Shown here piece by piece: positions 1 to 64,000 of a stretch of DNA of 64,000 nt (the stretch's first letter is position 1; every line of letters begins with the position of its first letter). Made by a program: the position numbers and the translations under genes. Source of the stretch: an uncultured Bdellovibrionales bacterium. GTDB lineage: Bacteria; Bdellovibrionota_C; UBA2361; OMII01. Below the pieces are notes generated by a model. That model was not told where the DNA came from. It worked only from the letters and a program-made list of their open reading frames with translations, and searched no databases. The stretch lies in assembly GCA_964413875.1 (NCBI GenBank), contig CAYPUA010000012.1, positions 8,068 to 72,067 on the forward strand, given 5' to 3'.

Positions 1-1529
1 TCAGCCGGGCTTAGTTCCTTCGCCTCAAGCAGTTCCGAGAGGTACAACGAACGAATTTGGGGAACAGCCGCCATGATGGCGATTGTCGACTGCTCAATCG
101 GCTCCGGAGCTCTGCCAACCTCTTTGGCTGCGTTCGAATACAGCGGGCGGAATAGATCTACCCTCTGAAGATCCAGCCCCAGCGCCGCAGCTAGCTGTGC
201 GGTACCCAACCTGTCGCCCTGATACCCCTGCTGCAGTAGCTCTACACGAGTGCTGTCCGAGATCGACGGATTGAGGATCTTCAGGGCAATCGGAGCATTG
301 CCAGCCACCAGCATTGAAGGGTTTGGGCTAGCCGACCAGTCACGTACAAGGTCCGAGGAGCGAATTAACCCGAGTCGCCGAGATCTAGCAGTAACTATCT
401 GGAGAATCTCCTTCCTCTCGCCTGCGTCTCTCGCCTCCGCGGCGAATCGCAACAACGATTCGTGAGCCATCGGATCGTCAGAAGCGGCCAACGCCTGAAT
501 CTCTCCCCGTAGAGCTACTGGTGTCGAACCTGCGCCGAAGAATCGCTGGAGACCGCCAGGCTGCAGAACACTGAGCCCCACAAGTAGGCCGATCAGCACC
601 GCGAGAGTTACCAACACGATCGTTCCAGTTCTCCTGCCCCGAGGGGCAGACTTGAAATCGATCACCACACTCTCTGACTCGACATCTCTGGCTACAGAAG
701 CCACTTTTTTTGGCGCACCGACCAAGACCTCAGAGCGCTCTCGGAGTATCGCCTGCATCAGCGCTGTCGCGGTCTGCGGTCGATCCTCGGCAGCGCAAGA
801 AAGAATCGGGAGGACCGCAGGATTGAACCAACTCGGGGCTCGGTCGAGCGGAGGAAAATTCGTGTCAACACGGCGCTCCACACTACGGGCTGTTTCGACA
901 AGTGGCTTTGCGGAGAAGAAGCGGTATGAAAGTCGCGCGAGCGCAAAGACGTCGGTGTTAAACGCGCCAGATGGCTCCTCAATTTGCTCGGGCGCGAGGT
1001 ACATATGAAGCTCTTGAGCCTCCTCGAGCGGTGCTGCTGTGAAGAGCTCAGACCCGGAAGTGAGAATTCCTAGTCCGCCGAGAAAGCGAACTTCTCCGCC
1101 ACTCGTGAGAAGAAATGATTCGAGGCAAACATCTCCACAGGCGACGCCGGCTTTATGCATCCGCTCAACTGCTCGGACGCAGCCAAGCCATCGGCGCTCG
1201 GCTTCCCGTCGATCGACTCGACCCTCAAGTATGTGGCGTCCTGAGAAGAGTCGGAACGAGATCCATCCATGTCGCATAGGGTCGAGCCCAAAAGCGATCA
1301 CCTCTGGCTGACCCGGGACGGCACAGAGCTGATCGGCTCGGCGTAGAAACCGATCGACTGCTTCAGGCGATAGCGGCCCCCGCGAAATCCACAGAGCCAC
1401 GCTGCTACGAGACGCTCGGTCGATTGCTTTGAAGGTTTGTCCGGAGAGCGAGTACGCCAACCGAGCTTCTAGGGTAAACCGCTCTTCTATCGGAACCGAC
1501 AGGTCAGCGCGCCTACTCTCTGACTGCAT
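1..1529 (-). CDS. Membrane-anchored pseudokinase: degenerate Hanks-type Ser/Thr-kinase-like cytoplasmic domain, single TM helix, extracytoplasmic C-terminal region. Start codon in window; 3' end lies beyond the window start.
   Basis: Translating the minus strand by hand from ATG 1527-1529 gives an uninterrupted frame of ~510 codons running off position 1. It is not in the ORF track, presumably because no stop codon lies within the window. The N-terminal ~280 aa show kinase-fold landmarks with catalytic residues replaced: 'VALW' in place of VAIK, 'HKAGVACGDVCLESFLL' in place of HRDLKPENILL, 'FLGGLG' in place of DFG, and an APE-like 'YLAPEQI'. A hydrophobic helix 'TIVLVTLAVLIGLLVGLSVL' follows. 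The translation was done by eye, so individual residues are approximate. Confidence 0.5.
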   Translation of the reverse strand, partial: MQSESRRADLSVPIEERFTLEARLAYSLSGQTFKAIDRASRSSVALWISRGPLSPEAVDRFLRRADQLCAVPGQPEVIAFGLDPMRHGWISFRLFSGRHILEGRVDRREAERRWLGCVRAVERMHKAGVACGDVCLESFLLTSGGEVRFLGGLGILTSGSELFTAAPLEEAQELHMYLAPEQIEEPSGAFNTDVFALARLSYRFFSAKPLVETARSVERRVDTNFPPLDRAPSWFNPAVLPILSCAAEDRPQTATALMQAILRERSEVLVGAPKKVASVARDVESESVVIDFKSAPRGRRTGTIVLVTLAVLIGLLVGLSVLQPGGLQRFFGAGSTPVALRGEIQALAASDDPMAHESLLRFAAEARDAGERKEILQIVTARSRRLGLIRSSDLVRDWSASPNPSMLVAGNAPIALKILNPSISDSTRVELLQQGYQGDRLGTAQLAAALGLDLQRVDLFRPLYSNAAKEVGRAPEPIEQSTIAIMAAVPQIRSLYLSELLEAKELSPA

Positions 1530-1714
1530 GATGTCCACCTAGTGCGCCCCCTACTACTGCCTCGTTGAGAAAGTTTTTCCACCTAACGACGTTGCAGCCT
1601 TGAACGATGCAGTAGCCATATCTAGCGTGTTTTCGGCGCGAAAGGCGCCGAACGCGAACAACCCTAGCGCTGCCTTTAACGGAATGAAGGTGATAAGACT
1701 TTTTGACAGCATCA

Positions 1715-3826
1715 CTACCGCGATACCAGCCCCCACAAGCCAATCTGTTCAACCCGAATTGCTGGGTCTAACTCACCGAAGGTAAGCACGAAGAGCTTCT
1801 TAGCAGCGCCACGAGTGACGGAAAGAACCTTCGCTTTAGTATCCTCTGAGCACAGGATCGCGACCGGAACAACGCCAAGTTCGAGGGTCGGCTTCAAAAC
1901 CGCTTGGAGTCCGTTACAGAGGGCGTCGTAGGTTTCAGGCTCGACTGCGAGCGGTAACGACTTCCCTCCGAGCTCCGCTTCCTCAAGCACCTGTTCGACC
2001 TCGGCTGCCAGCGAAATGACGCGCAGCGATTTTGCCGGACCGATAAACCGGCGTAGCACCTGCCTTCGTCGGCCCGAGCGGATGTGATCAACGACGCTTG
2101 ACGCATTTACTGTACTCTCATTATCGAGAGTGACCCCGCTTGTGGAGCAGTACGAAGCGACTCCTTCAGCCACCGCGCGGAAGTCTCGAACACTGATCCC
2201 CTGCCTGATTAATTCCTGAAGAATCTCGGCTAGCTTTGGAACAGATACGAATTCACGCCCGAAGCCCTCCCCGATCAGTCCCGGATGCCGCTTCTCTACT
2301 TGCCGCAAGAGCGAGTGGACGTCTGTCGCAGAGATGAACTCCTCTGGATGTTGGAGACAGAAGCTAGCTATCCGGAGTCCGATGTACTCGAAGAAGTCGT
2401 AGCTCTTAATCGATGCCGCATCGAGCATTTTGCGAACTTTTGGGGAGTTGCTCGTCCAGAATATCTTGTGACCGGAAACCGGATGCTCCTCAGTCAGCAA
2501 GACATTGAGGCCAAGCATTGGCGCCTGCGATGAGGAGATCTCAACGAGGAGAGCATCTGGCAACACACGACCCGAGAACATCTCTACCCCACCATGCGTA
2601 ACGCGGTACGAGGACGCCGCGCCGAGTTCATCAGTGACTACCCGGACGTTCGGCATCAACAAGCCGACATCTCCAAATAGCGCTGCACGGAACTGCGTCC
2701 ACCAAGCCACATATCGAGGCACCGCATTACGGTACGAACGGAAGAGCACCGCGGCGTCGAGAGACACCTCTATGCTCTCTGCGTCACTATCGAGCTCTGA
2801 GCCAGAGCCCTGAGGCTGCGGCAACCCCGTCATACGCGAGAAGTCGGTCTGCTGAAGCGCCATCCCCGCCTGACTGCGAAGCCGTCGCGTCAACACCAGC
2901 CCTGCGCCTGCCGCGACGACACCAACCGCCATGAAAGGAAGCGTGGGGATACCCGGAAGCACACCGAAGACCGCCAGGATGCCGGCAGTCACGAACAGCA
3001 CTACCGGTTGGGCGAACAGCTGCGCTCTCAGGTCAGAGCTCAAACTTGAGTTCTCTGACGAAGAGACGCGAGTCACGATAATACCGGCACAGATGGATGT
3101 CAGGAGACTCGGAATCTGCGTGACGAGCCCATCACCAACCGTCAGGACCGTGTAGGTCTGGACTGCGTCGGAAACTGACTGCCCCGACGAAATGCCCATG
3201 AACATGCCACCACAGATATTGACCAGAATGATGAAGAGGCCGGCGATCGCGTCGCCCTGCACAAACTTCATTGCTCCGTCCATCGAGCCGTAGAGCTGCG
3301 ACTCTCTCCGAAGCTCATCTCGCTTGCGCCGAGCCTCCTCCGCCGAAAGCAGCCCGGCTCTCACATCGTTATCAATCACGAGCTGCTTTCCGGGAAGCGC
3401 ATCGAGGGCGAACCTTGCTGCCACCTCCGAAACGCGCATCGCGCCCTTCGAGATGACGATAAAGTTCACCACCGTAACGATCGAGAAGATAATAATACCG
3501 ACGAGAATCTCGCCTCGGATGAGAAACGTTCCAAAGGCTTCGATGACCTGGCCTGCGTTTCCTTCGCTGAGAATCAGTCGAGACGATGCCACGTTGAGTC
3601 CGAGGCGAAAGAGCGTACTGAGAAGAAGAATAGTTGGAAACGTGTACAGGGCCGCGGAATTGGCGACGTACAGGCCAACAAGCAGCAGCAAGATGGAGAA
3701 AGAGAGGTTTACGACCAGCAGGATGTCGAGCAGCGGCGTGGGCAGAGGCACTATCAGCATAGCTGCGATGGCAACCACGAGCGCCATGAGCACAAAATCT
3801 GAGTAACGCAACCGGCCCTGCATCAT
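1715..3826 (-). CDS. flhA: FHIPEP-family export-gate protein (FlhA / SctV type): 8-TM N-terminal domain plus large cytoplasmic C-terminal domain.
   Basis: 703-aa ORF. It contains a near-perfect FHIPEP signature 'RVSEVAARFALDALPGKQLVIDND' (compare R-[LIVM]-[GSA]-E-V-[GSA]-A-R-F-x-L-D-[GSA]-[LM]-P-G-[KR]-Q-M-x-I-D). The N-terminus resembles FlhA ('LPLPTPLLDILLVVNLSFSILLLLVGLY', 'TFPTILLLSTLFRLGLNV'). A cytoplasmic domain of ~370 aa follows. The gene is on the same strand as tadC and begins 42 bp after it. Confidence 0.85.
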   Translation of the reverse strand: MMQGRLRYSDFVLMALVVAIAAMLIVPLPTPLLDILLVVNLSFSILLLLVGLYVANSAALYTFPTILLLSTLFRLGLNVASSRLILSEGNAGQVIEAFGTFLIRGEILVGIIIFSIVTVVNFIVISKGAMRVSEVAARFALDALPGKQLVIDNDVRAGLLSAEEARRKRDELRRESQLYGSMDGAMKFVQGDAIAGLFIILVNICGGMFMGISSGQSVSDAVQTYTVLTVGDGLVTQIPSLLTSICAGIIVTRVSSSENSSLSSDLRAQLFAQPVVLFVTAGILAVFGVLPGIPTLPFMAVGVVAAGAGLVLTRRLRSQAGMALQQTDFSRMTGLPQPQGSGSELDSDAESIEVSLDAAVLFRSYRNAVPRYVAWWTQFRAALFGDVGLLMPNVRVVTDELGAASSYRVTHGGVEMFSGRVLPDALLVEISSSQAPMLGLNVLLTEEHPVSGHKIFWTSNSPKVRKMLDAASIKSYDFFEYIGLRIASFCLQHPEEFISATDVHSLLRQVEKRHPGLIGEGFGREFVSVPKLAEILQELIRQGISVRDFRAVAEGVASYCSTSGVTLDNESTVNASSVVDHIRSGRRRQVLRRFIGPAKSLRVISLAAEVEQVLEEAELGGKSLPLAVEPETYDALCNGLQAVLKPTLELGVVPVAILCSEDTKAKVLSVTRGAAKKLFVLTFGELDPAIRVEQIGLWGLVSR

Positions 3827-3868
3827 GCTAAATCGGACTCCCCTTTCACCACCTGTGCCATCACTACA

Positions 3869-4789
3869 TCACATAGACGTTACGATCTGAAGTCCGAACC
3901 CGATCAAGAGTATGGCGAGGTATCCGAAGAATACCAGCGCCACGGGAGCAGTAGCTGCTAGCTCAAGTTTTTTGATCTTCTCCTCAATGCGAGCCTCACG
4001 CTGAGACGAAACGCTGTCTGCCAAATCTTGAAGCTGCTTACTGATCTCTCCACCGTGCTTGGCGACCTGCGAGAGCGCCAGGAAGGCATGCTTAAGGTCG
4101 TTGTGCCCCTGAAGCTGCCCTACTTCGGTTAGTGCTTCTTCAAGGCTCGAACCTGACTTTATGTGGAATTGCGCATACCGAAGGAGCTCTGTAACGGGGT
4201 TATGAGTATCACGCTCGTCGGCCATCTGAACGATCCGCATGAGGCACGGTCCGATATCGAGGGAGCTGCTAACCCCGATCGATACCTGTTCGATTACGAG
4301 TGGTAAGTAGAACAAGATCTCATCTTGGCGGCGATTGATTCGGCGCTCAAGGACCTTGAAGGGAATATAGAGCCCAAGAATTAAACCTACCAATGCAAAT
4401 AACAGCACCTGCTGCGTCCCCCCGAGCCCCTTGCCGAGGAGAGCTAAGACTACCACTGATATAATCGGAACCATCACCTGCAAGCGTTTGAAGTCGGACT
4501 TCTGCTTGCTGGAAAAAATGCCGGCCCGGAAGAGCTTCTCCTCTAGTGATGGCTCCCCTCCCTTTTTCTTTTCCTTGATCACTGACTTCCGAAGGCGATC
4601 TAGCTCCTCACCACTCTCGTCCTTCTGTATGCGCTGACGAAGCTCAGCCATCGACTGGCTGTACTGCTCAGCCGCCATCAGGCCCCGGTAGCTTCGCTGC
4701 GTCGCCGAGTAACGTTGGTACAGCAGGTAGCCCCCGGTAACTATCGCTACGATCGCTGCAATGACTGGAACGAGAAGCGATGAGTCCAT
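3869..4789 (-). CDS. tadC: Tad/Flp pilus assembly inner-membrane platform protein TadC-like (T2SS-F/GspF fold).
   Basis: ORF 3869..4867. I trimmed the start to the Met of 'MDSSLLVPVIAAIVAIVTGG' (ATG at 4787-4789) so that it begins 4 nt after the tadB stop at 4794. TM helices and a TadC-like C-terminal half ('LEEALTEVGQLQGHNDLKHAFLALSQVAKHGGEISKQLQDLADSV'). Confidence 0.8.
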   Translation of the reverse strand: MDSSLLVPVIAAIVAIVTGGYLLYQRYSATQRSYRGLMAAEQYSQSMAELRQRIQKDESGEELDRLRKSVIKEKKKGGEPSLEEKLFRAGIFSSKQKSDFKRLQVMVPIISVVVLALLGKGLGGTQQVLLFALVGLILGLYIPFKVLERRINRRQDEILFYLPLVIEQVSIGVSSSLDIGPCLMRIVQMADERDTHNPVTELLRYAQFHIKSGSSLEEALTEVGQLQGHNDLKHAFLALSQVAKHGGEISKQLQDLADSVSSQREARIEEKIKKLELAATAPVALVFFGYLAILLIGFGLQIVTSM

Positions 4790-4793
4790 GGTC

Positions 4794-5780
4794 CTATACC
4801 TTGAGCTTTGTAACCTGCCTGACCCAGAAAATGCCGAGGAGAATGGCGCACACCCCACCCTGACCAACCATGCGGCCCGTCGGATGTGTCCAAGTCAGAA
4901 CAACACACTGCGGCCACGTGAAGTACATGTAGAGTTCAAGCGCAGCAAGCACCCCAAGAATGAACCAGATAGAGCCTCTCTGTTGTCCAACCGCTGCGTT
5001 CGCAGCCTGCCGAAAGTACTGACGACGCCGAACCTGTCGAGCGAGCCGATCGAGCGTGTCGGAGAGGTTTCCGCCAACCCGCTTGCTGAGGATTAGAGCC
5101 TGCACGAAAAGCTCAATCTCAGGGTGGTAGATATCTTCTCCAAAAGAGCCGATGGATCGCTCCTCCGAAACGCCCATCCGAAGACGTTCAAGCATCAGGT
5201 CAACTTCACGTTTCACGAGCGAGCCTTCCTCTAGCCCGCTTGCAGCTGCCTGAAGGGCCTGCGTCACATTGAGGCCGGTCTTTATCATTCCCACAAAGCT
5301 GAGCAGAAACTGCGGAAAGTCGCTGTCAAACCTCATAAAGCGGTTGTTGATGCGGCGGTTGAGAAGCCAGTTCAGAAGCAGCGGTCCTGTAAAGAGCGAG
5401 ACGACCTGCAACATAGTATCGAAGTACAGTCGGGTAACGAGGAACGCGAGCAAACTGACTATTATTTGGGCCAGGCTGAATGCGTACGGAGGTATGTGAG
5501 ATAGCTCGGCGAACTTTAACCGCTTGCGGATTGTGAGCTGCGTATCAGAGACTTTCTCGACCGCTATTTGCTCCAGGGCCGTACTCGTAATAGAGGCGGC
5601 AGCTTCTCCATTTTCTAGGCCCGCCTCCGCACGCTGGAGCTCAACTATCGAGCGCATCTGACGGCGAAGAGTCATCGGAGAGACAGCTCTGCCAGAGATC
5701 GGGAGGCGCATGATGAGCGCTGCGGCGAGCACCACCGCGATCACTCCAGCAACTATGGCGAGCACAGCCATCGGTTCCAT
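4794..5780 (-). CDS. tadB: Tad/Flp pilus assembly inner-membrane platform protein TadB-like (T2SS-F fold).
   Basis: 328 aa with an N-terminal TM helix. Typical TadB motifs: 'FPQFLLSFVGMIKTGLNVTQALQAAASGL', 'ALILSKRVGGNLSDTLDRLARQVR'. Begins 10 bp after the cpaF stop. Confidence 0.8.
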   Translation of the reverse strand: MEPMAVLAIVAGVIAVVLAAALIMRLPISGRAVSPMTLRRQMRSIVELQRAEAGLENGEAAASITSTALEQIAVEKVSDTQLTIRKRLKFAELSHIPPYAFSLAQIIVSLLAFLVTRLYFDTMLQVVSLFTGPLLLNWLLNRRINNRFMRFDSDFPQFLLSFVGMIKTGLNVTQALQAAASGLEEGSLVKREVDLMLERLRMGVSEERSIGSFGEDIYHPEIELFVQALILSKRVGGNLSDTLDRLARQVRRRQYFRQAANAAVGQQRGSIWFILGVLAALELYMYFTWPQCVVLTWTHPTGRMVGQGGVCAILLGIFWVRQVTKLKV

Positions 5781-5790
5781 GACGCCAGCG

Positions 5791-7353
5791 TTATCCTCCC
5801 TTGAGCGTTACCCCAATAATCGGCGCGAAGGTAATCTCCGGTGGTGAGTCACCGAGGAAAATTCCGTCTGCCTTTAGCTGCTCATCAAAATTGCTCGACC
5901 ACGATTCAACGCGCCACAAGGGCTTCGCCCCCTGCTTTATGAGTGAGAACATCGGGCGAACCTGTATTGTGCCCTCAACGAAATGTCCTACTTCTATCAC
6001 TTCGGCGATTCGAGGCCTGCCGGTACTCTTCTCGCGAATCAGCCAAACGACGCAGTCCACTGCGAGCGCTATCTGCTGCCGAATGATGTCTATGGCGACG
6101 GACTTCTGAGCTCTGCCCAGTAGGCTCTCAAGACGCACAAGCGTCTCTCGGGCGTTGCGCGCGTGGATAGTGGACATACCCACGTGGCCGGTCTGTGCGC
6201 TCTCCAGAAATGCCTCGGCCGCGAACGGGGTTCGCATCTCTCCAAGGATAACTCGTGTTGGAGTCATTCGGAGTGTTGTCTTGATATGCTCCTGGAGCGT
6301 TACCTCGCCAGCTCCCTCGGAATTTGCGGGGCGTGACACGAGCGAGCGAAAGTAAGGGTGTTGGAAATTGAGCTCTGGGGTGTCCTCAACCGCAACGATC
6401 GACTCACTAGAGCCAAACTGCGTGGCGAGACACTTTATCAGGGTTGTCTTTCCTGTTCCGGTCTCCCCGGCCACCATCATCGTAGCGAGTCCGCAGCGCA
6501 CCAGAGAGGCTAGGTAGTTCACGATCAGGGGCGGTGCAACCTGGTAGGCGATAATGTTCTCAAGGCTTGCCTCGCTGATGCGTGGAATTCGGATACACAG
6601 TAGTGGCCCACGCTGGCCACACACACTCTCATGCACCGCGCAGAGGCGCACACCGTTCGGAAACGACGCATCGACCGTGTGCTGCTGTGTCGTGAGTGAC
6701 TTGCCAAGCCGCAACAGGAGCCGATCAATGAAGGTTACGTACGCTTGCTGATTCGGCCAACTGAGGCCGGTAGTCTCACTGATCTTACCGCGCTGCAGCA
6801 CGACCGTCTTGTAGTCGTAGACATGGATGTCAGTTACATCCCGGTTGTCCATAAGGGGCTGCAGAACACCCCACCCCACCAGGTCTTTCTGGAGGTGAAT
6901 GATGATATTCACGCGCTCGATATCGTCGAGCGCTTCGCCACGCTTGCGGATGACTCGGTCAACTGCCTGAGCGATAACCTGCTCGGTCGCAGCAACAGTC
7001 GTCATCTGCTGCTGGAGAGTAAGGTCACTTCCGAGCTCGCGGCGGGCCTCGCGCATGACTGTCGATGCTGCTGCAGACATCTCCTGGGTTTTCGTCGCAG
7101 CAGGTTTAGCTGGCTGTTGAGCGGGCTGTGGCGCTGCGCTTTCTGCTGGGGCGGTGGCCTTGGCTTGGTCGGTTGCGGGCTTATCTGAAGGACTGCTGCC
7201 GCGTGCTGGACCCGAGCCCTCCGAACCTGAGCTGCGCCCGTGCGATGCTCGGGTCGAGAAGAGCCCAAGCAGGTCGTCTTTGGTATCTTTTTTTGAGCCT
7301 GACATAACCTTGCTCTCCAGTGCCTGCCTCGTTGCAAGAAGCAGCGCACGCAA
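5791..7353 (-). CDS. cpaF: CpaF/TadA-type secretion ATPase (T2SS-E / VirB11 superfamily) with a long low-complexity Ser/Ala/Pro-rich N-terminal extension.
   Basis: Walker A 'GETGTGKTTL'. Conserved CpaF blocks: 'IVAVEDTPELNFQHPY', 'TPTRVILGEMR', 'GHVGMSTIHA'. The first ~130 aa are a low-complexity A/P/S/Q-rich region; an internal start is possible. Confidence 0.9.
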   Translation of the reverse strand: MRALLLATRQALESKVMSGSKKDTKDDLLGLFSTRASHGRSSGSEGSGPARGSSPSDKPATDQAKATAPAESAAPQPAQQPAKPAATKTQEMSAAASTVMREARRELGSDLTLQQQMTTVAATEQVIAQAVDRVIRKRGEALDDIERVNIIIHLQKDLVGWGVLQPLMDNRDVTDIHVYDYKTVVLQRGKISETTGLSWPNQQAYVTFIDRLLLRLGKSLTTQQHTVDASFPNGVRLCAVHESVCGQRGPLLCIRIPRISEASLENIIAYQVAPPLIVNYLASLVRCGLATMMVAGETGTGKTTLIKCLATQFGSSESIVAVEDTPELNFQHPYFRSLVSRPANSEGAGEVTLQEHIKTTLRMTPTRVILGEMRTPFAAEAFLESAQTGHVGMSTIHARNARETLVRLESLLGRAQKSVAIDIIRQQIALAVDCVVWLIREKSTGRPRIAEVIEVGHFVEGTIQVRPMFSLIKQGAKPLWRVESWSSNFDEQLKADGIFLGDSPPEITFAPIIGVTLKGG

Positions 7354-7654
7354 TCCCTTCAGAAAAACCTAGCGGGCACCTAGTTTCGGCCCCCGAGTGC
7401 ATCGGTCCCCTAATGGTATGTTCGGCTGTCGATAAAGTTTTGCTTAGGCATTGTGTCGTAATTCCAGGTACTAACGACGTCTCTAGTGATGGGTCTGTTG
7501 AGCTATCGAGCCAGCAGGGTTAACGCCGATAGCTATAGCTGTTGTAATTACAGGTGCTTAGTGGTCCTAATGAGCGGGCGTCTGCTACAAATGGCTGTCC
7601 CACCGAAAAGCGACGGGGAGCGCCTCAGTTCACTAATACCGTTCTAGTGGTCCC

Positions 7655-8614
7655 TCACTGCGGCTTACCGTTGAGAGCCGCCACCTCTTCGGGAGACAGA
7701 AGCTTTCCGGCCACGATGAAGTAGTCTCGACCTCCAACCGTTACCTTCCCCTCAGTCTGTACCTGCTGCGTCGGTTGCTTTGTGCCGACTCCGAGAATCG
7801 TCTCTATTCCGATGGTGGTGTTCTGGGGCGACTCCACGGTGTCTTCGTCTCCGCGCAAGGCGAGGCTCAGCGTCCCCGCTTTAGCGGCGAGCTGAATCTT
7901 AGCGGCATCGTCTCCGGTAACCATCAGGGTGACTGTTGTCTGCGCTTTCGGATCTGAGGGAGAGGCACCTGGCTCTCCTGAGGTACTACGAGAAGCCGAT
8001 AGAACCTTCGCATTCTGGACAATGACTGTAAGCGTTGGCTTCTGAACTCGAGTTGGAGAGAGCATCACGTCTACTTTTGCGCCAGCTCGCGCCCATCCCT
8101 CCACGCTGGTGGTGGAATCAACAGACATAGTCACTGCGCGAAATCCATCTGGGATTTTCGCCTGAATCTGGTTGAGCGGCGGGTTGGAGGTAATGTAATC
8201 GAGCATCACAGGCTCTCCCGCGGCGATAAAAGAAGCTGCGTACGCTGAGCGGAGCTGGTCAAAGCTTGTCACGATATTTGCGCTTCCTCCTACTATCGCT
8301 CGGGTCTCTTTCCGAAACATGCTCGGATCAAGCTGCATACCGGTATCGATTTTCTGGATCGGAACAAGCACGTCGAGCGTCTCTGTGACAGGCTGCGGGA
8401 TGGACTGGGCTGTTTGCTGTGGTCCGGAGCTCGATGTTTTGCCGATGACGTAGAAGACCACGATGCCGAGGCACAAGAAGAGCAGGGCCAACAACACGAG
8501 GGTTGTGACGGGGGAATTGCCTTTCTGACTTTTTAGCGGACGAGAATTGCTAGTGGGCATGGCCCTCAGAGGTGTTCTGTTTTCAAAATTTATGAACTCG
8601 CGGGGTGTTGTCAT
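7655..8614 (-). CDS. cpaB: CpaB/RcpC-family Flp pilus assembly protein.
   Basis: N-terminal TM helix 'VTTLVLLALLFLCLGIVVFYVIG', followed by a CpaB-like periplasmic region ('TLTVIVQNAKVLSA...TVTLMVTGDDAAKIQLAAKAGTLSLALR'). An alternative start is at the Met of 'MPTSNS' (8560). Confidence 0.75.
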   Translation of the reverse strand: MTTPREFINFENRTPLRAMPTSNSRPLKSQKGNSPVTTLVLLALLFLCLGIVVFYVIGKTSSSGPQQTAQSIPQPVTETLDVLVPIQKIDTGMQLDPSMFRKETRAIVGGSANIVTSFDQLRSAYAASFIAAGEPVMLDYITSNPPLNQIQAKIPDGFRAVTMSVDSTTSVEGWARAGAKVDVMLSPTRVQKPTLTVIVQNAKVLSASRSTSGEPGASPSDPKAQTTVTLMVTGDDAAKIQLAAKAGTLSLALRGDEDTVESPQNTTIGIETILGVGTKQPTQQVQTEGKVTVGGRDYFIVAGKLLSPEEVAALNGKPQ

Positions 8615-8740
8615 AACCTACGACGCAGAAAGGGGGCCTTCGCAACGCGAAAGCCCCCTCCTGGTTCAGCAGCGCAGCACAAGGCTTGAATGGCGAGCAA
8701 CTGCCACCAACCGGAGCTTGCGCGGGCAAGTAACAGATTA

Positions 8741-8920
8741 CTAGTTAGCACCCGTAATGGCGCTGGAAGCCGAGCTGAACTTTCCGGTGATTGAAGTCCC
8801 CAGCGTGGTAACTGCCGCGATGGCAACAACCGCGATCAGCGAAACGAGTAGCGCGTACTCCACCATCGATGCTCCACGCTCAGAGCGTGCGTCATTCTTA
8901 ACCATCTCATCCTTTTTCAT
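8741..8920 (-). CDS. flp: Flp/Fap-family pilin precursor (59 aa). Not in the ORF track because it is shorter than 60 aa.
   Basis: Manual minus-strand translation gives MKKDEMVKNDARSERGASMVEYALLVSLIAVVAIAAVTTLGTSITGKFSSASSAITGAN. It contains the Flp prepilin signature (G/ASMVEYALL followed by a hydrophobic helix). It lies directly upstream of cpaB on the same strand. Confidence 0.7.
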   Translation of the reverse strand: MKKDEMVKNDARSERGASMVEYALLVSLIAVVAIAAVTTLGTSITGKFSSASSAITGAN

Positions 8921-9105
8921 AACAACCCTATCGTTCTAAGTTACCCGTTAGCTGCCCGAAGGCAATCCTAAGAGAGCTGGTTGGAACACATTGGGGCTTT
9001 CCAACACTCCTGCCGTAGGAACCGGCAGGACCCGCGAGCCACCCCAGCGTAATCGCGCCAGGTGCAACCTCACAAGAGCCTTTTTATTCTACCATCCGAC
9101 CCTAC

Positions 9106-9127
9106 GGGCTTCGAAGCCGATTTTTTC
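9106..9127 (+). terminator. Intrinsic-terminator-like element on the plus strand (perfect 6+6 palindrome GGCTTCGAAGCC followed by a T6 run) inside the tadZ-flp intergenic region.
   Basis: 'gggcttcgaagccgattttttcg'. Two more hairpins lie upstream on the same strand: gttggaa/ttccaac at 8980-9005 and cctgccg/cggcagg at 9009-9029. No plus-strand gene lies upstream of it. Confidence 0.3.
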
Positions 9128-9170
9128 GCATCTCGCCAGAATAACAGACACAAACCGAGTCCGAGGGGTG

Positions 9171-9199
9171 AAAAACCATTTAGCGCAGACACTTGCGCT
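9171..9199 (-). terminator. Candidate rho-independent terminator downstream of tadZ on the minus strand.
   Basis: Hairpin AGCGCA-GACACT-TGCGCT (9182-9199). In the minus-strand transcript it is followed by AAAUGGUUUUUCAC. The stem is short (6 bp). Confidence 0.3.
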
Positions 9200-9253
9200 C
9201 GACCACGGCATCATTTGACGGAGCTCTAACTGCGGTCGCTACCGCTCTCATAC

Positions 9254-10543
9254 TCAGCGGGTCGAGGCCTCGCCCTTCCTCCCGAACATGCGAGAGAGCC
9301 AGCTTGATGTGGTGTTGGCGCGGGGTCGCAGGGGGCGCCCCGATCCATCAGGAGCGCCTGGCAGCAGAGCGGTGGTATCCTCGACCCCTATCAATCCTAG
9401 TTCTCGGGCGACCTTGTCGAGCGTTTGGCGCATGGACTTGCTACCCATGCTGTACAGCGTTTGACTACTACCTGCCCAAAGGGCTGCCTTCGTCTCAAAC
9501 GGGAGGGCGGGCAACCTCCAGGGCGCTGCCCCGAGCCGATGAGCGGGCTCCAGCTCAGCCGCAATCTGCTGCACCGTCATCAGTGCGTTCGAGCAAGGGT
9601 TTACGAGGAAGCAGAGTCGGTCGGGGCTACCCACCAGATTCTTGATAAAGTTGAGATAAAGATCGACGGCCGTTAGACCTAAAATCGTGTCGTCGATTAC
9701 CACAAGCACTACATCCGCGCTTCGGATGAGTGCACCGGTAGCTGGCCCCAGCCTGCCGCAGGTATCGATCAAGATGACATCGAAGAGCACTCGAGAGAGT
9801 TCGAGGATGCGTTGCGCAATCCCGATACCATCGGCGTGACATACGAGGTCAATTGACTCCGCGAATTTATCCGGAGCCATCAACACAGAAACCTCACTCG
9901 AGATCGGAACGAGCGCATCTCGCATCGACTCGCGATCTATTTCTCTGCTGCCGTTCACCCAAGCGCTGATTACCTTCGCCTCAGCTCCGGTTACCGTCAG
10001 GGAACGACTTAGGTCATGCGTCTCGACGTCAAGGTCCCACAGCATAGTGCGGCGGTTGTAGACACTGCAAACCTCCGCAAGAGCAGCCGTAGCAGACGTG
10101 GCTCCCACTCCGCCTTTCGCCTGCACTACCGCCACGACTCGTCCCTCGTGAGTCCGCCCTTCCTTTCGGAAGTCTGAGTGGATTGCAACGAGCTCCTGTA
10201 AGAAGTCGAGTGGGCTGGCACTATCCGGAAATACTTTTCGAACACCAACCGAATGGGCAGACCGAAACGCCCCACCTCCGTAGGAGCTATCGCTCACAAA
10301 CATGACGATCTGGATCCAGGGTGCAAGAACCTGTGCCTGGCGTGCGATGGCGATCGCTCGCTCGCCCACACCGGATCCAATGACAAGAACATCGGCCTCA
10401 ACGACGCGCTCAGAGAACTCCTGCTCGTTAACAAGCTTAACCTTGAGATCGAGCATCTCCATGTCACTGCGACTGAACGACTCTACTCGTCTAGCGCAGA
10501 AGGCCTGAGATTCGTTTGAGCTATCAACAATGAGAAGTTTCAT
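9254..10543 (-). CDS. tadZ: TadZ/CpaE-type pilus-assembly localisation protein: atypical receiver-like N-terminal domain plus ParA/MinD-like ATPase domain.
   Basis: 429 aa. N-terminal 'MKLLIVDSS...' CheY-like fold. Deviant Walker A 'VVAVVQAKGGVGATSATAALA', in which the second Lys of KGGxGKT is replaced by Ala. MinD-like core 'VILIDTCGRLGPATGALIRSADVVLVVID'. Confidence 0.75.
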   Translation of the reverse strand: MKLLIVDSSNESQAFCARRVESFSRSDMEMLDLKVKLVNEQEFSERVVEADVLVIGSGVGERAIAIARQAQVLAPWIQIVMFVSDSSYGGGAFRSAHSVGVRKVFPDSASPLDFLQELVAIHSDFRKEGRTHEGRVVAVVQAKGGVGATSATAALAEVCSVYNRRTMLWDLDVETHDLSRSLTVTGAEAKVISAWVNGSREIDRESMRDALVPISSEVSVLMAPDKFAESIDLVCHADGIGIAQRILELSRVLFDVILIDTCGRLGPATGALIRSADVVLVVIDDTILGLTAVDLYLNFIKNLVGSPDRLCFLVNPCSNALMTVQQIAAELEPAHRLGAAPWRLPALPFETKAALWAGSSQTLYSMGSKSMRQTLDKVARELGLIGVEDTTALLPGAPDGSGRPLRPRANTTSSWLSRMFGRKGEASTR

Positions 10544-10552
10544 GACGGGTTG

Positions 10553-12007
10553 CTAAAAAAGCTTCTCCAAAAGCCCCGGAGCGAAAAGCTTCAGGAACAC
10601 AAAACCAAAACCTATCCCCACAAGCGCGGCACCACCCATGGCAATCGCATCACCGACCATCGTGCGCTTTGACACCTCTGGCTCGGCGTACTTTTTAGAC
10701 AGAGCTGCGAACTGGCCGGGGGCCGGCCCTTTGCGTTGCCCCGCTCTCGGCGTGCTCCCCCAATCGTCAGACACAACATCTGGGGCTGGCTCTACTCGCG
10801 CTCCACCCGGCTTCGTCGAACCAGTTGATCGATTCTGAGACTCAAGTGCTTGGCCGACGTACGACGCGTCAAGAACTTGGGTGTTTGCCTTCTCAATCAC
10901 CTGGTCTCCGTCCGTGCCACTCCGCACCCGCGTGCCGCCGCCGCGACCGAGCATGGCCCCTGACGTGACTTGCGTATCACCGATAGGTCCCGCCGACACC
11001 GCGATATTCGTCTGTCGCCCCCCTGTCGGCGGAGCTGCATCAGCAGGAGCGTCCGAAGGCCCATCGCTGAGAGAAGGGCCAACGTACGGGGTCCCTTGCC
11101 CAGCTCCCTGGTTCGGCAAAAACAAGCCGCCAGTGATTGCAGAGCGCAGTCCTAAGTCCGACGCTAGCTTCTGCAGATCAAAAAACATGTCCATTCCTGC
11201 TTGGTAGCGACTTTCGGGCTCCCGCTGCATCGCTTTGAGGATGATTGTATCCAGGCCCGCTGGACACTCTGGCCGCAGCTTGCTGGGGGACTCTGGATCG
11301 GTCTTCAGACGCTTGGTCATCGTCGCGTAAACGCTATCGCCGCGGAACGGGGACTCACCCGTCACCATCTCGTACGCAAGGATCCCAATCGCATAGATGT
11401 CTGATCTCCAATCGACTTGCGAGCGCAGCATGTACTCAGGCGCCACGTAGTCGATCGTTCCGACAACTCCTCCATGCTCAGTGAGCTTCGGGCCGTGGCG
11501 ATTTCTTGCGATTCCGAAGTCCGCAATCTTTACATTCCCCTCGTTGGTCAAGAGAATGTTCTCTGGCTTAAGGTCTCGGTGCACGATACCGGCATCGTGA
11601 ATAGCTTGCACACCTGCCGCCATCTGACTCAAGACGCGGATAATTTCAGCGATTGGCATCCGCTCTGGGTGACCGAGTCGTTCCGCGAGGTCGCCTCCTC
11701 CAACGAACTCCATCGTGTATGCGACGAGATCCCCGTCGCGGAGATACTCGTACGCTCGCACCACGTTCGGATGGGAAACACCGTAAGAGGCAAGGATCTC
11801 ATTGCGGAATCGAGCTGAAGCGACCCGATCCTGTGCGACCTCAGGGAAGAGCACTTTCGCCGCTACCATCTGCCCCTGCAGCTCCCGATGCCGGCAGGCG
11901 TACACCAACCCCATGCTACCGGAGCCGAGGCACTTGACGACCTCGTACTTACCCCCAATCACGGTACCCGGCTGGAGGCTAATGATATGCTCGTCGGTCA
12001 TGGTCAC
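10553..12007 (-). CDS. Hanks-type Ser/Thr protein kinase with a disordered linker and a C-terminal TM anchor.
   Basis: Intact catalytic motifs: 'GSGSMGLVY', 'VAAKVL', 'HRDLKPENILL', 'DFG', 'GTIDYVAPE'. C-terminal hydrophobic 'AIAMGGAALVGIGFGFVFLKLFAP'. Confidence 0.9.
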   Translation of the reverse strand: MTMTDEHIISLQPGTVIGGKYEVVKCLGSGSMGLVYACRHRELQGQMVAAKVLFPEVAQDRVASARFRNEILASYGVSHPNVVRAYEYLRDGDLVAYTMEFVGGGDLAERLGHPERMPIAEIIRVLSQMAAGVQAIHDAGIVHRDLKPENILLTNEGNVKIADFGIARNRHGPKLTEHGGVVGTIDYVAPEYMLRSQVDWRSDIYAIGILAYEMVTGESPFRGDSVYATMTKRLKTDPESPSKLRPECPAGLDTIILKAMQREPESRYQAGMDMFFDLQKLASDLGLRSAITGGLFLPNQGAGQGTPYVGPSLSDGPSDAPADAAPPTGGRQTNIAVSAGPIGDTQVTSGAMLGRGGGTRVRSGTDGDQVIEKANTQVLDASYVGQALESQNRSTGSTKPGGARVEPAPDVVSDDWGSTPRAGQRKGPAPGQFAALSKKYAEPEVSKRTMVGDAIAMGGAALVGIGFGFVFLKLFAPGLLEKLF

Positions 12008-12026
12008 TTAGCAGACGCTCCTCTCG

Positions 12027-12959
12027 CTACCCTTGTGAGGAATTACCCATCACGAGACAGACATGAAAATTACGATCCCCGAAGCTTACGATATCGCCAT
12101 GGCTCAACACCGCTTTCTCGCCAGACAGTAGAATCTCCTCTCCTGTGTCGAACTTGCGTATACGGGTGCCACTCTCTGAGAGCTGGTCGAGCACCTGAAT
12201 CGAACCGCCAGCGGCAACGCGCATGACCGCATGCGAAGGCGAAACACTTTCGTGATTCAAAACGAGACAATTGCTTGCCGGATCTGGCTGGGCTGAAACA
12301 ATGAGTCGCCCAGTTCTCAGCTCCAGGTACGACCCTGCTGGCTCATAGTCGAACGAAACGAGGAATCCCACCAGCTGTGTGCAGGACTTCCAGTATACCT
12401 CTTCGGCTCCAACTGCAGCTTCTGTCAGCATATGTTCCTCTGGGACATGAACAAACTCCGGTGCCGGGTCGGGGGTAAACGGTGCTGGTTCTGGGATCGC
12501 ACGGTGTTCGGTCACAATGTCTCCTGAGCTGGCGAAGAGCCCAAGCGGATCCCACATTGGAGGCTTTCCCCCGCCTTCTATCACGTCAGTATCGTGCGGC
12601 ACCGACTCAATTGCTTCGGCTTCTGACACTTCAGAAAGTTCTCCGTCCGCATACACGGATTGACCAGTGGCAACCTCTTCATCTCCCGGCTCAACTACCT
12701 CTGCCACCGGAGCAACTGGGGCTTTTCTCACTCCCATATCGCTACTAACTCGCGGGGTCTCCCAGTGAGCTTCATCAGCCTGAACAGGGGCCTCCAAGCC
12801 GCCAATCCGGCTACCCTGAGATTCTCCGCCCAAACGAGCACGCATACCTCCGGTGAGGTTTGAATCGAGAATGACCGTATGGTTCTTAGCCCGGTTTGCG
12901 CTCCCCTCGCGAACGCGCGGGGTAGAACCACGAGGCAATTTGCTACTACTGTCTTCCAT
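12027..12959 (-). CDS. FHA-domain protein (disordered acidic N-terminal region, C-terminal FHA domain).
   Basis: The C-terminal ~100 aa match the FHA fold: '...GRLIVSAQPDPASNCLVLNHESVSPSHAVMRV...GEKAVLSHGDIVSFGDRNFHV'. Confidence 0.8.
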   Translation of the reverse strand: MEDSSSKLPRGSTPRVREGSANRAKNHTVILDSNLTGGMRARLGGESQGSRIGGLEAPVQADEAHWETPRVSSDMGVRKAPVAPVAEVVEPGDEEVATGQSVYADGELSEVSEAEAIESVPHDTDVIEGGGKPPMWDPLGLFASSGDIVTEHRAIPEPAPFTPDPAPEFVHVPEEHMLTEAAVGAEEVYWKSCTQLVGFLVSFDYEPAGSYLELRTGRLIVSAQPDPASNCLVLNHESVSPSHAVMRVAAGGSIQVLDQLSESGTRIRKFDTGEEILLSGEKAVLSHGDIVSFGDRNFHVCLVMGNSSQG

Positions 12960-12968
12960 CGTCCTCTC

Positions 12969-14018
12969 TCATCGCAAAAATTGAAAAGCCAACGCACCAG
13001 CGATCGTTGCTCCCGCCGCAAGGACCGTCATGATTGCCAGAAACACGAAATGCTTAAAAACGCCCGTTCCGGTTGGAGATCCCACACGCTGTTCGCTAAC
13101 TACCGTGACCTTAGAATCCTCAGACGGCTGAGAGGTACGGAGCACTCCGGGCATCCTAATGACCGCGACAGAGATGTTGTCGAATCCACCCCGCTCGCGG
13201 GCAAGCTCAATGAGCTTTGCTCCCGCATCTTGAGGCGAAAGGCCTGACGCGATGCTTCCAATCTCTATGTCCGGAACTAAACTGTAGAGCCCGTCAGAGC
13301 ACAGAACGACCACATCGCCCTCTCCATCAGCATCAGCTGGCCAGAGCCAGAGCCGCTGCGAGTGCACGTTTGGGCTTGGCTCAGAACCGAGACAACGAGT
13401 GAGCACATGCGCTTCGGGATGGCTCAGTGCTTCTTCAGCCCGCAGCTTCCCATCGTCAACGAGTGTCTGGACAAACGTGTCATCGACCGTTAGCTGCTGA
13501 ACGGCTCCATCTCGCACCAGGTAGGCGCGCGAATCTCCGATGCTAGAGATGACTGCTTCCCTGCCATCAAAGCGCATCGCCACAGCGGTTGTACCCATCC
13601 CCTGGAACTCCGGATTTTTGCGCCGCAGAAGTATGATTCGATTTGCTTCCCGAAATGCCGCGCCAAGCACATCGATGTTAGGGGCACTCTCAGATGATTG
13701 CTGAATGGAGCGTGATACCGCGTCTACTGCGAGCTGAGCTGCAAACTCTCCACCCGCTGCCCCGCCCATCCCGTCGCACAAGAGCCAAGTTATGGCGCTC
13801 CCATCGCGGATGGTCTCGACGCGATCCTCGTTCAGCGTTCTTTCGCAGCCGCAGTCGGTGAAGCAAGAAGCTTCTAGAGAGCTCTTCGGTGATCGGAAAG
13901 ACCGCCGGGACTCTCCCTGCATTTGACCTCGTAGCATACGCAATGCTTCCCTCCCGTTGAGGTCCACTCGCCGGCGCAACGCCGAGCGCACCTCCGAGGA
14001 CACCAGACGACCAGCCAA
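12969..14018 (-). CDS. PP2C-family (PPM) Ser/Thr phosphatase with a C-terminal TM anchor.
   Basis: 'LLCDGMGGAAGGEFAAQLAV', 'ISSIGDSRAYLV', 'LCSDGL', 'ERGGFDNISVAVI'. C-terminal hydrophobic 'FVFLAIMTVLAAGATIAGALAF'. Confidence 0.85.
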   Translation of the reverse strand: MAGRLVSSEVRSALRRRVDLNGREALRMLRGQMQGESRRSFRSPKSSLEASCFTDCGCERTLNEDRVETIRDGSAITWLLCDGMGGAAGGEFAAQLAVDAVSRSIQQSSESAPNIDVLGAAFREANRIILLRRKNPEFQGMGTTAVAMRFDGREAVISSIGDSRAYLVRDGAVQQLTVDDTFVQTLVDDGKLRAEEALSHPEAHVLTRCLGSEPSPNVHSQRLWLWPADADGEGDVVVLCSDGLYSLVPDIEIGSIASGLSPQDAGAKLIELARERGGFDNISVAVIRMPGVLRTSQPSEDSKVTVVSEQRVGSPTGTGVFKHFVFLAIMTVLAAGATIAGALAFQFLR

Positions 14019-14559
14019 CCAGTCCCCTGAAGCCTCGATCTAACCACTCGGCAGAAGCCTGGCGTTACTCAACACTTCCCCTCTCTTTTTGATGCCCCAG
14101 CACCTCTGCGCTCGGCCCAGAGGTGGAATAAAAGTTGATCTCCGGGGGGTTTTTGAGGTTCTTATGTTACCTATTGATCTTTATGAGATAATTAAAGAGG
14201 GGCGTCTCACATTGAGCCCTGTTTCTTACTGTGCGGGCCGTGTCGAAAAGGCTACGATGAACGGGTTTAGGAAACGGTCGCGGCCTCCTTTAAGGTTGGA
14301 GTTTTTTTGAGCTCTCGTTCTATCCCACCGATCTCTTGGCTGGTTTTGACCGCTCTTGCCGTGGTGCTGCTGTCCCCCTACGCAGGCTGCCACATCCTAA
14401 CCTCCGCTCCGAGCGATCCAGCTACAGATCAGGAAGCTCTAGATCGCGGCGCGGGGGCGGCGGAAGAAGCTCCCCAGGGTCGCCGGCTGAACGATCTCGA
14501 CGCCCTTCTGGGCCAGAAGTGACGAACAGGTAACGTGTCTGCGTATCGAGTATAGACGT

Positions 14560-15141
14560 ATGGTAACTCTCAACCGAATTTACACACGCACTGGCGACGA
14601 TGGCTCGACGGGTCTGGTAGGTGGAGCTCGCACGCGTAAAAACTCCCCGAGAGTAGAGGCCTACGGCGATATCGATGAGCTCAATTGCCTCATAGGTATT
14701 TGCGTGACTCTTGCCACAGGGGAACCTGAGGCCGGCATTCGAGACAAACTCACTCTCATACAAAACGAGCTCTTCGACCTCGGTTCCGAGCTTGCCACGC
14801 CTCACGGAAGTAGCTGGCAAGGAATGCTTAAGACGGAGGTCACTCACGTTGAACGGCTGGAGCGCTGGATAGACGAACTCAACGAGTCGTTGCCTGATCT
14901 CAAATCGTTCGTCCTCCCGGGTGGCACACCACTGAATGCGCATCTGCATCTGGCGCGTGCTGTGTGTAGACGTGCCGAAAGGGCTATCGTGTCGCTCAAC
15001 GACGTAGAGCCATTATCGGAACCACTCATTCACTACGTGAATCGTCTCAGCGACCTACTCTTTGTAATGAGCCGTGCAGCAGCACAGATCGCTGGCGCAT
15101 CTGAATTTCTCTGGATTCCGGGTGCCTCCAGACCCAAGTAA
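14560..15141 (+). CDS. PduO-type ATP:cob(I)alamin adenosyltransferase.
   Basis: 'RIYTRTGDDGSTGL', 'RVEAYGDIDELNCLIG', 'IQNELFDLGSELA', 'FVLPGG': classic PduO-type motifs. Confidence 0.85.
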   Translation: MVTLNRIYTRTGDDGSTGLVGGARTRKNSPRVEAYGDIDELNCLIGICVTLATGEPEAGIRDKLTLIQNELFDLGSELATPHGSSWQGMLKTEVTHVERLERWIDELNESLPDLKSFVLPGGTPLNAHLHLARAVCRRAERAIVSLNDVEPLSEPLIHYVNRLSDLLFVMSRAAAQIAGASEFLWIPGASRPK

Positions 15142-15160
15142 GGCTCTCCGTCGACGAGCT

Positions 15161-15709
15161 TCAGCTGCCCCGGACGCCAATTCGGTGAGAGAAGACGAGT
15201 TCCCCTCCAAGGGTTCCTACCCAAACGACGAGAGCAAGCTGCAGGATGAGCACGAGCAGGTACAGTGCCCTGAAGAGTGGCTGGTGCCGGCGTGCGACAG
15301 ACGCTATCCACGCAAAGGCGCCGAGGAGTACGGCGTTTATGAGCACGAAGCGGCCAACCGCATGGTGCACACCCAGGGCAGATTCAGCCAACTCAGACAC
15401 TTCACCCATCGAACTACTCGCTTGGTATCCTGAAAGGAATGCCGCAATACTGCTGACGACAACCGCTGGAACCAGAAGAAGCCGAGCGACTGAGCCGCAC
15501 CGGGCAACGGCGGGAGCCCAGCAAAGGCCCTCTACGCAGCACAACAGCAGGGTGAACGCTAACGGCATACCGCTCAAGGGGGGATGAAGCTCTGGCATGC
15601 TACTGACGATAGCCGGGAAAATTGCGAGAGGAAAGGCAGATGAGGGGTGGTTTTTGCCGTCTGAAGCATCACCCCCGACTCGGTCGCGACTCTGCGGATA
15701 GCTCCTCAC
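15161..15709 (-). CDS. Hypothetical polytopic membrane protein.
   Basis: Several predicted TM helices. No family assigned. The start is probably internal (Met of 'MPELHPPLSG'). Confidence 0.4.
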   Translation of the reverse strand: MRSYPQSRDRVGGDASDGKNHPSSAFPLAIFPAIVSSMPELHPPLSGMPLAFTLLLCCVEGLCWAPAVARCGSVARLLLVPAVVVSSIAAFLSGYQASSSMGEVSELAESALGVHHAVGRFVLINAVLLGAFAWIASVARRHQPLFRALYLLVLILQLALVVWVGTLGGELVFSHRIGVRGS

Positions 15710-15734
15710 AAGCTACCAGCATGAAGCCGGAGTG

Positions 15735-16907
15735 CTATCGCAGCCGTTTTACGATGAGAAGGGTAACATCGTCACGCAGAAGTCGGTCCTGACGAAACGA
15801 GTTAAAATCATCGAGAATTGCGCCAAGCATCTGTGAGGCGGTGCTCTCTGGCGTGGTGCGACTCAGGGCCGCAGCTAATCTCTCAAATCCGTACGGTGAC
15901 ATTGCACGATTCTGAGCCTCACTGATGCCATCCGTAAAGAGCAGCAGTGCGTCTCCGGGTGCTAGGCTGTCCTCTTCGAGAGTGAAGCGCCCTGATTCAT
16001 CGAAACCGATCGGAAAGCCCTGGCCTTTGAGCTGCCGGACGGCCCCCTGCTGTCGGGACAACACTAGTGCTGGCGGGTGCCCTGCCCTGGACCATTGCAC
16101 CTTACCGCTCGATGGATGGTAGAGGCAGCCGCCCAACGTTACGAATCTACCCGAGGGGATCTGTGGTCCAAGGAACCGATTCATCTGCTTGAGTAGCTCA
16201 TCGGGCCGCATTTTATCTGCTGCCGTCATCGCCAACTTCGTCATACTCGCGATGAAAGCCGCCGACAAACCGTGACCAGAGACGTCCGCGACCTGGAGTG
16301 ACAGCTTTCCGTCCGAATCAACGCTGGCGAAGTACCAATCTCCACCAACCTCTTCAAGCGGCTGATACGAAACTGCCAGCTGGTAGCGCTCGTCGGATGG
16401 CAATGCGCGTGGCAAGAGGCTCTGTTGAATCGCTCGAGCTTCTTCAAGCTCTTTCCGGAAACGCTCGTTGTGATCCCGGAGAGCAGCATTGATCTCGGCA
16501 AGCGTTCCCTGCAGCTCGTCTCCTCCGGCCTGCTTGCGCATCCTGAGCTGGGTTGCGATGCGACCGGCGAGAGTTCCAACCGAGAACGGCGCCTGAACGA
16601 TCTCCACTTTATCGATTATATCCGGCTCGTACAGCTCAGAGCTATTCTCCGGAGAGATACACACAATTGGTATCCCCCTCGTGTTCTCCTGGGACCTGAA
16701 AAATGCGCACATGTCGGGCACATCGCCGAGCACTCGGCCATCGATCAGTATTAAATCGACGTTGGTACGGGAAATTAAATCGGGCAGCGCAACGTTGTTG
16801 GTTGCACCGAGCACGGCATACCCCAAGCGCTCCAGAAATCGCGGCAATTTCTGATCGTTGTTACCGAGGTAAAATATGAGGTCCATGTAAGCGATGCCGA
16901 GAGGCAA
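15735..16907 (-). CDS. Response-regulator receiver domain fused to a PP2C/SpoIIE-type phosphatase (RsbU-like).
   Basis: N-terminal receiver ('DLILIDGRV', 'GIPIVCIS'). C-terminal PPM: 'VGGDWYF', 'LQVADVSGHGLSAAFIAS', 'LLLFTDGISEA'. Confidence 0.8.
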   Translation of the reverse strand: MPLGIAYMDLIFYLGNNDQKLPRFLERLGYAVLGATNNVALPDLISRTNVDLILIDGRVLGDVPDMCAFFRSQENTRGIPIVCISPENSSELYEPDIIDKVEIVQAPFSVGTLAGRIATQLRMRKQAGGDELQGTLAEINAALRDHNERFRKELEEARAIQQSLLPRALPSDERYQLAVSYQPLEEVGGDWYFASVDSDGKLSLQVADVSGHGLSAAFIASMTKLAMTAADKMRPDELLKQMNRFLGPQIPSGRFVTLGGCLYHPSSGKVQWSRAGHPPALVLSRQQGAVRQLKGQGFPIGFDESGRFTLEEDSLAPGDALLLFTDGISEAQNRAMSPYGFERLAAALSRTTPESTASQMLGAILDDFNSFRQDRLLRDDVTLLIVKRLR

Positions 16908-17087
16908 GAACGCACCTCTCTCTCCCCCTAACTGCCTGTAGTATCGGACAGAGTGAACATCTTCCTGAGGAAATCCGGCGCCTTTGCGGCCTATGGCTGC
17001 CGCTGGCTACGTCGATACTGGCTAACCCCCTCTTTTCTCGTGCTGTTATGCCTACCCACCATGCGGGGTGCGGCTGCTGCTAACGAG

Positions 17088-18371
17088 CTACGGCGCCACT
17101 GTCAGAGGAGTCGGCGAGACTTCTACAGCTAAGGTGCCAGTCGCCGCCGATGGCCCAGCATCGCCCAGGCGAGTCATCGGCGTGCCTTTGTACCAAAGCC
17201 AGAGGTCGGCCTGAGTCTTAAGAGTCTCGGCGCTGCGGTTGGTGACGAACTCCAGATTGAGAGAGAGTTCTGTTGTTGGGCCTACGACATGTTGAGCACG
17301 CCCCTCTGGCTGAGCTTCTTCTTTGATGATCGGTGGCTGCCGCGAAAACTGAGTCCCGTCTCGCGTAGCTACCGAGAACATCACAGGGAGGAATCCACGT
17401 AATGCGTAGTGAGGGTCGGAGACTTGGACGGAGACCACTATGGTATTGTCGCCATACTCTACTCGCTGTACCGAAACAGTAGCCGCGGGTGGTTCGTTAA
17501 AATCGCGAAGAGAGTTGCTGATAAAGAGTAGCAAAGCCAGGACAATCGCCTGGATTCCTGTTCGAGCCGTAAACAGATCAGCGAGCTTTCCGCGGCCTTG
17601 GACTTTCAGCGTCTCCAGTCGCTCCGTGCGGTAAGGATCGAGGCCCGCCGCACGCCAATCTGCGTCGTCCAGCATCGTCAATGAAAAGGCGAGCGCGGAA
17701 TAGGTGCTGAGCAACCAGAAGGTTGATTGGCAGAAGGCGCTCAGCGACGACCAAAGTACCGATCTTCCATCTGGGTACGGCACTGAGCACAGGTTGATGA
17801 GTAGCAGTGTAACGCCAAGGGGCGCCAGAGCCGACCGTAGAGCAGCCCGAGGAGTTGCTTTTGTTAACTCTAAAGACTTACTTACCGAGTCTCGCAAGTC
17901 GAGTCCGAGTAGTGCGGTCGGCACAAAGTAAAAGTAGTGTCGAAGGCTCCATACGAGTCCGAAAACAAAAAGAAAAGCCGCAAGCAGGATGAGAGATGAC
18001 TGCGGTTGAAGGGTTGAAGCAATAAGCGGTGCCACGCACAACAACCAAAGCACGGTTCCAAAAACGAGGGTCCTCAGGAACGCCCTAGCTGCTTTTCCAC
18101 CTCGGTTCCCAGGCTGTCCAAGTCGGTGCCTCCAGCGTCGCGTTACCGTGAAGAGCACCGCTAGCTGCAAGAGGCGTTCTAAGACTACTGCTGAGACAAA
18201 AAACCATTCTGGCAGATCGAACACAAACACCTGCGCTGCACTGGGTAGCCCAAGAGCAAGCAGGACCCACGGCAAAAGAAACCGATCGCCACGGAGCAAG
18301 GCGGCGGCAATCGCGAAGGCATCGTCACTAGGCTGCTTGGCAACTCTCTCATGTGCTGCATCGCTTGTCAT
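17088..18371 (-). CDS. Hypothetical multi-TM membrane protein.
   Basis: 427 aa with many hydrophobic helices and no recognisable catalytic motif. Confidence 0.5.
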   Translation of the reverse strand: MTSDAAHERVAKQPSDDAFAIAAALLRGDRFLLPWVLLALGLPSAAQVFVFDLPEWFFVSAVVLERLLQLAVLFTVTRRWRHRLGQPGNRGGKAARAFLRTLVFGTVLWLLCVAPLIASTLQPQSSLILLAAFLFVFGLVWSLRHYFYFVPTALLGLDLRDSVSKSLELTKATPRAALRSALAPLGVTLLLINLCSVPYPDGRSVLWSSLSAFCQSTFWLLSTYSALAFSLTMLDDADWRAAGLDPYRTERLETLKVQGRGKLADLFTARTGIQAIVLALLLFISNSLRDFNEPPAATVSVQRVEYGDNTIVVSVQVSDPHYALRGFLPVMFSVATRDGTQFSRQPPIIKEEAQPEGRAQHVVGPTTELSLNLEFVTNRSAETLKTQADLWLWYKGTPMTRLGDAGPSAATGTLAVEVSPTPLTVAP

Positions 18372-18482
18372 AACGGGAGATAAAACCCCTGCCGCCCCCG
18401 GAAAGCAAGTGGTCTTGCTTTAAAGGCGCTTTGGGGAGAAACACAAGAGCTCTCTAGAGCGGCTCTACTGAGCGGATTACGT

Positions 18483-18962
18483 CTAGTTGGGGACGGGTAA
18501 GCGCCACGCCGCCGGTCGCTCCACCCCGACTTCAACAAAGAGCGTATCTACCGGCCCCCCTATTGTGCCCGGGGCGAGCACAAGCTTGTAGAATGGCAAC
18601 GGGTACTGAGTTGGACCGTGTGCAACGCTTCCATCCGGGTTGTATTCACTTTCCGAGTATTGAGATCTCCACAGGAGCTTCCCGTCTTTCTCCGAAAATA
18701 TGAGCGGCGACAGGTCGTACGTACACATCGTGCTCATGGCATATAAACCGCCGACGTCACGTCGCAAAAGGACCTTGAGATCTGAGAAAAAGGTTTCGTC
18801 CCGTTGCGCAAGTTGAGCAACCGGTCCCAGATTTAGAAACCCGGCTGGGCGCTTCTTCGGTCCCCAAAAACAGGAGCATAGGCCGAGCCCGAATAGAAGC
18901 ATGAACACACTGGCGAGACGAAAGACCCTTCGCCGGGTGCCTGTTGCTACTACTGGAGCCAA
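18483..18962 (-). CDS. Hypothetical lipoprotein.
   Basis: Signal peptide with a Cys-containing hydrophobic segment 'LASVFMLLFGLGLCSC'. Confidence 0.5.
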   Translation of the reverse strand: MAPVVATGTRRRVFRLASVFMLLFGLGLCSCFWGPKKRPAGFLNLGPVAQLAQRDETFFSDLKVLLRRDVGGLYAMSTMCTYDLSPLIFSEKDGKLLWRSQYSESEYNPDGSVAHGPTQYPLPFYKLVLAPGTIGGPVDTLFVEVGVERPAAWRLPVPN

Positions 18963-19240
18963 GGTAGCTCGCTCTCAAGGTTCTTGAGCACGTCTCGAAG
19001 ACCGAGACCCTCAGGGGCTATCACAATGCCACCGTCCGCCTGTCGAGCTATCTTTCCGAACAGACGCTCCTGCTCCTGCTCAGAGTGCTTCGTCTTGAAT
19101 CTCTTTACCGAGTCTGCCCCGATAAGCTCAAGGTCTTCCTCAAGCATGTCTTTCTCCTGGGCCAGGATGACGAGCCTATGGCCGTTAATGCACACAGACG
19201 CTGGTTTTTTGCCGCTGTAGGGGACGAAGAAGTTATCCAT
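18950..19240 (-). CDS. Hypothetical small protein (96 aa).
   Basis: Good Shine-Dalgarno (AAGGGAAG, 4 nt before the ATG). It overlaps the downstream lipoprotein start by 13 nt, which suggests translational coupling. Confidence 0.4.
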   Translation of the reverse strand: MDNFFVPYSGKKPASVCINGHRLVILAQEKDMLEEDLELIGADSVKRFKTKHSEQEQERLFGKIARQADGGIVIAPEGLGLRDVLKNLESELPWLQ

Positions 19241-19376
19241 ATCTTCCCTTTCAACCTAACCACCAGCCTCCGGAATTTCAACTGCTTCCGCGCCGCTACC
19301 AGTTGACCGCGTGATCTTTTCTGCATGGGGCAGAGTGACCCGCGGCTTTTATGCAACTTGAGCGTGCAAACAGGCT

Positions 19377-20312
19377 CTACTTGGACCTGTATACACGACC
19401 GGGAAGCGGGGTGCCAATAATGATTTCTGCAAGCTTCGCCGCCTCACAGATGAGACGCAGATCGACGTTGGTTTGAATTCCCATCTGCTCACAGAGGTAC
19501 ACAACATCTTCTGTCGCCACATTTCCAGCGGCACCCGGTGTGAAGGGGCACCCTCCCAAGCCACCGACCGAGGTCTCAAAGATAGAAACTCCTTCAAGAA
19601 GCCCTGCGTAGACGTTCGCCAGCCCTAACCCAACTGTATCGTGTAGGTGAAGCGACACCGTGAAACCAAGCGGCCGGAGAGCTACAAGACGCTCCCTAAC
19701 GGTCTTTGGGGTGGCCATTCCCACCGTATCAGCGAGACACACCTCGACGAGGCGCTCTCCGGCGGCCTCACAAGCAGCCGCGAATCGCTCGACCAAGCTA
19801 ACCACAGCCGAAGACGACACCGACCCTTCGTACGAGCAGCCAAATGCATTAGAAAGCATTAACCCATGCAGGCGCTTGCCGTGGCGCCGAAACAGACCGC
19901 ACCACTCTGCAACACTCGCTACACTCTCGTCGATCGACACATTGTTGTTTGCTTTGAGGAAGGTGGCGCTCGGCGAGCTGTACAGCCACCCTTTGTTCGA
20001 TAGCTTGCCGGTCTTTTCGGCGCGCTCAAAGCCGAGCGGATTCAGGTACAACGCAGAGTAATCTGTGCCCTTGTGTGCAGGTAATTGCGCAACGAGAGCC
20101 TCAGCGTCCGCCATCTGGGGCACACGGTCCGGCCTGACAAATGAGGTAACCTCGATCTCAGTTAGCGAGGCCTTGCACAGAGCATCGATCAGGCGAAGCT
20201 TCTGTTCGACAGGGTACACAGTTGGGAGGATCTGAAAACCCTCGCGAGGACCTACCTCACGGATGAGCACTTGTTTCGGGAGCGATTCACTTTGCATGCC
20301 TGAGGAGGTCAA
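19377..20312 (-). CDS. Hydroxymethylglutaryl-CoA lyase (HMGL-like, DRE-TIM fold).
   Basis: 'IREVGPREGFQ', 'HLHDTVGLGLANVYAGLLEG', 'ETSVGGLGGCP'. Confidence 0.85.
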   Translation of the reverse strand: MTSSGMQSESLPKQVLIREVGPREGFQILPTVYPVEQKLRLIDALCKASLTEIEVTSFVRPDRVPQMADAEALVAQLPAHKGTDYSALYLNPLGFERAEKTGKLSNKGWLYSSPSATFLKANNNVSIDESVASVAEWCGLFRRHGKRLHGLMLSNAFGCSYEGSVSSSAVVSLVERFAAACEAAGERLVEVCLADTVGMATPKTVRERLVALRPLGFTVSLHLHDTVGLGLANVYAGLLEGVSIFETSVGGLGGCPFTPGAAGNVATEDVVYLCEQMGIQTNVDLRLICEAAKLAEIIIGTPLPGRVYRSK

Positions 20313-20378
20313 TAGATACCAGGCTTCAGTCTACCGCACCCCAGCAGCCGGCGTCACACGAAAAAATATGCCGAGAGC

Positions 20379-20774
20379 CTACTCAGAAACGTAGTCCCGG
20401 ATGAAGCTTCGACACGCGAACCCGCCGACGTCCTTCTGGCATTCTCTCTTCTGCTCAAAGCAGTAGCGCTCCTCACCCTCTTCCGCCATGCCCAACCCTC
20501 GCGGGTTTCTGCGTGACGCAGCTCGAGTGCTATCGGCGGAGCTAAGGCATCGCATGACTGCCTTCTGGATCTGTTTCTGTGTTGGGGGCTCCGGCACTGG
20601 GGTTGGCGTGTCAAGAAAAGAGGGGGCGGGTTCATCTTCAGCGACTGACTCAACAACTCCGTTACCACCCAAGACCATCAGCGCAAAAAACGAGGAGAGG
20701 AATACTAGCTTGGTGAGGGCGCGACGTACTATCTGGCACGGCGCTGAGACTACTACACTCCGGTATTGGGTCAT
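20379..20774 (-). CDS. Hypothetical small secreted Cys-containing protein.
   Basis: N-terminal hydrophobic signal-like segment. A competing overlapping ORF (20354..20668) is in another frame; I chose this one because of the signal peptide. Confidence 0.35.
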   Translation of the reverse strand: MTQYRSVVVSAPCQIVRRALTKLVFLSSFFALMVLGGNGVVESVAEDEPAPSFLDTPTPVPEPPTQKQIQKAVMRCLSSADSTRAASRRNPRGLGMAEEGEERYCFEQKRECQKDVGGFACRSFIRDYVSE

Positions 20775-21003
20775 GGGACACCGTTAAGAGATTTGAATAC
20801 CTTGGCTTCGAGCGCGTAACAAAAAACCTCCTCTGCCGCTGCCAGCTCGTCCGGCGGCGTCTTCGGCCCAAAATGTGCTCAACGTGCCACAGTGGTCAAG
20901 TCTCTGCGCCTTTTGTGCCAGCATCGCGCCCCGTGACTTTTAGCTTGGTCTCGCGGCGAGGATATGTCGGATACGCACTCTTAGTATCTCACGGCTTCGG
21001 GCT

Positions 21004-22284
21004 CTAGTCACACTCACCTTCTGGGGGTGTCTTGCAAGTCGCGACCCACCAGAGCAATCCCGATAGAATCATGGCAATTGTGGTGACCTGTAGTGCCAGG
21101 GCGAGGGCTGCCGCCTCTGAGGCAACAGACGGCAACGCTAAAAGCCGGTCGGTGGCCCAACCAACGACGTACATGCCGGCGGCTGCTCCGAAGAGGTTTA
21201 TGAGGAAAATAGAAACGCCCTGGGTCAGGGTCTCTAGACCCCGCGGGGAGCGCTGCACGAGAACTGAGTTGAGCGGCGCCACCCCTGCAAAGAGCGCTAT
21301 CTCGGCGACAAAGCACGCCGCAAAAAACCATTCGGGCGACTTGGCCAAAAAAGCGACTGCAAGGCACGGCGCGCCGAGCAGCGTCGTGATGCTGATGAAA
21401 GCCAGCATCGCTTTGATGCGGTTCGGCTTCGCCGCAGAAAGCTTGGAAGCCAGAAATCCCCCTCCGAGCGTCCCGAGGAATCCGGTCACGACGAGGATCC
21501 CCCCAAACGTAGCTGCGACATCATCAGCTTCCATTCCGAGCCCCTCGCCATGTCGCACGACGAACATCGCTATGCCGTTGAGCGCGAAGGTGTTGAACAC
21601 GTAGCCCGCTATGGTGAAGCTCAAGTCCGAGCGAGCGAAGATCTGCTTAACCCCCTGATAAAATCCGTTGAGCCCACTGCCGAGCTGCGTTGCCAATCCA
21701 CTACTAGTAACTGCGCCGGCACTTTTCTTGACGCCGGCCTCCGGCCTAATGCTTACGAAGCACAGCGAGAGCAGGATGCCAGGAACTGCCGCCGCAAAGA
21801 ACACGCTGCGCCATCCCCATACCTCCGCCAAGTTGCCTCCTACAACGTAGCCAAGCGCGGACCCGACTGGTATCGCCACGTAAAAGATCGAGAGCGCGTT
21901 GTTGAGCTGGATCGGATTTGAGATGCGCCCTTTGAGGTAGCCTGGAACGATCGACCCGAAGCTTGCTTCCCCTACCCCCACCATAATTCTTGCCAGAACG
22001 AAGACCAGAAAGGTGGGCGCGAGGCCAGTCAGTGCTGTGCAGACGCTCCAGACAAAGAGGCCGATTCCCATCAGCCAACGCCGATCGCGCGAGGCCCCTA
22101 GGTAGCCAAAGATCGGAGAGAAGATGAAGTAGCCGAGGACGAAGGCTGCACCCAACGTTCCCGATTCCTCGTTGGTAAGCGCGAACTCTTGCTTGAGCAG
22201 CGGCTCGACCGACTGGACGATGTAGCGATCAAAGAAGTTGAGCGTGTTGACGATGGCCAGAAATATGAGGACGCCCCACGGCAT
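21004..22284 (-). CDS. MFS transporter.
   Basis: 12-TM pattern and an MFS motif 'GYLGASRDRRW'. Start trimmed to the Met of 'MPWGVLIFLAIVNTLNFFDRY' (ATG at 22282-22284), because the longer ORF overlaps the upstream gene by 158 nt and has an Arg-rich non-protein-like prefix. Confidence 0.8.
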   Translation of the reverse strand: MPWGVLIFLAIVNTLNFFDRYIVQSVEPLLKQEFALTNEESGTLGAAFVLGYFIFSPIFGYLGASRDRRWLMGIGLFVWSVCTALTGLAPTFLVFVLARIMVGVGEASFGSIVPGYLKGRISNPIQLNNALSIFYVAIPVGSALGYVVGGNLAEVWGWRSVFFAAAVPGILLSLCFVSIRPEAGVKKSAGAVTSSGLATQLGSGLNGFYQGVKQIFARSDLSFTIAGYVFNTFALNGIAMFVVRHGEGLGMEADDVAATFGGILVVTGFLGTLGGGFLASKLSAAKPNRIKAMLAFISITTLLGAPCLAVAFLAKSPEWFFAACFVAEIALFAGVAPLNSVLVQRSPRGLETLTQGVSIFLINLFGAAAGMYVVGWATDRLLALPSVASEAAALALALQVTTIAMILSGLLWWVATCKTPPEGECD

Positions 22285-22291
22285 GGCGGAA

Positions 22292-23134
22292 CTACGAGAG
22301 CCGCTCGGAGGCGCCAAGGAGCAGCTTCTGCTGCGCGGGCATTCGGGTCTGGAGCAAGCCGATAAGGGCCTTCGCCTGTGCCTTCTCTTCTGGGGTCGTT
22401 GCCAACGCCGCGTACGCATCAGCCGCACGAGCAGCCGCGAAGTCCCCACGCTCCGCCAAGCCCTTGAGCGCTTGCTTCGCTGCCTCGAGGTGCTGGTCGG
22501 AATCCGAGAGCGCTTTCGCGAGACCCAGCACAGCTAACTCCGCGGCGGCGCGCTCGGGCGAGCCCTGCTTTCCAACTGTCTCCCAGCCTTGCGCAGCAAG
22601 CGCCGACTGCACAGCTCCGAAGTCTGAGCGGCTCGCTGCCACAAGCCCACGGTAGAGAGCCGAGAAGGGCGTGAAAGAGGTGCCAGTCTCAAGCTCAGTC
22701 GCCTTCGCCAGCAGCCGGTCTTCTTTCAGCTTGAGCGTTTCTGTTGCCTTCTTGATCCGCTCTGAAGCCTCGGCACGCGCCTTGTCGTCCTTCGCCGCGC
22801 GCTCGTCAGCCTGGGCGGTCACGAGCACATCACGCTCTTCTGCTATCTCTTGGTAAGCCTGCTGTATCTCGCGCAGGGCTCGTGTGGCATCAGCTTGCTT
22901 CTGCAGCGTTGTCGCCGTCACCTGGCTGTAGCCAACGATCCCGAGCCCAACGGCGATAAGCACAGCGAACAGGAGCCGCCAGTTGGCCGAAATGAACCGA
23001 ATGAACGGGTCGTTCTTGCCAGCCTCAACAATAGCTGGGTCCTCGAAGATGTTACGGCGCGACCGGCTTGAGAGATCGCTCGCTTCCTGGTTGCGGTTCG
23101 GAAGGGTTGGTTTCGGTGCGGAGGACACAGGCAA
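22292..23134 (-). CDS. Membrane-anchored coiled-coil/helical-repeat protein (YfgM/TPR-like). Function unknown.
   Basis: Single N-terminal TM helix 'LLFAVLIAVGLGIVGY', followed by Ala/Glu/Lys-rich helical repeats. Confidence 0.45.
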   Translation of the reverse strand: MPVSSAPKPTLPNRNQEASDLSSRSRRNIFEDPAIVEAGKNDPFIRFISANWRLLFAVLIAVGLGIVGYSQVTATTLQKQADATRALREIQQAYQEIAEERDVLVTAQADERAAKDDKARAEASERIKKATETLKLKEDRLLAKATELETGTSFTPFSALYRGLVAASRSDFGAVQSALAAQGWETVGKQGSPERAAAELAVLGLAKALSDSDQHLEAAKQALKGLAERGDFAAARAADAYAALATTPEEKAQAKALIGLLQTRMPAQQKLLLGASERLS

Positions 23135-23214
23135 CTCGCTAAAAAAGAGACGTAGCAGCCCGTTTCGTAGCAGAGCGCGGGGGGCTTGTACAGGGAAGAC
23201 CGGTGTAGGGGCGC

Positions 23215-23805
23215 CTACATCTTGTACTTAAAGTCATCGGGGTCGAGCTGGCTCAGAATCTCGGTCCATTTATCCTTGTCGATCGCCCTAAAATCCTTCG
23301 AGGAATCGTCCTGCTGCTCCTCCGGCTGCTCTTCTTCAGCTTGCCCCTCTTGGGGCTGCTGCTGCCCGCCTTGCTGCTGGCTTCCCTGCTTGGCGAAGGC
23401 TTGCCGGGCCTGGTCGAGAACGGACTGAGCCACAAAGATCGGGGCGGTCGCACGGAGCGCCATAGCGATGGCGTCGCTCGGGCGAGCGTCTAGCACGAAC
23501 ACCCTGTCTCCCTGGCCAAGAACAAGCTCCGCGAAGTAGGTTGAATCTTTCAGCTCAGTGATCACGATACGCTGAACTGTGATGCCGAGCTCGAGCAACA
23601 GCTCGTAGAACAGATCGTGCGTGAGCGGCCTTGCCATTGCCACTTGCTTGATGGCACTTGCAATCGAGGTGGCCTCAGCAATCCCAATCCAGATCGGGAG
23701 AGTCACCTCGCCAGTCTCATCCTTGAGCACCACAATCGGAGCCTGGGTGGCCGGGTCGAGCACGAGCCCACCGACAAACATCTCAACCGCAGCTTCATTT
23801 CCCAT
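23215..23805 (-). CDS. Bifunctional nuclease (BFN/DUF151) family protein with a Q/E-rich C-terminal tail.
   Basis: 'PIVVLKDETGEVTLPIWIGIAEATSIA', 'RPLTHDL', 'DARPSDAIAMALR...PIFVAQSV'. Confidence 0.8.
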   Translation of the reverse strand: MGNEAAVEMFVGGLVLDPATQAPIVVLKDETGEVTLPIWIGIAEATSIASAIKQVAMARPLTHDLFYELLLELGITVQRIVITELKDSTYFAELVLGQGDRVFVLDARPSDAIAMALRATAPIFVAQSVLDQARQAFAKQGSQQQGGQQQPQEGQAEEEQPEEQQDDSSKDFRAIDKDKWTEILSQLDPDDFKYKM

Positions 23806-24033
23806 CGTGCAAACGCCCCAAGAACCGCGGCACAGCAGCGCAGCGATTCTGAAAGAACAGCCATTAGGGGGAGTTACTAAGCAAACCCCTGACCCCTATG
23901 GTACCACGCGCGATCTTGGGGCGTCTACGCAAAGAAACGGCGGCAGCACGCATCCATAAGCTGGGCCGTAGAGCCTGCTTCATGCTGATTGGACAAGGAT
24001 ATTTTCTGAGTGAAGCAGCCTGCTGGTTCTCTG

Positions 24034-25413
24034 CTAGGCAGGCTCAGCAACCAGCCAAACTCGCCCGCGCCCGCTGATGCGCGCCTTGACGATTGAGCCG
24101 ATTGCCACGCCCTCGTGCGGCTGAACGAAGTTCGCGACGAAGTTCTGGGAGATGCGGCCCTGAAAGCATCCTTCAGCAACACGGTTGTGGTTGTCGACCA
24201 GCACCTCTGCTTCACGCCCGACCCATGAGGCGAGCTTGGCGTCCATGAGCCGATCCTGGAGCGCCTGCAGCTCCTGAAGGCGCGCAATTTTCTCCTCCTG
24301 TGTGAGCGACTCCTCCATTGCGGCAGCCGGAGTGCCTGGTCTCGGAGAGAAGGCGAACGAGTAGCTGTTATCAAACTGAACCAGCTCCATCACCTCAAGC
24401 GTCTGCTTAAAGTCTTCCTCGGTCTCGCCAGGAAAGCCGACGATGAGGTCTGTTGTTATCGCCATGTCCGGCACTCGGCTCTTCAGGGCCTCTATGATTG
24501 CGAGGTACTTCGCACGCCGGTAATTGCGGTTCATGAGCCGCAAGATTCGGTCACTGCCTGACTGGAGCGGCATGTGGATGTGGCGGCACACCTTCGGGTT
24601 AGAGACCACGAAATCAATGAAGTCCTGGCGAATCTCCTGGGGGTGTGGCGAGGTAAAGCGGATTCGCTCGACACCCGGGATGGCGGCCACTCTGTCGAGG
24701 AGCTTCACGAAGCTCATGCGCGGCGAGAGGTCGAGCCCGTAGGAGTTGACTGTCTGGCCGAGGAGCACGATTTCTTTGCTGCCGCGATGCACCGCGATCC
24801 TTGCTTCGCGCTCGATCTCATCGGGGGCGCGACTCACTTCCGGGCCACGAGTTGTCGGAACGATACAGTACGTGCAGGCTTTGTTGCACCCGCGGCTAAT
24901 CGAGATGAACGCAGTCACGTGGCCGGCCTGTCCGTGACGGGTTGGATCGTTCTCAGCGAATCCAAGCGGAAGCTCCTCCCACTCTTCGCGGTAATCGACC
25001 GCTGCCTGTGGAGGGGCGCCCTTCTTTCGAAGCTGAATGAGAGATGGCACGAGCGAGAGGTTGTGTGTACCGAAGACGAAGTCGACACCACGCCCCTTCT
25101 TGAGGATCTTCTCCCCTTCCTGTTGGGCGACGCAGCCACACACGCCGATCATCATGCCAGGACGCTCCGCTCGAATCGCCTTTAGCTCGCCAAGCATGCT
25201 GTAGAGCTTCTGTTCAGGCTTCTCGCGCACGCTGCACGTGTTGACGAGCACGAGGTCCGCTTTCTCGGGCGCATCGACCGGCTGGTAATCTTTCTCGAGG
25301 ATCTTGTAGAGCTTCTGCGAGTCGTACTCGTTCATTTGGCAGCCGAACGTGCGGATGTACACGCCCTGCTTCTGGGGCTTCTCCTGCTCGCTCTCTGTCT
25401 TGTCTGAATGCAT
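24034..25413 (-). CDS. miaB: tRNA-2-methylthio-N6-dimethylallyladenosine synthase MiaB (radical SAM methylthiotransferase).
   Basis: 'YIRTFGCQMNEYDS', radical-SAM 'CNKACTYC', C-terminal TRAM domain. Confidence 0.9.
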   Translation of the reverse strand: MHSDKTESEQEKPQKQGVYIRTFGCQMNEYDSQKLYKILEKDYQPVDAPEKADLVLVNTCSVREKPEQKLYSMLGELKAIRAERPGMMIGVCGCVAQQEGEKILKKGRGVDFVFGTHNLSLVPSLIQLRKKGAPPQAAVDYREEWEELPLGFAENDPTRHGQAGHVTAFISISRGCNKACTYCIVPTTRGPEVSRAPDEIEREARIAVHRGSKEIVLLGQTVNSYGLDLSPRMSFVKLLDRVAAIPGVERIRFTSPHPQEIRQDFIDFVVSNPKVCRHIHMPLQSGSDRILRLMNRNYRRAKYLAIIEALKSRVPDMAITTDLIVGFPGETEEDFKQTLEVMELVQFDNSYSFAFSPRPGTPAAAMEESLTQEEKIARLQELQALQDRLMDAKLASWVGREAEVLVDNHNRVAEGCFQGRISQNFVANFVQPHEGVAIGSIVKARISGRGRVWLVAEPA

Positions 25414-25460
25414 GGCAACTCGTTGAACAGCAGGGGGGTCGAGAAGCCTGGGCGCTGTGG

Positions 25461-26288
25461 CTAGAAGTCCGAATCCACCGACACGATACGCACTACCGGT
25501 TGCGGCGCCGTTTGGTCGGATGATGAGACGTGCTTCTCAAGAGAGAGCCGGAACGGCTTGCTTGCTCCTGGCTTCAGCCCAAGGTTTCTGACCTCGACTT
25601 TGCGCTCATTCTCAAGAATTTGATCCTTCAAAGCAAGCTGATCGGGGGTCGTGAAACCCGCGACAATCACCACATTTCGGACAGTTGCCCCGCCAGAGTT
25701 GAATAATTCGCCAGTTATCGTGAATTTAAGCTCGCACTCGTTCGGGTTGGCGCACGACTCTCCTGGAACTCGGTGCACTTCCAGCTTGCGCAGGGCTAGG
25801 TACTGAGTGGGAGCCTCTTTCCCTGCTTCTGGCTCTTCCTTCGTTGGCTCCTCTTTGAGGAAGGGGCCTGCATCACGCCCCCAGAGCACTTCGAGCTGGT
25901 AGTTGGTGAGGCCTGCGGATGGAATAGTCAGCGAGAAGTTTTCTGGCTTGCCCGCGGCCATCATGCCAGCTTGCGGCGCGAGGTCGCTCATCCGGTGAAA
26001 AGAGATACGCTGCTGCCCGCTCTCGTCGAGAGCTGCAAGCCGCACGACTACCTCATTGCTTGGCCACTCGTCTTTCGGGGTCAGTCGGCCCTTGATGACG
26101 ATGTCTGCGCCATCGTGAAGCTCTTCGAGCACCTCAAGCTTAAACGGCGTCGCTGACGGGTCGATTCCAGACGCAGAGTCAATCGGTCGGCGCTTCGACG
26201 AGTTCGAGTTGAAGCAGCCGGCAGCGCTCACCAGAAGGAGGGCGCTCACCGCAAAGAAGATCGTCGCGCGTCGCACTTCAGCCAACAT
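25461..26288 (-). CDS. Hypothetical lipoprotein.
   Basis: Lipobox 'LLVSAAGC'. Confidence 0.55.
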   Translation of the reverse strand: MLAEVRRATIFFAVSALLLVSAAGCFNSNSSKRRPIDSASGIDPSATPFKLEVLEELHDGADIVIKGRLTPKDEWPSNEVVVRLAALDESGQQRISFHRMSDLAPQAGMMAAGKPENFSLTIPSAGLTNYQLEVLWGRDAGPFLKEEPTKEEPEAGKEAPTQYLALRKLEVHRVPGESCANPNECELKFTITGELFNSGGATVRNVVIVAGFTTPDQLALKDQILENERKVEVRNLGLKPGASKPFRLSLEKHVSSSDQTAPQPVVRIVSVDSDF

Positions 26289-26748
26289 CGCTCCCTTCCT
26301 CTTCGTCCAGCTCAGCCATGTCTCGCAGCTTCCAGCCGTCCGACATGGTGAACTCCCAGTGCTGCTCCTCGATGCGCATTTTGACTACGTAGAACGGCAC
26401 CTTGTAGTAGCGCACTTTCAAAGTCACGGTCGCCTTGCGTGCAGCCTCGGAGTACTGCACATCGTCGAGCTTCGACTCTACGACACGCTCCTCTTCATTT
26501 CTGTCGCGAATCAGCTTGCTGATGCTAGAACGGCTCTCCGGCATCACCACAGTCATTGCAAGCTTCTTGTTTCCGAGCACCATCGCATCGGCAAACTTTC
26601 TCGCTTCGGGCTCCAGCAGCGCCATACGATCACCCTCAGTGGCGCCGGTCTCTTTAAAGGCCTGCACAAAAGGGATGATGAAACAGCCAGACAGAAGCGC
26701 CGTTACGGCTAGGCTGAAAATGAAACGGGAGAACTTCATGCTTCGCAT
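26278..26748 (-). CDS. Hypothetical lipoprotein.
   Basis: Lipobox 'ALLSGC'. Confidence 0.55.
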   Translation of the reverse strand: MRSMKFSRFIFSLAVTALLSGCFIIPFVQAFKETGATEGDRMALLEPEARKFADAMVLGNKKLAMTVVMPESRSSISKLIRDRNEEERVVESKLDDVQYSEAARKATVTLKVRYYKVPFYVVKMRIEEQHWEFTMSDGWKLRDMAELDEEEGSDVG

Positions 26749-26751
26749 ACT

Positions 26752-27159
26752 TTACTCGATAGGCTCGTGCTCAGCCACTTCCGAGGGAACGTGAGACTCC
26801 TCGTCCGGCAGCTGCCCGGCGGGCTGATCCTCTGGCCGCTGCTGCTGGCCAGACGGTGCGGGCTGCTCCGGCTCGCTGCCGACCAGGCCCCCGAGGAACT
26901 TCTTAATTTTACTCTTGTCATGCTCCGAGAGAGAGCTGCCCACTTTACGGGGCGGAATGCTCTGGGCCGGCACGACGCCCTCAGCATGAGGGGCCAGGTT
27001 TTCTCCCCGTAGCTGATCTATGAGCCTCTTTGCCGCCTCACTCTCCTCAGATGTGTGCTTCACCAGCCTACGCTGCAGATCAACACCTGCGACGAAGACG
27101 CTCGCACTGCCGAAGAAACACACCAATGCGAGGAAGCCGACTTTTTGCAAGCCATTCAT
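26752..27159 (-). CDS. Hypothetical membrane-anchored/secreted protein with a low-complexity C-terminus.
   Basis: N-terminal hydrophobic segment 'VGFLALVCFFGSASVFVAG'. Confidence 0.45.
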   Translation of the reverse strand: MNGLQKVGFLALVCFFGSASVFVAGVDLQRRLVKHTSEESEAAKRLIDQLRGENLAPHAEGVVPAQSIPPRKVGSSLSEHDKSKIKKFLGGLVGSEPEQPAPSGQQQRPEDQPAGQLPDEESHVPSEVAEHEPIE

Positions 27160-27371
27160 GGCGGAAAGGTTACCCCGGAACCTGGTTGCGGGGTACCCTT
27201 TTTTCGACAGCTGGGGATGAAATTGAGGCGTGTCCGCCGAGGAACGAGGGGGTGTTGCTTACCCGAGCTTCGGGCGTCGGGAGTAGCACCTGGATTCACT
27301 CGACGGGCTCTGACAACCGGCCGGAGCGGGCGTTTAATCAGCTTTTCTAGCACCCTCCACAACGTCCCCTT

Positions 27372-28790
27372 CTACTGCTCCTGTGCTTGGGGAGCTTTCG
27401 GCTCGGCTGCTCTCAACGACCTGAGAATTCGGTACGCAGCAGCAGCCGTAATCCCCGAGAAGAGAATTGCGAAGGGCAGGCTGCCCCACGGAGTTTTCTC
27501 TCCGTAGCGTGCTCGCTCCCGATCAACAAAAGACTGAAGCTCGTGCTTCTCTTTGAAGCGCCGCGTTTGTGTCTCAGTTCGGACGATTCCGAAGCTGGGG
27601 CTGCCAAGTTCGGGCCTGTGCAGCCGATAGCTAGAAGCAATTTGTTCGCCGAGGAGCGGCACCGGGATCTTGACGAAACCACGATCGACTTCCACCCGTT
27701 TGGCATCCTCTGGCTTCAGGCGCTCTCGCAGCAGCGCCTCTATCCCTCGGCCCGAATCCGGGTCGTAGAGACTCGCCGAGCCCGATTCAAACCGCTCCAC
27801 CTGGAGCACGTGCCCGAGGTTGTCTGCATTAGGGGTAAAGAAAAGGATGTCGCCTTCGACGATGCTCCACGGAGAGAGACCGTGCTTCGTCCGCAAGTCA
27901 ACGTCTCGCCCAAAAAACTGCGCCACGTCGACACCCACAAGCAGCTCTCCCAACCCCTGTGTCGCGAAAGGCTCATCGATCGTCCGGCCGTGCAGCGTCT
28001 GGTAGAGCGCCCACGGAAGAACTTGCGCTACAGGGAACCCGAATGCCCCGATCCGGTGACGCTCTATCCACTTCGGATTCAGGCTCATTGAGAGCCCGGA
28101 AGATGTCTTCGCTTCGCCGTGCTCAACAAGGTCGAGCGAGAGTCTGATGAATTCGGCTGGCTGAGACCGGGCAAGGTGGCGAACAAGCACCGTTGAAAAA
28201 CAGGTGGGGCCACTCTGCCGAATCAAGTCGGGCGAAGCGACCAGAGACAAGATCTGGCGCACAACATTTCCGCCCGAAGTCAGCAAACGTGTCTCGTCGG
28301 AACGCGCAACGCACTCTAGGCGAGCAAGCAGCGCAGCTCCACTGCCCCTGAAGACCCGCCGGGTAGACTCGGGAACGTCACTGCCCGACTCGAAGTCCAA
28401 GAACAGGCGGCTGAATGACGGCACCTGAAGGATAGCTAGTGAGATGACTGAATTTCGGTCTCTCTCTGAGAGGCCTAGGTACGTTAGCGAGCCACACACC
28501 TGTTCAAGCTGCTCAACGAGATCTCGCGCCTCGTCAGGCCGGCCAGCAGCGCCGAGCATGCGCGATGCCTTCATCGCGCCAAGAACGGAGCTCTGCCGCA
28601 GCGAGCTTGCAGTCCGGAACTCGGTGCTGGAGACAGTTGCGATCACGGAATCGAGCGGGGTCACTAAGCGGCGAACCAGCGGGCTGTCAGCTTTTTGCTG
28701 GGCAAAGCACTCTTGTGAACCGCCTGCGGCGATTGATGCCAAGACGGCTGCATGTGAGGCGATGTTCCGCAGAGAAAAGGAGGTTTCCAT
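27372..28790 (-). CDS. Hypothetical protein with a C-terminal TM anchor. Possible papain-fold Cys/His enzyme (speculative).
   Basis: 472 aa. 'QSGPTCFSTVL' has Gln five residues before the Cys, as in C39 and papain-like peptidases. A later 'LGHVLQVERF...DPDSG' could supply His and Asp. C-terminal hydrophobic 'LPFAILFSGITAAAAY'. Confidence 0.45.
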   Translation of the reverse strand: METSFSLRNIASHAAVLASIAAGGSQECFAQQKADSPLVRRLVTPLDSVIATVSSTEFRTASSLRQSSVLGAMKASRMLGAAGRPDEARDLVEQLEQVCGSLTYLGLSERDRNSVISLAILQVPSFSRLFLDFESGSDVPESTRRVFRGSGAALLARLECVARSDETRLLTSGGNVVRQILSLVASPDLIRQSGPTCFSTVLVRHLARSQPAEFIRLSLDLVEHGEAKTSSGLSMSLNPKWIERHRIGAFGFPVAQVLPWALYQTLHGRTIDEPFATQGLGELLVGVDVAQFFGRDVDLRTKHGLSPWSIVEGDILFFTPNADNLGHVLQVERFESGSASLYDPDSGRGIEALLRERLKPEDAKRVEVDRGFVKIPVPLLGEQIASSYRLHRPELGSPSFGIVRTETQTRRFKEKHELQSFVDRERARYGEKTPWGSLPFAILFSGITAAAAYRILRSLRAAEPKAPQAQEQ

Positions 28791-28886
28791 ACCGGCGTTT
28801 TAGTCTAAGCCGGGCTCACTGCTTAGTCCATACAAGAGAGCTGCGCGGAATAGGGACACGTCTTGGAACTAAACTTCGTGCTGGCC

Positions 28887-30290
28887 TCAGTACGCGTTCC
28901 GATTCCGGAACCCGCGGAAGAGCGTCAGGAAGAGAATCTTGATGTCGAGGAAGATGGACCAGTTCTCGATGTAGTACAGATCGTACTCGATGCGCTTGTC
29001 GATCGAGGTGTCGCCGCGCCAGCCATGAACCTGCGCCCAGCCGGTCATGCCGGCAGGAACCTTGTGGCGCAACATGTAGCGAGGAATGTGGCGACGGAAC
29101 TCGCGGATGTACACCGGCCGCTCCGGGCGCGGGCCCACGATAGACATGTCACCGCGCAGCACGTTGAAGAGCTGCGGGAGCTCATCGAGGCTCGTGGAGC
29201 GAAGCAGCCGCCCGAGTGGCGTAATGCGATCATCGCCTGGCTTAGTCCACCCGGGTCCAGCCGCTTCAGCGTCACTGTACATGGTGCGGAACTTGATGAT
29301 CCTGAACGGAGTTCCGTCGAAGCTGACCCGCTCCTGCTTAAAGAGCAGAGGCCCGCGTGAGGTGAGCTTGACCAGAATCGAGATAGCCAGCATGACGGGC
29401 GAGAAGAGCAGGATCAGGATCGATCCAACTGCCAGATCCAGAACGCGCTTGGTAAAGAGGTTGATGCCGTCAAGCGGGCACTCCTGCAGGCTGATGACCG
29501 GCAAGCCCTCAAACTCCTCGATCGCGCCGCCAATACTGGCGAACTGGTAGATGTCGGGGATGATCTTAATGTCGACGAGCGAATCCTTGAGCTGCCCCAT
29601 GATCTCCGGAAGGAGCTGCTGATCCTCAAGCGGAAGCGCAACAACAATCTGGTCGATGTCAGTTCTGCCAACGAAGGAGCCGATATCCTCGTACTTGCCC
29701 ACGATTGGAACACCACCGGGGCCACGCCGCTCGTCGCCATCTTTCGAGAGGCAGCCCATGAGCTGAATCCCAAGCTCTTGGTGCAAACGCACGCGGCTGA
29801 CAACATCAGAGGCAACTTTGCCAGCGCCGACCACGAGCATGTAGCGCAGGTTATGCCCTTTGCGCCGCAGCTCTCGCAGCAGGAAGCGCAGCGCCGTTCG
29901 CTGCAGCACCGTGAGCATCGTGGCGATGCCCCAGAAATACACGAACACGAGACGAGAGTACTGAACGCTCTTCTCCCTGAAGAGGTACGTAATCGCAATC
30001 AAGAGCAGGATCGCTAGCGCATTGGCGTTGATGAGCACCCACAGCTCACGTGTGCGGCGCACGCCGCGCATCGGACGGTAGAGCCCCATGCGCCGGAACA
30101 CGAACGCCCAGATAATCCAGATGAACACGAGCATCGAGACGTAGTGAATAAGCTCGGGAACACCCTTCTCTACTGGAACGAGCGATGTCTCAAAGCGCAG
30201 CCAGTACGCGACGAGCCACGCAACCGACACAACGACCAAGTCCGTCGCCATGAACAGGTACTCAAAGAGCTGTCGCTTCTGCTTTAACAT
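28887..30290 (-). CDS. Undecaprenyl-phosphate hexose-1-phosphate transferase (WbaP/WcaJ-like priming phosphoglycosyltransferase).
   Basis: N-terminal TM block plus C-terminal bacterial sugar-transferase domain: 'PRPERPVYIREF', 'KVPAGMTGWAQVHGWRGDTS', 'YDLYYIENWSIFLDIKI'. Confidence 0.85.
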   Translation of the reverse strand: MLKQKRQLFEYLFMATDLVVVSVAWLVAYWLRFETSLVPVEKGVPELIHYVSMLVFIWIIWAFVFRRMGLYRPMRGVRRTRELWVLINANALAILLLIAITYLFREKSVQYSRLVFVYFWGIATMLTVLQRTALRFLLRELRRKGHNLRYMLVVGAGKVASDVVSRVRLHQELGIQLMGCLSKDGDERRGPGGVPIVGKYEDIGSFVGRTDIDQIVVALPLEDQQLLPEIMGQLKDSLVDIKIIPDIYQFASIGGAIEEFEGLPVISLQECPLDGINLFTKRVLDLAVGSILILLFSPVMLAISILVKLTSRGPLLFKQERVSFDGTPFRIIKFRTMYSDAEAAGPGWTKPGDDRITPLGRLLRSTSLDELPQLFNVLRGDMSIVGPRPERPVYIREFRRHIPRYMLRHKVPAGMTGWAQVHGWRGDTSIDKRIEYDLYYIENWSIFLDIKILFLTLFRGFRNRNAY

Positions 30291-31510
30291 CCCACCCTCC
30301 GCGGCGAGTCTTCGAGAGCATCATGGTTCAGGGGCAGGCCGACGCTGGTTTTTGGCTCAACGCCTACCTGCTTGGCGAACTGCTTCCACGCCGCAAAGAA
30401 ATTTTGGTAGCTAAACTGTCGGGCCCGCTCGACGATTCGCTCGCTCACGAAGGAGGCTCGCGTCGACTGATACGCCCGAACAGCTTCGACGAGCGCCGCC
30501 GGATCACCGTGCGACCTCTTCTGGATGAATACACCGCACTCGTTTGAGAGGACAAGGTCAGAGTGCCTAACCGGCCGGTTTTCCCCGGCGGATTCCCTGA
30601 TACCGCCTGCATCGACCGCGATCACAGGGCGCCCAGATGCCATGCACTCGACTGGCACTATCCCGAAGTCCTCGATCCCGGGGAACACCAGGGCCTCACA
30701 GCGGCGATAGCACTCCCACAAGAGCGCCTCGCTCGCCCTGCCGAGAAATTTCACGTTTGCGGGCGCAGACTCCTTGAGCTTCTGCTGCTCGGGGCCGCTG
30801 CCGACGACCCAGAGCGGGAGCCCGAGTGCTCGGAAAGCCTCTACCGCTGCGTCGATGCGCTTGTACGGGACTAGCGCGCCAGCACAGAGAAAGAAGGGCG
30901 CGGGATTCGCCGAGAATATCTCCTGCTCTGCTGGCGAGAGCGTGTGTGGCACTTCCTCGACCATGCGAACTGGCGGCGCAATTACCACCGCTTCACGGCC
31001 GTAGAACTTCCGTATGCGAGCGGCGATGAAGTGGCTGATCCCGACGAAGTGGGTTACGCGCTGCGCTCCACGCCGGTCCCACATTCGGAGAGCCCACAGG
31101 AGCGGCTGGGCCAGCACGTACGCCAGTCCAGGCAAGTACGCCCGCGCTTGGTCCCAGATGTAGCGCATCGGCGTGAAGCAGTAGCAGATGTGCGGCACAC
31201 CAGCCGGAACGCGCACGTTCTTCGCCGCAGCATGGCTGAGCGAGATGACGAGGTCGTACCCGTTCAGGTCGAACGAAGCCGCTGCGAGCGGATAGAGCGG
31301 AAGGCATGCACGGTAGAGTCGCTTGATGCCGGGGATACTGCCTAAGAACGACACCTTCTTGACGCGGCTGTCGATCAGCGCCGAAGTGGAGCCCGGCACG
31401 TGCACTAACGTGAAGATGTCCGCCGACGGGTAGAGCATCAGAAATGCCTCTAGGCAGCGCTCGCCGCCGCGCATTCCCGTTAGCCAGTCGTGGATGATCG
31501 CGACTTTCAC
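30284..31510 (-). CDS. Glycosyltransferase family 4 (GT-B, retaining).
   Basis: C-terminal GT1/4 motif region 'VFPGIEDFGIVPVECMASGRPVIA'. Confidence 0.8.
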   Translation of the reverse strand: MKVAIIHDWLTGMRGGERCLEAFLMLYPSADIFTLVHVPGSTSALIDSRVKKVSFLGSIPGIKRLYRACLPLYPLAAASFDLNGYDLVISLSHAAAKNVRVPAGVPHICYCFTPMRYIWDQARAYLPGLAYVLAQPLLWALRMWDRRGAQRVTHFVGISHFIAARIRKFYGREAVVIAPPVRMVEEVPHTLSPAEQEIFSANPAPFFLCAGALVPYKRIDAAVEAFRALGLPLWVVGSGPEQQKLKESAPANVKFLGRASEALLWECYRRCEALVFPGIEDFGIVPVECMASGRPVIAVDAGGIRESAGENRPVRHSDLVLSNECGVFIQKRSHGDPAALVEAVRAYQSTRASFVSERIVERARQFSYQNFFAAWKQFAKQVGVEPKTSVGLPLNHDALEDSPRRVGC

Positions 31511-32673
31511 GCGCCCCTCCTCGCTGAGAGCACTTCCGAGTACACAGCGCGAACACGCTCTGCGATCCGCTTGGGGGAGTATGCTTCGAGGTGTGCGCGA
31601 ATCGGCTCGTGCCCGAAAGCTGCTCCACTGCGCAGTCCCATGCCGAATGCCCGGGCGAGTGCTTCAATGCTCATGTCCTCGGCGACGAAGTCGCGCTCGG
31701 TCACAAGCTCCTTGAGCGCTGCTACCGGCCGACACACTACCGGGGTGCCGACTGCTTGAGCCTCAAGGGCAGGCAGGCAGAAGCCTTCAAGACGCGACGG
31801 CACCACGAGCGCCAAAGCCTTTGCGTAGAGCGCCGCTAGCTGCTCGTCGGCGACAGCGCCAACTACTGTCACATCACACAGCTGTAGCTTCCGGAGGGCA
31901 GCCGTATCCGCAAGGATCTCCTCAGCTCCGTAGCCTGCGAGCACCAGCTTCGGGCACACAGCCGCTGCGCCGCGCCACTGCTCGGATCTCTTGAAGCGAT
32001 CAAAGGCGTCCAGCAGCTCTGGCACCCCCTTGTGGGGCTTGCAATTTGAGAGCACCGAGAGGAAGAAGGGGCCCACCCCGGCCAAGGCTGCCGGCAACGC
32101 CAGCGATGATGTGCTGCGGACGAGATACGGCGCAATTGCATTTGGCACGTGCCGAACTTTTCCGCTTGTCGCCCCTGTGAGCTGCTCAACAGCAGCGCGA
32201 GTCGCGTTGCTCACCGCTAGCACTGCGTCTGCGCGCGACACCGCGGAGCGAATCAGCGCCTTTGCGACGATCGGGTAGTAAAACTTCTCCGGCTCCTCGA
32301 TATGGATCAGATCGTGCACCGTCACTACTGAGGGGACTCGAACTCCGTACGGCAAGACGTAGTGCGGTGTGTGGAAGATGTCGAACGCGCTCCAGTCAAT
32401 ACGACGGCCGAGAACGAGGATCTCCTTCAACGAATAGCAGGGCGTGGTTTCGCTGATCAGTGACACAGACCGCGGAAGATCGAAACGGTCCCCTGCCCCC
32501 GGTCGTACGAGGGCCGTGAGTTGAAGGCCGCCGACTTCGGCTAGACCGCGGATAAGGTTCTCAACGTATACGCCTATGCCACCGTCACCGAGCTTGCGGG
32601 CGTCTAGCAGGACTCTTGGGAGCTGTTCGGGGGCCGCGGCAGCCGAGGCTAGTTGGCTACTTTGCGCGTCCAC
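31507..32673 (-). CDS. Glycosyltransferase family 4.
   Basis: 'LVVPSRLEGFCLPALEAQAVGTPVVC'. Overlaps the neighbouring gene by 4 nt (ATGA). Confidence 0.8.
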   Translation of the reverse strand: MDAQSSQLASAAAAPEQLPRVLLDARKLGDGGIGVYVENLIRGLAEVGGLQLTALVRPGAGDRFDLPRSVSLISETTPCYSLKEILVLGRRIDWSAFDIFHTPHYVLPYGVRVPSVVTVHDLIHIEEPEKFYYPIVAKALIRSAVSRADAVLAVSNATRAAVEQLTGATSGKVRHVPNAIAPYLVRSTSSLALPAALAGVGPFFLSVLSNCKPHKGVPELLDAFDRFKRSEQWRGAAAVCPKLVLAGYGAEEILADTAALRKLQLCDVTVVGAVADEQLAALYAKALALVVPSRLEGFCLPALEAQAVGTPVVCRPVAALKELVTERDFVAEDMSIEALARAFGMGLRSGAAFGHEPIRAHLEAYSPKRIAERVRAVYSEVLSARRGA

Positions 32674-33638
32674 GGTGCACTGCCCTCGTCTTCAGGCGCA
32701 GCAAAGATACGCCGAACGACGTAGATCTTCTTGCTCTGCGACTCGTAGTAGGTGCGCGCAAGCACCTCAGCCAGAAGACCGAAAACGATAAACTGCAGCC
32801 CGATAATCACGAGCATTACGCCGAGCGACAGCAGCGGACGATTGCCCATCGGCACGCTCTGGAAGAGGCGCTGGAAAGTGAGCATCGCTAGGATCGCTGT
32901 GCCGAGCACGCTTGAAACTGCGCCAACAACGCCGAAAAGGTGTATAGGGCGCTTCGAGTAGCCGAGCAGGAACTTCACGGTGATCAGGTCGAGGATAACG
33001 CGGATGGTGCGCGAGATGCCGTACTTCGACTTTCCGAAGCGGCGCTCACGATGGTTAACCGGCACCTCTACGATGCGGGCGCCCATCTCGTTTGCAAGCG
33101 CTGGGATGAAACGGTGCATCTCTCCGTAGAGGCGCAGGCCACGGGCTACGTCTCCGGTCATCACTTTCAGCGTGCAGCCGTAGTCGTGCAGACGGACGTC
33201 GGTCGCTGCTGAGATGATACGGTTAGCGATCATGCTCGGAAGACGGCGGCTGACGAACTTGTCGCGGCGATGCTTGCGCCATCCGGCCACGAGGTCGTAG
33301 CCCTCTTCAAGCTTGGCTACCATCTGCGGAATCTCCGCAGGGTCGTTCTGCAGGTCGCCATCGAGCGCAACGACAATCGGGTATCGGGTATGATCGAATC
33401 CGGCCGCCATAGCGGCCGTCTGGCCAAAATTGCGCCGGAGCTGGATGAGGCGCAGGTGTGGATCGCTTCCACCCACCTCAAGCAGGCGGGCAACTGTCGC
33501 GTCGCGCGAACCATCGTCCACGTAAATGATCTCGTAGGGCCGCTTCATGGCGCTCAGCACGCCAGTTACCTCGCGAAATCCCTCGGCTACGTTCTCTTCT
33601 TCGTTGAAGACCGGAATGACGACTGATATGCCCTGCAT
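32649..33638 (-). CDS. GT2 polyprenyl-phosphate glycosyltransferase (ArnC/GtrB/DPM1-like) with C-terminal TM helices.
   Basis: 'VVIPVFNEEENV', 'EIIYVDDGSRDAT', 'DGDLQNDP', plus two C-terminal TM helices. Confidence 0.85.
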   Translation of the reverse strand: MQGISVVIPVFNEEENVAEGFREVTGVLSAMKRPYEIIYVDDGSRDATVARLLEVGGSDPHLRLIQLRRNFGQTAAMAAGFDHTRYPIVVALDGDLQNDPAEIPQMVAKLEEGYDLVAGWRKHRRDKFVSRRLPSMIANRIISAATDVRLHDYGCTLKVMTGDVARGLRLYGEMHRFIPALANEMGARIVEVPVNHRERRFGKSKYGISRTIRVILDLITVKFLLGYSKRPIHLFGVVGAVSSVLGTAILAMLTFQRLFQSVPMGNRPLLSLGVMLVIIGLQFIVFGLLAEVLARTYYESQSKKIYVVRRIFAAPEDEGSAPWTRKVAN

Positions 33639-33867
33639 ACCCCCTCACCTCTGAAAGTACAGCCGGAGGAGTCTATCACAGCGGAATCACTAAACACAGC
33701 TTTCGGGAATTTTCGTCGGACACCTCGTCCGACCCCTAAGGGCCTGAAGTTTCGAAATATTTTAGCGAGTAAAGTCGTTTCCCTGTGCCTTAGGCACATA
33801 ACCCATTAAGGACTGAAACCGAGTCCAAAAGGGCGGAGCTGGACCCTGCCCGAAGAAAGGAGCAGCG

Positions 33868-34206
33868 ATGATCGACTTCGCGCAATGGCTATCAAACTCT
33901 TTCGGCACGGGGCAGCTAGCACCTGACAGCACCATCACGGTCGCTACGGTGTCGATCGTGTTCCTGACAATTGCGCTTATGGCGCGAGTCTCTCTCGGGA
34001 CCAACCTCGAAGATGTCGCCGGAAACGACTCCGTGGGTATGCACGACAGCCTGGACAAGATCCAGATTGAACTGCGGACGGTCTCTCAGCTTTTCCTGTA
34101 CAGGCTGGAGCGAAGCCGCTTGAAGACACTACGCGTGAGAGGAGTTCTAGAGCCATCTGTAGACTTACCTGCACAGGACATTGCTCAAAGTTTGCACTCT
34201 CGATGA
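33868..34206 (+). CDS. Hypothetical small membrane protein (112 aa).
   Basis: Strong RBS (AAAGGAG, 5 nt before the ATG). One TM helix 'ITVATVSIVFLTIALMARVSL'. Confidence 0.35.
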   Translation: MIDFAQWLSNSFGTGQLAPDSTITVATVSIVFLTIALMARVSLGTNLEDVAGNDSVGMHDSLDKIQIELRTVSQLFLYRLERSRLKTLRVRGVLEPSVDLPAQDIAQSLHSR

Positions 34207-34359
34207 GTCGGATGTGAGTCGCGTAGGCTCATAACACTGCCTCGGCTGTGGCGCGGTGCTCTCGCCCCAAGCATAGCCGACTAACTGAACTGCTGATCTC
34301 TCGCTCCGCCCAGCACGAGAACGTTTCCGTGCCCTAGGCGCGAGTTGAGCCGGATCTCC

Positions 34360-34848
34360 CTAAATAACGACCGGCTTACCCAGAGCCCGTCTGATGACCG
34401 CAATCTGCCCGGAGTGCATGAGTTCGTGGCCTGCGACCGTCGAAAAGACCGAGCCCACACGGGGCGCGTACGAGCGCATCGCTTCCGGACCTGGCTTTGA
34501 GAGGTCTTCCGCAGAGAAGGATGCCAGCGCCTGCAATGTCTTCTCCCGCTGCTCCTGCATGAGAGCTTGGTACACCTTCTTCGAGAAGCCTGGGGAGACC
34601 TCGGCATGTCCGGCATCTTTCGGATGAGCTTCCTCGAACCCCACGGGTAGCGTCACGCCATGACCTGGCGCGATAGCCTCCACCATCTTGCGCTCAGAGA
34701 CGATCAGGTGCCCAAGCTGCCAGGCAGCGTGGTGCGCGCCGGGCACCGGGCGAACCAGGAGGTCGTCGTCCGAGAGGTCTTGCAAGTAACTGGACATCAC
34801 GTACCGTGAAGTGCCAAGCATTTCGCGGATGGGGTCATGAGCGTTCAT
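34360..34848 (-). CDS. DinB/YfiT-like (DinB_2) metal-dependent hydrolase family protein.
   Basis: 'HHAAWQLGHLIVSE' and 'HELMHSGQIAV' His-rich motifs. Confidence 0.7.
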   Translation of the reverse strand: MNAHDPIREMLGTSRYVMSSYLQDLSDDDLLVRPVPGAHHAAWQLGHLIVSERKMVEAIAPGHGVTLPVGFEEAHPKDAGHAEVSPGFSKKVYQALMQEQREKTLQALASFSAEDLSKPGPEAMRSYAPRVGSVFSTVAGHELMHSGQIAVIRRALGKPVVI

Positions 34849-34866
34849 CTCTTCTTCTCCCAGTCG

Positions 34867-35283
34867 TCACTCAATAATTCGTTGCCGTAGCTCAGCAGGC
34901 ACAAGCGCGCACTCTCCTACGCGACCGAAGATCGCTATTCGGTTTCGGGCCACGAGGGAATATCCCCAATCACGCAGGAACCGCGGCACGAACCGAAAGA
35001 CTGCTAGAATGCTCCACGGCCACCCCAAGCGCGAAGCCACGAAGATCATCGCGCTGCTGCGGACGAGAGCCTCACCACCCTTGACGACCACAACCGTTTG
35101 GGCGTCTGCACCCGCCAGGTTTACGGAGGCAAGGAGCTGCTGAGCGACGCTTGAGTGGTTAGACACGAAGCGCAACGCCTGAGAGCGGTCGCGGCGCAGG
35201 GCGAACACAACGAACCGATTGCACAGCCCGCACGTGCCGTCGAAGATCACGTATGGCCCCTGAGCCTGCTCCGTTGGCGTCAC
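34867..35283 (-). CDS. Thiol-disulfide oxidoreductase DCC (DUF393) family protein.
   Basis: 'YVIFDGTCGLCNRFV' (CxxC). Start set at GTG 35281-35283, overlapping the upstream GT4 stop as GTGA. Confidence 0.7.
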   Translation of the reverse strand: MTPTEQAQGPYVIFDGTCGLCNRFVVFALRRDRSQALRFVSNHSSVAQQLLASVNLAGADAQTVVVVKGGEALVRSSAMIFVASRLGWPWSILAVFRFVPRFLRDWGYSLVARNRIAIFGRVGECALVPAELRQRIIE

Positions 35284-36440
35284 TTGCTCTCCTGCTTTCT
35301 GGTCGTGAGTGCGGCAAATAGTGCCTCGTACTTCGACACGACAGCATCCCACGAGTAGATCGAGAGCGCACGAGCTTTTGCGCGCTCTCCGAGCTGCGCG
35401 CACTGCGTCGGGTCTGCGAGCAGCTCTCCAATCACCGTCGACAGCGCTACAAAGTCGTTCTTCGGAAAGCTGCGGGCAGCGTCCCCGATTACCTCAAGGT
35501 TCTCAGGGGTGCCGTTAGCCACGACGCAGTTTCCGTACGACATCGACTCGATCAGCGCCGGGTGAGTGCCACCCACCTCGGTCGCTTGAACGTAGATGCG
35601 GCAGTTGCTCTGAAGCTCTTCGTACGCCTCACCAAACTGGAACCCAGTGAAGATGACTTTCGGACAGGCAGTCGACTTGAGCCTCTCTTTGTACTCCGTC
35701 GCATACGGTGCATCCCCGACAATAACGAGAGGAACAATCTCTGGATCTCTCTGGGCAAGGGCGTTGTAGGCTTCAATCACTCCAAGAGCGTTGTTCTCGG
35801 GCTCAAGCCGGCTGACGTACAAGATGTAGCTCCTGGGCTTTAGGCCGAAGCGCCCAAGAACCTCTCCTGCCGGTCGCGGCTGTGGATGGACTCCATACGG
35901 AATCACTTCGCTCTCACAGCCGTACTCTGAGCGGTAGTAGTCAGCGATTACGTCTGCGTCTGAAACGACTCGCGTCGCAAGCGATACCGAACATCGCTCG
36001 CCGAGCCGGTACCAGAGCTTTCCGAGAGAGTTCCACTTGGCGCGGTTGCGCTCTATGCCGTCTACGTTGATTAGAAGCGGCGCCCGCTTGAGCTTCAGTA
36101 TCGGCGCAAGGGGGCTGTTAGCCGCGTTGCACACCAGCAGTGCATCGAATGGCCGGAAGAGCGCGTCGAGGAACGAGGTCAGGGCGTGCAGCGGTGTTTC
36201 AAGATACTTGTGAAACACAGTTGGTGTCTCGCGACGATCAACTCCGCGGTAGCTCTCGCGCCGGCCCCAGCCGCCGAAGAGCCGGCACCGCCCGTAGACG
36301 GTAACCTGGTGCCCACGGGCGACGAGGCGGGTCGAGAGCTGCTCGGCAAACGTTTCGAAGCCGCCGTAACGAGCTGGGATGCCGCGCGTCCCAAGCAGCG
36401 CGATACGAAGCGGCTTAGGCGGGGGCGTTGAAAGGGTCAT
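35280..36440 (-). CDS. Glycosyltransferase family 4 (DUF1972-type N-terminus).
   Basis: 'LRIALLGTRGIPARYGGFETFAEQL', C-terminal 'YVQATEVGGTHPALIESMSYGNCVVA'. Confidence 0.8.
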   Translation of the reverse strand: MTLSTPPPKPLRIALLGTRGIPARYGGFETFAEQLSTRLVARGHQVTVYGRCRLFGGWGRRESYRGVDRRETPTVFHKYLETPLHALTSFLDALFRPFDALLVCNAANSPLAPILKLKRAPLLINVDGIERNRAKWNSLGKLWYRLGERCSVSLATRVVSDADVIADYYRSEYGCESEVIPYGVHPQPRPAGEVLGRFGLKPRSYILYVSRLEPENNALGVIEAYNALAQRDPEIVPLVIVGDAPYATEYKERLKSTACPKVIFTGFQFGEAYEELQSNCRIYVQATEVGGTHPALIESMSYGNCVVANGTPENLEVIGDAARSFPKNDFVALSTVIGELLADPTQCAQLGERAKARALSIYSWDAVVSKYEALFAALTTRKQESK

Positions 36441-37924
36441 ACGAACCGGAAGGTAGAGCCGCTCTTTGAGTCGAGGATCTCAACTCCCCGAAGAGCAGCT
36501 TCTTTGCGGATCTCGTCGCTGCGCGCGAAGTTCTTCGCTGCTCGGACCTCTGCGCGCTCACGCAGAAGCTCCGCGATCTCTTCTCGTGACAGCGGAGGCA
36601 CGCCGAGAATGCTCGCGACCAGTCCAAGCCCCTGAGTCTCGACTGCCTCAAGCGAGTCGAAGAAGAGCCCCAAGATCCTGCCAAGCTCAACCACGAGCTT
36701 CGTCATTCCCGCTACCTGCTCTGAGGTCGCTTTTCCTGAGTCGAGCTGCTGTGCGATTGCTGTCCGCGCCTTTTCGAGAGCAACGAGAGCCTCGGGCGAG
36801 TTGAAGTCGTTGTCCATCGCCGCCTCAAACGACTCGATTAGAGCCTTGGCCTCCGGCGAAGAGGTGTCAGCTGTTGCAGCATCGAGCCCTGGCACTCGCG
36901 CGAAGAGCCGGTGGAAGTCGAGCAGAGCGTTCAGGTTGTCACGGAAGAGCTTGTCGCTCAGATCTATGCCTGAACGGTAGTGGTGCCGTGCCACCACGAA
37001 GCGAAACGGCGCTGGGCCGTACTTCTGCAGCCCGTCAACGAGAGTCGTGAAATTATTGAGGGACTTCGACATTTTCTGCCCCTCGATGTTGAGCAGCCCG
37101 CCGTGCATCCAGACATTCGCGAATCCGTTGCCTGAGTAAGCCTCCGATTGCGCTATCTCGTTTTCGTGGTGTGGGAACTTTAAGTCGAGCCCTCCCCCGT
37201 GGATATCGATCCGGTCTCCGAGCGTCTCGTGAATCATTGCTGAGCACTCGATGTGCCACCCCGGACGGCCAACGCCCCACGGCGAGGGCTGCGACAACGA
37301 CGTGCTCTCGTCTCTCTTCCACAGCGCAAAGTCGAGCGGAGAACGCTTCTCTTTGTCTAGCTCCTTGCGCACGCTCTCGTACAGCATCGAGGTGTTCTGG
37401 TTTGAGAGCTTCCCGTAGTCACCCTTCTTGGAGACCTCAAAGTAAACGTTCCCCTCTGGAGTGACGTACGCGAAACCTTTGTCGATTAGCCCCTGAATGA
37501 AAGCTACGATCTGCGGCACGAACTCCGTCACGCGCGTGAGCTTCTCAACTGGCAGGCCGTGCATCCGGTCGACGAGCGCATAGAACTCATCTGTGTAGCC
37601 GCGCGTCATGGCGAGCGGGTCCTGGCCAGTCTTGAGAACCTTGTCGATGATCTTGTCGTCGATGTCAGTCACGTTCTGGACGAAGTTCACAGCGAGGCGG
37701 CGGTAGGCAAGGTACCGGCGAACGATATCGAACCTGGCGGAGTTAAGCCCGTGGCCGAGGTGGCTCTGGTCCTGCGGAGTGAGCCCGCAGACGTACATCT
37801 TTACTTCGGGCGCGTTCGGGGATGGGTCGATCGGGTCGAGCTGCTCTTTGCGGCCGGCCAGTGTGTTGTAGACAGAGATCTGGCGTGGGCTGCTTCGGTA
37901 CTCGTGGGCGCTGCGTAGGGTCAT
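36437..37924 (-). CDS. cysS: Cysteine--tRNA ligase.
   Basis: 'HLGH' (as 'DQSHLGHGL') and 'KMSKS' class-I motifs. CysRS-like anticodon-binding C-terminus. Confidence 0.95.
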
Positions 37925-38002
37925 AAAGCTTGATGGCCTAAATGGCTACGGAATCGTAGCAGCAAAGCCACTTTTTTCCCATCCCATCTGAGGGGTCGGA
38001 AG

Positions 38003-38806
38003 CTAGGAGACCGCCGCCTCGGGCAACGCCTGAACATTACGCATCAAGCGCTTCGGGATTGTGATCTCCTCGCCTAACCGCAGAGGGCTTGTTGGCGAGC
38101 GTCGGCTGGCGCTGGCGATTGCGGACACATTCTTGGGGTCTTCCGTGTACCAGTCGGCGAGCAGCCTAAGCGTCTCGCCGCGGAAGGTGACCCGGTGGCG
38201 GTAGTCGCCGTTCGGGAGCCTTACGAGCCGGGCCTCTTCTGCAGCCTGCGGAGGCTTGAGTCGCCCTCTGAGCTCTTGCTCACCCGGAGCCGTGGATGCG
38301 CGCGCGGACGCAACCGGAGGCGCGGCTGCGGGCTCGCTCGCAAGTTCAGTACGACGCACGGGCACCGCTGTCTCTGATGCCGAGATGCTTAGCCCCGCCT
38401 GGGCCATCTGCGACGTGATCGCATCCCGTTCGTTAGCCTGGATCTTCTCTGCTCCAGCAGGATCCCAATCTGACGACCATCGAGTGAAGAGGAACCGCTT
38501 GTTTTCGCTGGGGTAGTACAGCGCGAGCCGGGCCGAGCGCAGGAAGCGGTTGTCGAGGCTAATCGCCGATGGCTCGCCGTGCTTGACGATAAAATCCGAG
38601 AGCGTAGCGCTCTCAGCGCGCTGCTGTTGCAGGAAAGCATCGGCAGGAAGGTCGGCATTGCCATCTCCGAGCACAACCGGCCCCCGATCATCGAGCCTCA
38701 TTTGAAGCTGCGAAACGGTGATCGGTCCTGGCCCGCAGGCGAGCACAGAAGTCATGAGCGTGAGCACACAGAGAAAGCGACGCGGCGTGTCGGGAGAAGT
38801 TTGCAT
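38003..38806 (-). CDS. Lipoprotein with a C-terminal LysM-like domain.
   Basis: Lipobox 'SVLACG'. C-terminal 'YRHRVTFRGETLRLLADWYT...LRLGEEITIP' is LysM-like. Confidence 0.5.
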   Translation of the reverse strand: MQTSPDTPRRFLCVLTLMTSVLACGPGPITVSQLQMRLDDRGPVVLGDGNADLPADAFLQQQRAESATLSDFIVKHGEPSAISLDNRFLRSARLALYYPSENKRFLFTRWSSDWDPAGAEKIQANERDAITSQMAQAGLSISASETAVPVRRTELASEPAAAPPVASARASTAPGEQELRGRLKPPQAAEEARLVRLPNGDYRHRVTFRGETLRLLADWYTEDPKNVSAIASASRRSPTSPLRLGEEITIPKRLMRNVQALPEAAVS

Positions 38807-39046
38807 AGCCTAGCCGAAATGATGTTTGAGGCTCTTCCGTTCTATCACGGCACATATTCGCAGAAGAAGCTCAATTTTTGACGGCAGCCGGGGCGGAGGG
38901 CGATTGGATTTGGGGAGGGGAATTTTCACAAAGAGTCCGGCGAGAGCAGCGAGGGCTGGGACCATATAGAGGACGGCCCCACTCGCCGCTCTCGCTGCTC
39001 TCTTTGTGAACAAACCCGGCAAGGAGCGTAGCCCCCTTAAGCCTCC

Positions 39047-40897
39047 CTACTCCTCAAAAGCAGCAAGCTGCTCACCAAAGAGCTTCTCAACCTCTTCAGC
39101 CTTGCGGACAGAATCCTCCCAGGAGGAAAGCTGCTCCGCGAGCTCCTTCTCTGCCCGGGCTAGCTCCTGCGATGCCGACTTTATTCCGGCTGCGTCGCCG
39201 GACGAAGAAGCTTTTGCGAGGCTCTCGTGCGCTGCTGCGACCTGCTTCTCAAGGCTAGCAATTCCCTTCTCAAGGGCTGCAACTTGCTCCTTGAGCGGCG
39301 TGAGCTGGCGCGAGCGCTCTTGGAGCACTTCCGCCTTTTCGCGCTTCTGCTCTCGCCCCTTCGCTGCTGATGGCTTTGACTTCTTCTTTCCTCGCGGAAC
39401 GAGGTCAGCTTCCTCCTCCCAGCCTATGCTGTCGAGGAACTCGTCGTACGTCCCCTCAAAAAGAAACGGCTGCTCCCCCTGAAACACGATCAGCCGCTGA
39501 GCCACTCGACGCAGGATGTCCTCGTTGTGGGTAACGATAACGACGGCTCCATCAAACTCCTCAAGCGCGTCAGTGAGTGACATCACTGACTCTACATCGA
39601 GGTGGTTGGTGGGCTCGTCGAGAAGAAGCATGTTACTCGGCGTCGCTAGAATTTTCCCCAGAAGCACGCGGCTGCGCTCTCCTCCCGACAGCACGGAGAT
39701 CTTCTTCAAGGCATCGTCACCCTCAAACATCATGCAGCCGCAGATAGCTCGCACTGCCGTGCGGCTGAGCTTCTCGTTTACCTGCTGAATCTCTGACTCG
39801 ATCGTGCTTGAGAGGTTCAGCCGATTGGTGTTCGTCTGGGCAAAGAACGACATGCTGGTGTTGGGGCTGACTGCTATTTCGCCGTTCTGGGGCTGAAGCT
39901 CGCCGGCTAGGAGCTTGAGCAGGGTGGATTTTCCCCGGCCGTTTTTCCCGATCACCGCGACGCGGTCATCTCGCTTGAGGGCGAAGCTGAGGCCATTAAC
40001 GAGCGGTCTCGCCATTCCGTCGAAGCCAAAAGAGATCTCCTTTGCTTCGATCGGAAACCTGCCGGGGAATGGCTTGTGCACGAACGCGAAATCGAGCGTT
40101 GCCTCGCTTGACAGCTCGTCGAGCCGCTCAATCTTTGCGAGCGCCTTCACGCGCGACTGCACAACCGTTGCCTTGCTCGCCTTCGCCTTAAAGCGGTTAA
40201 TAAAGGACTCCATCCGCTTAATCTCTTTCTCGCGGTTGGCCCTAGTGCGCTCGTAGAGCGCTTCATCCTCCGCGATCCGCTCGAAGAGCTTCATCGAATC
40301 ACCCTCAAGCTTGCGGAAGCCTCCTCGGTAGAGAAGAGCTGAGTGAGTGCTCACAGCATCACAGAAAGCGCGGTCGTGCGAGATAACGATCATCTCGCCC
40401 GGCCACTCTCGGAGGTAACGCTCAAGCCAGCGCAACGAGACGATGTCGAGGTAGTTGGTAGGCTCGTCAAGAAGCAGCAGGTTCGGCTCATCGAGGATCA
40501 GCTTGGCGAGGTTGATGCGGATCTGGAAGCCTCCGGAGAGAGCCGTCGGAGAGAGCGCCAGCTCGGCATCCGAGAAGCCTAAGCCGTTGAGCACTATCTC
40601 GGCCTTGTACTGCTCTGCAACCGGATCCCCGCGCAGCGCGAGGCAAGCCTCCTCAAGAACGCTCGGAGCGGAGAAGGAGAGGTGCTGCTTGAGGTAACCG
40701 ATGCGGTACCCCTTGGGAACGCTGACATCACCGTCATCAGGTGTGTCTTCTCCGGCGATGATCTTGAGCAGCGTCGACTTACCGGAGCCGTTGCGGCCGA
40801 ACAACGCCACGCGCTCACCTGAGCCAACCGTAAGTGTTGCTCCTGAAAAGAGCACGCGATCGCCGAACTGTTTTTCGATATTGCTTACTTGCAGCAC
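39047..40897 (-). CDS. ABC-F family ATPase (tandem ABC domains, no TMD; EttA/Uup-like).
   Basis: Two Walker A sites ('GRNGSGKST', 'GKNGRGKST'), two ABC signatures ('LSGGFQ', 'LSGGERSR'), and a coiled-coil C-terminal extension. Confidence 0.9.
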   Translation of the reverse strand: MLQVSNIEKQFGDRVLFSGATLTVGSGERVALFGRNGSGKSTLLKIIAGEDTPDDGDVSVPKGYRIGYLKQHLSFSAPSVLEEACLALRGDPVAEQYKAEIVLNGLGFSDAELALSPTALSGGFQIRINLAKLILDEPNLLLLDEPTNYLDIVSLRWLERYLREWPGEMIVISHDRAFCDAVSTHSALLYRGGFRKLEGDSMKLFERIAEDEALYERTRANREKEIKRMESFINRFKAKASKATVVQSRVKALAKIERLDELSSEATLDFAFVHKPFPGRFPIEAKEISFGFDGMARPLVNGLSFALKRDDRVAVIGKNGRGKSTLLKLLAGELQPQNGEIAVSPNTSMSFFAQTNTNRLNLSSTIESEIQQVNEKLSRTAVRAICGCMMFEGDDALKKISVLSGGERSRVLLGKILATPSNMLLLDEPTNHLDVESVMSLTDALEEFDGAVVIVTHNEDILRRVAQRLIVFQGEQPFLFEGTYDEFLDSIGWEEEADLVPRGKKKSKPSAAKGREQKREKAEVLQERSRQLTPLKEQVAALEKGIASLEKQVAAAHESLAKASSSGDAAGIKSASQELARAEKELAEQLSSWEDSVRKAEEVEKLFGEQLAAFEE

Positions 40898-41130
40898 TGG
40901 GACCTTTCACGAAACGAACAAGCCTGAGGAGCATAGCGGAAAACTCTCTCTGTTTCGAATCCGGGGGCGTTTTTAGGCACGACTCGCCCAATTTTTCGCC
41001 TCAATCGCCCCTGGAACGTCAAAAAATAAGGGCAAGCAGACCGGCTTGCGGCTTTCCCCAACGCCGTAATCACCGCTGGGCCCCTTTTCCGCCTTTGACA
41101 CGGGCAACTTACAGCTCCTACACTTTGGTC

Positions 41131-42573
41131 GTGTCATTTCGACCCACAAGGCTTTTATTTGCTCTCGCTGCGGCAGCCGCTCTTGTGACGAGTGGGCACA
41201 ACTTGGTTGAACGGGCCGTCGAGCCATCGAGCTCTGCCACCGGGTATGATCTTTCCGAGCTGGCACAGGGGATGAACGTCGTGCTGGTGGTCTTCGACAC
41301 CACGCCCGGCAAGAGCCTTGACCTGCTCGACCCGAAAAGCGCGCCCCTCCTCTCGCGCTACGCGAAAGAGGGCGTTGTCTTCACGAAAGCCTACGCGGCG
41401 GCTCCTTGGACGCGGCCTGCGGTAGCTTCCATCCTTACCGGCTACCACCCGAAAGTGCACGGCGTCCGAGAGTTCACCTCGTGGTACAACCCTGGCGTCG
41501 TGACACTCGGGCAGATGCTTAGTCTTCATGGGTACGAGACTGTGGGCTTCGTCAGTCACTGGCTCCTCTCGCAGGCCACCACCTTTAAGCAAGGGTTCTC
41601 GCGGCTTGAGCTCATTGACGGAGGAACCGAATCAAATGTGATTCTCTCTTCTCCCGCTGTCGCAAAGTCAGCCGCATCGTTCATTCAGGAGCGTGCCCCG
41701 CGAAAGAGCAGTGAGCACTTCTTCCTCTTGGCGCACTTCTTCGATCCGCACTTCTTCTACCTGCACCATCCCGATCTCGATCGCTCTTCCTGGTACAAGG
41801 GCCCCTTGCGCGACACTACGCCGTTTGCCCAGATTGATAGCAGCTACCAAACGTACGAAAGGAACGACTTCTCTTTTCTGCGCGACCTGCACCTTGAAGA
41901 GGTGTCTTTCACCGAGCTGCATGTTGACCGCATCTTCCAGGCAATCAAGGCATCGCCGTATGTCGACAATACTGTTGTAATAGTCGTCGCCGACCACGGA
42001 GAAGAGTTCCACGAGCACGGGGCGATGTGGCACGGTCACTCGATGTACGATGAAGTGCTTCGTGTCCCTCTCATGATCTGGGCACCAAAGAAGCTGAAGC
42101 CCGCTGTTGTGTCCCGTTGGGTCTCTGCCATGGACATCGTTCCAACCCTGGTGAACGTCAAAGAAGCCATGAGCAGCCGAAAGTTTTTCGGCGAGTCGCT
42201 GCTCTCCGAGCCCACCGGCAGGCCCCGTTGGCTATACGCTGAAGTCGGAGACAATACAGAGAAACCGGAGCGCAACCTGAACGCTATCCTCCGGGAGCCT
42301 CTGAAATTCATCGTCAACCGCAACGAGAAGTGGGAAGGGCTGTTCGACCTCTCGGCTGACCCAGAGGAACTCAACAACTTGGCTGCTGATGCTCAGCTCG
42401 TCGCCCCTTTTAAGGCGGAGCTTGATGCATCCATCAAAGAGCTGGCGGCTTTTTTGCCCCAGAACGGAGCAGCTGCAGCTCCCCTTTCCGCGAAACAGGT
42501 TCGGGAGCTTCGCTCTCTGGGCTACCTGAGTGAAGCCAAAGTCCCTGGGGACCCAGCCCCAGCGCCTCAATAG
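41131..42573 (+). CDS. Sulfatase-family (alkaline-phosphatase superfamily) secreted protein.
   Basis: Start set at GTG 41131 so that a signal peptide 'RPTRLLFALAAAAALVTSG' is present. Sulfatase-like core: 'VVFDTTPG', 'TKAYAAAPWTRPAVASILTGY', 'VVADHGEEFHEHG'. The canonical C/S-x-P-x-R formylglycine motif is not evident. Confidence 0.75.
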   Translation: MSFRPTRLLFALAAAAALVTSGHNLVERAVEPSSSATGYDLSELAQGMNVVLVVFDTTPGKSLDLLDPKSAPLLSRYAKEGVVFTKAYAAAPWTRPAVASILTGYHPKVHGVREFTSWYNPGVVTLGQMLSLHGYETVGFVSHWLLSQATTFKQGFSRLELIDGGTESNVILSSPAVAKSAASFIQERAPRKSSEHFFLLAHFFDPHFFYLHHPDLDRSSWYKGPLRDTTPFAQIDSSYQTYERNDFSFLRDLHLEEVSFTELHVDRIFQAIKASPYVDNTVVIVVADHGEEFHEHGAMWHGHSMYDEVLRVPLMIWAPKKLKPAVVSRWVSAMDIVPTLVNVKEAMSSRKFFGESLLSEPTGRPRWLYAEVGDNTEKPERNLNAILREPLKFIVNRNEKWEGLFDLSADPEELNNLAADAQLVAPFKAELDASIKELAAFLPQNGAAAAPLSAKQVRELRSLGYLSEAKVPGDPAPAPQ

Positions 42574-42673
42574 AAACCGGAGACGACTTTGGCGGTTTCT
42601 AGGCATGGGGCGATCTGGTAGGACAGGGACAGCTCCTGTAACCCCAGGCTATCAACTTTTCGAGGGATCTCGC

Positions 42674-43492
42674 ATGGCATCTTCTCCGGTCTCTTTCAGC
42701 GACGCGTTCTCTGCTTGTGTCGAAAACTTTAAGACAGCCTTCGGCAGCATTAAGCCACGTATCGGAAGCTGCCTTATGCTAGCCGTGCCCTTCGCCATCA
42801 TTTGTTTCATGCTGGCTCTCGTCATCCTTGGCGGATCCCTGGCTGCAGGCGTCAGTGCTGTTGGCGGCAATGCGGATGAAGAGACCGCGGTCGTCGCAGT
42901 AATCATGTCGCTGATCGTGGGGATCGGATTGTTCTTAGTTGCTATCACTCCCTTTGCAGCCTACTTTGGATTCTGCTCCGTCCGATTCATCTCTCACGCC
43001 TCCGCAAATCCTTCGCGGACTTTTACCTTTGGCTCTCTTTACGCTTACGATTCGTCGCTGTGGGGTTTCCTTGGTCTCGGATTTTTGCAGCTGTTGATTG
43101 GAGCTTTGGCGAGCGTAGCAGCGGGCCTCGTGTGTGCAGTACTCTTCTTCCTTCTGGGGCTGCCCGCGTACCCGATATACTTTTTCTGGCTTGTTTTTTG
43201 GGCATGCTCAGCTTTCGCTTTTTTCGACTCGCCAAGCTCAGGGGTCAGTGCTGCGCTCTCGCGCGGCTGGTCACTCACAACTCGAGACTGGAAGCGTTGG
43301 CTCGCGATGTCGATCGTCATGATTGGCGCAGTAATTGCTTACCTCATCATCAACCTCGCGCTGTCTTTTACTGTTGGCCTCATCCCGATCCTTGGACAGA
43401 TTGCGGTCACTGTCGTCAGCATCCTGGTCAATTTCTTCTTCCTATTTGTGCTCTGCAGTGCGTACCGTGACAGTGCCGCGAGCCCAGGGTAA
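42674..43492 (+). CDS. Hypothetical polytopic membrane protein.
   Basis: Start trimmed to ATG 42674 ('MASSPVSF'). 6-7 TM helices. Confidence 0.5.
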   Translation: MASSPVSFSDAFSACVENFKTAFGSIKPRIGSCLMLAVPFAIICFMLALVILGGSLAAGVSAVGGNADEETAVVAVIMSLIVGIGLFLVAITPFAAYFGFCSVRFISHASANPSRTFTFGSLYAYDSSLWGFLGLGFLQLLIGALASVAAGLVCAVLFFLLGLPAYPIYFFWLVFWACSAFAFFDSPSSGVSAALSRGWSLTTRDWKRWLAMSIVMIGAVIAYLIINLALSFTVGLIPILGQIAVTVVSILVNFFFLFVLCSAYRDSAASPG

Positions 43493-43532
43493 CGCTCTCA
43501 ACTGCCGTCGGGCAGGGCATCTCACCGCGAGC

Positions 43533-45134
43533 CTAGCGCCCGCTAGTTTTGGGACCGGCGGCGAGGGCTTGTAGCGTGGCAGCCGAATCTGCTTCCTCAA
43601 CAGGCTTGTCCCTGCGCCAGCGAAGAATTCGCGGGAAGCGCACGGCCACTCCCGCCTTGTGGCGACGCGAGGGCTGAATCCCCTCGAAAGCTATTTCGAA
43701 CACAAGCCGCGGCTCCACCGTTCGCACCGGACCAAACTTCTCTTTCGTGTGGCGCTTTACAAAGGCGTCCACCTCTCGAATCTCTGCGTCAGTGAGTCCT
43801 GAGTAGGCTTTAGCGAAAGGCACCAGCTCGCCGTCTCGCCAAACCGCAAAGGTGTAGTCTGAGTACAGCCCCGCTCTCCTGCCGTGACCACGCTGAGCGT
43901 ACACCAGAACTCCGTCAACCGTGAGCGGATTGGCTTTCCACTTCCACCACGCGCCCCGCTTCCGCCCGACACCGTAGGGAGAACTGAGTGCCTTAATCAT
44001 CACCCCTTCAGCTCCCCGTTCGCGAGCCGACTGCCGCAGCTCATCGAGGTGCTGCCAACTCGAAAACGTCACAGCTTCCGAGAGACGCAGTGCGCCATTC
44101 GTCGCCGACAGCTCGCGGAGGATGCCTTCCAACCGCTGTCGCCTCTCGCCAAGCGGTGCCTCACGCAGGTCAACCGAGGCACATTCGAGGATATCGTAGG
44201 CGATGAATCCAACCGGTATCGAGGCGAGGAGCGCAGCGGAGATGCGCTTGCGATTCAGGCGCTGCTGGAGGAGCGCGAAATCAGCCGCCTCGCCACCACG
44301 AAGCGCTACTATCTCTCCGTCGAGCACCGTCCCCTCAGGGAGGCAGCGCGCAAGTTCGACAAGCTCCGGGAAGCTCTCAGAGACAAGCTCCTCGCCCCGC
44401 GACCAGATAGCCACTGCCCCTGCGCGCTTTACTATCTGTGCGCGAATACCGTCCCACTTCCACTCGGCGAGCCACTCCTCGGGGCTCCCCAAGGCTGCTG
44501 GGTCCCCCTCAATCGGGTGCGCCAAGTAAAAGGGGTATGGCGAGAGGTCACTCTCTGACTGAAGCGGCTCTCTTAAACGCTCAAGGCTCAGTGTGGCCGG
44601 CTCGCGGTTAGAGAGCAGCCGCTGTGCAACGAGCGATTCCTCAACGCCTGCTGCTGCCGCCAAGGCTTTGTTCACGAGACCTCGCGATACGCCGATACGC
44701 AGGCCGCCGGTGATGAGCTTGTTGAAAACGAGTCTCTCGTGCTCCGGCATCTGTCGCCAGGCCTGCGCGATCTCTCGCTTCCGTTCATCGAGGGGAAGCT
44801 GCCGGAGCGACTGCAGCATCTCCGTCCAGCGTGCTAACGAATTGCTCTCCGTGCTCTCGCCCCCCGGGACCAGCTTGGCAATTGTCTCTGCAAGATCGCC
44901 CACGATCTGGTACGATTCATCGATAAGCCAGAGAGGGAGCCCCGAAACTTCCGCGCACAGCTCTCGAAGCTGCTTGGATGAGAGGGCGCGCTCAACTTTT
45001 CCTCCTCGCAGCACGTACACGGCTGCGGCAAGATCAGCCGGCGTTACTGTGCGAAAATGCTCCGCGAGAAGCCGCACCTTCTCCGAGGTGCTCGATGTGT
45101 CGCTCAACGCATGGTATAGTTCGGCGAATCTCAT
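43533..45134 (-). CDS. ATP-dependent DNA ligase (ligase-associated DNA-damage 'Lad' type).
   Basis: Motif I 'EWKWDGIRAQ', an OB-fold domain, and a typical LigB-like N-terminus. Its start overlaps the stop of the upstream exonuclease gene (ATGA). Confidence 0.85.
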   Translation of the reverse strand: MRFAELYHALSDTSSTSEKVRLLAEHFRTVTPADLAAAVYVLRGGKVERALSSKQLRELCAEVSGLPLWLIDESYQIVGDLAETIAKLVPGGESTESNSLARWTEMLQSLRQLPLDERKREIAQAWRQMPEHERLVFNKLITGGLRIGVSRGLVNKALAAAAGVEESLVAQRLLSNREPATLSLERLREPLQSESDLSPYPFYLAHPIEGDPAALGSPEEWLAEWKWDGIRAQIVKRAGAVAIWSRGEELVSESFPELVELARCLPEGTVLDGEIVALRGGEAADFALLQQRLNRKRISAALLASIPVGFIAYDILECASVDLREAPLGERRQRLEGILRELSATNGALRLSEAVTFSSWQHLDELRQSARERGAEGVMIKALSSPYGVGRKRGAWWKWKANPLTVDGVLVYAQRGHGRRAGLYSDYTFAVWRDGELVPFAKAYSGLTDAEIREVDAFVKRHTKEKFGPVRTVEPRLVFEIAFEGIQPSRRHKAGVAVRFPRILRWRRDKPVEEADSAATLQALAAGPKTSGR

Positions 45135-46126
45135 TACTGCTCCTCTGCGCCCTCTGTGCCGTAGGAGGTCCCTAGCTCACTCGCGTCTAAGCCCTGCTCC
45201 GCAAGCCACTTTGCGAAGGGTGCCGTATATCCGTGAGTGAGCAAGACCCGACTCGCACCCGTCGCTCGGACAGCGCTCGTAAGGCTCTTAAAGTCCGCGT
45301 GGTCGGAGAGCACGAAGCCCTTCTCAATGCCGCGCCGACGGCGCATGCCTCGAATCGCCATCCAGCCGGAGAGCGCCGCTAGCGAATACGGCGCAAAACG
45401 ATTGAGCCAAGAGCCACCAACCACCGCTGGCGGAACGACCACGAGCGCTCCTTTGGCGCGAGTCTCCGCCGACGCCCGCTCGAGACCAGAGAGGTCAAAT
45501 CCCAGCGCCTCGCACATCGCCCACACCGCCGAATGAACTACAACGCGGCCGGCTGACCTATCGATGTGCCCCAACAGGCGCTGTGCTTTCCCCAAAGCGT
45601 ACGCACTGACTACTGAATTCACTCCCTCAGACTGGTTTCTCTTCCACCAATCATGGAGCTCAGCAAAAACTTCTGTCTGGGGACGCCACGCAAAGACCGG
45701 AAGGCCGAACGTGCACTCAGAAATGAACACGTCGCACCGAACAGCTTCGAAGGGCGCGGAAACTCCGTCATCTTCAGTTTTGTAATCACCACTGAAGACC
45801 CATCGCTCGCCATCCGATTCAGCCAGTATCTGTGCTGAGCCCGGAACGTGCCCGGCAGGAAAGAATGAGAATCGGACGCCGTTGATGGTTATTTCCTCTC
45901 CGTAATGAACACCCTGCACCTGGCCAGGAGATGTGCCGAGCCGGGCGTGAAGCAGCGGCGCTGTTGTGTGGTGGCACAGGTAGCTCTTTGAGCCCGGACG
46001 CGCATGATCAGAGTGCGCATGCGTTATGAGCGCGCGCTCAACGGGCTGCCAAGGGTCGAGGTACACTCCCGCTTTGGGGCAGTAGAGTCCCGCGGGAGAG
46101 ACTGTGAGTAGCGGCTCGCGTGTCAT
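45134..46126 (-). CDS. Ligase-associated DNA damage response exonuclease (metallo-beta-lactamase / beta-CASP fold).
   Basis: 'HAHSDH' MBL motif. Operon partner of the ATP-dependent ligase. Confidence 0.7.
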   Translation of the reverse strand: MTREPLLTVSPAGLYCPKAGVYLDPWQPVERALITHAHSDHARPGSKSYLCHHTTAPLLHARLGTSPGQVQGVHYGEEITINGVRFSFFPAGHVPGSAQILAESDGERWVFSGDYKTEDDGVSAPFEAVRCDVFISECTFGLPVFAWRPQTEVFAELHDWWKRNQSEGVNSVVSAYALGKAQRLLGHIDRSAGRVVVHSAVWAMCEALGFDLSGLERASAETRAKGALVVVPPAVVGGSWLNRFAPYSLAALSGWMAIRGMRRRRGIEKGFVLSDHADFKSLTSAVRATGASRVLLTHGYTAPFAKWLAEQGLDASELGTSYGTEGAEEQ

Positions 46127-46200
46127 CCTAAAATTCTACACCATCGTTGCACGGTGAAAAGGTGCCCCTCTCTCAGCCCCCTACAGCGAGGCCATCCCTC

Positions 46201-46343
46201 CCTCTTGATCCTAATCCTCCTCTTTCTCCTGCACCTGCAATACCTCCTGCTCATAATCAACCCCCCCGGCAGATTGCGCTCCACGTGAGTGCTGAGACAT
46301 CAGGATGAGGACGAGGACGGCAGTGCAGGTGCAGAAGGAGGAA
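46201..46343. repeat. Copy 1 of a ~143-bp tandemly duplicated element containing a long imperfect inverted repeat (hairpin).
   Basis: About 94% identical to copy 2 at 212-bp spacing. Arms 'ctcctgcacctgca' and 'tgcaggtgcag(a/g)aggag' flank a ~75-nt interior. Confidence 0.8.
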
Positions 46344-46412
46344 AAAGAGAGCAACGGCAGGGCATGTCTGCAGAAAGCATGTATCGTTTCAACGCATATT
46401 GCGGCGAAATCC

Positions 46413-46555
46413 CCTCTTAATCCTAATCCTTCTCTCTCTCCTGCACCTGCACCACCTCCTGCTCATAATCAACACCCCCGGCAGATTGCACTCCACGTGA
46501 GTGCTGAGACACCAGGATGAGGACGAGGACGGCAGTGCAGGTGCAGGAGGAGGAG
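46413..46555. repeat. Copy 2 of the ~143-bp hairpin-forming tandem repeat.
   Basis: See copy 1. It produces the spurious 'MRTRTAVQVQ' ORF starts in the ORF track. Confidence 0.8.
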
Positions 46556-46648
46556 GAGCAAGAGGAGGAGGAAGACGATGGTCAGGCGACTCCGCCCCTT
46601 TTTCACTCCTTTCACCGCTCAGCGCGCTCGCGTACACTTGAGAGCCTG

Positions 46649-47509
46649 ATGTGGATCCTCCTGTCTCTGTTCTCTGGATTAAGTGACGCTACCCGAGACG
46701 CTATCTCCAAGCGCGGCAGCGGGACTATTCCGCACGTCATGATCTCTTGGTCGTACTCACTCTTCGCCCTGCCCTTCTTTCTGCCGGTGCTCCTCCTATC
46801 CGCCCCAAATGAGCTGCCCCTTGAGTTCTGGCTCCTCGCGCTTGGGATTGGCGCCGCTCATGTTCTTGGCAGCCTCGGCGTGGTGTACGCTCTCTCCCGC
46901 TCAGACCTCTCGCTGTGCGTTCCGATGACCGCCTTCTCGCCGGTCTTTTTGCTGGTCATAGGGCCCATGATGAATGGTCACGCACCTTCCAATCATGCGA
47001 TCCTTGGAACCTTCCTGGTAACCGCTGGTTGTTACCTGCTCAATATCTCTGACATTCGTCGCGGCTTGCTCGCCCCGATCGTTTCTCTCGCGAGAGAGCC
47101 GGGTGTTCGAATGATGCTGCTTCTCGCGATTTTCTGGAGCTTCTCTGCCGCAATCGACCTTAATGCTGTGCGCAAGTTCGGGCTCCCGTTCTGGGCAGCC
47201 TCAGAGCTGGTCGCGATAGCTCTCTTATTTATCCCTGTCGTCATCTACAAGAGGGGGCTACGGGGGATGACCCCGATGGGGTGGCGAACACTGCCTCTGA
47301 TAGGGATGGCGAATGCATGCTCATTTGGCCCATACCTCTTGGCCCTCTCTTCAACTCACGCCCTGTACGTTATATGCCTCAAGCGCTCGAATATCTTCTT
47401 CTCGCTGCTAGTCGGCCGGCTGATGTTCGGGGAGGATAGCCTGCGCGGTCGGCTTGTCGGAGCTTCTCTTATGTTTGCGGGCGTTGCTGTCATCTCCTTG
47501 TGGGGATAA
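46649..47509 (+). CDS. EamA/DMT-superfamily transporter.
   Basis: Start trimmed to ATG 46649 ('[11 protein letters not shown]'). 10 TM helices and duplicated EamA-like halves. Confidence 0.8.
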
Positions 47510-47540
47510 GCCCTGGCGCGTGCTAGAAGTAAGCTCACCG

Positions 47541-47705
47541 ATGGGAAACCCTAAAGAGCCACTGAAAGGATTTAAGCAATCTCTTCCCACGAAGGTGTGC
47601 CCTGTCTGCAAGCTGCCGTTCTCATGGCGCAAGAAGTGGCGCCGAACCTGGGAGCAGGTTATCTACTGCAGTGAACGGTGCCGCCGCACTGGACGAGGAG
47701 CCTAA
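47541..47705 (+). CDS. DUF2256 zinc-ribbon protein.
   Basis: '[32 protein letters not shown]' (CxxC...CxxC). This family is typically encoded next to photolyase genes. Confidence 0.7.
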
Positions 47706-47713
47706 AGGTAAAA

Positions 47714-49252
47714 ATGCCGAAGCCGCGACTGCGCCTAATTCTAGGAGACCAGCTCAACGTAAACCACCCATGGTTCTCCGAGCCGAAAACAGCGGCTGAG
47801 TACGTGCTGATGGAGGTGCGCGAAGAAGCGACCTACGTCCGCCACCACATCCAAAAAGTAGTCGGCTTCTTTCTTGCCATGCGCGCGTTCGCCGACGAGC
47901 TGCGCCGCAAAGGGTTCTCCGTTCGCTACATCGCGCTCGATGCCCCAGAGAACCAGCACTCATTCTCGAAGAACATCAAGGCCCTCGCGGAATCCGGACG
48001 CTACTCAGCGTTCGAGTGCCAGCACGCGGATGAGTTCCGCGTCGAGGAGTCTCTCAAGGAGCTCTGCGACGCCCTGACCATCCCAGCCTCCATCTGCGAT
48101 TCAGATCACTTCCTGGTGAGCCGCGAGTTCTTTGTCTCTGTCTTCAAGGGTAAGAAGCGTTACGTGATGGAGAACTTCTACCGTGAAGTGCGCAGGAAGC
48201 ACGACATCCTGCTGGAGGACGGTGAGCCTGTCGGAGGGCGCTGGAACTTCGACAGCGAGAACCGAAAGAAGCTCCCTGATTCAGTTCGGCCTCCGGATGC
48301 GCTGGAGTTCGAGCGTGATGCCAGCGAAATCGTCGCCCTACTAAAAAGCAGCAAGGTGCAAACGTTTGGGGCGATAAACCCTGGCTGCTTCACCTGGCCG
48401 GTGACGCGAGCAGACTCTCTCAAGCTGCTAAAGCACTTCTGTCAGAAACTTCTGCCCTCGTTTGGCACCTACCAAGATGCGATGCACACCGATCATCGCC
48501 TCCTGTTTCACTCAAAGCTCTCTTTCTCCATGAACGTAAAGCTGATCTCCCCCAAAGAGGTGATAGACGCCGCAATTGAGGCTTGGAGAACGAGTCGGGG
48601 AGCGATCTCTATCGAGCAGATCGAGGGCTTCGTCCGCCAGATTGCAGGCTGGAGAGAGTTCATGCGCGGGGTGTACTGGGCACAGATGCCCAAGTACAAG
48701 AGCCTCAATTTCTTCGGGGCCAAGCGACCTCTGCCCCACTACTTCTGGGACGGCGATACCCAGATGAACTGTGTCCGACACGCCGTGCAGCAGTCACTCG
48801 AAGACGCTTACGCCCACCACATCCAGCGACTGATGGTGACCGGGAACTTCACCTTGCTGGCAGGAATCGATCCCGACGAGGTAGACGCCTGGTACCTCGG
48901 CGTGTACGCAGACGCGCTTGAGTGGGTGCAGCTTCCCAACACTCGCGGCATGAGCCAGTTCGCCGATGGAGGCATCGTCGGCACGAAGCCGTACATCGCC
49001 AGTGCCAACTACATTGGGAAAATGTCGAACTACTGCTCAGGCTGCGCGTACAACGCCAAGCAGCGCACCGGAAAAGATTCGTGCCCCTTCAACAGCCTGT
49101 ACTGGGACTTCCTGCTCACTCACCGCAAGAAGCTTGAGTCAAACCCGCGCATCGGCATGGGGTACCGGCTCCTCGACAAGATGGCCTCAAGCGAGGTAAA
49201 GGAGCTGCAAGAGCAGGCTGAGAAGCACCTCAAAAACCTGGAGAAACTGTAA
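47714..49252 (+). CDS. FeS-BCP / CryPro-type (6-4) photolyase (cryptochrome/photolyase family with an Fe-S cluster).
   Basis: Start at ATG 47714 with RBS AAAGG. The N-terminal 'RLRLILGDQLN' is characteristic of the PhrB/CryB family. The C-terminal region has four Cys ('CSGCAYN...CPFN'). Confidence 0.8.
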   Translation: MPKPRLRLILGDQLNVNHPWFSEPKTAAEYVLMEVREEATYVRHHIQKVVGFFLAMRAFADELRRKGFSVRYIALDAPENQHSFSKNIKALAESGRYSAFECQHADEFRVEESLKELCDALTIPASICDSDHFLVSREFFVSVFKGKKRYVMENFYREVRRKHDILLEDGEPVGGRWNFDSENRKKLPDSVRPPDALEFERDASEIVALLKSSKVQTFGAINPGCFTWPVTRADSLKLLKHFCQKLLPSFGTYQDAMHTDHRLLFHSKLSFSMNVKLISPKEVIDAAIEAWRTSRGAISIEQIEGFVRQIAGWREFMRGVYWAQMPKYKSLNFFGAKRPLPHYFWDGDTQMNCVRHAVQQSLEDAYAHHIQRLMVTGNFTLLAGIDPDEVDAWYLGVYADALEWVQLPNTRGMSQFADGGIVGTKPYIASANYIGKMSNYCSGCAYNAKQRTGKDSCPFNSLYWDFLLTHRKKLESNPRIGMGYRLLDKMASSEVKELQEQAEKHLKNLEKL

Positions 49253-49257
49253 GAGCC

Positions 49258-50640
49258 ATGAACAAGCACACACGAGCCCTGCACATCTTTAGGCGCGATC
49301 TGCGAGTCCAAGACAACACCGCCCTGCGCGCCGCGCTTGAGTCGGCCGGAGAGGTCGTCACCTGCTTTATCTTTAACGACGCTCAGGTGAAGCCCCATCC
49401 CTACCGCTCCGCAAACGGATTGGCGTTCATGATTGAAAGCTTGGAAGAGCTGGCGAAAGACATTGAGCGTCGGGGCGGAAGGCTGCTCGTGCTGCACGGT
49501 GCGCACGACGCCGAGGTCGAAAAGATGATTAGGGACCTCAGTATCGACGCTGTGTTCTTCAACCGCGACTACACCCCATTCAGCCGGGCTCGCGACGAGG
49601 CTATCGCGAATACCTGCAAGCGTCTCAACATCGCGTGCAACACCTTCGGAGATGCGCTGCTGGTTGAGCCGGAGACCTTCGCAAAAGACGACGGCCGACC
49701 CTACACAGTGTACACGCCGTTTTTCAAGAAGGCCTCGAAGCTTCCGGTGCAGAAACCAGCCGGCGATCCGAAAGGAAAACTCTCGCCCGCTTCAGACTAT
49801 GCCGGGAAGACCGTCTCGCCACGCGATTTCTGGCCTGAGGAGACAGCTCCACAGCGTCTCAGCATCGGTGGGCGCTCGCATGGGCTCGCAGTGCTCTCGT
49901 CGATCAAGGACTTCCGGGAGTACGAGGAGAAGCGCAACCTGCCAGCCGTTCGCGGCACTACCCTTTTAGCCTCTCACCACAAGTTCGGAACCGTCTCGAT
50001 ACGAGAGTCGTACCATGCGATAGCATCAGCGTTTGGTCCCGGGCACACCCTGATTCGAGAGCTCTACTGGCGAGACTTCTTCACGCATATCGGGTTCCAC
50101 TTCCCACACGTGTTTAGGGGGTCGTTCCACAAGATGTATGACAAGCTCAAGTGGAGCAACGACAAGGCTCTCTTCAACGCATGGTGCAACGGCCGCACAG
50201 GCTTCCCAATCGTCGATGCCGGCATGCGAGAGCTGGTGCAAACAGGCTTCATGCACAACCGTGTGCGGATGATCGTGGCATCGTTCCTCGTCAAGGACCT
50301 TCACATCAGCTGGCGCAAGGGAGAGGAGTTCTTCGCGCAGCACCTGACAGACTTCGATCCAGCCGTGAACAACGGGAGCTGGCAGTGGGCGGCCTCGACC
50401 GGGTGTGACGCGCAGCCATACTTCCGGATCTTCAATCCGTGGCTGCAGCAGTCACGCTTTGACCCAACCTGTGAATACATCAAGCGCTGGGTTCCGGAGC
50501 TTACAGATCTCTCGCCGAAGTACATCCACACGATGAGCGAGCCTGACATCACTCGTTCAGTCGACTACCCGAATCCGGTAGTTGAGCACGGCACGCAGAA
50601 GGTTATCGCCGAGGAGATGTTCAGAGAGTGCCGAGAGTAG
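49258..50640 (+). CDS. phr: Deoxyribodipyrimidine (CPD) photolyase / cryptochrome-DASH-type protein.
   Basis: 'LHIFRRDLRVQDNTAL', FAD-binding 'TGFPIVDAGMRELVQTGFMHNRVRMIVASFLVKDL', 'GSWQWAASTG'. Confidence 0.85.
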   Translation: MNKHTRALHIFRRDLRVQDNTALRAALESAGEVVTCFIFNDAQVKPHPYRSANGLAFMIESLEELAKDIERRGGRLLVLHGAHDAEVEKMIRDLSIDAVFFNRDYTPFSRARDEAIANTCKRLNIACNTFGDALLVEPETFAKDDGRPYTVYTPFFKKASKLPVQKPAGDPKGKLSPASDYAGKTVSPRDFWPEETAPQRLSIGGRSHGLAVLSSIKDFREYEEKRNLPAVRGTTLLASHHKFGTVSIRESYHAIASAFGPGHTLIRELYWRDFFTHIGFHFPHVFRGSFHKMYDKLKWSNDKALFNAWCNGRTGFPIVDAGMRELVQTGFMHNRVRMIVASFLVKDLHISWRKGEEFFAQHLTDFDPAVNNGSWQWAASTGCDAQPYFRIFNPWLQQSRFDPTCEYIKRWVPELTDLSPKYIHTMSEPDITRSVDYPNPVVEHGTQKVIAEEMFRECRE

Positions 50641-50738
50641 GCGCGTGGCAAGCCAGCTCTCTTCCGCGCTTGGGCGCCTAAAAGAGATTTAGCTGCTTGC
50701 AGGAAGCGCCCCGTTCTACCTACCCTCTAAGGGCTCCT

Positions 50739-52556
50739 ATGAAGCCCGTGCTCGTCCTCACCTACGCAGTCGTCTTTGCCGTTTTAGCGTGCTTTACCAC
50801 CTACGGCACCGGAACGTTTTTCGAACTTGAGTGGCTTAGCGCAAGCTACGACTCGCTTGCGTCGTCGCTGCTGCACGGCAAGGCCGACGTCGACCCGGAG
50901 GCGATTAGCTTTGAGGGCCTGAAGCGAGACGGCAGAACCTTCATGTATTTCGGGCCCTTTCCGGCGCTCCTTCGGATCGTTCTGAACGCCGCGTCTCCCG
51001 CCCACGCCGGGTTGTGGGGGCGTGTATCGTCCCTCCTCGCAGCCAGCCTCTCTGCTGTCGTGTTCGGATTAATTGTTGTCAGGACTCTTCGGATCAATCA
51101 GTCGCTCAAGGATCAGCAACGCACGGTGCTAGCCAGCCTGCTCATCCTATCATTCTCGCTTGGAACTCCGCTTCTGTACCTTGCTTCTTGCGGGCGTATC
51201 TTTCACGAGGCGTCGCTGTGGGGGCTCTTCGGTGGCTTGTTGGCGCTGTACGGAATCGTGCTCCTGTGCACCGGCTCTGAACGCCCGCTCCTTGGCCGGG
51301 CCCTATTCTCGGTTGCACTTGCCGTGGCGCTTCTCTCGCGCATAACCTTCGCTGTGCCCATCTGCCTGGCTGCGCCGGTTGTCTTTCTGTGGCGAATCAA
51401 CTCAGCGCCCGGTGGGCCAGCTCGCGCCGCCTTGCTCCGCCTCGCGGTCATGCTCCCTGCCGCTCTCGGCGTCGGGTTCCAGCTCTGGTACAACTATGAG
51501 CGCTTCGGGTCGCCATTTCTCTTCTTTGACTACCAAACCTTCTACATCAAGCCGGAGGAGATCGGCGGCGAATTCAACCTCGCTCGGTTGCCAACGACCT
51601 TCAAGCACTACTTCGGCTTCTTTTGGAGATACGTCTCAGACACTCCACCATACGTCCGGATGATTAGCTCCCAAATCACGAGCCCGGAGTTCTTTATGCG
51701 TCATTGGCGGGAGCAGACCATCTCACTGACGTTCGCTTCCTGCGCAGTCATGCTATTTGCGGCTCTTGGATTTGTGGCCGTTCTGAGGAGAAGGGCTCCC
51801 GCGCTTCTCGCCGTGTACGTGGGGTGCTTGCTAGCCCAGGCCTTTCTCATCCTCACATACTTTTTCATTACACAGCGGTATGCGGCTGACTTTCTGCCGC
51901 TCCTGGCCGCTGGCATCGCCGCTGCTAGCCTCAGCTTCTCCTACAAGAGGGCTCTTGTGGCGGCCCTCGGAGTGCTGAGCATTCTTTCAATCAGCGCTAC
52001 TTCTCTGAGCGCTCTCGACTGGACCATGGCCTTCAACCAGCACGCGCCAAATCCGATTCGGGTTCGGCTCGCTCAAGCATTTCTGCCGCCTCTTGTTCGT
52101 GGAGACGCAGTCGAGCGGGTATACCTCAGCGACCAAACCCCTCTTACGCAGCGTGATTCCGGAACCCCAACGAGGCGAGACAGGTCCGCAGTCGGCAATC
52201 AGCTCACATGGCTCGGCACGCTGTTCCCGAAGGGGATCGGAATGCGGGCCAACGCTAGCGCCACATTCAGCGTGCCGCCGGGTTTCGATCGGTTCCAGTC
52301 GATTGTTATGCCGGCGCACGAGTCGACGCACCTGTACGACTGTTCGATGGAGTTCACCCTCACCAATCAAGCAGGTGAAGAGCTTTTCAGTAGCGGCGTG
52401 ATGGGAGATCGAAGCCTTCCGCAGCGAGTCGATATAGCACTGAACGGAACCCCAACCCTGACTCTCTCGCTCTCAACTGGCGGGGGACAGCCTCGCGGCG
52501 ATTTTGGAAACTGGAACATGGCGTCATTCGCCAAAAGCGCCCCTGCAAATGAATAG
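50739..52556 (+). CDS. GT-C-fold membrane glycosyltransferase-like protein (ArnT/PMT, GT39/83-like) fused to a C-terminal NPCBM/NEW2 carbohydrate-binding domain.
   Basis: About 10 TM helices with a first-loop acidic motif 'ADVDPE'. C-terminal ~150 aa 'GIGMRANASATFSVP...RFQSIVMPAHES...SGVMGD...LTLSLSTGGGQPRGDFGNWNMASF' matches the NPCBM pattern (G.G.HA.S...F...VG.DD...SGVMTG...L.L.V.DGGDG..DHADWADAKL). Confidence 0.6.
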   Translation: MKPVLVLTYAVVFAVLACFTTYGTGTFFELEWLSASYDSLASSLLHGKADVDPEAISFEGLKRDGRTFMYFGPFPALLRIVLNAASPAHAGLWGRVSSLLAASLSAVVFGLIVVRTLRINQSLKDQQRTVLASLLILSFSLGTPLLYLASCGRIFHEASLWGLFGGLLALYGIVLLCTGSERPLLGRALFSVALAVALLSRITFAVPICLAAPVVFLWRINSAPGGPARAALLRLAVMLPAALGVGFQLWYNYERFGSPFLFFDYQTFYIKPEEIGGEFNLARLPTTFKHYFGFFWRYVSDTPPYVRMISSQITSPEFFMRHWREQTISLTFASCAVMLFAALGFVAVLRRRAPALLAVYVGCLLAQAFLILTYFFITQRYAADFLPLLAAGIAAASLSFSYKRALVAALGVLSILSISATSLSALDWTMAFNQHAPNPIRVRLAQAFLPPLVRGDAVERVYLSDQTPLTQRDSGTPTRRDRSAVGNQLTWLGTLFPKGIGMRANASATFSVPPGFDRFQSIVMPAHESTHLYDCSMEFTLTNQAGEELFSSGVMGDRSLPQRVDIALNGTPTLTLSLSTGGGQPRGDFGNWNMASFAKSAPANE

Positions 52557-52617
52557 GTTCCAGCAGCACTCGGAACCCCGAGTAAGTCCGATGGTGGCGC
52601 CGGGAGAGTTGCTGCGC

Positions 52618-54408
52618 TTAGCGGGCTGTGCGGACCGGAGACCGCACATTTGTGGCATCACGCACCGAGCAGCGAACTGGCGCGATTGGGCGCCGTCGGG
52701 CAAATTCGTAATACCCCACATCATCCGTTAGCTTCGAAGCTACCTGCCTTCGATTGCAGAATAGTCGCACTTGAACACCGACTATCGGCCCCCCTCCGGA
52801 ATCAGTTACCGTTCCTGAAAGGTAATTTCTACGAGTCGCCCTCTCTATGGAAAGGCTCACCGTATGAGCCCCGGAGGCCGGAGTGGGCGTCGGTGTCGGA
52901 AGACCGAAGCCCATCGACACGGCGTTCGCAGCATTCACTCGACCACCGGACACGGTGGTGCCGCGAAGCGATGCGCGCTGATCGACGGATGCCATGATGA
53001 TATCTTTTATCTGCAGGTAGGTTAGGCTGCCGTTCGCCGCTTTAATCAGCCCAGCTAATCCCGCAACGGCAGGGGTCGCCATCGAGGTGCCACTAAGGAT
53101 CTTGTACAGGTTGTTCGGGACAGTGCTCAAAATCTCAACACCGGGAGCGGCAACATCCACTGAAACTTCCCCGTAATTCGAGAACGAAGCTAGCTGATCG
53201 CGGCTGTTGGTGGCTGCCACTGCAAGGATGTTGGCTGCCGTGGAGCTTGCTGGAAATGAGGGGGTCTCATCGTTGTCCAATCCGTCGTTCCCAGCCGCAA
53301 CAACCACCAGAACATTCTGTTGTCTGGCGTACTCAATCGCTGACTCAAGCGCTCCAGCGTTACTTGGGCCGCTCAAAGACATGCTGAGGATCGAGGCTCC
53401 GCGATCAACAGCGTACTCGATCCCGGCGGCGATATCCGTCAGGAACCCGTCGCCGTTCGCATCGAGGACTTTCACCGGCAAGATGCCCACTTGCCAGTTC
53501 ACCCCAGTTACTCCGGTGGCATTATTTCCCTGTGCTCCGACGGTACCAGCACAGTGCGTCCCATGCTCATCATCGTCGAGCGGGGCTCCATCAGAATTTA
53601 CGAAGTCGTACCCGTAGTAGTCATCCACGAAGCCGTTGCTGTCGTCGTCAAAGAAGTTGCCAGCTACCTCTGCCGCATTTGTGTGGATGTTGGCGACCAG
53701 GTCCGGATGCGTGTAGTCAACCCCGGAGTCAATTACCGCGATCACCACGGAGGGACTGCCGGTCGTAAGGTCCCACGCGGCCGGAGCAGCAATCTTCGTC
53801 ATCCCGTAGAGAGACGAGTAGAAGGTGTCGTTCGGCGTGACCGCCGTGTGGAAGAGCACATTTGCTTCACATTCAAGCGGGATGCCTGGGTTCGCCGCAC
53901 GAAGCGACGCGCAAAGCGCCGCAATCTCCAGATCGTTCACCGGCACCGGCTCTCTGGACTGAAGCGTCGTTGAATCTGCGGTCGATGCGACACCCACTGA
54001 GTAGCTCCCCTTGATCCGCGAGAGCCGCATGTGTTTCGGCACCCTGAGGCGATCGATAGAGCGGGCAGCGCCTCGGATCGCAGCGGAGCGAGGGAAACCA
54101 ACCGCCACTTCTTTTCCTGGAACCACGCGCCTCTCCGCGCTCGAACTAGGAGTCCAGGCGAGAATCAAGCCCGCCACGGCTAAGACCGCAATGAAGCGAC
54201 TGGGTCGGAGGTGTTGCTTACACACGAGGCCATCCATAGGGTTTTGATCTCTCAATAGTATACATCGGCAAGGGCCGTTGTAACATGTAGGCTTTTTAGG
54301 ACAGTTGCGCCAGAGAAGGAGCAAAGCTGCAACATGCTGCTCGGCGGTCCCGTCGTAACCTAGAGGGACTTGCCAAACATCTGGGCACAGTTTAGTTGAA
54401 ACTCGCAA
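52618..54408 (-). CDS. Subtilisin-like serine peptidase (S8) with a C-terminal carboxypeptidase-regulatory-like beta domain.
   Basis: Catalytic triad contexts 'VIAVIDSGVD', 'HGTHCAGTVGA', 'GTSMATPAVAGLAGL'. The start is probably an internal Met preceding the signal peptide 'FIAVLAVAGLILAWT'. Confidence 0.9.
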   Translation of the reverse strand: MRVSTKLCPDVWQVPLGYDGTAEQHVAALLLLWRNCPKKPTCYNGPCRCILLRDQNPMDGLVCKQHLRPSRFIAVLAVAGLILAWTPSSSAERRVVPGKEVAVGFPRSAAIRGAARSIDRLRVPKHMRLSRIKGSYSVGVASTADSTTLQSREPVPVNDLEIAALCASLRAANPGIPLECEANVLFHTAVTPNDTFYSSLYGMTKIAAPAAWDLTTGSPSVVIAVIDSGVDYTHPDLVANIHTNAAEVAGNFFDDDSNGFVDDYYGYDFVNSDGAPLDDDEHGTHCAGTVGAQGNNATGVTGVNWQVGILPVKVLDANGDGFLTDIAAGIEYAVDRGASILSMSLSGPSNAGALESAIEYARQQNVLVVVAAGNDGLDNDETPSFPASSTAANILAVAATNSRDQLASFSNYGEVSVDVAAPGVEILSTVPNNLYKILSGTSMATPAVAGLAGLIKAANGSLTYLQIKDIIMASVDQRASLRGTTVSGGRVNAANAVSMGFGLPTPTPTPASGAHTVSLSIERATRRNYLSGTVTDSGGGPIVGVQVRLFCNRRQVASKLTDDVGYYEFARRRPIAPVRCSVRDATNVRSPVRTAR

Positions 54409-54449
54409 TGTCTGGGCCGCTTCGCCGCTCTCAGCGGCGAAGCGATGGA

Positions 54450-54944
54450 TTATCGGAACTCACTGCTCGGCAGCGGATGACGCCGGCGCCAATCCATAAT
54501 CTCAAGCGCGGCAATGCCGGCCTCAATCCCTTTGTTCTTGTCATCGTCACCGCTGCGGGCCAACGCATCCTCAATCCTGACTACAGGGAGAATCTCGTTA
54601 ATTATCGGCACGTCACACTCAAAGCCAACTCGCTCAAGCCCGCTCATGCAGAGGTCTTTCACAATATCGAAGTGGTAGGTATCACCCTTCAGGATGACGC
54701 CGAACACAATCACTGCCTCTAGCGACGGATCGCACTGCATGAGGCGCCGAGCCGCAAGCGGGATCTCAAGGCAGCCAGGAACGATGTGCACATCGGGGCG
54801 ATGACAGCCGCCTTGCTCAAGTATCGCGGAGCACTTCTCGATCATCGACTGTGATACTTCGCGGTACCACTTGGACGCGACGATAACAGCCCTGCCGCCT
54901 GGGACACTGGGGAGGGTTGAAGTTGAGTGACAAAATTGGGCCAT
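54450..54944 (-). CDS. ribH: 6,7-dimethyl-8-ribityllumazine synthase.
   Basis: 'RAVIVASKWYREV...GCLEIPLAARRL...AVIVFGVILKGDTYHFDIV'. Start trimmed to ATG 54942-54944 because the longer ORF would overlap the tRNA gene. Confidence 0.85.
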   Translation of the reverse strand: MAQFCHSTSTLPSVPGGRAVIVASKWYREVSQSMIEKCSAILEQGGCHRPDVHIVPGCLEIPLAARRLMQCDPSLEAVIVFGVILKGDTYHFDIVKDLCMSGLERVGFECDVPIINEILPVVRIEDALARSGDDDKNKGIEAGIAALEIMDWRRRHPLPSSEFR

Positions 54945-55035
54945 ACCGCGTTCGGAAGTGAAGCCATTCCCCACAGCGGGCAGGGCTCCTATCGGAGAGG
55001 TCTCTCTCGCAGAGTATATGCTGAACGAAGAATTA

Positions 55036-55118
55036 TACCGGAGAAGGGACTTGAACCCCCACACCCTCACGGGTAGCGGATTTTGAATCCGCCGCGTCTA
55101 CCATTCCGCCACTCCGGC
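55036..55118 (-). tRNA. tRNA-Leu (anticodon CAA), class II with long variable arm.
   Basis: Hand-folded: acceptor GCCGGAG/CTCCGGT (G1-U72 wobble), anticodon stem GCGGA/TCCGC with loop TTCAAAA, 14-nt variable arm, T-loop TTCAAGT, discriminator A. Confidence 0.85.
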
Positions 55119-55206
55119 ACATTACTGCTCTTTTGTAGACGGAAAGGGGCAACAATTCAAGCTCGCCAACTTACCCAGCGATTTCCGAACATTTCGGGGC
55201 GGCTTG

Positions 55207-55980
55207 TTAAGCGTCCGCTTGTGGGTTGACAGCTACGGCCGCTCGTATTCGGTCCTGCGCCTGCTCCAGGACCTCATCCGCAGGTCGCCCCGCTTGCTCA
55301 AGAGGCTCAAGAAACTCAAGCTCTATCCTAGTGCCAAACGGCAGGGGCATAAAGTTGTAGCGCAGCAGTTCCCAGTTTCCGCGTATTGCTATCGGCTGAA
55401 CGATCGCTGACGGCATCGACGAGATGAGCGCTCGAAACCCGGTAGCCTTAAAGCGCTTCATTACTCCATCCCGAGCTCTCGTCCCCTCGGGGAAGATAGC
55501 TGCAACCTGCCTCTGCGCCTCTTTGCGCGCGCCGAAGTCACGGATTGCCGTAACTGAACCGGCCGGATCTGCGCGGTCGATCAGGACAGACCCAAGTGTC
55601 CGCAAAGCGTACGAGATGCTCGGCAACCCACGGCCAAGCTCCTTCTTCGCGATAAAACCGATCTCTCTGCTCCGACATTCCCACATGATCATCGGGATGT
55701 CGTACATGCTCTGGTGATTCGATATTAGGATCACCGATCGCCCAGCAGGGAGGCTCGGCGTGCCACGCACCCGGTAGGAGGCGCCCGTTAGGAGCCGGAT
55801 ATTCCACACGATGCAAACGTTCATCCGGTCGAGCATCCACTTCTGGGCCCGTCTGCCGAAGATAGAAGCCGCAATTTGAAGAGGGTGGAATACGCAAAGG
55901 ATTGCGAAGAAAACAACGACGTAGAGAGGCGTAAAGATCCAGCTCAAGACTTTTCGGGGCAGCGACATCTGAACACTCAT
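55207..55980 (-). CDS. plsC: 1-acyl-sn-glycerol-3-phosphate acyltransferase (LPLAT/PlsC family).
   Basis: 'ISNHQSMYDIPMI' (HxxxxD) and 'IFPEGTRARDG' motifs. N-terminal TM helix. Confidence 0.85.
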   Translation of the reverse strand: MSVQMSLPRKVLSWIFTPLYVVVFFAILCVFHPLQIAASIFGRRAQKWMLDRMNVCIVWNIRLLTGASYRVRGTPSLPAGRSVILISNHQSMYDIPMIMWECRSREIGFIAKKELGRGLPSISYALRTLGSVLIDRADPAGSVTAIRDFGARKEAQRQVAAIFPEGTRARDGVMKRFKATGFRALISSMPSAIVQPIAIRGNWELLRYNFMPLPFGTRIELEFLEPLEQAGRPADEVLEQAQDRIRAAVAVNPQADA

Positions 55981-56618
55981 GCTTCGCCCCCTGTCGGCTC
56001 CCTGCTCCCTGTATCGCTCACTCCCAGATTCCTCCGCTGCAGCTTTATCGCATGCAACAGCTTCTGGCGCAGCGTCTCGAGTGGCGCATCAGCGTGTGCC
56101 CTGGACAGAAGCTCCTCTGCTGCTGCCAGAGCGCGGCCGCGCCCTTTGGGGTCCAGCTGAGTCATGTGTAGGTGCCGAGTGGTATCAAGCTGTATTGCGA
56201 GCTGCACTGCACACGCCTCGGACTGGCTCTCGGCTGTAGTGGCAACGGGAGCGCTGCTGGGCACCGCCGCATGCAAAGCTGCCCGAACAGTATGCAGCCG
56301 TAGCCCTGGGACCTCCTGTATCAAGAGAGTCGCAATTCGAGCCAGGCGCGGCCGGAATGAAACTCCCTCCTCCCGAACAAGCCCGTTAGGCTCAATATTG
56401 CCACCGGCCAGGGCTGCCTGCTCGTAATCCGCCGACACCAGGTCGATACACCCCTCCCCGAAAGCTCTCTCAAGGAGCGTCACCAATGCGGGAGCATCTT
56501 CCCTCATCGAAATGTGGCTAGCCATATTTACAAACGCTGTTTGTTGTAGGAGCCTCTTCCCAGAAGGAAGCCTGCTCCAAAGACCCCACTGGCTACCGCG
56601 CCCAGGGGCCAGAATCAA
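55977..56618 (-). CDS. Hypothetical protein.
   Basis: 213-aa ORF co-directional with plsC (4-nt overlap). No motif recognised. Confidence 0.4.
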   Translation of the reverse strand: MILAPGRGSQWGLWSRLPSGKRLLQQTAFVNMASHISMREDAPALVTLLERAFGEGCIDLVSADYEQAALAGGNIEPNGLVREEGVSFRPRLARIATLLIQEVPGLRLHTVRAALHAAVPSSAPVATTAESQSEACAVQLAIQLDTTRHLHMTQLDPKGRGRALAAAEELLSRAHADAPLETLRQKLLHAIKLQRRNLGVSDTGSREPTGGEA

Positions 56619-56685
56619 CTGGTGCTGTCCTCCGGTTCGCCGCTACAATCCGGGGATCCCGCGAGAGCAATCCGGACAGAGCGTC

Positions 56686-57597
56686 ATGAAGCGACCATCA
56701 CTCGCCAGCATCGTTGCCTCCGGTCTCACACTCGTGAGTTACCTGAGCTGTACCATGAATTCCGCCGCCGACGACTACATCGCCCCCGACCTGGTCAAGG
56801 TTACCACTCCGCTCTACCGGCCGGCGAACGCCAAGTACAAGCCGCGCCCCGGAGTCTACGAGTACTCCGTTGGCTGGGAGGGAATCACAGCGGCTTCGTG
56901 CTCACTCACTGTTCGTGAGGAAAAGGGGCGCTTCCTGATAGAGGCAGCCGCGCGCACCTACAGCGGCGTCGACCTGCTCTACAAGCTCCGGTACGAAGCA
57001 CGTGGGGTCCTCGACTCTGACAACCTCTCCTCTATCAGCCTATCAATCGACCACAAAGAGAACTCCCGCCACAAAACCATAGAGATGAAATTTGAGCCGA
57101 ACTTCGGCCTCATCAAGGCAGACCGGCAAACGGGTGACATCGCCGCCAACCAGAAACACGTTGAGTTCACGCCAAACAACCAGACGCTCGACCCAATTGC
57201 GGCCGCCTTCTTGGCGCGAAGCCTAGACTGGAAGGTGGGAGATTCTCGTGATTTCGATGTCTTTAACGGCAAGAGCCGCTACTTCATCACGCTCACGGCC
57301 GTTGACCACAAGGTTATCAAGTTTCGTGGCCAGGAGCGCACTGTGTTTGTAATCTCGCCCCGAGTCAGAAACCTCACGACCACGAAGCCTCGCTCGAAGC
57401 TCCGCGAAGCTTTCATCTTCGTTACAGACGACGACGAGCGAGACATTTTGCGCATCGAGAGCTCTGTCTTTATTGGCAGCGTCAGCGTGGACCTTGAGTC
57501 GTATTCCCCGCTTCCGGGCGATCGCGAGCCTCCAATTATTATGGTGAAGGCCGCAAACTCGGACGAAGCGCGCGCCCAGATGCGGGCGGAGCAGTAG
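56686..57597 (+). CDS. Hypothetical secreted protein, possibly DUF3108-like.
   Basis: Start trimmed to ATG 56686 ('MKRPSLASIVASGLTLVSYLSC' signal). Beta-rich composition. 'YEYSVGWEGITAASCSL' resembles the DUF3108 N-terminal motif (from memory only). Confidence 0.45.
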   Translation: MKRPSLASIVASGLTLVSYLSCTMNSAADDYIAPDLVKVTTPLYRPANAKYKPRPGVYEYSVGWEGITAASCSLTVREEKGRFLIEAAARTYSGVDLLYKLRYEARGVLDSDNLSSISLSIDHKENSRHKTIEMKFEPNFGLIKADRQTGDIAANQKHVEFTPNNQTLDPIAAAFLARSLDWKVGDSRDFDVFNGKSRYFITLTAVDHKVIKFRGQERTVFVISPRVRNLTTTKPRSKLREAFIFVTDDDERDILRIESSVFIGSVSVDLESYSPLPGDREPPIIMVKAANSDEARAQMRAEQ

Positions 57598-57636
57598 CCT
57601 CAAGGCATCATTCCGCCAGCGCTTCCCGCCCTGCTT

Positions 57637-59043
57637 TTAGCCTAGGCCTCTCAGCGCGCTCGTTAATGAGCTCTGCTGTTGCTGCAGCTTGCTCATGAGG
57701 GCCTCAAGTCGCGCGTAGCGCGCGCGCATGCTCTCTTCCTGGCGCTCAATTTGCCGCTCGGTCTCTTGGATACGGTCGTTGAGATCCGCTATGGCGTCCT
57801 TGTTAGTGTTGATTGTGAGATCGATGAGCCCGTTGAATCGAGTGTAGACGTCTATCGTGCCGCCCGTCGTCGCCGCCGTGTCAGCAAACGAGCTCAAGAC
57901 GTCGCTAACGCTCGTTGGCTCGCTCGCAATCGCAGACTTGAGCTTTGCTGAATCAAAGAGAAGCGTTCCATCTCGTTGCGTCGTTATGCCGAGGTCCGCG
58001 AAGATCCGCACTGCTGTGCCACCTTCAGACTTTGAAGCCGAAAGCGCTGAGCGAAGCGCAGTGAGAGCGTTGTCGTCGACCCGGGTCGAGGCTAGGGGCC
58101 CAAAAGTGTTGGTGACCTCCTTTTTAGTCTCGTCTCTTGTGACAACGTTCCCCTCATTGATGTACTTCACGACATCGTTGTAGGCATCAATGAAGTCCTG
58201 CACCTTAGATACCGTCGTGTCTGGATCCTCAGAGATCCGCACCGTAGCAGTTCCAGTCGATGAGAGCGACAGCGTGACGCCAGGGATAATGTCGGAGATG
58301 GAGTTGGTAGCCCGCGTCACCGTGCCGATGCCGGTAACAGTCACAGAAGCGTCGGTGGCAGCATCCTCGCTGGCCGCGGTCAGCACACCCAGTGACGCGC
58401 CGAGGGCTGTCCGAGTGATAGTGCCCTTCTCGGTCCCTTCGTAGTTCGACGAGATAACAACCTTGTAAGCTGGGCTAGCCGAAGTCCCTGTGTTCACGAG
58501 CGACGCCTGGGCTTTGGTGCTCGCGTTGTTAAACGCAGTGACGAAATCAGAGATAGTGAAGCTGCCGTTTGTCACCTCGACGTTTACTGTTTCCTGCTGG
58601 GCGCCCGTTCCAATCGTGAAGGTGACAGTCCTGTCGAGAGCCGGCTCGCTGCCAGTCAGGGCGGCATCAAGCGCGGTGCCGCTCGTGGCGAATGTCTGGT
58701 CGAAGCTGTAGGTGTGGTTTTTGGCGAGTGAAGCTACCGATACAGAGTAGGCGCCGTTAATTGCGCTGTTTGTCACTGATGCTGCCAGAACGGATTCTTT
58801 GCTGCTGGTGGCGGTTTTGCTCACGCCACCGCCGTTGATCGTCGTAAAATTCTTGAGCGAGGCCTTGAGCAGATCGAGCTTAGTGGTCAGCTCTTCGGCT
58901 GCAGCATTTGTCTCTTCAAGCTCGGCTACCCGCTTCTCTGAGGGAGCAACGCGCGCAGACCGCGTGGCGTCGCTCGTAGCCTGGATCAAGGCCGCTGTGT
59001 CGATACCCGACGCTAGCCCAGAGAAATTGATTCCACCTGCCAT
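57637..59043 (-). CDS. fliD: Flagellar filament capping protein FliD (hook-associated protein 2).
   Basis: N-terminal 'GINFSGLASGIDTAALIQ' and C-terminal 'IADLNDRIQETERQIERQEESMRARYARLEALMSKLQ' coiled-coil. These are typical FliD termini. The Thr/Ser-rich middle is beta-like. Confidence 0.7.
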   Translation of the reverse strand: MAGGINFSGLASGIDTAALIQATSDATRSARVAPSEKRVAELEETNAAAEELTTKLDLLKASLKNFTTINGGGVSKTATSSKESVLAASVTNSAINGAYSVSVASLAKNHTYSFDQTFATSGTALDAALTGSEPALDRTVTFTIGTGAQQETVNVEVTNGSFTISDFVTAFNNASTKAQASLVNTGTSASPAYKVVISSNYEGTEKGTITRTALGASLGVLTAASEDAATDASVTVTGIGTVTRATNSISDIIPGVTLSLSSTGTATVRISEDPDTTVSKVQDFIDAYNDVVKYINEGNVVTRDETKKEVTNTFGPLASTRVDDNALTALRSALSASKSEGGTAVRIFADLGITTQRDGTLLFDSAKLKSAIASEPTSVSDVLSSFADTAATTGGTIDVYTRFNGLIDLTINTNKDAIADLNDRIQETERQIERQEESMRARYARLEALMSKLQQQQSSLTSALRGLG

Positions 59044-59124
59044 AGCTGCCCCTGAGAGGAGGTTTCACTGCTAGGAGGCACGAATAGCCTGGCTAAAAGG
59101 CAAAGAGTGCTCGGGCTACAGGAA

Positions 59125-60465
59125 CTATTTGCCCTTCCGCTTCGCCTTCCGCGAGGTTACCGGACCTACGACCTCACAGATCCAGGACTGCAAGAACGGA
59201 TCCAGGGCGGGGCATAACTCCTTCACCGTGTGCGCGACATCCTTTGGCTTTCGGCGCTTGGCCTCGGTGATGACGAGAGAGATCAGCCCGGGATTAAGGC
59301 TCCAGACACCCCGGCACACGGCTCCTTCGTGGCGCACCTGCTCCGCCTTCAACGCTCGTGCCAACACCGTGGCCGCCATGCCGGAGAATGCAGAGTACTG
59401 TCCGTTGTCACTAATCACCCGGGCAAGAAAAGAGAGCCGACACCCTGGCGCTTGGAGCGCTTCTCGCATAAGCCCAACACACGGGGCCGACTGAATATCC
59501 CGGAGCCACTTTGCGAGCTGCGTGGCAACACGCGGCGCCAGCGGTGCATCCCCGAACAACGAGAGAAATTCAGCGCGAGAGAGAATGCCCGCTACCGGGG
59601 CCATCGCCTCTCGCAGCGAACCTGCCGGGGCGCCTGGCTGTGCGACTGTCTCAACGAAGCGCTCGAGCATCGCAATCGTGGCTGGCTCCAGCTCAACTAG
59701 GCCGTCAGCCGCGCCGCCTGAAGTCCAAGGATGTTCCGCCGGCAGCGCGGGCACCACTTGTGGCATCCGCCGAAAGGCGGCTGTTGGCGGCACCGCTGGC
59801 GCAACTGCTTGTTTTGTTCCCGCAGAGGAAGTTCGTAGAGCTCTCTCGATGGCTTGGGAGACCGTATGTGCCCGTGTGCCGCTCGTGCTGCGCTTCTTGA
59901 ATAGCAATGCCAGATCCATGTCAGCTAGCTGCCCGAACGTCAGCGCCTCTTCGAAGGGGGCTCGTGCCCATGACGCATCCCAAAACTTCCCAAGGGTCAT
60001 GCTTCGCAGCTTGGAGAAGCCCGGATGCACGCGCAGCTCCTCTAGCCTCTGCTTGAGCTCCTCTTCAGCCCGGATTGAATTCACGTAAACAGGCTCGGAC
60101 GCTTGTGGCGCTGCCGGCCGCTGTTCAATTGGCTGTTCTCCGAGAACCCCGCCGTTCCCAAGCGCAGCAAGGAGCTCAGCCAGCCGCTCAACCTGAGCGG
60201 CTGTTAGCTTGAAGCGGGTGGCGACACCGATTGCTCCTGTCTCCACTAGTGCTTCACAGGTCAGTTCGCTAATCGAGCTCAGGGATGATTCATCCCCTAT
60301 CAGCCTGCCTATCTGGAGTGCCTTAAGGAATCCGTACCGGTTAGAAGAGGAAAAGACTGCCAATGCCTCTTTGAGCGCGTCGATAGCTTTGCGGGTTTTC
60401 GTCATTGCTGTCATGTGTGCACCACACCCTTTGGGACGATGCTCCTTGATCGGGAGCGACTCCAC
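59125..60465 (-). CDS. Hypothetical protein (446 aa) upstream of fliD.
   Basis: No recognisable motif. Ala/Leu-rich. Confidence 0.45.
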   Translation of the reverse strand: MESLPIKEHRPKGCGAHMTAMTKTRKAIDALKEALAVFSSSNRYGFLKALQIGRLIGDESSLSSISELTCEALVETGAIGVATRFKLTAAQVERLAELLAALGNGGVLGEQPIEQRPAAPQASEPVYVNSIRAEEELKQRLEELRVHPGFSKLRSMTLGKFWDASWARAPFEEALTFGQLADMDLALLFKKRSTSGTRAHTVSQAIERALRTSSAGTKQAVAPAVPPTAAFRRMPQVVPALPAEHPWTSGGAADGLVELEPATIAMLERFVETVAQPGAPAGSLREAMAPVAGILSRAEFLSLFGDAPLAPRVATQLAKWLRDIQSAPCVGLMREALQAPGCRLSFLARVISDNGQYSAFSGMAATVLARALKAEQVRHEGAVCRGVWSLNPGLISLVITEAKRRKPKDVAHTVKELCPALDPFLQSWICEVVGPVTSRKAKRKGK

Positions 60466-60495
60466 AATCGGGAATTTTGGCCGCTCTCTCGCGGA

Positions 60496-61569
60496 TTACA
60501 GGCCAGCAAAAATAGCCCAAAGCGCCGCAACATACAGGATTGCCACCGAGCCAGCTCCTGAAAAATCCAGCAGCTCGGCCGCTTGCTCTCTCCCCGCATG
60601 GCGCAGCCGCAGCGATACGATACTGAGAAATATTGTGAAAAATATCGCTACTACTGTGACGATATTTATCTGCTCAGCGAGGGTGATTATCGGGGTGTCT
60701 GGCAACTCAGCACTCACGGCGATGGTATTGGCTGAAGCCGCAAAGATTGCGCCAAGGCCCAAGCCAAACCGGGCGTCGAGGTCACTCGACTTAACAAAGC
60801 ATGCGCCAACTGCAAGGATGAGCGCGAGGTACGACACCCAAAAAAGCTTTATCACCGTGATGAGCGACTCGTGGCGAATGAGATCAAGCTCAACCAGAAA
60901 CCGCGAATAGGTTGAGGTATTCGAGCCTAGCGAGCGAAAGCCGTAGTTAGTTGGGTAGCTGTGCGGGCTGCTCGACACCCCCTTAAGCTTTACGTTCCAC
61001 CCGTGCAAGGACACGCTCGGGTCGATCATGCTGCCCTGGTCAGACACGTACTCCATCAGCTCGAACTCGGAATTGCTGTCCTCGATCGCCAAGCCGATTG
61101 TGTGGTTGTCGAATGGATAGCGCTCCACGTCGAATGGCTGGAACACCTTTGCTCGCATCCGCACTGATGAGTACTGGTACCCGTCGTCTTCCATCACCTC
61201 AGTGGCGCTACGTTCCTCGACCTCGCCGTTTACAAGCTCAAAGGTGCTAAAGGGGGTCATCTCCTTGTCCTTCCAGCGGAACCAGAGCCACGCATCGATA
61301 CTCAGAGTGCCGTCTTTGTGAGAGACCTCGGATATGCGATTGAGGTAAAAGCCCACCTGCACAGCCTTCTTGCCCTGCTGGCTTAGGGCAAGCTCAGCCG
61401 CTTCTGCTGGCTCAACGAGCTTTGGGGCTTTCTGCTCCACAGCGACCTCCGGCCTAGGCGCAGGGCCGACGGCTGCAACACCGATCATTCCCAAGAGCAC
61501 TGCTATGCAGGCCCCGGCGAGGACCTGTGTGGTCCGAAGAGGGTCGGGCCGCCCAAAACTCAGCTTCAT
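60496..61569 (-). CDS. Prokaryotic pentameric ligand-gated ion channel (Cys-loop receptor superfamily; GLIC/ELIC-like).
   Basis: Start trimmed to ATG 61567-61569 (signal peptide). Extracellular beta-sandwich 'VQVGFYLNRISEVSHKDGTLSIDAWLWFRWKD'. Cys-loop-equivalent 'YPFDNHTIGLAIE'. Four TM helices M1-M4; M2 is 'GLGLGAIFAASANTIAVSAELP'. Confidence 0.8.
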   Translation of the reverse strand: MKLSFGRPDPLRTTQVLAGACIAVLLGMIGVAAVGPAPRPEVAVEQKAPKLVEPAEAAELALSQQGKKAVQVGFYLNRISEVSHKDGTLSIDAWLWFRWKDKEMTPFSTFELVNGEVEERSATEVMEDDGYQYSSVRMRAKVFQPFDVERYPFDNHTIGLAIEDSNSEFELMEYVSDQGSMIDPSVSLHGWNVKLKGVSSSPHSYPTNYGFRSLGSNTSTYSRFLVELDLIRHESLITVIKLFWVSYLALILAVGACFVKSSDLDARFGLGLGAIFAASANTIAVSAELPDTPIITLAEQINIVTVVAIFFTIFLSIVSLRLRHAGREQAAELLDFSGAGSVAILYVAALWAIFAGL

Positions 61570-61786
61570 TCCTCTGGGTTCGGGCTGCCAGCCCAAGTCC
61601 TAAAGTCGGCGTGCCTCAAATACTCGCTGGCGGAGCTCCGCGACCGGAACTCTTGAGTTTCAAGCAGCCGCGGCATGCCGGCAGGGCGAAAGGGCTGCGA
61701 GCTATGCGATTGAAGTGCCAAGCAAACTGCGTCCGAGCTGCTTTTTCGCAGTGCCCTGCGGCTAAAATAGCGGTATAATCTAAAGC

Positions 61787-63724
61787 ATGACCGCTGCCCT
61801 CGCTCCAGCTGCGCCATTGGGCACGTCCCAAAGCGCTCCAGCAGTCTCTAGCCAAGACATCCCGACTCAGACGGAAGCTCTTGCGCGTGCAAATCCGCTC
61901 AATACCCCTTTCGAATTCAAGCCGCGTCCAAGTCGGCAGACGAAGCCCGACATCATGGGGGAAATCGGCCGCACGTTGCCTGCCGGCCTGGAACTCTACC
62001 GGGCCAAGCGCTTCCAGCTTGGCAGCAAGCTCGAGTTCGTGATGCTGAAAGTGCACGTTCCACCGGCGCTTGAGCCCAAGCTCAAGGAGTGGCGTCAGGG
62101 TCTCGAAGAGAAATTCCCGTTAGCTTCAATCTTTATCCGTCGAGTCCAAGTCGACCAAAAGCTGTACAGCCACCTGCGAAGCGAGTTCCGCGACACAGAC
62201 ATCCTGACTGAAAGCTCCGTTGGCAAGCTTGGCGAGATGATAAAGGGCCTCTTCGGCGAGCCCCCCGACTCAAATATCGCGCCTCGCGCAGAGCTACCTC
62301 TTCGAGAAGATCTGCAGCACATCCCTTTCATCGCGATCGACCGACCCGACGTGCTCAACCCTGAAGACCTCATCCATGGCGAGCAGCTTGCAGACAGCAA
62401 TCTTCTCCTGCGGGTGGCGATCATCGACATAACTGACTACATACAGCTTGGAAGCCCGCATGACAGGTATGCGCTCCGGGTCGGCAACGACTTCTACGGA
62501 CGTAAGCGCAAGATCTCAACGGTCGGCTCCGAGTTCTCCGAGGGCCAGGGCAGCTTTCTTCCCGGCGAGACACGCCCAGCATGGGTGGCCGAATTGCTCC
62601 TGTCGCCCAACGGCGTGGTAGAGCCTGATTCTTTCAACCTCCGTCGTGCCATCGTGAAGAACCACGCCACGGTGAATCCCGACAAGCCCTTCGACTTTAT
62701 CGCTCAGCCAGACATTGCTCCGATCATTGGCTCACTGGCTGGGATAACGCACGTTCTTGAGCGCCAGCGCATCCGGCGATCTCGCATGATCTCGATTGAT
62801 GGCGAGGGCACAGCGAGTCGTATTGTCTCTGAGACGATGATAGCGGCGAACGAAGGACTTTCGCGTTTCATCTGCGACAAGCTCCGCATTCCTGCTGGCT
62901 ACATTGTTCATGAGGAGTGCCCGCAATCAGAGAGAGAAAAGTGGCTGGAGCTGCTGAACGAACTTAGGATTCCAGCCTCCTTGGAGGATCTCACGAATGA
63001 CTGGGCTAAGGTGGGGATTCTCCGATCCCTAGAGGATCTGAGCTCTCCGCTGGCACGCTCCCTTGAGAACAGCATCCTTGACCGCAGCATGTCGCGCTCT
63101 GTGCCGTCCGCGTTTCCCGGCAAGCACTCTGGCTTAAAGCTCCAAGGGTACACGAGGCTAAAACCGCGCGAGGCTCTCGGGATTCTTAACCAGCTCGCCC
63201 TTGATGCAGCCTTCAGTAATCGCAAGGAAGTCCCGCTAGAAGAGGTAGAGAAGCGGGTGCGATCCCTCAACGACAAGCGTTGGGTGAGAGACGAGAAGCA
63301 CTACAAGCTGCTGTTTTTTGAGATGCTCGAAGAAAAGCTACTGCTCGTCGGCAGCCAATTCAACGCGGAGGTAACAAAAATTGACCAACAGGTGCAGTTC
63401 TATCAGCACGGGGTCCCAGTCACCGCCAGCCAAGCCGACCACGCGTTCCTTGACTCTATGACTCGGATAGCGTGGGAACGCTACCTCATCGCCTCACGCC
63501 ACTCCGAGCCTCACGAGCTGTCAGAACCGCCTCCCCTGCCGGAGGGGATAGTGGCTCGCCTTGAGCCGACTCGGTACCACGTGCAAGTCGAAGGATTTTC
63601 AAAGCTGGGAATCATCAGCGCCGAGCATGCCCCGCCCCTAGAACGGGGAGCAGTTGTCCCAGTGCGCTTGCGCGGATTCAACTTGACTACGATGCGCTTT
63701 CAGTTCGAGGGGCTTACGCTGTAA
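61787..63724 (+). CDS. RNase II/R-family (RNB domain) protein with a C-terminal S1-like domain. The catalytic Asp cluster is partly substituted.
   Basis: 'REDLQHIPFIAIDRPDVLNPEDLIHGE' aligns with RNase R '[27 protein letters not shown]', so DxxxxDxDD becomes DxxxxNxED. 'RVAIIDITDYI' aligns with 'HVAIADVSHYV'. 'VSETMIAANE'. C-terminal 'YHVQVEGFSKLGIISAEH' is S1-like. Confidence 0.7.
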   Translation: MTAALAPAAPLGTSQSAPAVSSQDIPTQTEALARANPLNTPFEFKPRPSRQTKPDIMGEIGRTLPAGLELYRAKRFQLGSKLEFVMLKVHVPPALEPKLKEWRQGLEEKFPLASIFIRRVQVDQKLYSHLRSEFRDTDILTESSVGKLGEMIKGLFGEPPDSNIAPRAELPLREDLQHIPFIAIDRPDVLNPEDLIHGEQLADSNLLLRVAIIDITDYIQLGSPHDRYALRVGNDFYGRKRKISTVGSEFSEGQGSFLPGETRPAWVAELLLSPNGVVEPDSFNLRRAIVKNHATVNPDKPFDFIAQPDIAPIIGSLAGITHVLERQRIRRSRMISIDGEGTASRIVSETMIAANEGLSRFICDKLRIPAGYIVHEECPQSEREKWLELLNELRIPASLEDLTNDWAKVGILRSLEDLSSPLARSLENSILDRSMSRSVPSAFPGKHSGLKLQGYTRLKPREALGILNQLALDAAFSNRKEVPLEEVEKRVRSLNDKRWVRDEKHYKLLFFEMLEEKLLLVGSQFNAEVTKIDQQVQFYQHGVPVTASQADHAFLDSMTRIAWERYLIASRHSEPHELSEPPPLPEGIVARLEPTRYHVQVEGFSKLGIISAEHAPPLERGAVVPVRLRGFNLTTMRFQFEGLTL

Positions 63725-64000
63725 CTTCGGCCAACACTGCGAACGCGAGCTTTCCGTCGGACAACGAAACTTTCACTTTGCCACCATCTTTTAGCCCGCC
63801 AAAGAGGATCTCATCTGCCAGGGGATCTTTCAGCTCCCTCTGAATGAGCCTCGCCATCGGGCGGGCTCCGAAGATCGGGTCGAAGCCGCGCTGAGCGAGC
63901 CACTCCTGCGCTTCCACACTCACTTCAAACGTGATGTGGCGCGACACGAGCTGCTGCTCAAGCTCCTTGATGAACTTCCCAACAATTTGGACGATGATCG
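63714..64000 (-). CDS. C-terminal end of a Clp/Hsp100-family AAA+ ATPase (ClpB/ClpA/ClpC-like). The gene continues beyond the window end.
   Basis: Minus-strand translation '...IVQIVGKFIKELEQQLVSRHITFEVSVEAQEWLAQRGFDPIFGARPMARLIQRELKDPLADEIL' matches the ClpB D2 small-domain sensor-2 region (GARPL/MxR). Confidence 0.8.
   Translation of the reverse strand, partial: IIVQIVGKFIKELEQQLVSRHITFEVSVEAQEWLAQRGFDPIFGARPMARLIQRELKDPLADEILFGGLKDGGKVKVSLSDGKLAFAVLAEVTA

What the first reader, a model, noticed from the sequence alone, without database searches (positions are those of the whole stretch)
1..1529. Unlisted gene for a transmembrane pseudokinase immediately downstream of the Tad/FHIPEP operon
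A ~510-codon open frame on the minus strand runs from ATG 1527-1529 off the window start. It is absent from the ORF track. Its N-terminal domain has the Hanks-kinase fold landmarks but has lost the catalytic Lys (VALW), the HRD Asp (ACGD) and DFG (LGG), which makes it a pseudokinase. A TM helix and a long extracytoplasmic domain follow. An active TM-anchored Ser/Thr kinase, an FHA protein and a PP2C sit at the other end of the same cluster (10.5-14 kb). The machinery is therefore bracketed by an active kinase and a membrane pseudokinase. A pseudokinase sensor/scaffold coupled to a pilus-like secretion apparatus would be unusual.
Basis: partly seen in the sequence, partly recalled or inferred. 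Interest (0 to 1): 0.6.

Follow-up and report, generated by a model that had tools for sequence, protein, structure and literature searches.

The report
Membrane pseudokinase beside a pilus/secretion operon
The open frame is a real gene for a membrane protein with a catalytically dead kinase domain inside the cell and a helical-repeat domain predicted to lie outside; it always sits next to a type-III-secretion gate gene at the end of a Tad pilus operon in uncultured Bdellovibrionota-labelled bacteria (a phylum of predators), so it may link or regulate the two machines.

Summary
The minus strand from 1529 to 1 is open for 509 codons, and the full protein is 756 aa. It has a confidently modelled protein-kinase fold (best PDB matches M. 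tuberculosis PknA/PknB), one TM helix, and a 420-residue HEAT/ARM-like solenoid predicted to be periplasmic. In 142 full-length relatives the beta3 Lys (Trp instead), alphaC Glu, catalytic-loop Asn and DFG Asp are never present. The gene is under purifying selection (dN/dS 0.15). The family is unannotated and has at least 224 clusters at 50% identity. In all 18 loci examined it lies immediately downstream of an SctV-like FHIPEP gene that ends a Tad operon. In four distant loci, SctD-like FHA proteins and SctJ/Q/R/S/T/U follow directly, making one Tad plus T3SS-like supercluster. The partner active kinase is tail-anchored and has no sensor domain. Most likely the protein is a non-catalytic membrane scaffold or transducer, analogous to EssB/YukC of the Gram-positive type VII system. 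That would make it a new variant of a known kind, in a context relevant to how predatory Tad and needle-less T3SS machines are coupled. No function was tested.

The parts
1..1529 (-). First 509 codons of a 756-codon gene for the pseudokinase-TM-solenoid protein. The rest lies beyond the window start.
   Evidence: Open frame. Full-length P0001 is 100% identical. dN/dS is 0.15 against the L005 orthologue.
729..1517 (-). Cytoplasmic pseudokinase domain (residues ~5-267), with a bilobal kinase fold. Beta3 reads VALW (W47), alphaC has R64, the catalytic loop reads ACGDVCLES (D133 retained) and the DFG position reads GLG. APE, the alphaF Asp (D193) and R250 are retained.
624..728 (-). Disordered Ser/Thr/Arg-rich juxtamembrane linker (residues ~268-302), ending in the positive cluster RGRR.
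   Evidence: pLDDT below 50. K/R enrichment on this flank.
564..623 (-). Single transmembrane helix (residues ~303-322, TIVLVTLAVLIGLLVGLSVL).
   Evidence: Mean Kyte-Doolittle hydropathy 2.95, with no second hydrophobic segment. A TM helix is present in 142/142 family members.
1..563 (-). Start of the predicted periplasmic HEAT/ARM-like alpha-solenoid (residues 323-509 of a domain that runs to residue 756). It contains the invariant motifs SDDPxAHE, RxRRLGL and ALKxxNP.
1535..1540 (-). Shine-Dalgarno-like AGGTGG, 5 nt upstream of the ATG.
   Evidence: Sequence. The GGTGGA core is invariant in L001, L005 and L006.
1542..1698 (.). Window-specific insertion of ~160 bp in the FHIPEP-pseudokinase spacer. 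Relatives have 7-57 bp in most loci.
   Evidence: Alignment. It is unique in the window, has no terminator or promoter consensus, and its fold gives z=-0.77.
1715..3826 (-). FHIPEP gene (SctV/FlhA family export-gate protein, 703 aa), the invariable upstream neighbour.
   Evidence: Pfam 584 bits. NCBIfam SctV scores 566 bits and FlhA 518 bits, both below their equivalog cutoffs. Synteny holds in 18/18 loci.
3869..7353 (-). TadC-like gene (3869-4867), TadB-like gene (4794-5780) and CpaF/TadA ATPase gene (5791-7353).
   Evidence: Pfam T2SSF, T2SSF and T2SSE. NCBIfam TadA family.
7655..10543 (-). RcpC/CpaB gene (7655-8614), Flp pilin gene (8741-8920, 59 aa, G/ASMVEY motif) and TadZ/CpaE-like AAA_31 gene (9254-10543).
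10553..12007 (-). Active Hanks-type Ser/Thr kinase with all catalytic motifs intact. It is tail-anchored by a C-terminal TM helix with only ~10 residues beyond it, so it has no sensor domain.
   Evidence: Pfam 179 bits. Sequence. The tail anchor is conserved in 7/7 evaluable loci.
12027..14018 (-). FHA-domain protein gene (12027-12959; FHA at residues 228-294 with G-R and S-x-x-H retained) and PP2C phosphatase gene (12969-14018).
   Evidence: The FHA domain is 31-37% identical to the SctD-like FHA proteins of L016/L018.

Best explanation
The gene encodes a bitopic inner-membrane protein. An N-terminal Hanks-type kinase domain that cannot catalyse phosphotransfer faces the cytoplasm, one TM helix follows, and a ~420-residue HEAT/ARM-like solenoid faces the periplasm. 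It is a conserved accessory subunit of a Tad pilus / T3SS-like apparatus in uncultured bacteria whose MAGs are labelled Bdellovibrionota, and it is always encoded directly after the SctV-like export gate. Most likely it is a non-catalytic scaffold and transmembrane transducer. The solenoid would contact a periplasmic part of the machine or the envelope. The pseudokinase domain would act as a docking surface in the cytoplasm. Its partners would be the tail-anchored, sensor-less active STK (as a kinase:pseudokinase pair, giving that kinase a sensor domain in trans) and/or the FHA-domain proteins encoded beside it. PP2C would reverse the phosphorylation. Shown by computation: the gene is real and under selection; the kinase fold; universal loss of four catalytic or ATP-binding residues; one hydrophobic TM segment per protein; the solenoid fold; strict synteny with FHIPEP. 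Inferred: N-in/C-out topology, lack of ATP binding, every protein-protein contact, and the direction of signalling.
For: Real gene under selection: open frame; dN/dS of 0.15 overall and 0.10 for the kinase-like domain; 224 clusters at 50% identity with E<=1e-30, nearly all 750-900 aa with end-to-end matches. Kinase fold. Dead active site across 142 members: Lys 0 (Trp 130), alphaC Glu 0 (Arg 118), catalytic-loop Asn 0 (Ser 129), DFG Asp 0. No column of the domain reaches 60% Lys, so a WNK-like rescue lysine is unlikely. Topology: one TM helix in 142/142; K+R of 3.46 on the N flank against 1.77 on the C flank (N>C in 105, N<C in 14); the N-terminus does not look like a signal peptide (sequence). 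Ectodomain: pLDDT 89, pTM 0.81, 27 helices, Pfam HEAT_2 hits in relatives above the cutoff, and only generic HEAT/ARM matches in PDB. Machine association: FHIPEP lies immediately upstream on the same strand in 18/18 loci, mostly 7-57 bp apart. In L013, L015, L016 and L018 the next genes are two FHA/YscD-like proteins and then SctJ, SctQ, SctR, SctS, SctT and SctU. Split-receptor logic: the active STK has every catalytic motif but only 12-22 residues beyond its C-terminal TM helix in 7/7 evaluable loci. The STK is present in every locus that extends far enough upstream to show it. The window FHA domain keeps G-R and S-x-x-H. Precedents: the YukC/EssB pseudokinase domain binds the FHA domains of the T7SSb ATPase and acts as the interaction hub (PMC9600267); the MviN pseudokinase is phosphorylated by PknB and recruits FhaA (PMC12599244).
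Against: No interaction, localisation or nucleotide-binding data exist, and everything mechanistic is inferred from sequence, models and gene order. No Thr is invariant in the cytoplasmic part, so a fixed pThr docking site for FHA is not supported; Thr in the linker (136/142 members, median 4 per 60 residues) is close to background. The retained HRD-position Asp, the invariant alphaF Asp and the conserved Ser-Phe in the catalytic loop show that the pocket is constrained for something, which might be a ligand or a different chemistry. The protein evolves 3-6 times faster than the core machine genes. That fits an adaptor or sensor but is not expected for a rigid core subunit. HEAT-type solenoids are uncommon in the periplasm, and no dedicated topology predictor was available. 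Complex modelling with the STK, FHA proteins or SctV was not possible with these tools.
Confidence: 0.55

Rival explanations
1. Purely structural hub (strict EssB/YukC analogue). The protein is a stoichiometric building block that holds the SctV gate, and where present the SctD/SctJ rings, to the Tad inner-membrane platform. The STK/FHA/PP2C module regulates something else and never touches it.
For: Adjacency to FHIPEP is tighter (18/18 loci) than to any other gene, and the protein stays with FHIPEP when the rest of the T3SS-like set is absent. In the supercluster loci it sits between SctV and the SctD-like genes. YukC binds FHA domains independently of phosphorylation (PMC9600267).
Against: dN/dS is 3-6 times higher than for FHIPEP, CpaF, TadB and TadC, which is unusual for a core structural subunit. 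The STK is also conserved in the cluster and conspicuously lacks a sensor domain, which invites a partner.
Confidence: 0.25
2. Phospho-acceptor decoy or adaptor, like the MviN pseudokinase. The STK phosphorylates Thr residues in the disordered juxtamembrane linker. The FHA proteins then dock on those pThr sites to switch the machine on or off, and PP2C resets the system. The pseudokinase fold is only a platform, and there is no allosteric effect on the STK.
For: STK, FHA and PP2C genes lie in the same cluster. The linker is disordered and rich in S/T/R. The FHA domain keeps G-R and S-x-x-H. The MviN-PknB-FhaA precedent applies (PMC12599244).
Against: No conserved Thr exists in the linker or the domain. 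The window FHA has Ser where canonical FHA domains have the Asn of the NGT motif (the canonical motif is from general knowledge).
Confidence: 0.12
3. Atypical active enzyme. The kinase-like domain keeps the catalytic-loop Asp and uses a non-canonical nucleotide-binding mode or a different chemistry, as SelO and SidJ do or as Mg-independent kinases do.
For: The HRD-position Asp is retained in 128/142 members. The alphaF Asp is retained in 140/142. G-D-x-x-x-x-S-F is strongly conserved.
Against: The beta3 Lys, alphaC Glu, catalytic-loop Asn, DFG Asp and glycine-rich loop are all lost together in 142/142 members. A bulky Trp occupies the Lys position, and for the comparable GLW family the review authors consider such a residue likely to block ATP binding (PMC12599244). 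No compensating Lys is conserved.
Confidence: 0.06
4. Decaying remnant of a kinase gene, with no function.
For: Catalytic residues are lost, and the gene evolves faster than its neighbours.
Against: There are no stops in 756 codons. dN/dS is 0.10-0.16. The same substitutions are fixed across at least 224 clusters down to ~20% identity. Architecture and position are conserved.
Confidence: 0.02

Closest known systems
EssB/YukC, the membrane pseudokinase of the Gram-positive type VIIb secretion system (PDB 6Z0F; PMC9600267), and its structural homologue TraF of the pIP501 T4SS (PMC13037476)
   Same: Cytoplasmic N-terminal pseudokinase with a degraded active site, a single TM helix and an all-alpha extracytoplasmic domain. 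It is encoded inside a secretion-system cluster, and FHA-domain proteins are partners or neighbours.
   Different: There is no detectable sequence relationship: no YukC-type Pfam hit at E<=1, and the best structural matches are PknA/PknB, not EssB. The ectodomain here is a ~420-residue HEAT/ARM solenoid rather than 8 helices. The organism is a diderm, and the machine is Tad plus T3SS-like. An active STK and a PP2C are co-encoded.
GLW pseudokinase family of the bacterial STK atlas (PMC12599244; bioRxiv 10.1101/2025.01.12.632604)
   Same: [quoted passage not shown]
   Different: GLW is defined by G-L-W replacing H-R-D, with 99-100% of members lacking the Asp. This family has (C/L)-G-D with the Asp kept in 90% of members. 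No HEAT ectodomain or secretion-system context is reported for GLW. A direct sequence comparison was not possible because no GLW sequence was available.
MviN (MurJ) pseudokinase domain with PknB and FhaA in mycobacteria (ActPs3 family; PMC12599244)
   Same: A membrane-tethered pseudokinase working with an active Hanks kinase and an FHA protein.
   Different: In MviN the pseudokinase is fused to a polytopic flippase in an actinobacterial cell-wall pathway, with a defined pThr site. Here no conserved Thr was found.
Threonine-phosphorylation pathway of the P. aeruginosa / Agrobacterium T6SS (PpkA-Fha-PppA; PMC3953482, discussed in PMC8460266)
   Same: An STK, FHA and PP2C trio encoded with, and presumably gating, an envelope-spanning nanomachine.
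   Different: PpkA carries its own periplasmic domain (general knowledge). Here the active kinase is tail-anchored without an ectodomain, and a separate pseudokinase carries the ectodomain.
Myxococcus xanthus Kil (Tad-like) system with the needle-less T3SS* (PMC8460266, PMC12075869, PMC10433427)
   Same: A Tad-type pilus machine associated with a T3SS-like inner-membrane export apparatus that lacks needle and secretin genes. FHA proteins are over-represented, and the lineage is predatory.
   Different: In Myxococcus the two systems are encoded at separate loci, and no kinase or pseudokinase component is described in the papers read. Here the genes are contiguous in some lineages, and the pseudokinase sits at the junction. 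The CpaF here has a low-complexity N-terminal extension rather than KilF's FHA domain.

Membership tests
Hanks-type (eukaryotic-like) protein kinase superfamily | Bilobal protein-kinase fold | tested here: met
   In the AF2 model, residues 5-267 mostly have pLDDT of 80-94. The top Foldseek PDB hits are PknA/PknB, with E of 1.6e-7, target TM-score up to 0.69 and ~274 columns.
Hanks-type (eukaryotic-like) protein kinase superfamily | Sequence match to Pfam PF00069 at the gathering threshold | tested here: not met
   20.3 bits against a cutoff of 31.7, C-lobe only. Homology is nevertheless clear at profile level, where the family profile hits kinases at 90-150 bits.
Pseudokinase (lacks at least one of VAIK-Lys, HRD-Asp, DFG-Asp) | Beta3 (VAIK) Lys absent | tested here: met
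   W47 in this protein. Lys in 0/142 members, Trp in 130/142.
Pseudokinase (lacks at least one of VAIK-Lys, HRD-Asp, DFG-Asp) | DFG Asp absent | tested here: met
   GLG in this protein. Asp in 0/142 members.
Pseudokinase (lacks at least one of VAIK-Lys, HRD-Asp, DFG-Asp) | HRD Asp absent | tested here: not met
   C-G-D, with D133 invariant in the close family and present in 128/142 members. This feature is not required for the label, because one missing residue suffices.
Pseudokinase (lacks at least one of VAIK-Lys, HRD-Asp, DFG-Asp) | No ATP binding or phosphotransfer | not testable with these tools
   Needs biochemistry. Inferred from the joint loss of the glycine-rich loop, Lys, Glu, Asn and Asp.
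GLW bacterial pseudokinase family | G-L-W replaces H-R-D, and the HRD Asp is lost | tested here: not met
   The positions are C80/L38, G132 and D128 of 142. A literal GLW string occurs in only 12/142 members, and in the one member inspected (P0010, GLWCGD) it precedes the G-D rather than replacing HRD.
GLW bacterial pseudokinase family | [quoted passage not shown] | tested here: met
GLW bacterial pseudokinase family | Sequence clustering with a GLW representative (MBH9021688.1) | not testable with these tools
   The sequence is not held, and no supplements are available.
EssB/YukC family | Pseudokinase, one TM helix and a helical extracytoplasmic domain | tested here: met
   This is a resemblance of architecture only.
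EssB/YukC family | Sequence or closest-structure relationship to EssB/YukC | tested here: not met
   No such Pfam family appears at E<=1. No EssB/YukC structure is among the best 50 Foldseek matches, which are canonical kinases.
EssB/YukC family | Binds FHA domains of a machine component | not testable with these tools
   Only gene adjacency to FHA/YscD-like genes is available.
HEAT-repeat proteins (Pfam PF13646 HEAT_2) | Match at the gathering threshold, and an alpha-solenoid fold | tested here: inconclusive
   P0001 scores 23.8 bits against a cutoff of 27.7. Relatives score 33.9, 29.7 and 28.3 bits. The model is a 27-helix solenoid, but PDB matches are generic, with E>0.001 and TM-score <=0.33.
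STK-FHA-PP2C threonine-phosphorylation module (T6SS TPP type) | Active Hanks kinase, FHA protein and PP2C phosphatase co-encoded with the machine | tested here: met
STK-FHA-PP2C threonine-phosphorylation module (T6SS TPP type) | The kinase carries its own periplasmic sensing domain | tested here: not met
   The STK is tail-anchored with 12-22 residues beyond the TM helix.

The most novel reading that the evidence does not exclude
The protein is the physical and regulatory coupler of a hybrid nanomachine, in which a Tad pilus platform and a needle-less T3SS-type export gate are assembled and fired together. The merged Tad-SctV-pseudokinase-SctD/J/Q/R/S/T/U loci would then be the single-locus form of what Myxococcus runs as two separately encoded systems (Kil and T3SS*). 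The window's lineage would be a reduced form that keeps only SctV and the pseudokinase on the Tad operon. The pseudokinase ectodomain would report envelope or prey contact. Its dead kinase domain would activate the tail-anchored STK, so that FHA/SctD-like proteins lock the two machines together.
Probability: 0.2. Interest if true: 0.85.

Novelty: new variant of a known kind. Interest (0 to 1): 0.6.

Why it matters
Bacterial pseudokinases are almost unstudied experimentally, and the only well-characterised ones tied to secretion machines are Gram-positive (EssB/YukC, TraF). This is a sizeable, unannotated family in diderm bacteria, with its own active-site signature (Trp for the beta3 Lys, and C/L-G-D...S-F). 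It is genetically tied to an SctV-type gate and a Tad pilus operon. Current reviews state that co-occurrence of the predatory Kil/Tad system and the needle-less T3SS* is confined to one myxobacterial suborder, and that how the two machines associate is unknown (PMC12428579). Contiguous Tad plus T3SS-like loci in MAGs labelled Bdellovibrionota, with this protein at the junction, widen that distribution. They also nominate a concrete, testable candidate for the link and for contact-dependent signalling through the STK/FHA/PP2C module.

Tried and rejected
(1) Single-sequence Pfam was too weak to settle the kinase fold, so I replaced it with PDB phmmer, structure prediction and a family profile.

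(2) The word-indexed homologue search suggested a tiny family of 11 clusters. The exhaustive profile search showed at least 224 clusters. A third word-indexed search with a 121-sequence profile was swamped by true kinases and gave no organism names.

(3) GLW-family membership was considered and rejected on its defining motif.

(4) WNK-type rescue by a lysine elsewhere: K34 is invariant in the close family, but it is Lys in only 60/142 members overall, and no column reaches 60% Lys. Rejected.

(5) The pseudogene reading is rejected by dN/dS and breadth of conservation.

(6) I tested the ~160-bp spacer insertion as a repeat element, terminator, promoter or structured RNA. It is unique, has no consensus sites, and folds no better than shuffled sequence (z=-0.77).

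(7) A fold search of the ectodomain alone gave only generic solenoid matches.

(9) I looked for other T3SS genes in the window and found none.

(10) Literature searches for a pseudokinase or FHIPEP gene in Tad or Kil clusters found nothing.

(11) Cluster-member look-ups gave only 'hypothetical protein' or, for one JGI entry, 'serine/threonine protein kinase'.
Full report
**1. The observation**

The reverse complement of window 1..1529 translates into 509 codons without a stop, starting at ATG 1527-1529. An AGGTGG Shine-Dalgarno sequence lies 5 nt upstream (1535-1540), and its GGTGGA core is invariant in three relatives. The frame is missing from the ORF list only because that tool omits ORFs that run off the end of the source. 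A 756-aa protein identical over all 509 residues is on record (P0001), so the window holds the N-terminal two thirds of the gene.

**2. Is it kinase-like?**

- A single-sequence Pfam scan is weak. Pkinase scores 20.3 bits against a gathering cutoff of 31.7 (E=4e-4) and covers only the C-lobe.
- BLASTP against the neighbouring active kinase aligns 90 residues around the catalytic loop (E=1e-4).
- phmmer against PDB sequences finds M. tuberculosis PknA over residues 11-210 (E=1.8e-5).
- An AlphaFold2 model built on the 11-sequence family alignment has mean pLDDT 81.7. It shows a beta-rich N-lobe with an alphaC helix and a helical C-lobe (residues 5-267), a disordered linker, a helix at 303-322, and an all-alpha region at 337-756.
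- Foldseek against PDB gives more than 1600 kinase-type matches at E<=0.001. The best are PknA (6b2q) and PknB (1mru), with E~1e-7, target TM-score 0.60-0.69 and ~274 columns. TYK2 JH2 pseudokinase structures are also listed.
- A profile of 121 family members hits bona fide kinases at 90-150 bits.

The kinase fold and homology are therefore secure.

**3. Is it a pseudokinase?**

I aligned the domain with the neighbouring STK and three other active kinases, then extended the alignment to 142 full-length family representatives.

| Motif | Active kinases | This protein | Family (n=142) |
|---|---|---|---|
| Glycine-rich loop | GxGxxG | degenerate | mostly degenerate |
| Beta3 Lys | K | W47 | K 0, W 130 |
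| AlphaC Glu | E | R64 | E 0, R 118 |
| HRD | H-R-D | C-G-D | H 0, R 0, D 128 |
| Catalytic-loop Lys | K | C | K 0 (C or S) |
| Catalytic-loop Asn | N | S138 | N 0, S 129 |
| DFG Asp | D | G | D 0 |
| APE, alphaF Asp, subdomain-XI Arg | retained | retained | P 134, E 125; D 140; R 126 |

No position in the domain has Lys in 60% or more of members, so a WNK-style substitute lysine is unlikely. By the usual sequence definition this is a pseudokinase. Absence of nucleotide binding is inferred, not shown.

**4. The rest of the protein**

Each of 142 members has exactly one strongly hydrophobic segment (mean hydropathy at least 1.6, median 2.5). K+R is enriched on its N-terminal flank: 3.46 against 1.77, with N>C in 105 members and N<C in 14. 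The N-terminus does not look like a signal peptide. The inferred topology is therefore pseudokinase in the cytoplasm and C-terminal domain in the periplasm.

Modelled alone, the C-terminal 422 residues form a 27-helix solenoid (pLDDT 89.3, pTM 0.81). Pfam HEAT_2 matches the last ~50-60 residues. The match is below threshold in this protein (23.8 against 27.7 bits) and above it in three relatives. Foldseek finds only generic HEAT/ARM solenoids such as PP2A-A, importin-alpha, AP2 and designed repeat proteins, with no match at E<=0.001 and TM-scores of 0.33 or less. The fold class is clear, but no specific relative is solved.

**5. Is it a functional gene?**

| Gene or region (window against L005) | dN/dS |
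|---|---|
| This gene, codons 1-509 | 0.15 |
| Kinase-like domain | 0.10 |
| Ectodomain part | 0.16 |
| FHIPEP | 0.024 |
| TadB | 0.031 |
| CpaF | 0.039 |
| TadC | 0.062 |

The gene is under purifying selection but evolves several times faster than the core machine genes. The identity figures agree: 79% for this protein against 93-97% for its neighbours.

**6. Family size and annotation**

The word-indexed search found only 11 clusters. The exhaustive profile search of 1.84 billion representatives found 224 with E<=1e-30, nearly all 750-900 aa and matched end to end. Where sources name members they say 'hypothetical protein', and in one case 'serine/threonine protein kinase'. No NCBIfam model covers the protein. 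Genome records carrying it are MAGs labelled Bdellovibrionota, Bdellovibrionales, Deltaproteobacteria or Pseudomonadota.

**7. Genomic context**

In the window the minus-strand cluster reads, in order of transcription:

- PP2C (12969-14018)
- FHA protein (12027-12959)
- active STK (10553-12007)
- TadZ-like (9254-10543)
- Flp pilin (8741-8920)
- RcpC (7655-8614)
- CpaF (5791-7353)
- TadB-like (4794-5780)
- TadC-like (3869-4867)
- FHIPEP (1715-3826)
- this gene (1529 to the window start)

The same order holds in all 13 loci first fetched and in five more from distant family members. FHIPEP is the immediate upstream neighbour in 18/18 loci, mostly 7-57 bp away.

The FHIPEP protein scores nearer SctV (566 bits) than FlhA (518 bits) and is below both equivalog cutoffs.

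In the window's clade and in L017, unrelated genes follow: a thioredoxin-family gene, then tig, clpP, clpX and lon in the window's clade, or a hybrid histidine kinase in L017. In four distant loci (L013, L015, L016, L018) the gene is followed directly by two FHA/YscD-like proteins. After those come SctJ, a YscO/FliJ-like protein, SctQ, SctR, SctS, SctT and SctU. The pseudokinase there sits at the junction of a Tad operon and a T3SS-like gene set. No needle or secretin gene is visible in the 10-kb flanks. The window's 64 kb contains none of SctD, J, Q, R, S, T or U.

**8. The partner kinase**

The active STK has intact GSGSMG, VAAK, alphaC Glu, HRDLKPEN, DFG and APE motifs. Its only TM helix is at the extreme C-terminus, with 12-22 residues beyond it in 7 of 7 evaluable loci. 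The catalytically competent kinase therefore has no sensor domain, while the dead kinase carries a large ectodomain. The window FHA domain keeps the G-R and S-x-x-H motifs. It is 31-37% identical to the FHA domains of the SctD-like proteins of L016/L018.

**9. Most likely mechanism**

I read the protein as a non-catalytic, bitopic scaffold or transducer of the Tad/T3SS-like apparatus. The periplasmic solenoid would bind a periplasmic element of the machine or the envelope. In the cytoplasm, the pseudokinase domain would dock the tail-anchored STK (supplying its missing sensor in trans), the FHA-domain proteins, or both. PP2C would reset the system.

The fold, the dead active site, the single hydrophobic TM segment, the solenoid, selection and synteny are shown by computation. 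Topology, lack of ATP binding and every contact are inferred.

Rivals are:

- a purely structural hub that is independent of phosphorylation;
- an MviN-like phospho-acceptor that recruits FHA, weakened by the lack of any conserved Thr;
- an atypical enzyme using the retained Asp, weakened by the joint loss of five other elements;
- a decaying gene, rejected.

**10. Comparison with what is known**

- **EssB/YukC.** This is the closest functional precedent. It is a pseudokinase-TM-helical-ectodomain protein that is the interaction hub of T7SSb, and its pseudokinase domain binds the FHA domains of the ATPase (PMC9600267). TraF of a Gram-positive T4SS is a structural homologue (PMC13037476). The resemblance is architectural: no sequence relationship was detected, and the best structural matches are canonical kinases.
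- **GLW family.** Among the seven catalogued bacterial pseudokinase families, GLW shares the Leu/Trp at the beta3 Lys position and the C-terminal TM helix. It is defined by GLW replacing HRD with loss of the Asp, which is not the case here (PMC12599244).
- **MviN-PknB-FhaA, and the T6SS PpkA-Fha-PppA pathway.** These are regulatory analogues.
- **Myxococcus Kil and T3SS\*.** The Kil (Tad-like) system and the needle-less T3SS* are recruited together at prey contacts. Their association mechanism is called an open question, and their co-occurrence is said to be restricted to Cystobacterineae (PMC12075869, PMC12428579). No kinase or pseudokinase component is mentioned in the papers read.

**11. 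Verdict**

The 'pseudokinase' reading is well supported, but the 'unusual' claim needs tempering because membrane pseudokinases in secretion machines are known. What is new:

- an unannotated, sizeable diderm family with its own active-site signature and a HEAT-like ectodomain;
- its strict tie to an SctV-like gate at the end of a Tad operon;
- its position at the junction of merged Tad/T3SS-like loci.

I rate it a new variant of a known kind, with moderately high interest. The interest comes chiefly from the candidate it offers for coupling and controlling predatory Tad and T3SS-like machines.

Noticed in passing
window 1715-3826 (-); loci L001-L018: An SctV/FlhA-family FHIPEP gene is the penultimate gene of a Tad pilus operon, with no FliP/Q/R or FlhB genes in the window's 64 kb. 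It scores nearer SctV than FlhA but below both NCBIfam equivalog cutoffs. An export-gate protein kept with a Tad operon is odd in itself.
   Followed up: partly
L013:12515-18307, L015:5922-15678, L016:12668-21939, L018:12689-22172: In distant relatives the Tad operon runs straight into a T3SS-like gene set: two FHA/YscD-like genes, SctJ, a YscO/FliJ-like gene, SctQ, SctR, SctS, SctT, SctU and a small TPR protein. No SctN ATPase, needle or secretin gene is visible within the fetched flanks. A 2025 review says Kil plus T3SS* co-occurrence is restricted to one myxobacterial suborder.
   Followed up: partly
window ~1542-1698: A ~160-bp insertion in the FHIPEP-pseudokinase spacer is absent from relatives L001, L005 and L006. 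It contains an 8-bp GC hairpin (GTTCGGCGCC TTT CGCGCCGAA, 1632-1653). It is unique in the window, has no promoter or terminator consensus, and its fold is not better than shuffled sequence.
   Followed up: yes
window 10553-12007 (-), C-terminal ~35 codons; also L001, L003, L006, L008, L011: The active STK ends in a conserved tail anchor (...ALVGIGFGFVFLKLFAPGLLEKLF), leaving 12-13 residues outside in these loci. In L016 and L018 the tail differs in sequence but has the same layout.
   Followed up: partly
window 5791-7353 (-), first ~120 codons: The CpaF/TadA ATPase carries an N-terminal Ala/Pro/Gln/Ser-rich low-complexity extension instead of the FHA domain reported for Myxococcus KilF.
   Followed up: no
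window 15735-16907 (-): A second PP2C-type phosphatase (SpoIIE family, 157 bits) lies ~1.7 kb upstream of the PP2C-FHA-STK genes. Between them are a DUF2231 membrane protein gene (15161-15709) and an unassigned 175-aa ORF (14422-14949).
   Followed up: no
window 1-25400: No secretin (RcpA/CpaC) or prepilin peptidase (TadV/CpaA) was recognised among the genes scanned by Pfam in and upstream of the Tad operon. The gaps at 7354-7654 and 8921-9253 hold no convincing ORF.
   Followed up: partly
window 1-1529 compared with 1715-7353; L005: The pseudokinase gene evolves 3-6 times faster (dN/dS 0.15) than the FHIPEP, CpaF, TadB and TadC genes in the same operon (0.02-0.06).
   Followed up: yes

What the first reader, a model, noticed from the sequence alone, without database searches (positions are those of the whole stretch)
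1715..10543. Tad/Flp pilus-type machinery operon carrying a full-length FlhA/SctV (FHIPEP) export-gate gene: possible hybrid secretion apparatus
The minus-strand genes flp pilin - cpaB - (gap) - cpaF/tadA - tadB - tadC are followed, after only 42 bp on the same strand, by a 703-aa gene with a near-canonical FHIPEP signature (RVSEVAARFALDALPGKQLVIDND). This is the nonameric export gate of flagellar and injectisome type III secretion. None of its obligate partners (FlhB/SctU, FliP/Q/R, FliI/FliH, C-ring proteins) is present in the 64 kb. TadZ and a kinase module lie upstream. The tight spacing and co-orientation are consistent with co-transcription. An FHIPEP gate embedded in a type IVc-pilus (Tad) assembly operon is not a described arrangement. 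It could indicate a composite envelope machine, for example a Tad/Kil-like contact-dependent apparatus using an FlhA-type gate or regulator. Alternative: in taxa with dispersed flagellar genes (an orphan fliD is also in this window) this may be the genuine flagellar flhA that landed next to tadC.
Basis: partly seen in the sequence, partly recalled or inferred. Interest (0 to 1): 0.85.

Follow-up and report, generated by a model that had tools for sequence, protein, structure and literature searches.

The report
Type III gate inside Tad pilus operon
A full-length relative of the flagellar and injectisome export-gate protein (FlhA/SctV) is a conserved, selected gene of a Tad pilus operon in uncultured Bdellovibrionota-like bacteria, which points to an undescribed link between two kinds of envelope machine.

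Summary
On the minus strand lie PP2C, FHA, Ser/Thr kinase, TadZ, Flp, CpaB, CpaF, TadB and TadC. A 703-aa FHIPEP gene follows after 42 nt. A membrane pseudokinase (X) follows it and runs off the window.

This is not a chance landing. In 15 of 17 places examined, the window included, tadC sits directly upstream of the FHIPEP gene. FHIPEP identity in these places ranges from 97% down to about 36%, and some have different flanking genes. None of 70 control FHIPEP loci with enough upstream sequence has Tad genes, whereas most carry flhB and many fliPQR.

The protein belongs to a third FHIPEP lineage. It fails both the FlhA and the SctV equivalog cut-offs, and it scores lower than FlhA and SctV score on each other's models. 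Its clade is monophyletic (bootstrap 99.5%; 78% in a larger tree). The gate's charged residues are kept and dN/dS is 0.02-0.06.

In the sister clade the same operon continues into SctD-, SctJ-, FliJ- and SctQ-like genes.

Best reading: a dedicated Tad-coupled gate, analogous to the Myxococcus Kil/T3SS* pair. A separate flagellar flhA in the same genome could not be checked.

The parts
12969..14018 (-). PP2C-type Ser/Thr phosphatase, tail-anchored (hydrophobic stretch at residues 323-345). First gene of the conserved block.
   Evidence: Pfam PP2C_2 52.9 bits; NCBIfam Stp1_PP2C 198.6 bits. Hydrophobic stretch. Orthologues lie at the same position in L002, L005, L008, L010, L025 and L026.
12027..12959 (-). 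FHA-domain protein: disordered N-terminal region, C-terminal FHA domain.
   Evidence: Pfam FHA 27.5 bits against a cut-off of 20.7. 45% identical over the FHA domain to the L025 protein at the same position.
10553..12007 (-). Hanks-type Ser/Thr protein kinase with an intact kinase domain, tail-anchored (hydrophobic stretch at residues 454-480).
   Evidence: Pfam Pkinase 179.4 bits. HRDLKPEN and DFG motifs are visible in the translation. 70% identical over the kinase domain to the clade B orthologue.
9254..10543 (-). TadZ/CpaE-like ParA/MinD-family ATPase.
   Evidence: Pfam AAA_31 49.2 bits; NCBIfam CpaE_hom_Actino 51 bits, below its cut-off. 58% identical to the L025 orthologue.
8741..8920 (-). 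Flp-type pilin, 59 aa, with the prepilin motif G/ASMVEYALL.
   Evidence: Pfam Flp_Fap 49.6 bits against 32.2; sequence.
7655..8614 (-). CpaB/RcpC periplasmic pilus-assembly protein with an N-terminal membrane anchor.
   Evidence: TIGR03177 110 bits against 71; Pfam RcpC 72.5 bits.
5791..7353 (-). CpaF/TadA-type secretion ATPase. The N-terminal ~110 residues are low-complexity and carry no FHA domain.
   Evidence: Pfam T2SSE 109.7 bits; best NCBIfam hit is TadA-family TIGR03819 at 212.7 bits, below its cut-off of 373. 64% identical to the L025 orthologue.
4794..5780 (-). TadB platform protein.
   Evidence: Pfam T2SSF 53.4 bits against 25.2.
3869..4789 (-). TadC platform protein. The ORF extends to 4867, but the ATG at 4789 matches the 306-310 aa of orthologues.
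   Evidence: Pfam T2SSF 46.9 bits; start-codon analysis.
3827..3868 (-). 42-nt tadC-FHIPEP junction with an AAGGGGAG Shine-Dalgarno-like site. No promoter-like or terminator-like match.
   Evidence: The same junction measures 1-116 nt in 14 related loci.
1715..3826 (-). FHIPEP-family protein of 703 aa, member of a third, Tad-linked lineage: membrane domain, linker and four-subdomain cytoplasmic domain.
   Evidence: Pfam FHIPEP 584.5 bits. hrcV 565.8 (cut-off 692) and FlhA 517.8 (cut-off 772). PDB sequence hit to full-length SctV 7alw, E 7.6e-114. AF2 model pLDDT 73, cytoplasmic domain ~85-90; target-normalised TM-score 0.72-0.84 to FlhA-C and SctV-C. Charged gate residues conserved. dN/dS 0.024-0.059.
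1545..1714 (-). About 170 nt of extra sequence between the FHIPEP stop and the start of X. It is absent from the 97%- and 94%-identical relatives L001 and L002, where this gap is 13-15 nt.
1..1538 (-). 5' part (about 510 of about 760 codons) of gene X: cytoplasmic pseudokinase domain, one membrane helix (residues 302-330), then a HEAT-like helical region. It runs off the window.
   Evidence: Translation. Pfam Pkinase 20.3 bits, E 4e-4. The profile of 11 orthologues hits PknB/StkP/PknA kinase domains at E ~1e-25. The catalytic Lys, the HRD Arg, the catalytic-loop Lys/Asn and the DFG Asp are missing in all 11. X follows the FHIPEP gene in every related locus that extends that far except L013.

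Best explanation
The FHIPEP gene is a dedicated, non-flagellar component of a conserved Tad-type (type IVc) pilus and secretion cassette.

Shown here:
- The block PP2C, FHA, kinase, TadZ, Flp, CpaB, CpaF, TadB, TadC, FHIPEP, pseudokinase X is inherited as a unit.
- Its FHIPEP belongs to a third lineage, distinct from FlhA and SctV.
- The protein is full-length and under strong purifying selection.
- It keeps the charged membrane-domain residues needed for gate function.

Inferred:
- The protein forms the usual nonameric inner-membrane ring.
- That ring acts as a proton-motive-force-coupled docking or export gate that works with the CpaF-TadB/TadC platform.
- Proteins handled by the type III-like part would then be delivered by, or loaded onto, the Flp filament. 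This is the model proposed for the Kil (Tad-like) plus needleless T3SS* pair of Myxococcus.
- The tail-anchored kinase, the PP2C, the FHA protein and pseudokinase X form a threonine-phosphorylation switch that triggers assembly on an envelope or contact signal.

In a sister clade the operon also encodes SctD-, SctJ-, FliJ- and SctQ-like proteins, so the ancestral state was probably a Tad machine joined to a reduced type III basal body.
For: Conserved linkage:
- tadC lies directly upstream of the FHIPEP gene (junction 1-116 nt) in the window and in L001-L005, L007-L010, L012, L014, L015, L025 and L026. FHIPEP identity ranges from 97% to about 36%.
- L012 keeps the cassette with overlapping stop and start codons but has different flanking genes.

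Controls:
- Of 80 metagenome FHIPEP loci, none has TadB, TadC or CpaF within 10 kb. 52 have FlhB/SctU and 31-36 have FliP/Q/R/N.
- None of those genes occurs in the window or in 17 clade loci.

Lineage:
- NJ bootstrap for the Tad-linked group is 99.5% (clade A 98.5%, clade B 99%). It is 78% with 71 further sequences added.
- NCBIfam scores are 471-566 on hrcV and 396-518 on FlhA. Genuine FlhA scores 880-950 and genuine SctV 884-1051. FlhA and SctV score 600-651 on each other's models.

Functionality:
- The equivalents of E. coli FlhA R94, R147, R154, D158, R185, K203, D208 and D249 are all kept.
- dN/dS is 0.024-0.059.
- The cytoplasmic domain is intact.

Sister clade: Pfam detects SctD-like, SctJ (36.2 against 24.4), FliJ-like and SctQ (42.8 against 23.8) proteins directly after X in L025.

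Literature: Kil recruits T3SS*, and the pilus tips depend on it (PMC12075869).
Against: - No transcript, interaction or localisation data exist.
- The window and its close relatives show no other type III part within 10-64 kb, and a FHIPEP ring alone has no known protein channel (SctRST).
- No secretin or prepilin peptidase lies in the window, so how the filament would cross the outer membrane is unknown.
- The organism has a fliD gene and is probably flagellated. A second, canonical flhA in the same genome was not demonstrated.
- The trees are neighbour-joining on the best-scoring representatives only, and they include no identified Myxococcus T3SS* SctV sequence.
Confidence: 0.55

Rival explanations
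1. There are two separate machines under common control. The genome encodes a fuller type III-like (T3SS*-type) apparatus elsewhere, and only its sctV gene sits in the Tad operon. The two complexes are made together and may co-localise, but they are not one hybrid structure.
For: In Myxococcus, Kil and T3SS* are encoded apart and are treated as two complexes that co-localise (PMC12075869, PMC10433427). The SctD-FHA-SctJ-small-small-SctQ module can stand alone, away from any Tad genes (L027). It is next to the cassette only in clade B.
Against: Searches with the SctQ-like and SctJ-like proteins found only 3 and 6 clusters in 5.8 billion sequences. The Tad-linked FHIPEP has more than 120 clusters at 90% identity. 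Most clade A genomes may therefore lack that module, although the search is limited to relatives sharing exact words. No sctU, sctRST or sctN lies next to any of the 17 loci.
Confidence: 0.2
2. It is the organism's flagellar FlhA, kept next to tadC by historical accident in a lineage with dispersed flagellar genes.
For: fliD is present in the window with no flagellar neighbours. Bdellovibrionota are typically flagellated (PMC13200544). NCBI names one family member FlhA (P0109). A second FHIPEP gene in the same genome was not shown.
Against: - It scores 517.8 on the FlhA equivalog (cut-off 772), less than injectisome SctVs score on that model (613-649). FlhA of the distant Thermomicrobium scores 879.6.
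- It falls in a separate clade.
- In clade B it is flanked by SctD and a short lipoprotein SctJ, which are injectisome-type parts and not flagellar ones.
- The cassette is kept in different genomic contexts.
- flhB and fliPQR are never adjacent, whereas 52 of 80 controls have flhB/sctU within 10 kb.
Confidence: 0.1
3. The FHIPEP works alone as an ion-conducting energiser or sensor for the Tad platform, or as a scaffold for the kinase module. It exports no protein substrates.
For: The conserved residues are those of the proposed ion pathway in the membrane domain. The flagellar chaperone-binding positions (Salmonella FlhA D456, F459, T490) read H/S/L here. No SctRSTU lies nearby. The gene is always followed by a membrane pseudokinase.
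Against: The whole four-subdomain cytoplasmic domain, which in FlhA and SctV is the substrate and chaperone docking ring, is retained and well conserved. Clade B keeps SctQ- and FliJ-like partners, which belong to substrate sorting.
Confidence: 0.1
4. It is a decaying remnant of a lost type III system with no current function.
For: The partner genes are missing locally.
Against: dN/dS is 0.024 at dS 0.72. The gene is full-length in all relatives. Sixty-four columns are invariant across 21 sequences down to 33% identity.
Confidence: 0.03

Closest known systems
Myxococcus xanthus Kil (Tad-like) system working with the needleless T3SS* (Seef 2021, PMC8460266; Thiery 2022; Herrou 2025, PMC12075869)
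   Same: It pairs a Tad-type pilus machine with type III export-apparatus parts that lack a needle and a secretin. FHA-domain signalling proteins are associated. The phyla involved are predatory or related to predators. A combined Kil/T3SS* delivery complex has been proposed.
   Different: In Myxococcus the two systems are encoded in separate clusters, and T3SS* is complete apart from the needle, secretin and translocon (SctD, J, I, Q, RSTUV, N, L). Here the SctV-like gene lies inside the Tad operon, and no other type III gene is nearby in this lineage. KilF carries an N-terminal FHA domain, whereas this CpaF does not. Kil has a secretin (KilC) and a peptidase (KilA), and none is found in the window. 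A 2025 review states that Kil and T3SS* co-occur only in the Cystobacterineae (spelled 'Cystobacterinae' in the review, PMC12428579).
Injectisome SctV and flagellar FlhA export gates (FHIPEP family, PF00771)
   Same: The architecture is the same full-length one: membrane domain, linker and four-subdomain cytoplasmic domain. The charged gate residues are the same. Target-normalised TM-scores to solved C-domains are 0.72-0.84.
   Different: The protein is below both equivalog cut-offs and below the FlhA-SctV cross-scores. It forms a separate clade. Its neighbours are tadC and a pseudokinase, not flhB/sctU or fliPQR/sctRST.
Canonical Tad/Flp (type IVc) pilus loci of Caulobacter (cpa) and Aggregatibacter (tad)
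   Same: Flp pilin, CpaB/RcpC, CpaF/TadA, TadB, TadC and TadZ/CpaE occur in the usual order.
   Different: No secretin (CpaC/RcpA), prepilin peptidase (CpaA/TadV), TadD or TadG was found in the window, and TadE/F were not looked for among short ORFs. The cassette adds a FHIPEP gene, a pseudokinase and a kinase/phosphatase/FHA module.
Bdellovibrio bacteriovorus hit-locus Tad/Kil-like system (bd0109-bd0119)
   Same: It is a Tad system in the same phylum and is linked to predation.
   Different: As described, it includes a secretin and no FHIPEP gene (PMC5430801, PMC4267844). The cassette here is a different Tad-type system.
Threonine-phosphorylation pathway of the Pseudomonas aeruginosa H1-T6SS (PpkA, PppA, Fha1). 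This comparison rests on established knowledge and on its citation in PMC8460266.
   Same: A membrane Hanks kinase, a PP2C phosphatase and an FHA protein are encoded with a contact-dependent envelope machine.
   Different: It controls a T6SS, not a pilus. No pseudokinase partner is described there. The regulatory role here is inferred only.

Membership tests
FHIPEP family (Pfam PF00771) | Full-length match to the family profile above the gathering score | tested here: met
   584.5 bits against 29.1; profile positions 2-656 of 657.
FHIPEP family (Pfam PF00771) | Conserved charged residues of the membrane domain and loop (E. coli FlhA R94, R147, R154, D158, R185, K203, D208, D249) | tested here: met
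   All are present in the window protein. They are invariant or conservatively replaced in 44 clade A and 22 clade B sequences.
FHIPEP family (Pfam PF00771) | Four-subdomain cytoplasmic domain with the FlhA-C/SctV-C fold | tested here: met
   In the AF2 model the C-domain has pLDDT ~85-90. Foldseek target-normalised TM-scores are 0.72-0.84 to FlhA-C, CdsV, MxiA, InvA and YscV.
FHIPEP family (Pfam PF00771) | Nonameric ring assembly | not testable with these tools
   Only a monomer could be modelled.
Flagellar FlhA (NCBIfam TIGR01398 equivalog) | Score at or above the curated cut-off of 772.1 | tested here: not met
   517.8 bits. Controls: E. coli 949.6 and Thermomicrobium 879.6.
Flagellar FlhA (NCBIfam TIGR01398 equivalog) | Genomic association with flhB, fliPQR, flhF or other flagellar export genes | tested here: not met
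   There are no tblastn hits in the window or in 17 related loci. Among 80 control loci, 52 have FlhB/SctU and 31-34 have FliP/Q/R.
Flagellar FlhA (NCBIfam TIGR01398 equivalog) | It is the only FHIPEP gene of a flagellated genome and is required for flagellar assembly | not testable with these tools
Injectisome SctV (NCBIfam TIGR01399 equivalog) | Score at or above the curated cut-off of 692.25 | tested here: not met
   565.8 bits. Controls: LcrD 1051.5 and Mesorhizobium SctV 884.4.
Injectisome SctV (NCBIfam TIGR01399 equivalog) | Encoded with sctU, sctRST, sctN, sctC and needle genes | tested here: not met
   None is present in the window. In clade B only SctD-, SctJ-, FliJ- and SctQ-like genes follow, and the stand-alone module in L027 ends at SctQ.
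Tad/Flp type IVc pilus system | Flp pilin, CpaF/TadA ATPase, TadB and TadC platform, CpaB/RcpC and TadZ/CpaE encoded together | tested here: met
   Pfam and NCBIfam hits above cut-off for Flp, T2SSE, T2SSF (twice), CpaB and AAA_31.
Tad/Flp type IVc pilus system | Outer-membrane secretin (CpaC/RcpA) and prepilin peptidase (CpaA/TadV) | tested here: not met
   No such Pfam family appears among ORFs of 150 aa or more in the 64 kb. They may be encoded elsewhere in the genome.
Myxococcus Kil system | Secretion ATPase (KilF) fused to an N-terminal FHA domain | tested here: not met
   This CpaF has no FHA match; its N-terminal ~110 residues are low-complexity.
Myxococcus Kil system | Contact-dependent prey killing, with recruitment of T3SS* to the contact site | not testable with these tools
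   This requires experiments.
Myxococcus-type needleless T3SS* | A cluster with SctD, J, I, Q, RSTUV, N and L that lacks secretin, needle and translocon | tested here: not met
   Only the SctV-like gene is present in the window. Clade B loci add SctD-, SctJ-, FliJ- and SctQ-like genes only.

The most novel reading that the evidence does not exclude
This would be a truly hybrid envelope machine. A type IV-filament platform (CpaF-TadB/TadC with the Flp pilin) would be housed with, or gated by, a type III-derived FHIPEP nonamer. In some lineages it would sit inside SctD/SctJ rings with an SctQ platform, and it would have no SctRSTU channel and no SctN ATPase. That would be the first machine combining core parts of the two great filament and secretion superfamilies. 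It would also provide the genetic 'fusion' evidence for the composite Kil/T3SS* complex hypothesised in Myxococcus.
Probability: 0.2. Interest if true: 0.92.

Novelty: new variant of a known kind. Interest (0 to 1): 0.78.

Why it matters
FHIPEP proteins are known only as the gates of flagella and injectisomes. A third, abundant lineage that is always wired into a Tad pilus operon would widen that picture.

It also bears on an open question in bacterial predation: how the Tad-like Kil pilus and the needleless T3SS* of Myxococcus cooperate, and whether they form one complex. Here the two gene sets are physically joined. One gene is joined in this lineage and five in a sister lineage. This occurs outside the Myxococcales, where co-occurrence was thought to be confined (PMC12428579).

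Gene fusion or linkage of this kind is classical evidence for a physical or functional partnership. It also gives a minimal system in which to test that partnership.

Tried and rejected
- **Second flhA in the same genome.** This could not be tested.
- **Metagenome scan with the SctQ-like protein of L025.** It found nothing.
- **Second metagenome scan, with a clade alignment.** I used these as a control set, not as relatives.
- **Structure prediction of X with an alignment of its orthologues.** The single-sequence model was useless (pLDDT 38.9), so no fold search was run on it. A PDB profile search settled the kinase fold instead.
- **Taxon names for clade representatives.** The cluster look-up carried none. 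Taxonomy therefore rests on record titles: Bdellovibrionota, Bdellovibrionales, Oligoflexia and 'Deltaproteobacteria' MAGs.
- **Bdellovibrio hit-locus Tad system as the same thing.** Rejected, because that locus has a secretin and no FHIPEP gene.
- **The 170-nt extra sequence after the FHIPEP gene as a repeated mobile element.** No other copy exists in the window or in the loci that had been fetched by then (L001-L027).
- **Rfam and tRNA scans.** They gave only one tRNA-Leu, nothing in the operon.
- **Trees.** They are neighbour-joining only, because no maximum-likelihood program was available. In the larger tree several control ORFs were badly extracted (distances above 2.8), which probably lowered the bootstrap values.

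Full report
**1. What is in the window**

All lie on the minus strand, read here 5' to 3' of the operon.

| Gene | Coordinates | Key evidence |
|---|---|---|
| PP2C phosphatase | 12969-14018 | PP2C_2 52.9 bits; Stp1_PP2C 198.6 bits |
| FHA protein | 12027-12959 | FHA 27.5 bits (cut-off 20.7) |
| Hanks Ser/Thr kinase | 10553-12007 | Pkinase 179.4 bits |
| TadZ/CpaE-like ATPase | 9254-10543 | AAA_31 49.2 bits |
| Flp pilin | 8741-8920 | Flp_Fap 49.6 bits (cut-off 32.2); G/ASMVEYALL |
| CpaB | 7655-8614 | TIGR03177 110 bits (cut-off 71) |
| CpaF | 5791-7353 | T2SSE 109.7 bits |
| TadB | 4794-5780 | T2SSF 53.4 bits |
| TadC | 3869-4789 | T2SSF 46.9 bits; the ORF runs to 4867 but the ATG at 4789 fits orthologue lengths |
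| FHIPEP | 1715-3826 | 703 aa; PF00771 584.5 bits |

- The 42-nt tadC-FHIPEP gap has no promoter-like or terminator-like match and carries an AAGGGGAG site.
A gene I call X starts at 1538/1529 and runs off the left edge.
- X has an N-terminal Hanks-kinase fold. The profile of 11 orthologues hits PknB, StkP and PknA at E ~1e-25.
- In all 11 orthologues the beta3 lysine, the HRD arginine, the catalytic-loop Lys/Asn and the DFG aspartate are lost. X is therefore a pseudokinase. One membrane helix and a HEAT-like region follow.
- The active kinase and the PP2C are both tail-anchored.

**2. Partners are absent locally**

- E. coli FlhB and FliF/G/H/I/J/M/N/P/Q/R give no tblastn hit in the 64 kb.
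- No ORF of 150 aa or more matches a type III, secretin or prepilin-peptidase family.
- An isolated fliD is real, at 57637-59043.

**3. The linkage is conserved and specific**

- Five genome-collection loci from MAGs labelled Bdellovibrionota, Bdellovibrionales, Deltaproteobacteria, Proteobacteria or simply 'Bacterium' keep the order down to 66% FHIPEP identity.
- Context look-ups extend this to 57%, 52% and 51% identity (L008-L010). Those loci even keep the same downstream genes: X, a thioredoxin-like gene, then tig-clpP-clpX-lon.
- L012 (43% identity) has different flanks and overlapping stop and start codons.
- The linkage also holds in L014 (37%) and L015 (36%).
- L013 is an orphan copy with no Tad genes nearby. 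L011 is too short upstream to judge.
- As a control I used 80 metagenome FHIPEP loci at 30-36% identity. 70 of them have more than 1 kb upstream. None has TadB, TadC or CpaF within 10 kb. 52 have FlhB/SctU and 31-36 have FliP/Q/R/N.

**4. It is a third FHIPEP lineage**

| Protein | Score on FlhA model (cut-off 772) | Score on hrcV/SctV model (cut-off 692) |
|---|---|---|
| Window FHIPEP | 517.8 | 565.8 |
| Five other clade members | 396-479 | 471-514 |
| E. coli FlhA | 949.6 | 600.3 |
| Thermomicrobium FlhA | 879.6 | 651.1 |
| LcrD (Yersinia) | 648.8 | 1051.5 |
| Mesorhizobium SctV | 613.2 | 884.4 |

- FlhA and SctV therefore score 600-651 on each other's models. The Tad-linked proteins fall below even that.
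- An exhaustive search of 1.84 billion representatives shows a score shelf. About 40 clusters at 50% identity score above 450 bits, followed by a drop to about 400 bits.
- A neighbour-joining tree of 151 sequences splits these into clade A (which holds the window) and clade B. Together they stand apart from four FlhA and four SctV references. Bootstrap support is 98.5% for A, 99% for B and 99.5% for A+B.
- With 71 control sequences added, none falls inside the group, and support is 94, 81 and 78 of 100.
- The charged gate residues are all retained.
- The cytoplasmic domain aligns to solved SctV and FlhA domains and has their fold.
- dN/dS against four relatives is 0.024-0.059.

**5. The sister clade links the cassette to a type III basal body**

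- Clade B loci L025 and L026 carry the orthologous block from PP2C to X. Identity to the window proteins is 58% for TadZ, 64% for CpaF and 36% for FHIPEP.
- L025 then continues with six more genes. L026 shows only the first two before its contig ends:
  - a double-FHA SctD-like protein;
  - an FHA plus zinc-ribbon protein;
  - a lipoprotein SctJ (YscJ_FliF 36.2 bits against 24.4);
  - a 72-aa protein;
  - a FliJ-like protein;
  - an SctQ-like protein (FliMN_C 42.8 bits against 23.8).
- The same six-gene module stands alone in L027 and ends at SctQ among unrelated genes.
- That module is rare. Searches found 3 clusters for the SctQ-like protein and 6 for the SctJ-like protein.
- It has no homologue in the window.

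**6. Interpretation**

- The reading that a flagellar flhA landed here by chance does not fit the equivalog scores, the clade structure, the injectisome-type neighbours in clade B or the conservation of the cassette across contexts.
- The best-supported reading is a dedicated gate that belongs to a Tad-type machine under kinase/phosphatase/FHA control.
- The nearest described biology is the Myxococcus Kil pilus. It recruits a needleless T3SS*, and its tips depend on that system (PMC12075869, PMC10433427). A review places the co-occurrence of the two only in the Cystobacterineae (PMC12428579).
- Three readings remain open: the FHIPEP ring acts with TadB/TadC directly, acts within a reduced SctD/SctJ basal body, or acts in a separate machine made at the same time.
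- I found no paper describing a FHIPEP gene in a Tad operon. Subscription-only literature is not covered by that search.

**7. Limits**

- The trees are distance-based.
- No experimental data exist.
- Taxonomy rests on MAG record titles.

Noticed in passing
window 1545-1714 (minus strand, between the FHIPEP stop and the start of X): About 170 nt of extra sequence is absent from the 97%- and 94%-identical relatives L001 and L002, where this gap is 13-15 nt. It carries a 60-aa hydrophobic ORF (1554-1736) and folds to -53.5 kcal/mol, with no shuffle control run. No second copy exists in the window or in the loci fetched by then (L001-L027).
   Followed up: partly
window 57637-59043 (-), with neighbours 59125-60465 (-) and 56512-57597 (+): fliD (FliD_N and FliD_C) stands alone, with no fliS, flagellin or other flagellar gene nearby. 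The 446-aa ORF upstream on the same strand has no Pfam match.
   Followed up: partly
L027 3437-8471: A six-gene type III-like mini-module (SctD-like, FHA plus zinc ribbon, SctJ, two small proteins, SctQ-like) stands alone between unrelated genes. No SctN, SctRSTU, SctV or secretin is next to it.
   Followed up: partly
L013 10001-12130: A clade A FHIPEP gene (P0137, 40% identity) has no Tad genes within 10 kb on a 495-kb scaffold. A pilin-like gene with the N_methyl motif lies about 700 nt downstream on the other strand.
   Followed up: no
L002 14402-14947; also L007-L010 and L012: A thioredoxin/AhpC-like gene follows X in every clade A locus that extends far enough. In clade B the SctD-like gene takes its place. 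In the window it would lie beyond the left edge.
   Followed up: no
window 14422-18962 (-): Upstream of the PP2C gene lie a 175-aa ORF with no match, a DUF2231 membrane protein, a SpoIIE-type PP2C phosphatase (156.6 bits), a 427-aa ORF and a 159-aa ORF with a weak Rieske match. This would be a second phosphatase near the kinase module. Whether these genes travel with the cassette was not checked.
   Followed up: no
window 28887-36440 (-): A polysaccharide-synthesis cluster: an initiating sugar transferase (Bac_transf plus CoA_binding_3), three GT4/GT1 glycosyltransferases and one GT2 glycosyltransferase. DinB-like and DCC1-like genes are inserted among them.
   Followed up: no
window 43533-50640: DNA-repair genes lie together: an ATP-dependent DNA ligase and a metallo-beta-lactamase-fold protein on the minus strand, and a photolyase-related protein (DPRP) and a FAD photolyase on the plus strand.
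   Followed up: no
window 55035-55119 (-): tRNA-Leu(CAA) overlaps the 5' end of the ORF 54450-55070 (lumazine synthase). The real start of that gene must therefore lie further downstream.
   Followed up: no
literature, PMC7460792: In Bradymonas sediminis the type III export-apparatus genes (YscRSTUV) carry scattered locus tags and are induced during predation. It would be worth checking whether its sctV lies beside tadC, as here.
   Followed up: no

What the first reader, a model, noticed from the sequence alone, without database searches (positions are those of the whole stretch)
9254..14018. Thr/Ser phosphosignalling module (PP2C - FHA - STK) in one operon with TadZ
Four co-directional genes are separated by 9-19 bp: a TM-anchored PP2C, an FHA protein, a TM-anchored Hanks kinase, then TadZ/CpaE. 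This mirrors the PpkA/PppA/Fha threonine-phosphorylation pathway that gates T6SS firing, but here it is wired to a Tad-type machine. TadZ has a deviant Walker A (KGGVGATS, second Lys replaced by Ala) and a receiver-like domain lacking an obvious phospho-Asp pocket. It may act as a regulated localisation hub rather than an ATPase.
Basis: partly seen in the sequence, partly recalled or inferred. Interest (0 to 1): 0.6.

Follow-up and report, generated by a model that had tools for sequence, protein, structure and literature searches.

The report
Thr-phosphorylation module hard-wired to a Tad pilus
A kinase, a phosphatase and a phosphothreonine-reading adaptor sit in one tight operon with the organiser gene (tadZ) of a Tad pilus cluster. 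This arrangement is conserved across an uncultured Bdellovibrionota lineage, which suggests that phosphorylation switches the pilus machine on and off. No experiment supports this yet.

Summary
On the minus strand, PP2C (14018-12969), FHA (12959-12027), Hanks kinase (12007-10553) and a TadZ-like ATPase (10543-9254) are separated by 9, 19 and 9 bp. Downstream lie flp, cpaB, cpaF, tadB and tadC, then an FHIPEP (SctV/FlhA-like) gene and a pseudokinase/HEAT gene.

In 80 related loci from uncultured Bdellovibrionota MAGs, 58 of 65 informative loci carry the complete block directly upstream of tadZ. Three of the seven exceptions are second, paralogous tad loci in genomes that also carry the block.

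All catalytic and phosphothreonine-binding residues are invariant. Kinase and phosphatase are C-tail-anchored and have no sensor domain. The FHA protein is a roughly 185-residue disordered region followed by a C-terminal FHA domain, with an invariant Thr28 in an N-terminal motif RA(R/K)N(R/H/K)T(V/M)xL.

Best reading: a post-translational threonine phospho-switch on Tad assembly or motor recruitment. It is analogous to the T6SS threonine-phosphorylation pathway, but not a member of it. It would also supply the kinase arm missing from FHA-rich Tad/Kil systems. All evidence is genomic. Verdict: new variant of a known kind.

The parts
12969..14018 (-). PP2C-type Ser/Thr phosphatase, C-tail-anchored. 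This is the longest ORF; the likely true start is Met28 at base 13937.
   Evidence: Pfam PP2C_2 52.9 bits and PP2C 35.4 bits. NCBIfam Stp1/IreP 198.6 bits, below the cut-off of 230. Metal-binding residues D65, D82, G83, D162, D242, D280 and N281 are invariant in 58/58 orthologues. The C-terminal hydrophobic 19-mer ends a median of 6 residues from the C-terminus in 58/58. Start inferred from alignment gaps.
12027..12959 (-). FHA adaptor: an N-terminal motif RA(R/K)N(R/H/K)T(V/M)(M/I)L containing Thr28, a roughly 185-residue disordered region, then a C-terminal FHA domain (residues 186-305).
   Evidence: Pfam FHA 27.5 bits. AlphaFold2 gives pLDDT 85-92 for residues 186-305 and below 55 for residues 1-185. 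G217, R218 and H243 are invariant in 61/61 and S240 in 60/61; the canonical Asn position (263) is variable. Thr28 is invariant in 61/61. The motif is present in at least 105 of 135 50%-identity cluster representatives.
10553..12007 (-). Hanks-type Ser/Thr kinase: kinase domain (residues 21-270), a roughly 170-residue disordered juxtamembrane region, and a C-terminal tail anchor. No extracytoplasmic domain.
   Evidence: Pfam Pkinase 179.4 bits. K51, E70, H143-R144-D145, N150, D163-F164-G165 and activation-loop T184 are invariant in 65/65, and T176 in 64/65. The DFG+1 residue is Ile166, conserved at 90% or more. The transmembrane segment ends a median of 18 residues from the C-terminus in 63/64. 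The T-x-[VI]-[LIM] motif (window T376-QVL) occurs in 39/65 disordered regions against 7.4 expected from shuffles.
9254..10543 (-). TadZ/CpaE-like organiser: an atypical receiver domain (residues 1-128), a MinD/ParA-like ATPase domain with Walker A AKGGVGATS, and a C-terminal GGW(L/F)x(K/R)xFG(R/K)K tail.
   Evidence: Pfam AAA_31 49.2 bits. The AlphaFold2 model (pLDDT 65.8) has a (beta-alpha)5 N-terminal domain. The best PDB fold match is 3fkq, the E. rectale two-domain protein published as TadZ (identification from my own knowledge; the row names it only as an 'NtrC-like two-domain protein'), at E 9.2e-9 over 411 columns. Walker A and G56 are invariant in 76/76. C-terminal motif. Orthologues are 65-97% identical across the 120 listed 90%-identity clusters.
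9182..9199 (-). Weak terminator-like hairpin about 55 bp after the tadZ stop codon.
   Evidence: Consensus scan. The number of such sites in the region is not above shuffle expectation, so this is suggestive only.
9045..9095 (-). Promoter-like element upstream of flp, conserved in close relatives: an A-rich tract, CTTG, about 17 nt, then TAC.CT.
   Evidence: Alignment A3 of six orthologous tadZ-flp intergenic regions. The invariant columns are A173, A177-180, C185-T186-T187-G188 and A211-C212. Function is inferred.
8741..8920 (-). Flp-type pilin (59 aa) with a G/ASMVEYALL processing motif.
   Evidence: ORF translation. Orthologues carry Pfam Flp_Fap.
8631..8659 (-). 13-bp GC-rich hairpin directly after flp; a likely attenuator or terminator.
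   Evidence: Read directly from the sequence. Function is inferred.
7655..8614 (-). CpaB/RcpC pilus assembly protein. The likely start is Met19.
   Evidence: Pfam RcpC 72.5 bits. NCBIfam pilus_cpaB 110 bits, above the cut-off of 71. Start inferred from the alignment.
5791..7353 (-). CpaF/TadA motor ATPase of class II (N-terminal disordered region), with a conserved extreme N-terminal L(L/I)G(L/M)FSTR motif. The likely start is Met17.
   Evidence: Pfam T2SSE 109.7 bits. NCBIfam TadA-family 212.7 bits, below its cut-off. N-terminal motif. CpaF class definitions: PMC12019362.
4794..5780 (-). TadB platform protein.
   Evidence: Pfam T2SSF 53.4 bits.
3869..4867 (-). TadC platform protein. The longest ORF overlaps tadB, so the true start is probably later.
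   Evidence: Pfam T2SSF 46.7 bits.
1715..3826 (-). FHIPEP export-gate protein (SctV/FlhA-like), conserved directly after tadC.
   Evidence: Pfam FHIPEP 584.5 bits. NCBIfam SctV 565.8 bits against FlhA 517.8 bits, both below their cut-offs. Best PDB sequence match is 7alw ('Low calcium response protein', i.e. LcrD/SctV) at 384.8 bits, against FlhA at 320.2 bits. Present after tadC in nearly all loci.
3..1538 (-). Pseudokinase, transmembrane segment and HEAT-like repeat protein. It runs off the window; the full length is 759 aa in L004.
   Evidence: Pfam Pkinase 20.3 bits, below its cut-off, with HEAT_2 also below its cut-off. Catalytic residues are replaced across 49 orthologues: VAIK Lys to Trp in 38, HRD to CGD, catalytic Asn to Ser in 42, and the DFG Asp lost. 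It follows the FHIPEP gene in 47 of 49 loci.

Best explanation
The four genes form an operon that encodes a self-contained threonine phospho-switch dedicated to the adjacent Tad (Flp) pilus machine.

**Shown**
- The kinase is predicted to be active and Thr-preferring.
- The PP2C phosphatase is predicted to be active.
- Both enzymes are held at the cytoplasmic face of the inner membrane by C-terminal tail anchors and have no sensor domain.
- The FHA protein has an intact phosphothreonine pocket.
- The TadZ-like organiser has the usual non-catalytic-looking Walker A and a degenerate receiver domain, plus a MinD-like amphipathic C-terminus.
- The block is conserved next to tadZ across the lineage.

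**Inferred mechanism**
1. The kinase phosphorylates itself in its disordered tail, at the candidate site T376 within a T-x-V-L motif.
2. The FHA domain docks on that phosphothreonine.
3. The kinase then phosphorylates the adaptor at the invariant Thr28. This residue also sits in a T-x-x-L context, which FHA domains favour.
4. Phospho-Thr28 is read by an FHA domain in cis (a GarA/OdhI-like closing switch) or in trans.
5. This changes whether the adaptor's disordered region engages TadZ and/or the disordered N-terminus of the CpaF motor. The result gates assembly of the motor-platform complex.
6. PP2C resets the switch.

Because neither enzyme has an external domain, the input most likely comes from the machine or the membrane itself, for example pilus load or retraction state, or clustering by TadZ. 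A periplasmic ligand is unlikely.
For: **Identity and spacing**
- Gene identities and the 9/19/9-bp spacing.
- A full Tad core lies downstream.

**Conservation**
- Complete block adjacent to tadZ in 58 of 65 informative loci, plus 8 truncated contigs that are consistent.
- Median gaps of 18, 23 and 25 bp within the block, against 190 bp between tadZ and flp.
- Three genomes hold a second tad locus (TadZ 41-47% identical) that lacks the block. The block therefore travels with one particular Tad system, not with tad genes in general.
- The same arrangement is seen in metagenome contigs reached independently through distant FHA homologues.

**Residues**
- Catalytic and binding residues are invariant or nearly so.
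- DFG+1 is Ile, which marks Thr preference according to PMC3898841. That paper appeared and was not read in detail.
- Tail anchors.
- Thr28 is invariant in 61/61 orthologues. The motif is present in at least 105 of 135 cluster representatives of the wider FHA family.
- The kinase disordered-region motif T-x-[VI]-[LIM] occurs in 39/65 sequences against 7.4 expected.

**Precedents**
- FHA domains are fused to the CpaF disordered region in 'class III' CpaF orthologues (PMC12019362).
- FHA proteins are over-represented in the Myxococcus Kil Tad-like clusters (PMC8460266).
- FHA genes lie near tad genes in B. bacteriovorus.

Together these make phosphothreonine control of Tad motors a recurring theme whose kinase has not been identified.
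Against: - There is no experimental or expression data. All organisms are uncultured MAGs.
- No target within the Tad machine is identified.
  - TadZ is too uniformly conserved to single out a site.
  - The Thr of the CpaF N-terminal FSTR motif is Ala or Ser in one subclade. That motif also persists in loci that lack the block. It is probably not the phosphothreonine site.
- Loci L042, L062, L064 and L077 lack the block with ample upstream sequence. L065 and L073 also show no kinase gene, within 1.9-3 kb of visible upstream sequence. Coupling is therefore not obligatory, or the genes have moved elsewhere in those genomes.
- AlphaFold2 leaves the N-terminal motif unstructured and does not dock it on the FHA domain.
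- The canonical FHA Asn that contacts the peptide backbone is not conserved.
- The closest 150 relatives of the FHA domain are all stand-alone proteins. None is a CpaF fusion, so the fusion argument is by analogy only.
Confidence: 0.6

Rival explanations
1. This is a general-purpose signalling cassette that merely neighbours the tad genes. On this reading the kinase, phosphatase and FHA triad controls something else, such as envelope growth or division as with PknB/PstP/FhaA in Actinobacteria. The TadZ-like ATPase would act as an Ssd/MinD-like positioning protein in that process.
For: - The best NCBIfam hit of the TadZ-like protein is the actinobacterial CpaE homologue Ssd ('septum site-determining'). 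It scores 51 bits, below the cut-off of 154.
- Its closest solved sequence relatives are FleN, Soj and MinD.
- Several lineage members keep the Tad cluster without the block upstream.
- Bacterial Hanks kinases are often pleiotropic (general knowledge).
Against: - The block is always immediately upstream of tadZ, with gaps of roughly 10-25 bp, in 58 loci that span 49-99% TadZ identity.
- There is no PASTA or other envelope-sensing domain.
- The fold search places the ATPase closest to 3fkq, the structure published as TadZ.
- The FHA family with the Thr28 motif was found only in this arrangement in the four contexts examined.
Confidence: 0.18
2. The module regulates the whole composite cluster, in particular the orphan FHIPEP (SctV/FlhA-like) export gate and its pseudokinase/HEAT neighbour. 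For example, it could switch one cell pole between pilus and flagellum, or couple a Tad pilus to a stripped-down type III export gate as in the Myxococcus Kil/T3SS* pair.
For: - The FHIPEP gene follows tadC in nearly all loci, and the pseudokinase follows it in 47 of 49.
- The FHIPEP protein scores slightly higher as SctV than as FlhA.
- Kil and a needle-less T3SS cooperate in M. xanthus (PMC12428579).
- From my own knowledge: pseudokinase domains can be kinase substrates that recruit FHA proteins (M. tuberculosis MviN-FhaA), and Chlamydia PknD phosphorylates the FHA-containing T3SS protein CdsD.
Against: - No other T3SS genes lie in the cluster or the window.
- The organism has flagellar genes (FliD), so the FHIPEP may simply be its FlhA.
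- The FHIPEP and pseudokinase genes persist in loci that lack the kinase block, namely L042, L062, L065 and L077.
Confidence: 0.12
3. Control is at the level of gene expression or protein abundance, as in the Sulfolobus archaellum regulatory network. There the FHA protein ArnA, its partner ArnB and the kinases ArnC/ArnD set the levels of filament components.
For: - The archaellum is a type IV filament relative of Tad. Its FHA and kinase regulators act on component levels (PMC6509490, PMC5300886, PMC12852372; titles and abstracts).
- flp has its own promoter-like element, which could be a regulated point.
Against: - The FHA protein has no DNA-binding or zinc-finger domain, only a disordered region plus FHA.
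- Kinase and phosphatase are membrane-anchored, which fits action at the machine.
- No transcription factor is encoded in the block.
Confidence: 0.07

Closest known systems
T6SS threonine phosphorylation pathway (PpkA / PppA / Fha1 in P. aeruginosa; PpkA-TssL-Fha in Agrobacterium, PMC3953482)
   Same: A Hanks kinase, a PP2C phosphatase and an FHA protein are encoded inside the gene cluster of an envelope-spanning nanomachine. The presumed logic is the same: reversible Thr phosphorylation read by an FHA domain gates assembly.
   Different: - The machine is a Tad pilus, not a T6SS.
- The kinase has no periplasmic domain, and there are no TagQRST-type partners.
- Both kinase and phosphatase are tail-anchored.
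- The FHA protein has an N-terminal Thr motif and a C-terminal FHA domain.
- No homology beyond the shared domains was shown.
Myxococcus xanthus Kil system (Tad-like killing apparatus, PMC8460266), and tad neighbourhoods of B. bacteriovorus (bioRxiv 10.64898/2026.07.08.737194)
   Same: A Tad-type machine in a Bdellovibrionota/Myxococcota-type organism is associated with FHA-domain proteins, and authors suspect a signalling cascade. In Myxococcus it also cooperates with a reduced T3SS.
   Different: - In Kil the FHA domain is fused to the ATPase KilF, and no kinase or phosphatase is reported in the clusters. 'Kinase' occurs 0 times in the paper.
- Here the FHA protein is separate, and the kinase and phosphatase are in the operon.
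- No secretin, prepilin peptidase or minor pilins lie in this window.
- B. bacteriovorus has a TadZ-TadA fusion that lacks the receiver domain. Here TadZ is separate and keeps it.
TadZ/CpaE family (E. rectale TadZ structure 3fkq; A. actinomycetemcomitans TadZ; C. crescentus CpaE)
   Same: - Two-domain layout: an atypical receiver domain plus a MinD/ParA-like ATPase.
- Walker A of the type K/RGGxGxS/T.
- No phospho-acceptor Asp.
- Position in a tad locus.
   Different: - Only about 13% identical to 3fkq, and detectable by fold but not by sequence.
- Carries a MinD-like C-terminal amphipathic motif.
- Co-operonic with a kinase, phosphatase and FHA triad.
GarA/OdhI-type FHA switches of Actinobacteria (from my own knowledge)
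   Same: A small protein with a conserved N-terminal phospho-acceptor Thr motif, a flexible linker and a C-terminal FHA domain. This layout allows self-recognition after phosphorylation.
   Different: - A different motif (RARNRTVML rather than ETTS).
- A much longer linker (about 170 residues).
- No link to TCA-cycle enzymes.
- Self-binding was not shown here.
Class III CpaF orthologues (FHA-IDR-CpaF fusions, PMC12019362)
   Same: These link an FHA domain physically to the disordered N-terminus of the Tad motor, which implies phosphothreonine-dependent control of CpaF.
   Different: - Here CpaF is class II (disordered region only) and the FHA domain is on a separate protein.
- The closest relatives of this FHA domain are all stand-alone proteins.
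Sulfolobus archaellum regulatory network (ArnA FHA, ArnB vWA, ArnC/ArnD kinases, PP2A)
   Same: A type IV filament machine controlled through an FHA protein and Hanks-type kinases.
   Different: - Archaeal.
- Acts on component abundance.
- ArnA has a zinc finger.
- The phosphatase is PP2A/PTP, not PP2C.

Membership tests
TadZ/CpaE | Two-domain architecture: N-terminal atypical receiver domain plus C-terminal MinD/ParA-like ATPase. | tested here: met
   The AlphaFold2 model shows a (beta-alpha)5 domain at residues 1-128 followed by an ATPase domain. The top PDB fold hit is 3fkq (the structure published as TadZ) over 411 columns, E 9.2e-9, but TM-score is only 0.37-0.44 and model pLDDT is 65.8.
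TadZ/CpaE | Atypical Walker A of the type K/RGGxGxS/T (P-loop Lys missing). | tested here: met
   AKGGVGAT(S/T) is invariant in 76/76 orthologues. The consensus is quoted.
TadZ/CpaE | Receiver domain without the phospho-acceptor Asp. | tested here: met
   Gly56 occupies the end-of-beta3 position in 76/76 orthologues.
TadZ/CpaE | Encoded within a tad locus with flp, cpaB/rcpC, cpaF/tadA and tadB/C. | tested here: met
TadZ/CpaE | Passes a curated family model. | tested here: not met
   The best NCBIfam hit is TIGR03815 (CpaE_hom_Actino/Ssd) at 51 bits, against a cut-off of 154. This is an equivalog model for Actinobacteria, so failing it says little. There is no sequence-level hit to 3fkq.
TadZ/CpaE | Localises the Tad machine and acts as a recruitment hub. 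| not testable with these tools
   Needs microscopy or interaction assays.
Hanks-type Ser/Thr kinase (active) | Gly-rich loop, VAIK Lys, alphaC Glu, HRD, catalytic Asn, DFG and APE motifs. | tested here: met
   Pfam 179.4 bits. G28, G30, G33, K51, E70, H143-R144-D145, K147, N150, D163-F164-G165, P190 and E191 are invariant in 65/65; the first APE position is Ser in 35 and Ala in 30.
PP2C/PPM phosphatase (active) | Conserved metal-binding Asp residues in the DGxGG, GDS, SDG and DN motifs. | tested here: met
   Pfam PP2C_2 52.9 bits. Residues are invariant in 58/58 orthologues. The Stp1/IreP equivalog cut-off is not reached (198.6 against 230).
FHA domain (phosphothreonine-binding) | Gly-Arg, Ser-x-x-His and Asn-Gly signature residues on an 11-strand beta sandwich. 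| tested here: inconclusive
   G217, R218 and H243 are invariant and S240 is present in 60/61. The model shows a beta sandwich with pLDDT 85-92. The Asn of the NG signature is not conserved (F/S/H/Y/A/N).
T6SS threonine phosphorylation pathway | Kinase, phosphatase and FHA protein encoded in the machine's own cluster. | tested here: met
   The machine, however, is a Tad pilus.
T6SS threonine phosphorylation pathway | T6SS core genes (TssA-M, Hcp, VgrG) as the regulated machine. | tested here: not met
   No such family was found in Pfam scans of the larger ORFs of the 64-kb window.
T6SS threonine phosphorylation pathway | PpkA-type kinase with a periplasmic sensor (vWA-like) domain and TagQRST partners. 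| tested here: not met
   The kinase ends a median of 18 residues after its single transmembrane segment. No extra domains were found.
Myxococcus Kil-type Tad system | ATPase (KilF) fused to an N-terminal FHA domain. | tested here: not met
   CpaF shows only T2SSE plus a disordered N-terminus.
Myxococcus Kil-type Tad system | Secretin, prepilin peptidase and pseudopilins in the clusters. | tested here: not met
   None was found in the window. They may lie elsewhere in the genome.
Myxococcus Kil-type Tad system | Contact-dependent prey killing. | not testable with these tools
   The organisms are uncultured.
GarA/OdhI-like self-inhibiting FHA switch | N-terminal phospho-acceptor Thr motif, linker and C-terminal FHA domain. 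| tested here: met
   Thr28 is invariant, the linker is disordered and the FHA domain is C-terminal. This covers architecture only.
GarA/OdhI-like self-inhibiting FHA switch | Phosphorylated motif binds the protein's own FHA domain. | not testable with these tools
   AlphaFold2 without phosphorylation leaves the motif free. Peptide-binding assays or NMR are needed.

The most novel reading that the evidence does not exclude
The cluster is one integrated machine in which a dedicated, sensor-less kinase/phosphatase/FHA switch reads the mechanical or assembly state of a Tad pilus. Through the adaptor and the conserved pseudokinase/HEAT protein, the switch would couple the pilus to an orphan SctV-like export gate. 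That would be a minimal counterpart of the Myxococcus Kil plus needle-less T3SS pairing, evolved in an uncultured, possibly predatory freshwater Bdellovibrionota lineage. It would also identify the long-sought kinase arm of FHA-dependent Tad control.
Probability: 0.12. Interest if true: 0.8.

Novelty: new variant of a known kind. Interest (0 to 1): 0.55.

Why it matters
FHA domains recur around Tad machines. They are fused to CpaF in many betaproteobacteria, abundant in the Myxococcus Kil clusters, and found near tad genes in Bdellovibrio. No kinase or phosphatase has been tied to any of them in the papers I could search.

This lineage packs all three signalling parts into one operon with tadZ. 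It also offers specific, testable sites: Thr28 of the adaptor and the T-x-V-L site in the kinase tail.

If the switch works as proposed, it would extend the 'threonine phosphorylation gates a nanomachine' principle from T6SS to type IV filaments. It would also give a compact system that can be rebuilt in E. coli, for asking how pilus motors are switched after translation.

Tried and rejected
- **Sequence searches of the TadZ-like protein against solved structures** found only FleN, Soj and MinD, not TadZ (single sequence, 12-sequence profile). Only the fold search recovered 3fkq.
- **Rfam scan of 7000-15000** at E up to 1 gave no RNA family.
- **A sigma-54 promoter upstream of flp** was considered and rejected. 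The GG-to-GC spacing is about 13 nt, not 10 (read). The simple sigma-70 and terminator scans are not above shuffle expectation.
- **An 'NRT' motif at the CpaB N-terminus** of the window lies upstream of the conserved start and is not conserved. It is an artefact of taking the longest ORF.
- **'EANRTIML' in some PP2C orthologues** resembles the adaptor motif but sits inside the catalytic fold. I treat it as coincidence.
- **The CpaF N-terminal FSTR motif as the phosphothreonine site** is unlikely. The Thr is Ala or Ser in one subclade, and the motif persists in loci without the block.
- **Fusion ('Rosetta stone') test:** the 150 closest relatives of the FHA domain among 1.84 billion cluster representatives are all stand-alone proteins of 116-513 aa. 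In 148 of them the FHA domain lies at the C-terminal end; the other two (116 and 136 aa) look like N-terminally truncated fragments. None is a CpaF fusion.
- **AlphaFold2 of the adaptor** did not place the Thr28 motif on the FHA domain.
- **What replaces the block in loci that lack it:** housekeeping genes in L042 and L064, and an unrelated PP2C plus a kinase-receiver fusion several kb away in L077.
- **Literature searches** combining Tad, TadZ or CpaF with kinase, FHA or PP2C terms found no paper describing this linkage. The library lacks most subscription journals, so absence there is weak evidence.

Full report
**What is there**

All genes of interest are on the minus strand. In the direction of transcription they are:

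| Gene | Coordinates | Length |
|---|---|---|
| PP2C phosphatase | 14018-12969 | 349 aa |
| FHA protein | 12959-12027 | 310 aa |
| Hanks kinase | 12007-10553 | 484 aa |
| MinD/ParA-like ATPase with a receiver-like N-terminus | 10543-9254 | 429 aa |

- The PP2C length is the longest ORF. Orthologue alignment points to a start at Met28, base 13937.
- The gaps read from the coordinates are 9, 19 and 9 bp.
- Pfam confirms every assignment above its curated cut-off: PP2C_2 52.9 bits, FHA 27.5, Pkinase 179.4, AAA_31 49.2.

A 333-bp gap follows tadZ. After it come:
- a 59-aa Flp pilin with the G/ASMVEYALL motif (8920-8741)
- cpaB/rcpC
- cpaF/tadA
- tadB and tadC
- an FHIPEP gene (3826-1715)
- a gene that runs off the window start (1538-3)

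Pfam scans of the other larger ORFs found no secretin, prepilin peptidase or minor pilin in the 64 kb.

**Where it comes from**

The TadZ-like protein has hundreds of close relatives, 65-97% identical, all from metagenomes. A scan of species-representative genomes returned 80 loci. All are uncultured MAGs, labelled Bdellovibrionota, Bdellovibrionales, Oligoflexia or 'Deltaproteobacteria', and many come from freshwater lakes. The nearest is L007, 99% identical, named in its record as 'Deltaproteobacteria bacterium isolate ZE-3nov15-121'.

**Is the linkage conserved?**

I searched the loci with tblastn using the window's proteins and made a strict count.

| Outcome | Loci |
|---|---|
| Complete PP2C-FHA-kinase block, same strand, directly upstream of tadZ | 58 |
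| Contig too short, but what is visible fits | 8 |
| Uninformative | 7 |
| Enough upstream DNA, block absent | 7 |

- Of the seven without the block, L079, L080 and L081 are second tad loci in MAGs that also carry the block at their first locus (L061, L050, L020). Their TadZ is only 41-47% identical.
- Two of the seven 'uninformative' loci, L065 and L073, show 1.9-3 kb of upstream sequence with no kinase gene. They probably lack the block too.
- In L042 and L064 the upstream genes are housekeeping. In L077 an unrelated PP2C and a kinase-receiver fusion lie several kb away.
- Median gaps within the block are 18, 23 and 25 bp. The tadZ-flp gap has a median of 190 bp.
- Two contexts reached independently through distant FHA homologues show the same order.

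The linkage is therefore real, old and specific to one Tad system of this lineage. It is not universal within the lineage.

**Transcription units**

- A weak terminator-like hairpin lies about 55 bp after tadZ.
- An element in the tadZ-flp spacer is conserved among close relatives: an A-rich tract, CTTG, about 17 nt, then TAC.CT.
- A 13-bp GC-rich hairpin follows flp.

I read this as a four-gene operon ending with tadZ, and a separately promoted flp. Read-through cannot be excluded. No Rfam family matches the region.

**The enzymes look active and sit at the membrane without sensors**

- *Kinase.* K51, E70, HRD, N150, DFG and activation-loop T184 are invariant in 65/65 orthologues, and T176 in 64/65. 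The DFG+1 residue is Ile at 90% or more. That residue marks Thr preference according to the DFG+1 rule (PMC3898841, title seen; the rule itself is from my own knowledge).
- *PP2C.* The metal-binding Asp residues are invariant in 58/58.
- *Anchoring.* Each enzyme has one hydrophobic segment at the very C-terminus. The median number of residues after it is 6 for PP2C and 18 for the kinase. Neither has an extracytoplasmic domain. This is a clear difference from PpkA-type or PASTA-type kinases.

**The FHA protein**

- AlphaFold2 with a 24-sequence alignment gives a confident beta-sandwich for residues 186-305 (pLDDT 85-92). Residues 1-185 are disordered.
- G217, R218 and H243 are invariant and S240 is present in 60/61. 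The Asn of the usual Asn-Gly signature is variable.
- The otherwise variable N-terminal region holds one striking island, R-A-(R/K)-N-(R/H/K)-T-(V/M)-(M/I)-L. R23 and T28 are invariant in 61/61, and A24 and N26 are each present in 60/61.
- A search of 1.84 billion cluster representatives with the FHA domain alone found 329 clusters at E up to 1e-10. The top 150 are all stand-alone proteins of 116-513 aa, nearly all with the FHA domain at the C-terminal end.
- At least 105 of 135 new representatives carry the motif under a strict pattern. Most of the rest are near variants or N-terminally truncated fragments.
- Thr28 sits in a T-x-x-L context, which many FHA domains prefer (my own knowledge).
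- The kinase's disordered tail carries a T-x-[VI]-[LIM] motif, T376-QVL in the window. It occurs in 39/65 orthologues against 7.4 expected from shuffles, mostly in register.

**The TadZ-like protein**

- Sequence searches against solved structures find only FleN, Soj and MinD.
- The AlphaFold2 model (pLDDT 65.8) has a (beta-alpha)5 N-terminal domain and a MinD-like domain.
- Its best PDB fold match is 3fkq. The row describes this entry only as an 'NtrC-like two-domain protein' from E. rectale; I know it as the structure published as TadZ. The match runs over 411 columns at E 9.2e-9, with a modest TM-score of 0.37-0.44.
- The Walker A, AKGGVGAT(S/T), matches the published TadZ consensus K/RGGXGXS/T. 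The receiver lacks the acceptor Asp (Gly56), as expected for the 'atypical receiver domain' of TadZ.

One thing may be unusual. The C-terminus carries GGW(L/F)x(K/R)xFG(R/K)K in nearly all orthologues. This resembles the amphipathic membrane-targeting helix of MinD, as I recall it (...GFLKRLFGG). It would put TadZ at the membrane next to the two tail-anchored enzymes. That is an inference.

**The motor**

CpaF has a roughly 130-residue disordered N-terminal extension, which makes it class II in the scheme of PMC12019362. At its extreme N-terminus is a conserved L(L/I)G(L/M)FSTR motif. The Thr is Ala or Ser in one subclade, and the motif persists in loci without the kinase block. I read it as a docking motif, not the phosphothreonine site.

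The same paper reports that class III CpaF orthologues carry an FHA domain fused to this disordered region. This is independent support for phosphothreonine control of Tad motors. The FHA domain here is not closely related to any fusion protein.

**Proposed mechanism**

The 'shown' steps are listed above. The inferred steps are:
1. The membrane-anchored kinase autophosphorylates its tail.
2. The adaptor's FHA domain docks there.
3. Thr28 is phosphorylated.
4. Phospho-Thr28 is read in cis (GarA/OdhI-like) or in trans.
5. This changes how the adaptor's disordered region engages TadZ and/or the CpaF N-terminus, and so gates motor-platform assembly.
6. PP2C resets the switch.

With no external domains, the input most likely comes from the machine or the membrane. 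My confidence that the block regulates this Tad system post-translationally is about 0.6. Confidence in the individual steps is lower.

**Comparison with known systems**

- *T6SS threonine phosphorylation pathway.* The logic is the same. The window fails two membership features: it has no T6SS genes, and the kinase has no periplasmic domain or Tag partners.
- *Myxococcus Kil system.* The theme is shared: Tad-like, FHA-rich, with a suspected signalling cascade (PMC8460266; PMC12428579). However, KilF carries a fused FHA domain, no kinase is described, and Kil clusters hold a secretin.
- *B. bacteriovorus.* FHA genes lie near its tad genes, and it has a TadZ-TadA fusion without the receiver domain.
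- *Sulfolobus Arn network.* It controls a related filament through an FHA protein and Hanks kinases, but at the level of component abundance.

I found no paper that describes a kinase/PP2C/FHA operon joined to tadZ. The searchable library is incomplete.

**Beyond the finding**

- *FHIPEP gene.* It follows tadC in nearly all loci. It scores a little higher as SctV than as FlhA: 565.8 against 517.8 bits in NCBIfam, both below their cut-offs. Its best PDB sequence match is an LcrD/SctV chain, 7alw, at 384.8 bits, against FlhA at 320.2 bits.
- *Pseudokinase.* In 47 of 49 loci the FHIPEP gene is followed by a 759-aa protein with a kinase-like domain, a transmembrane segment and HEAT-like repeats. 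Its catalytic residues are systematically replaced: Lys to Trp, HRD to CGD, Asn to Ser, and the DFG Asp lost.
- *Flagellum.* The organism also has a flagellar cap gene, fliD. The FHIPEP may therefore simply be FlhA, and I could not check for a second copy.
- *Composite machine.* These two genes persist in loci without the kinase block, which argues against their being its obligatory targets. The Tad-plus-export-gate pairing does recall Kil/T3SS* and is worth a genome-wide check.

**Verdict**

- This is a new variant of a known kind of control.
- All evidence is comparative genomics on uncultured organisms.

Noticed in passing
window 1715-3826 (-): An orphan FHIPEP export-gate gene lies directly after tadC and is conserved there across the lineage. 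It scores slightly higher as SctV than as FlhA (NCBIfam 565.8 against 517.8 bits, both below their cut-offs; best PDB sequence match is the LcrD/SctV chain 7alw). No other T3SS genes are nearby. Whether it is the organism's only FHIPEP, and hence its flagellar FlhA, is unknown.
   Followed up: partly
window 3-1538 (-), full length in L004 18879-21158: A conserved pseudokinase, transmembrane segment and HEAT-like repeat protein follows the FHIPEP gene in 47 of 49 loci. Its catalytic residues are replaced: Lys to Trp, HRD to CGD, catalytic Asn to Ser, and the DFG Asp lost. It is a possible scaffold or substrate for the active kinase.
   Followed up: partly
window 9254-9320 (-), TadZ C-terminus: The C-terminal motif GGW(L/F)x(K/R)xFG(R/K)K is conserved in nearly all TadZ orthologues and resembles the MinD membrane-targeting amphipathic helix. 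It is absent or degenerate in the paralogous tad loci L079-L081.
   Followed up: partly
window ~7240-7305 (-), CpaF N-terminus: The extreme N-terminal motif (D/E)xL(L/I)G(L/M)FSTR on CpaF is followed by a roughly 100-residue disordered linker. It is conserved even in loci without the kinase block. A similar DPLGLF motif occurs in the adaptor's disordered region in the closest relatives only.
   Followed up: partly
window ~8540-8560 (-) and orthologues: The cytoplasmic N-terminus of CpaB begins M(S/A/T)R(H/Q)FGG in many orthologues. This is a third short 'FG' motif in the cluster, and its meaning is unknown. The window's own copy differs (MPTSNSRP).
   Followed up: no
window 9045-9095 (-) and 8631-8659 (-): A conserved promoter-like element lies upstream of flp, and a 13-bp GC-rich hairpin lies right after it. 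This suggests separate, possibly attenuated, high-level pilin transcription.
   Followed up: partly
window 15735-16907 (-): A SpoIIE/PP2C-family phosphatase (Pfam 156.6 bits) with an N-terminal region that looks receiver-like by eye but is not called by Pfam. It lies about 1.7 kb upstream of the operon and is conserved there only in the nearer relatives.
   Followed up: no
L079, L080, L081: Some MAGs carry a second, differently ordered tad locus (cpaF-tadB-tadC-tadZ-cpaB-tadE-tadG in L081). It has no kinase block, FHIPEP gene or pseudokinase.
   Followed up: partly
whole window: No secretin (CpaC/RcpA), prepilin peptidase or minor pilin genes lie anywhere in the 64 kb. The Tad system must be completed from elsewhere in the genome.
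   Followed up: partly
L077 5722-6987: In a sub-lineage that lacks the block, a Hanks kinase fused to a response-regulator receiver domain and a 580-aa PP2C protein lie 3-8 kb upstream of tadZ. They are separated from it by dprA and an unknown 769-aa protein.
   Followed up: no
window 57637-59043 (-): The flagellar cap gene fliD is present, so the organism is probably flagellated. The neighbouring 446-aa ORF (59125-60465) has no Pfam match.
   Followed up: no
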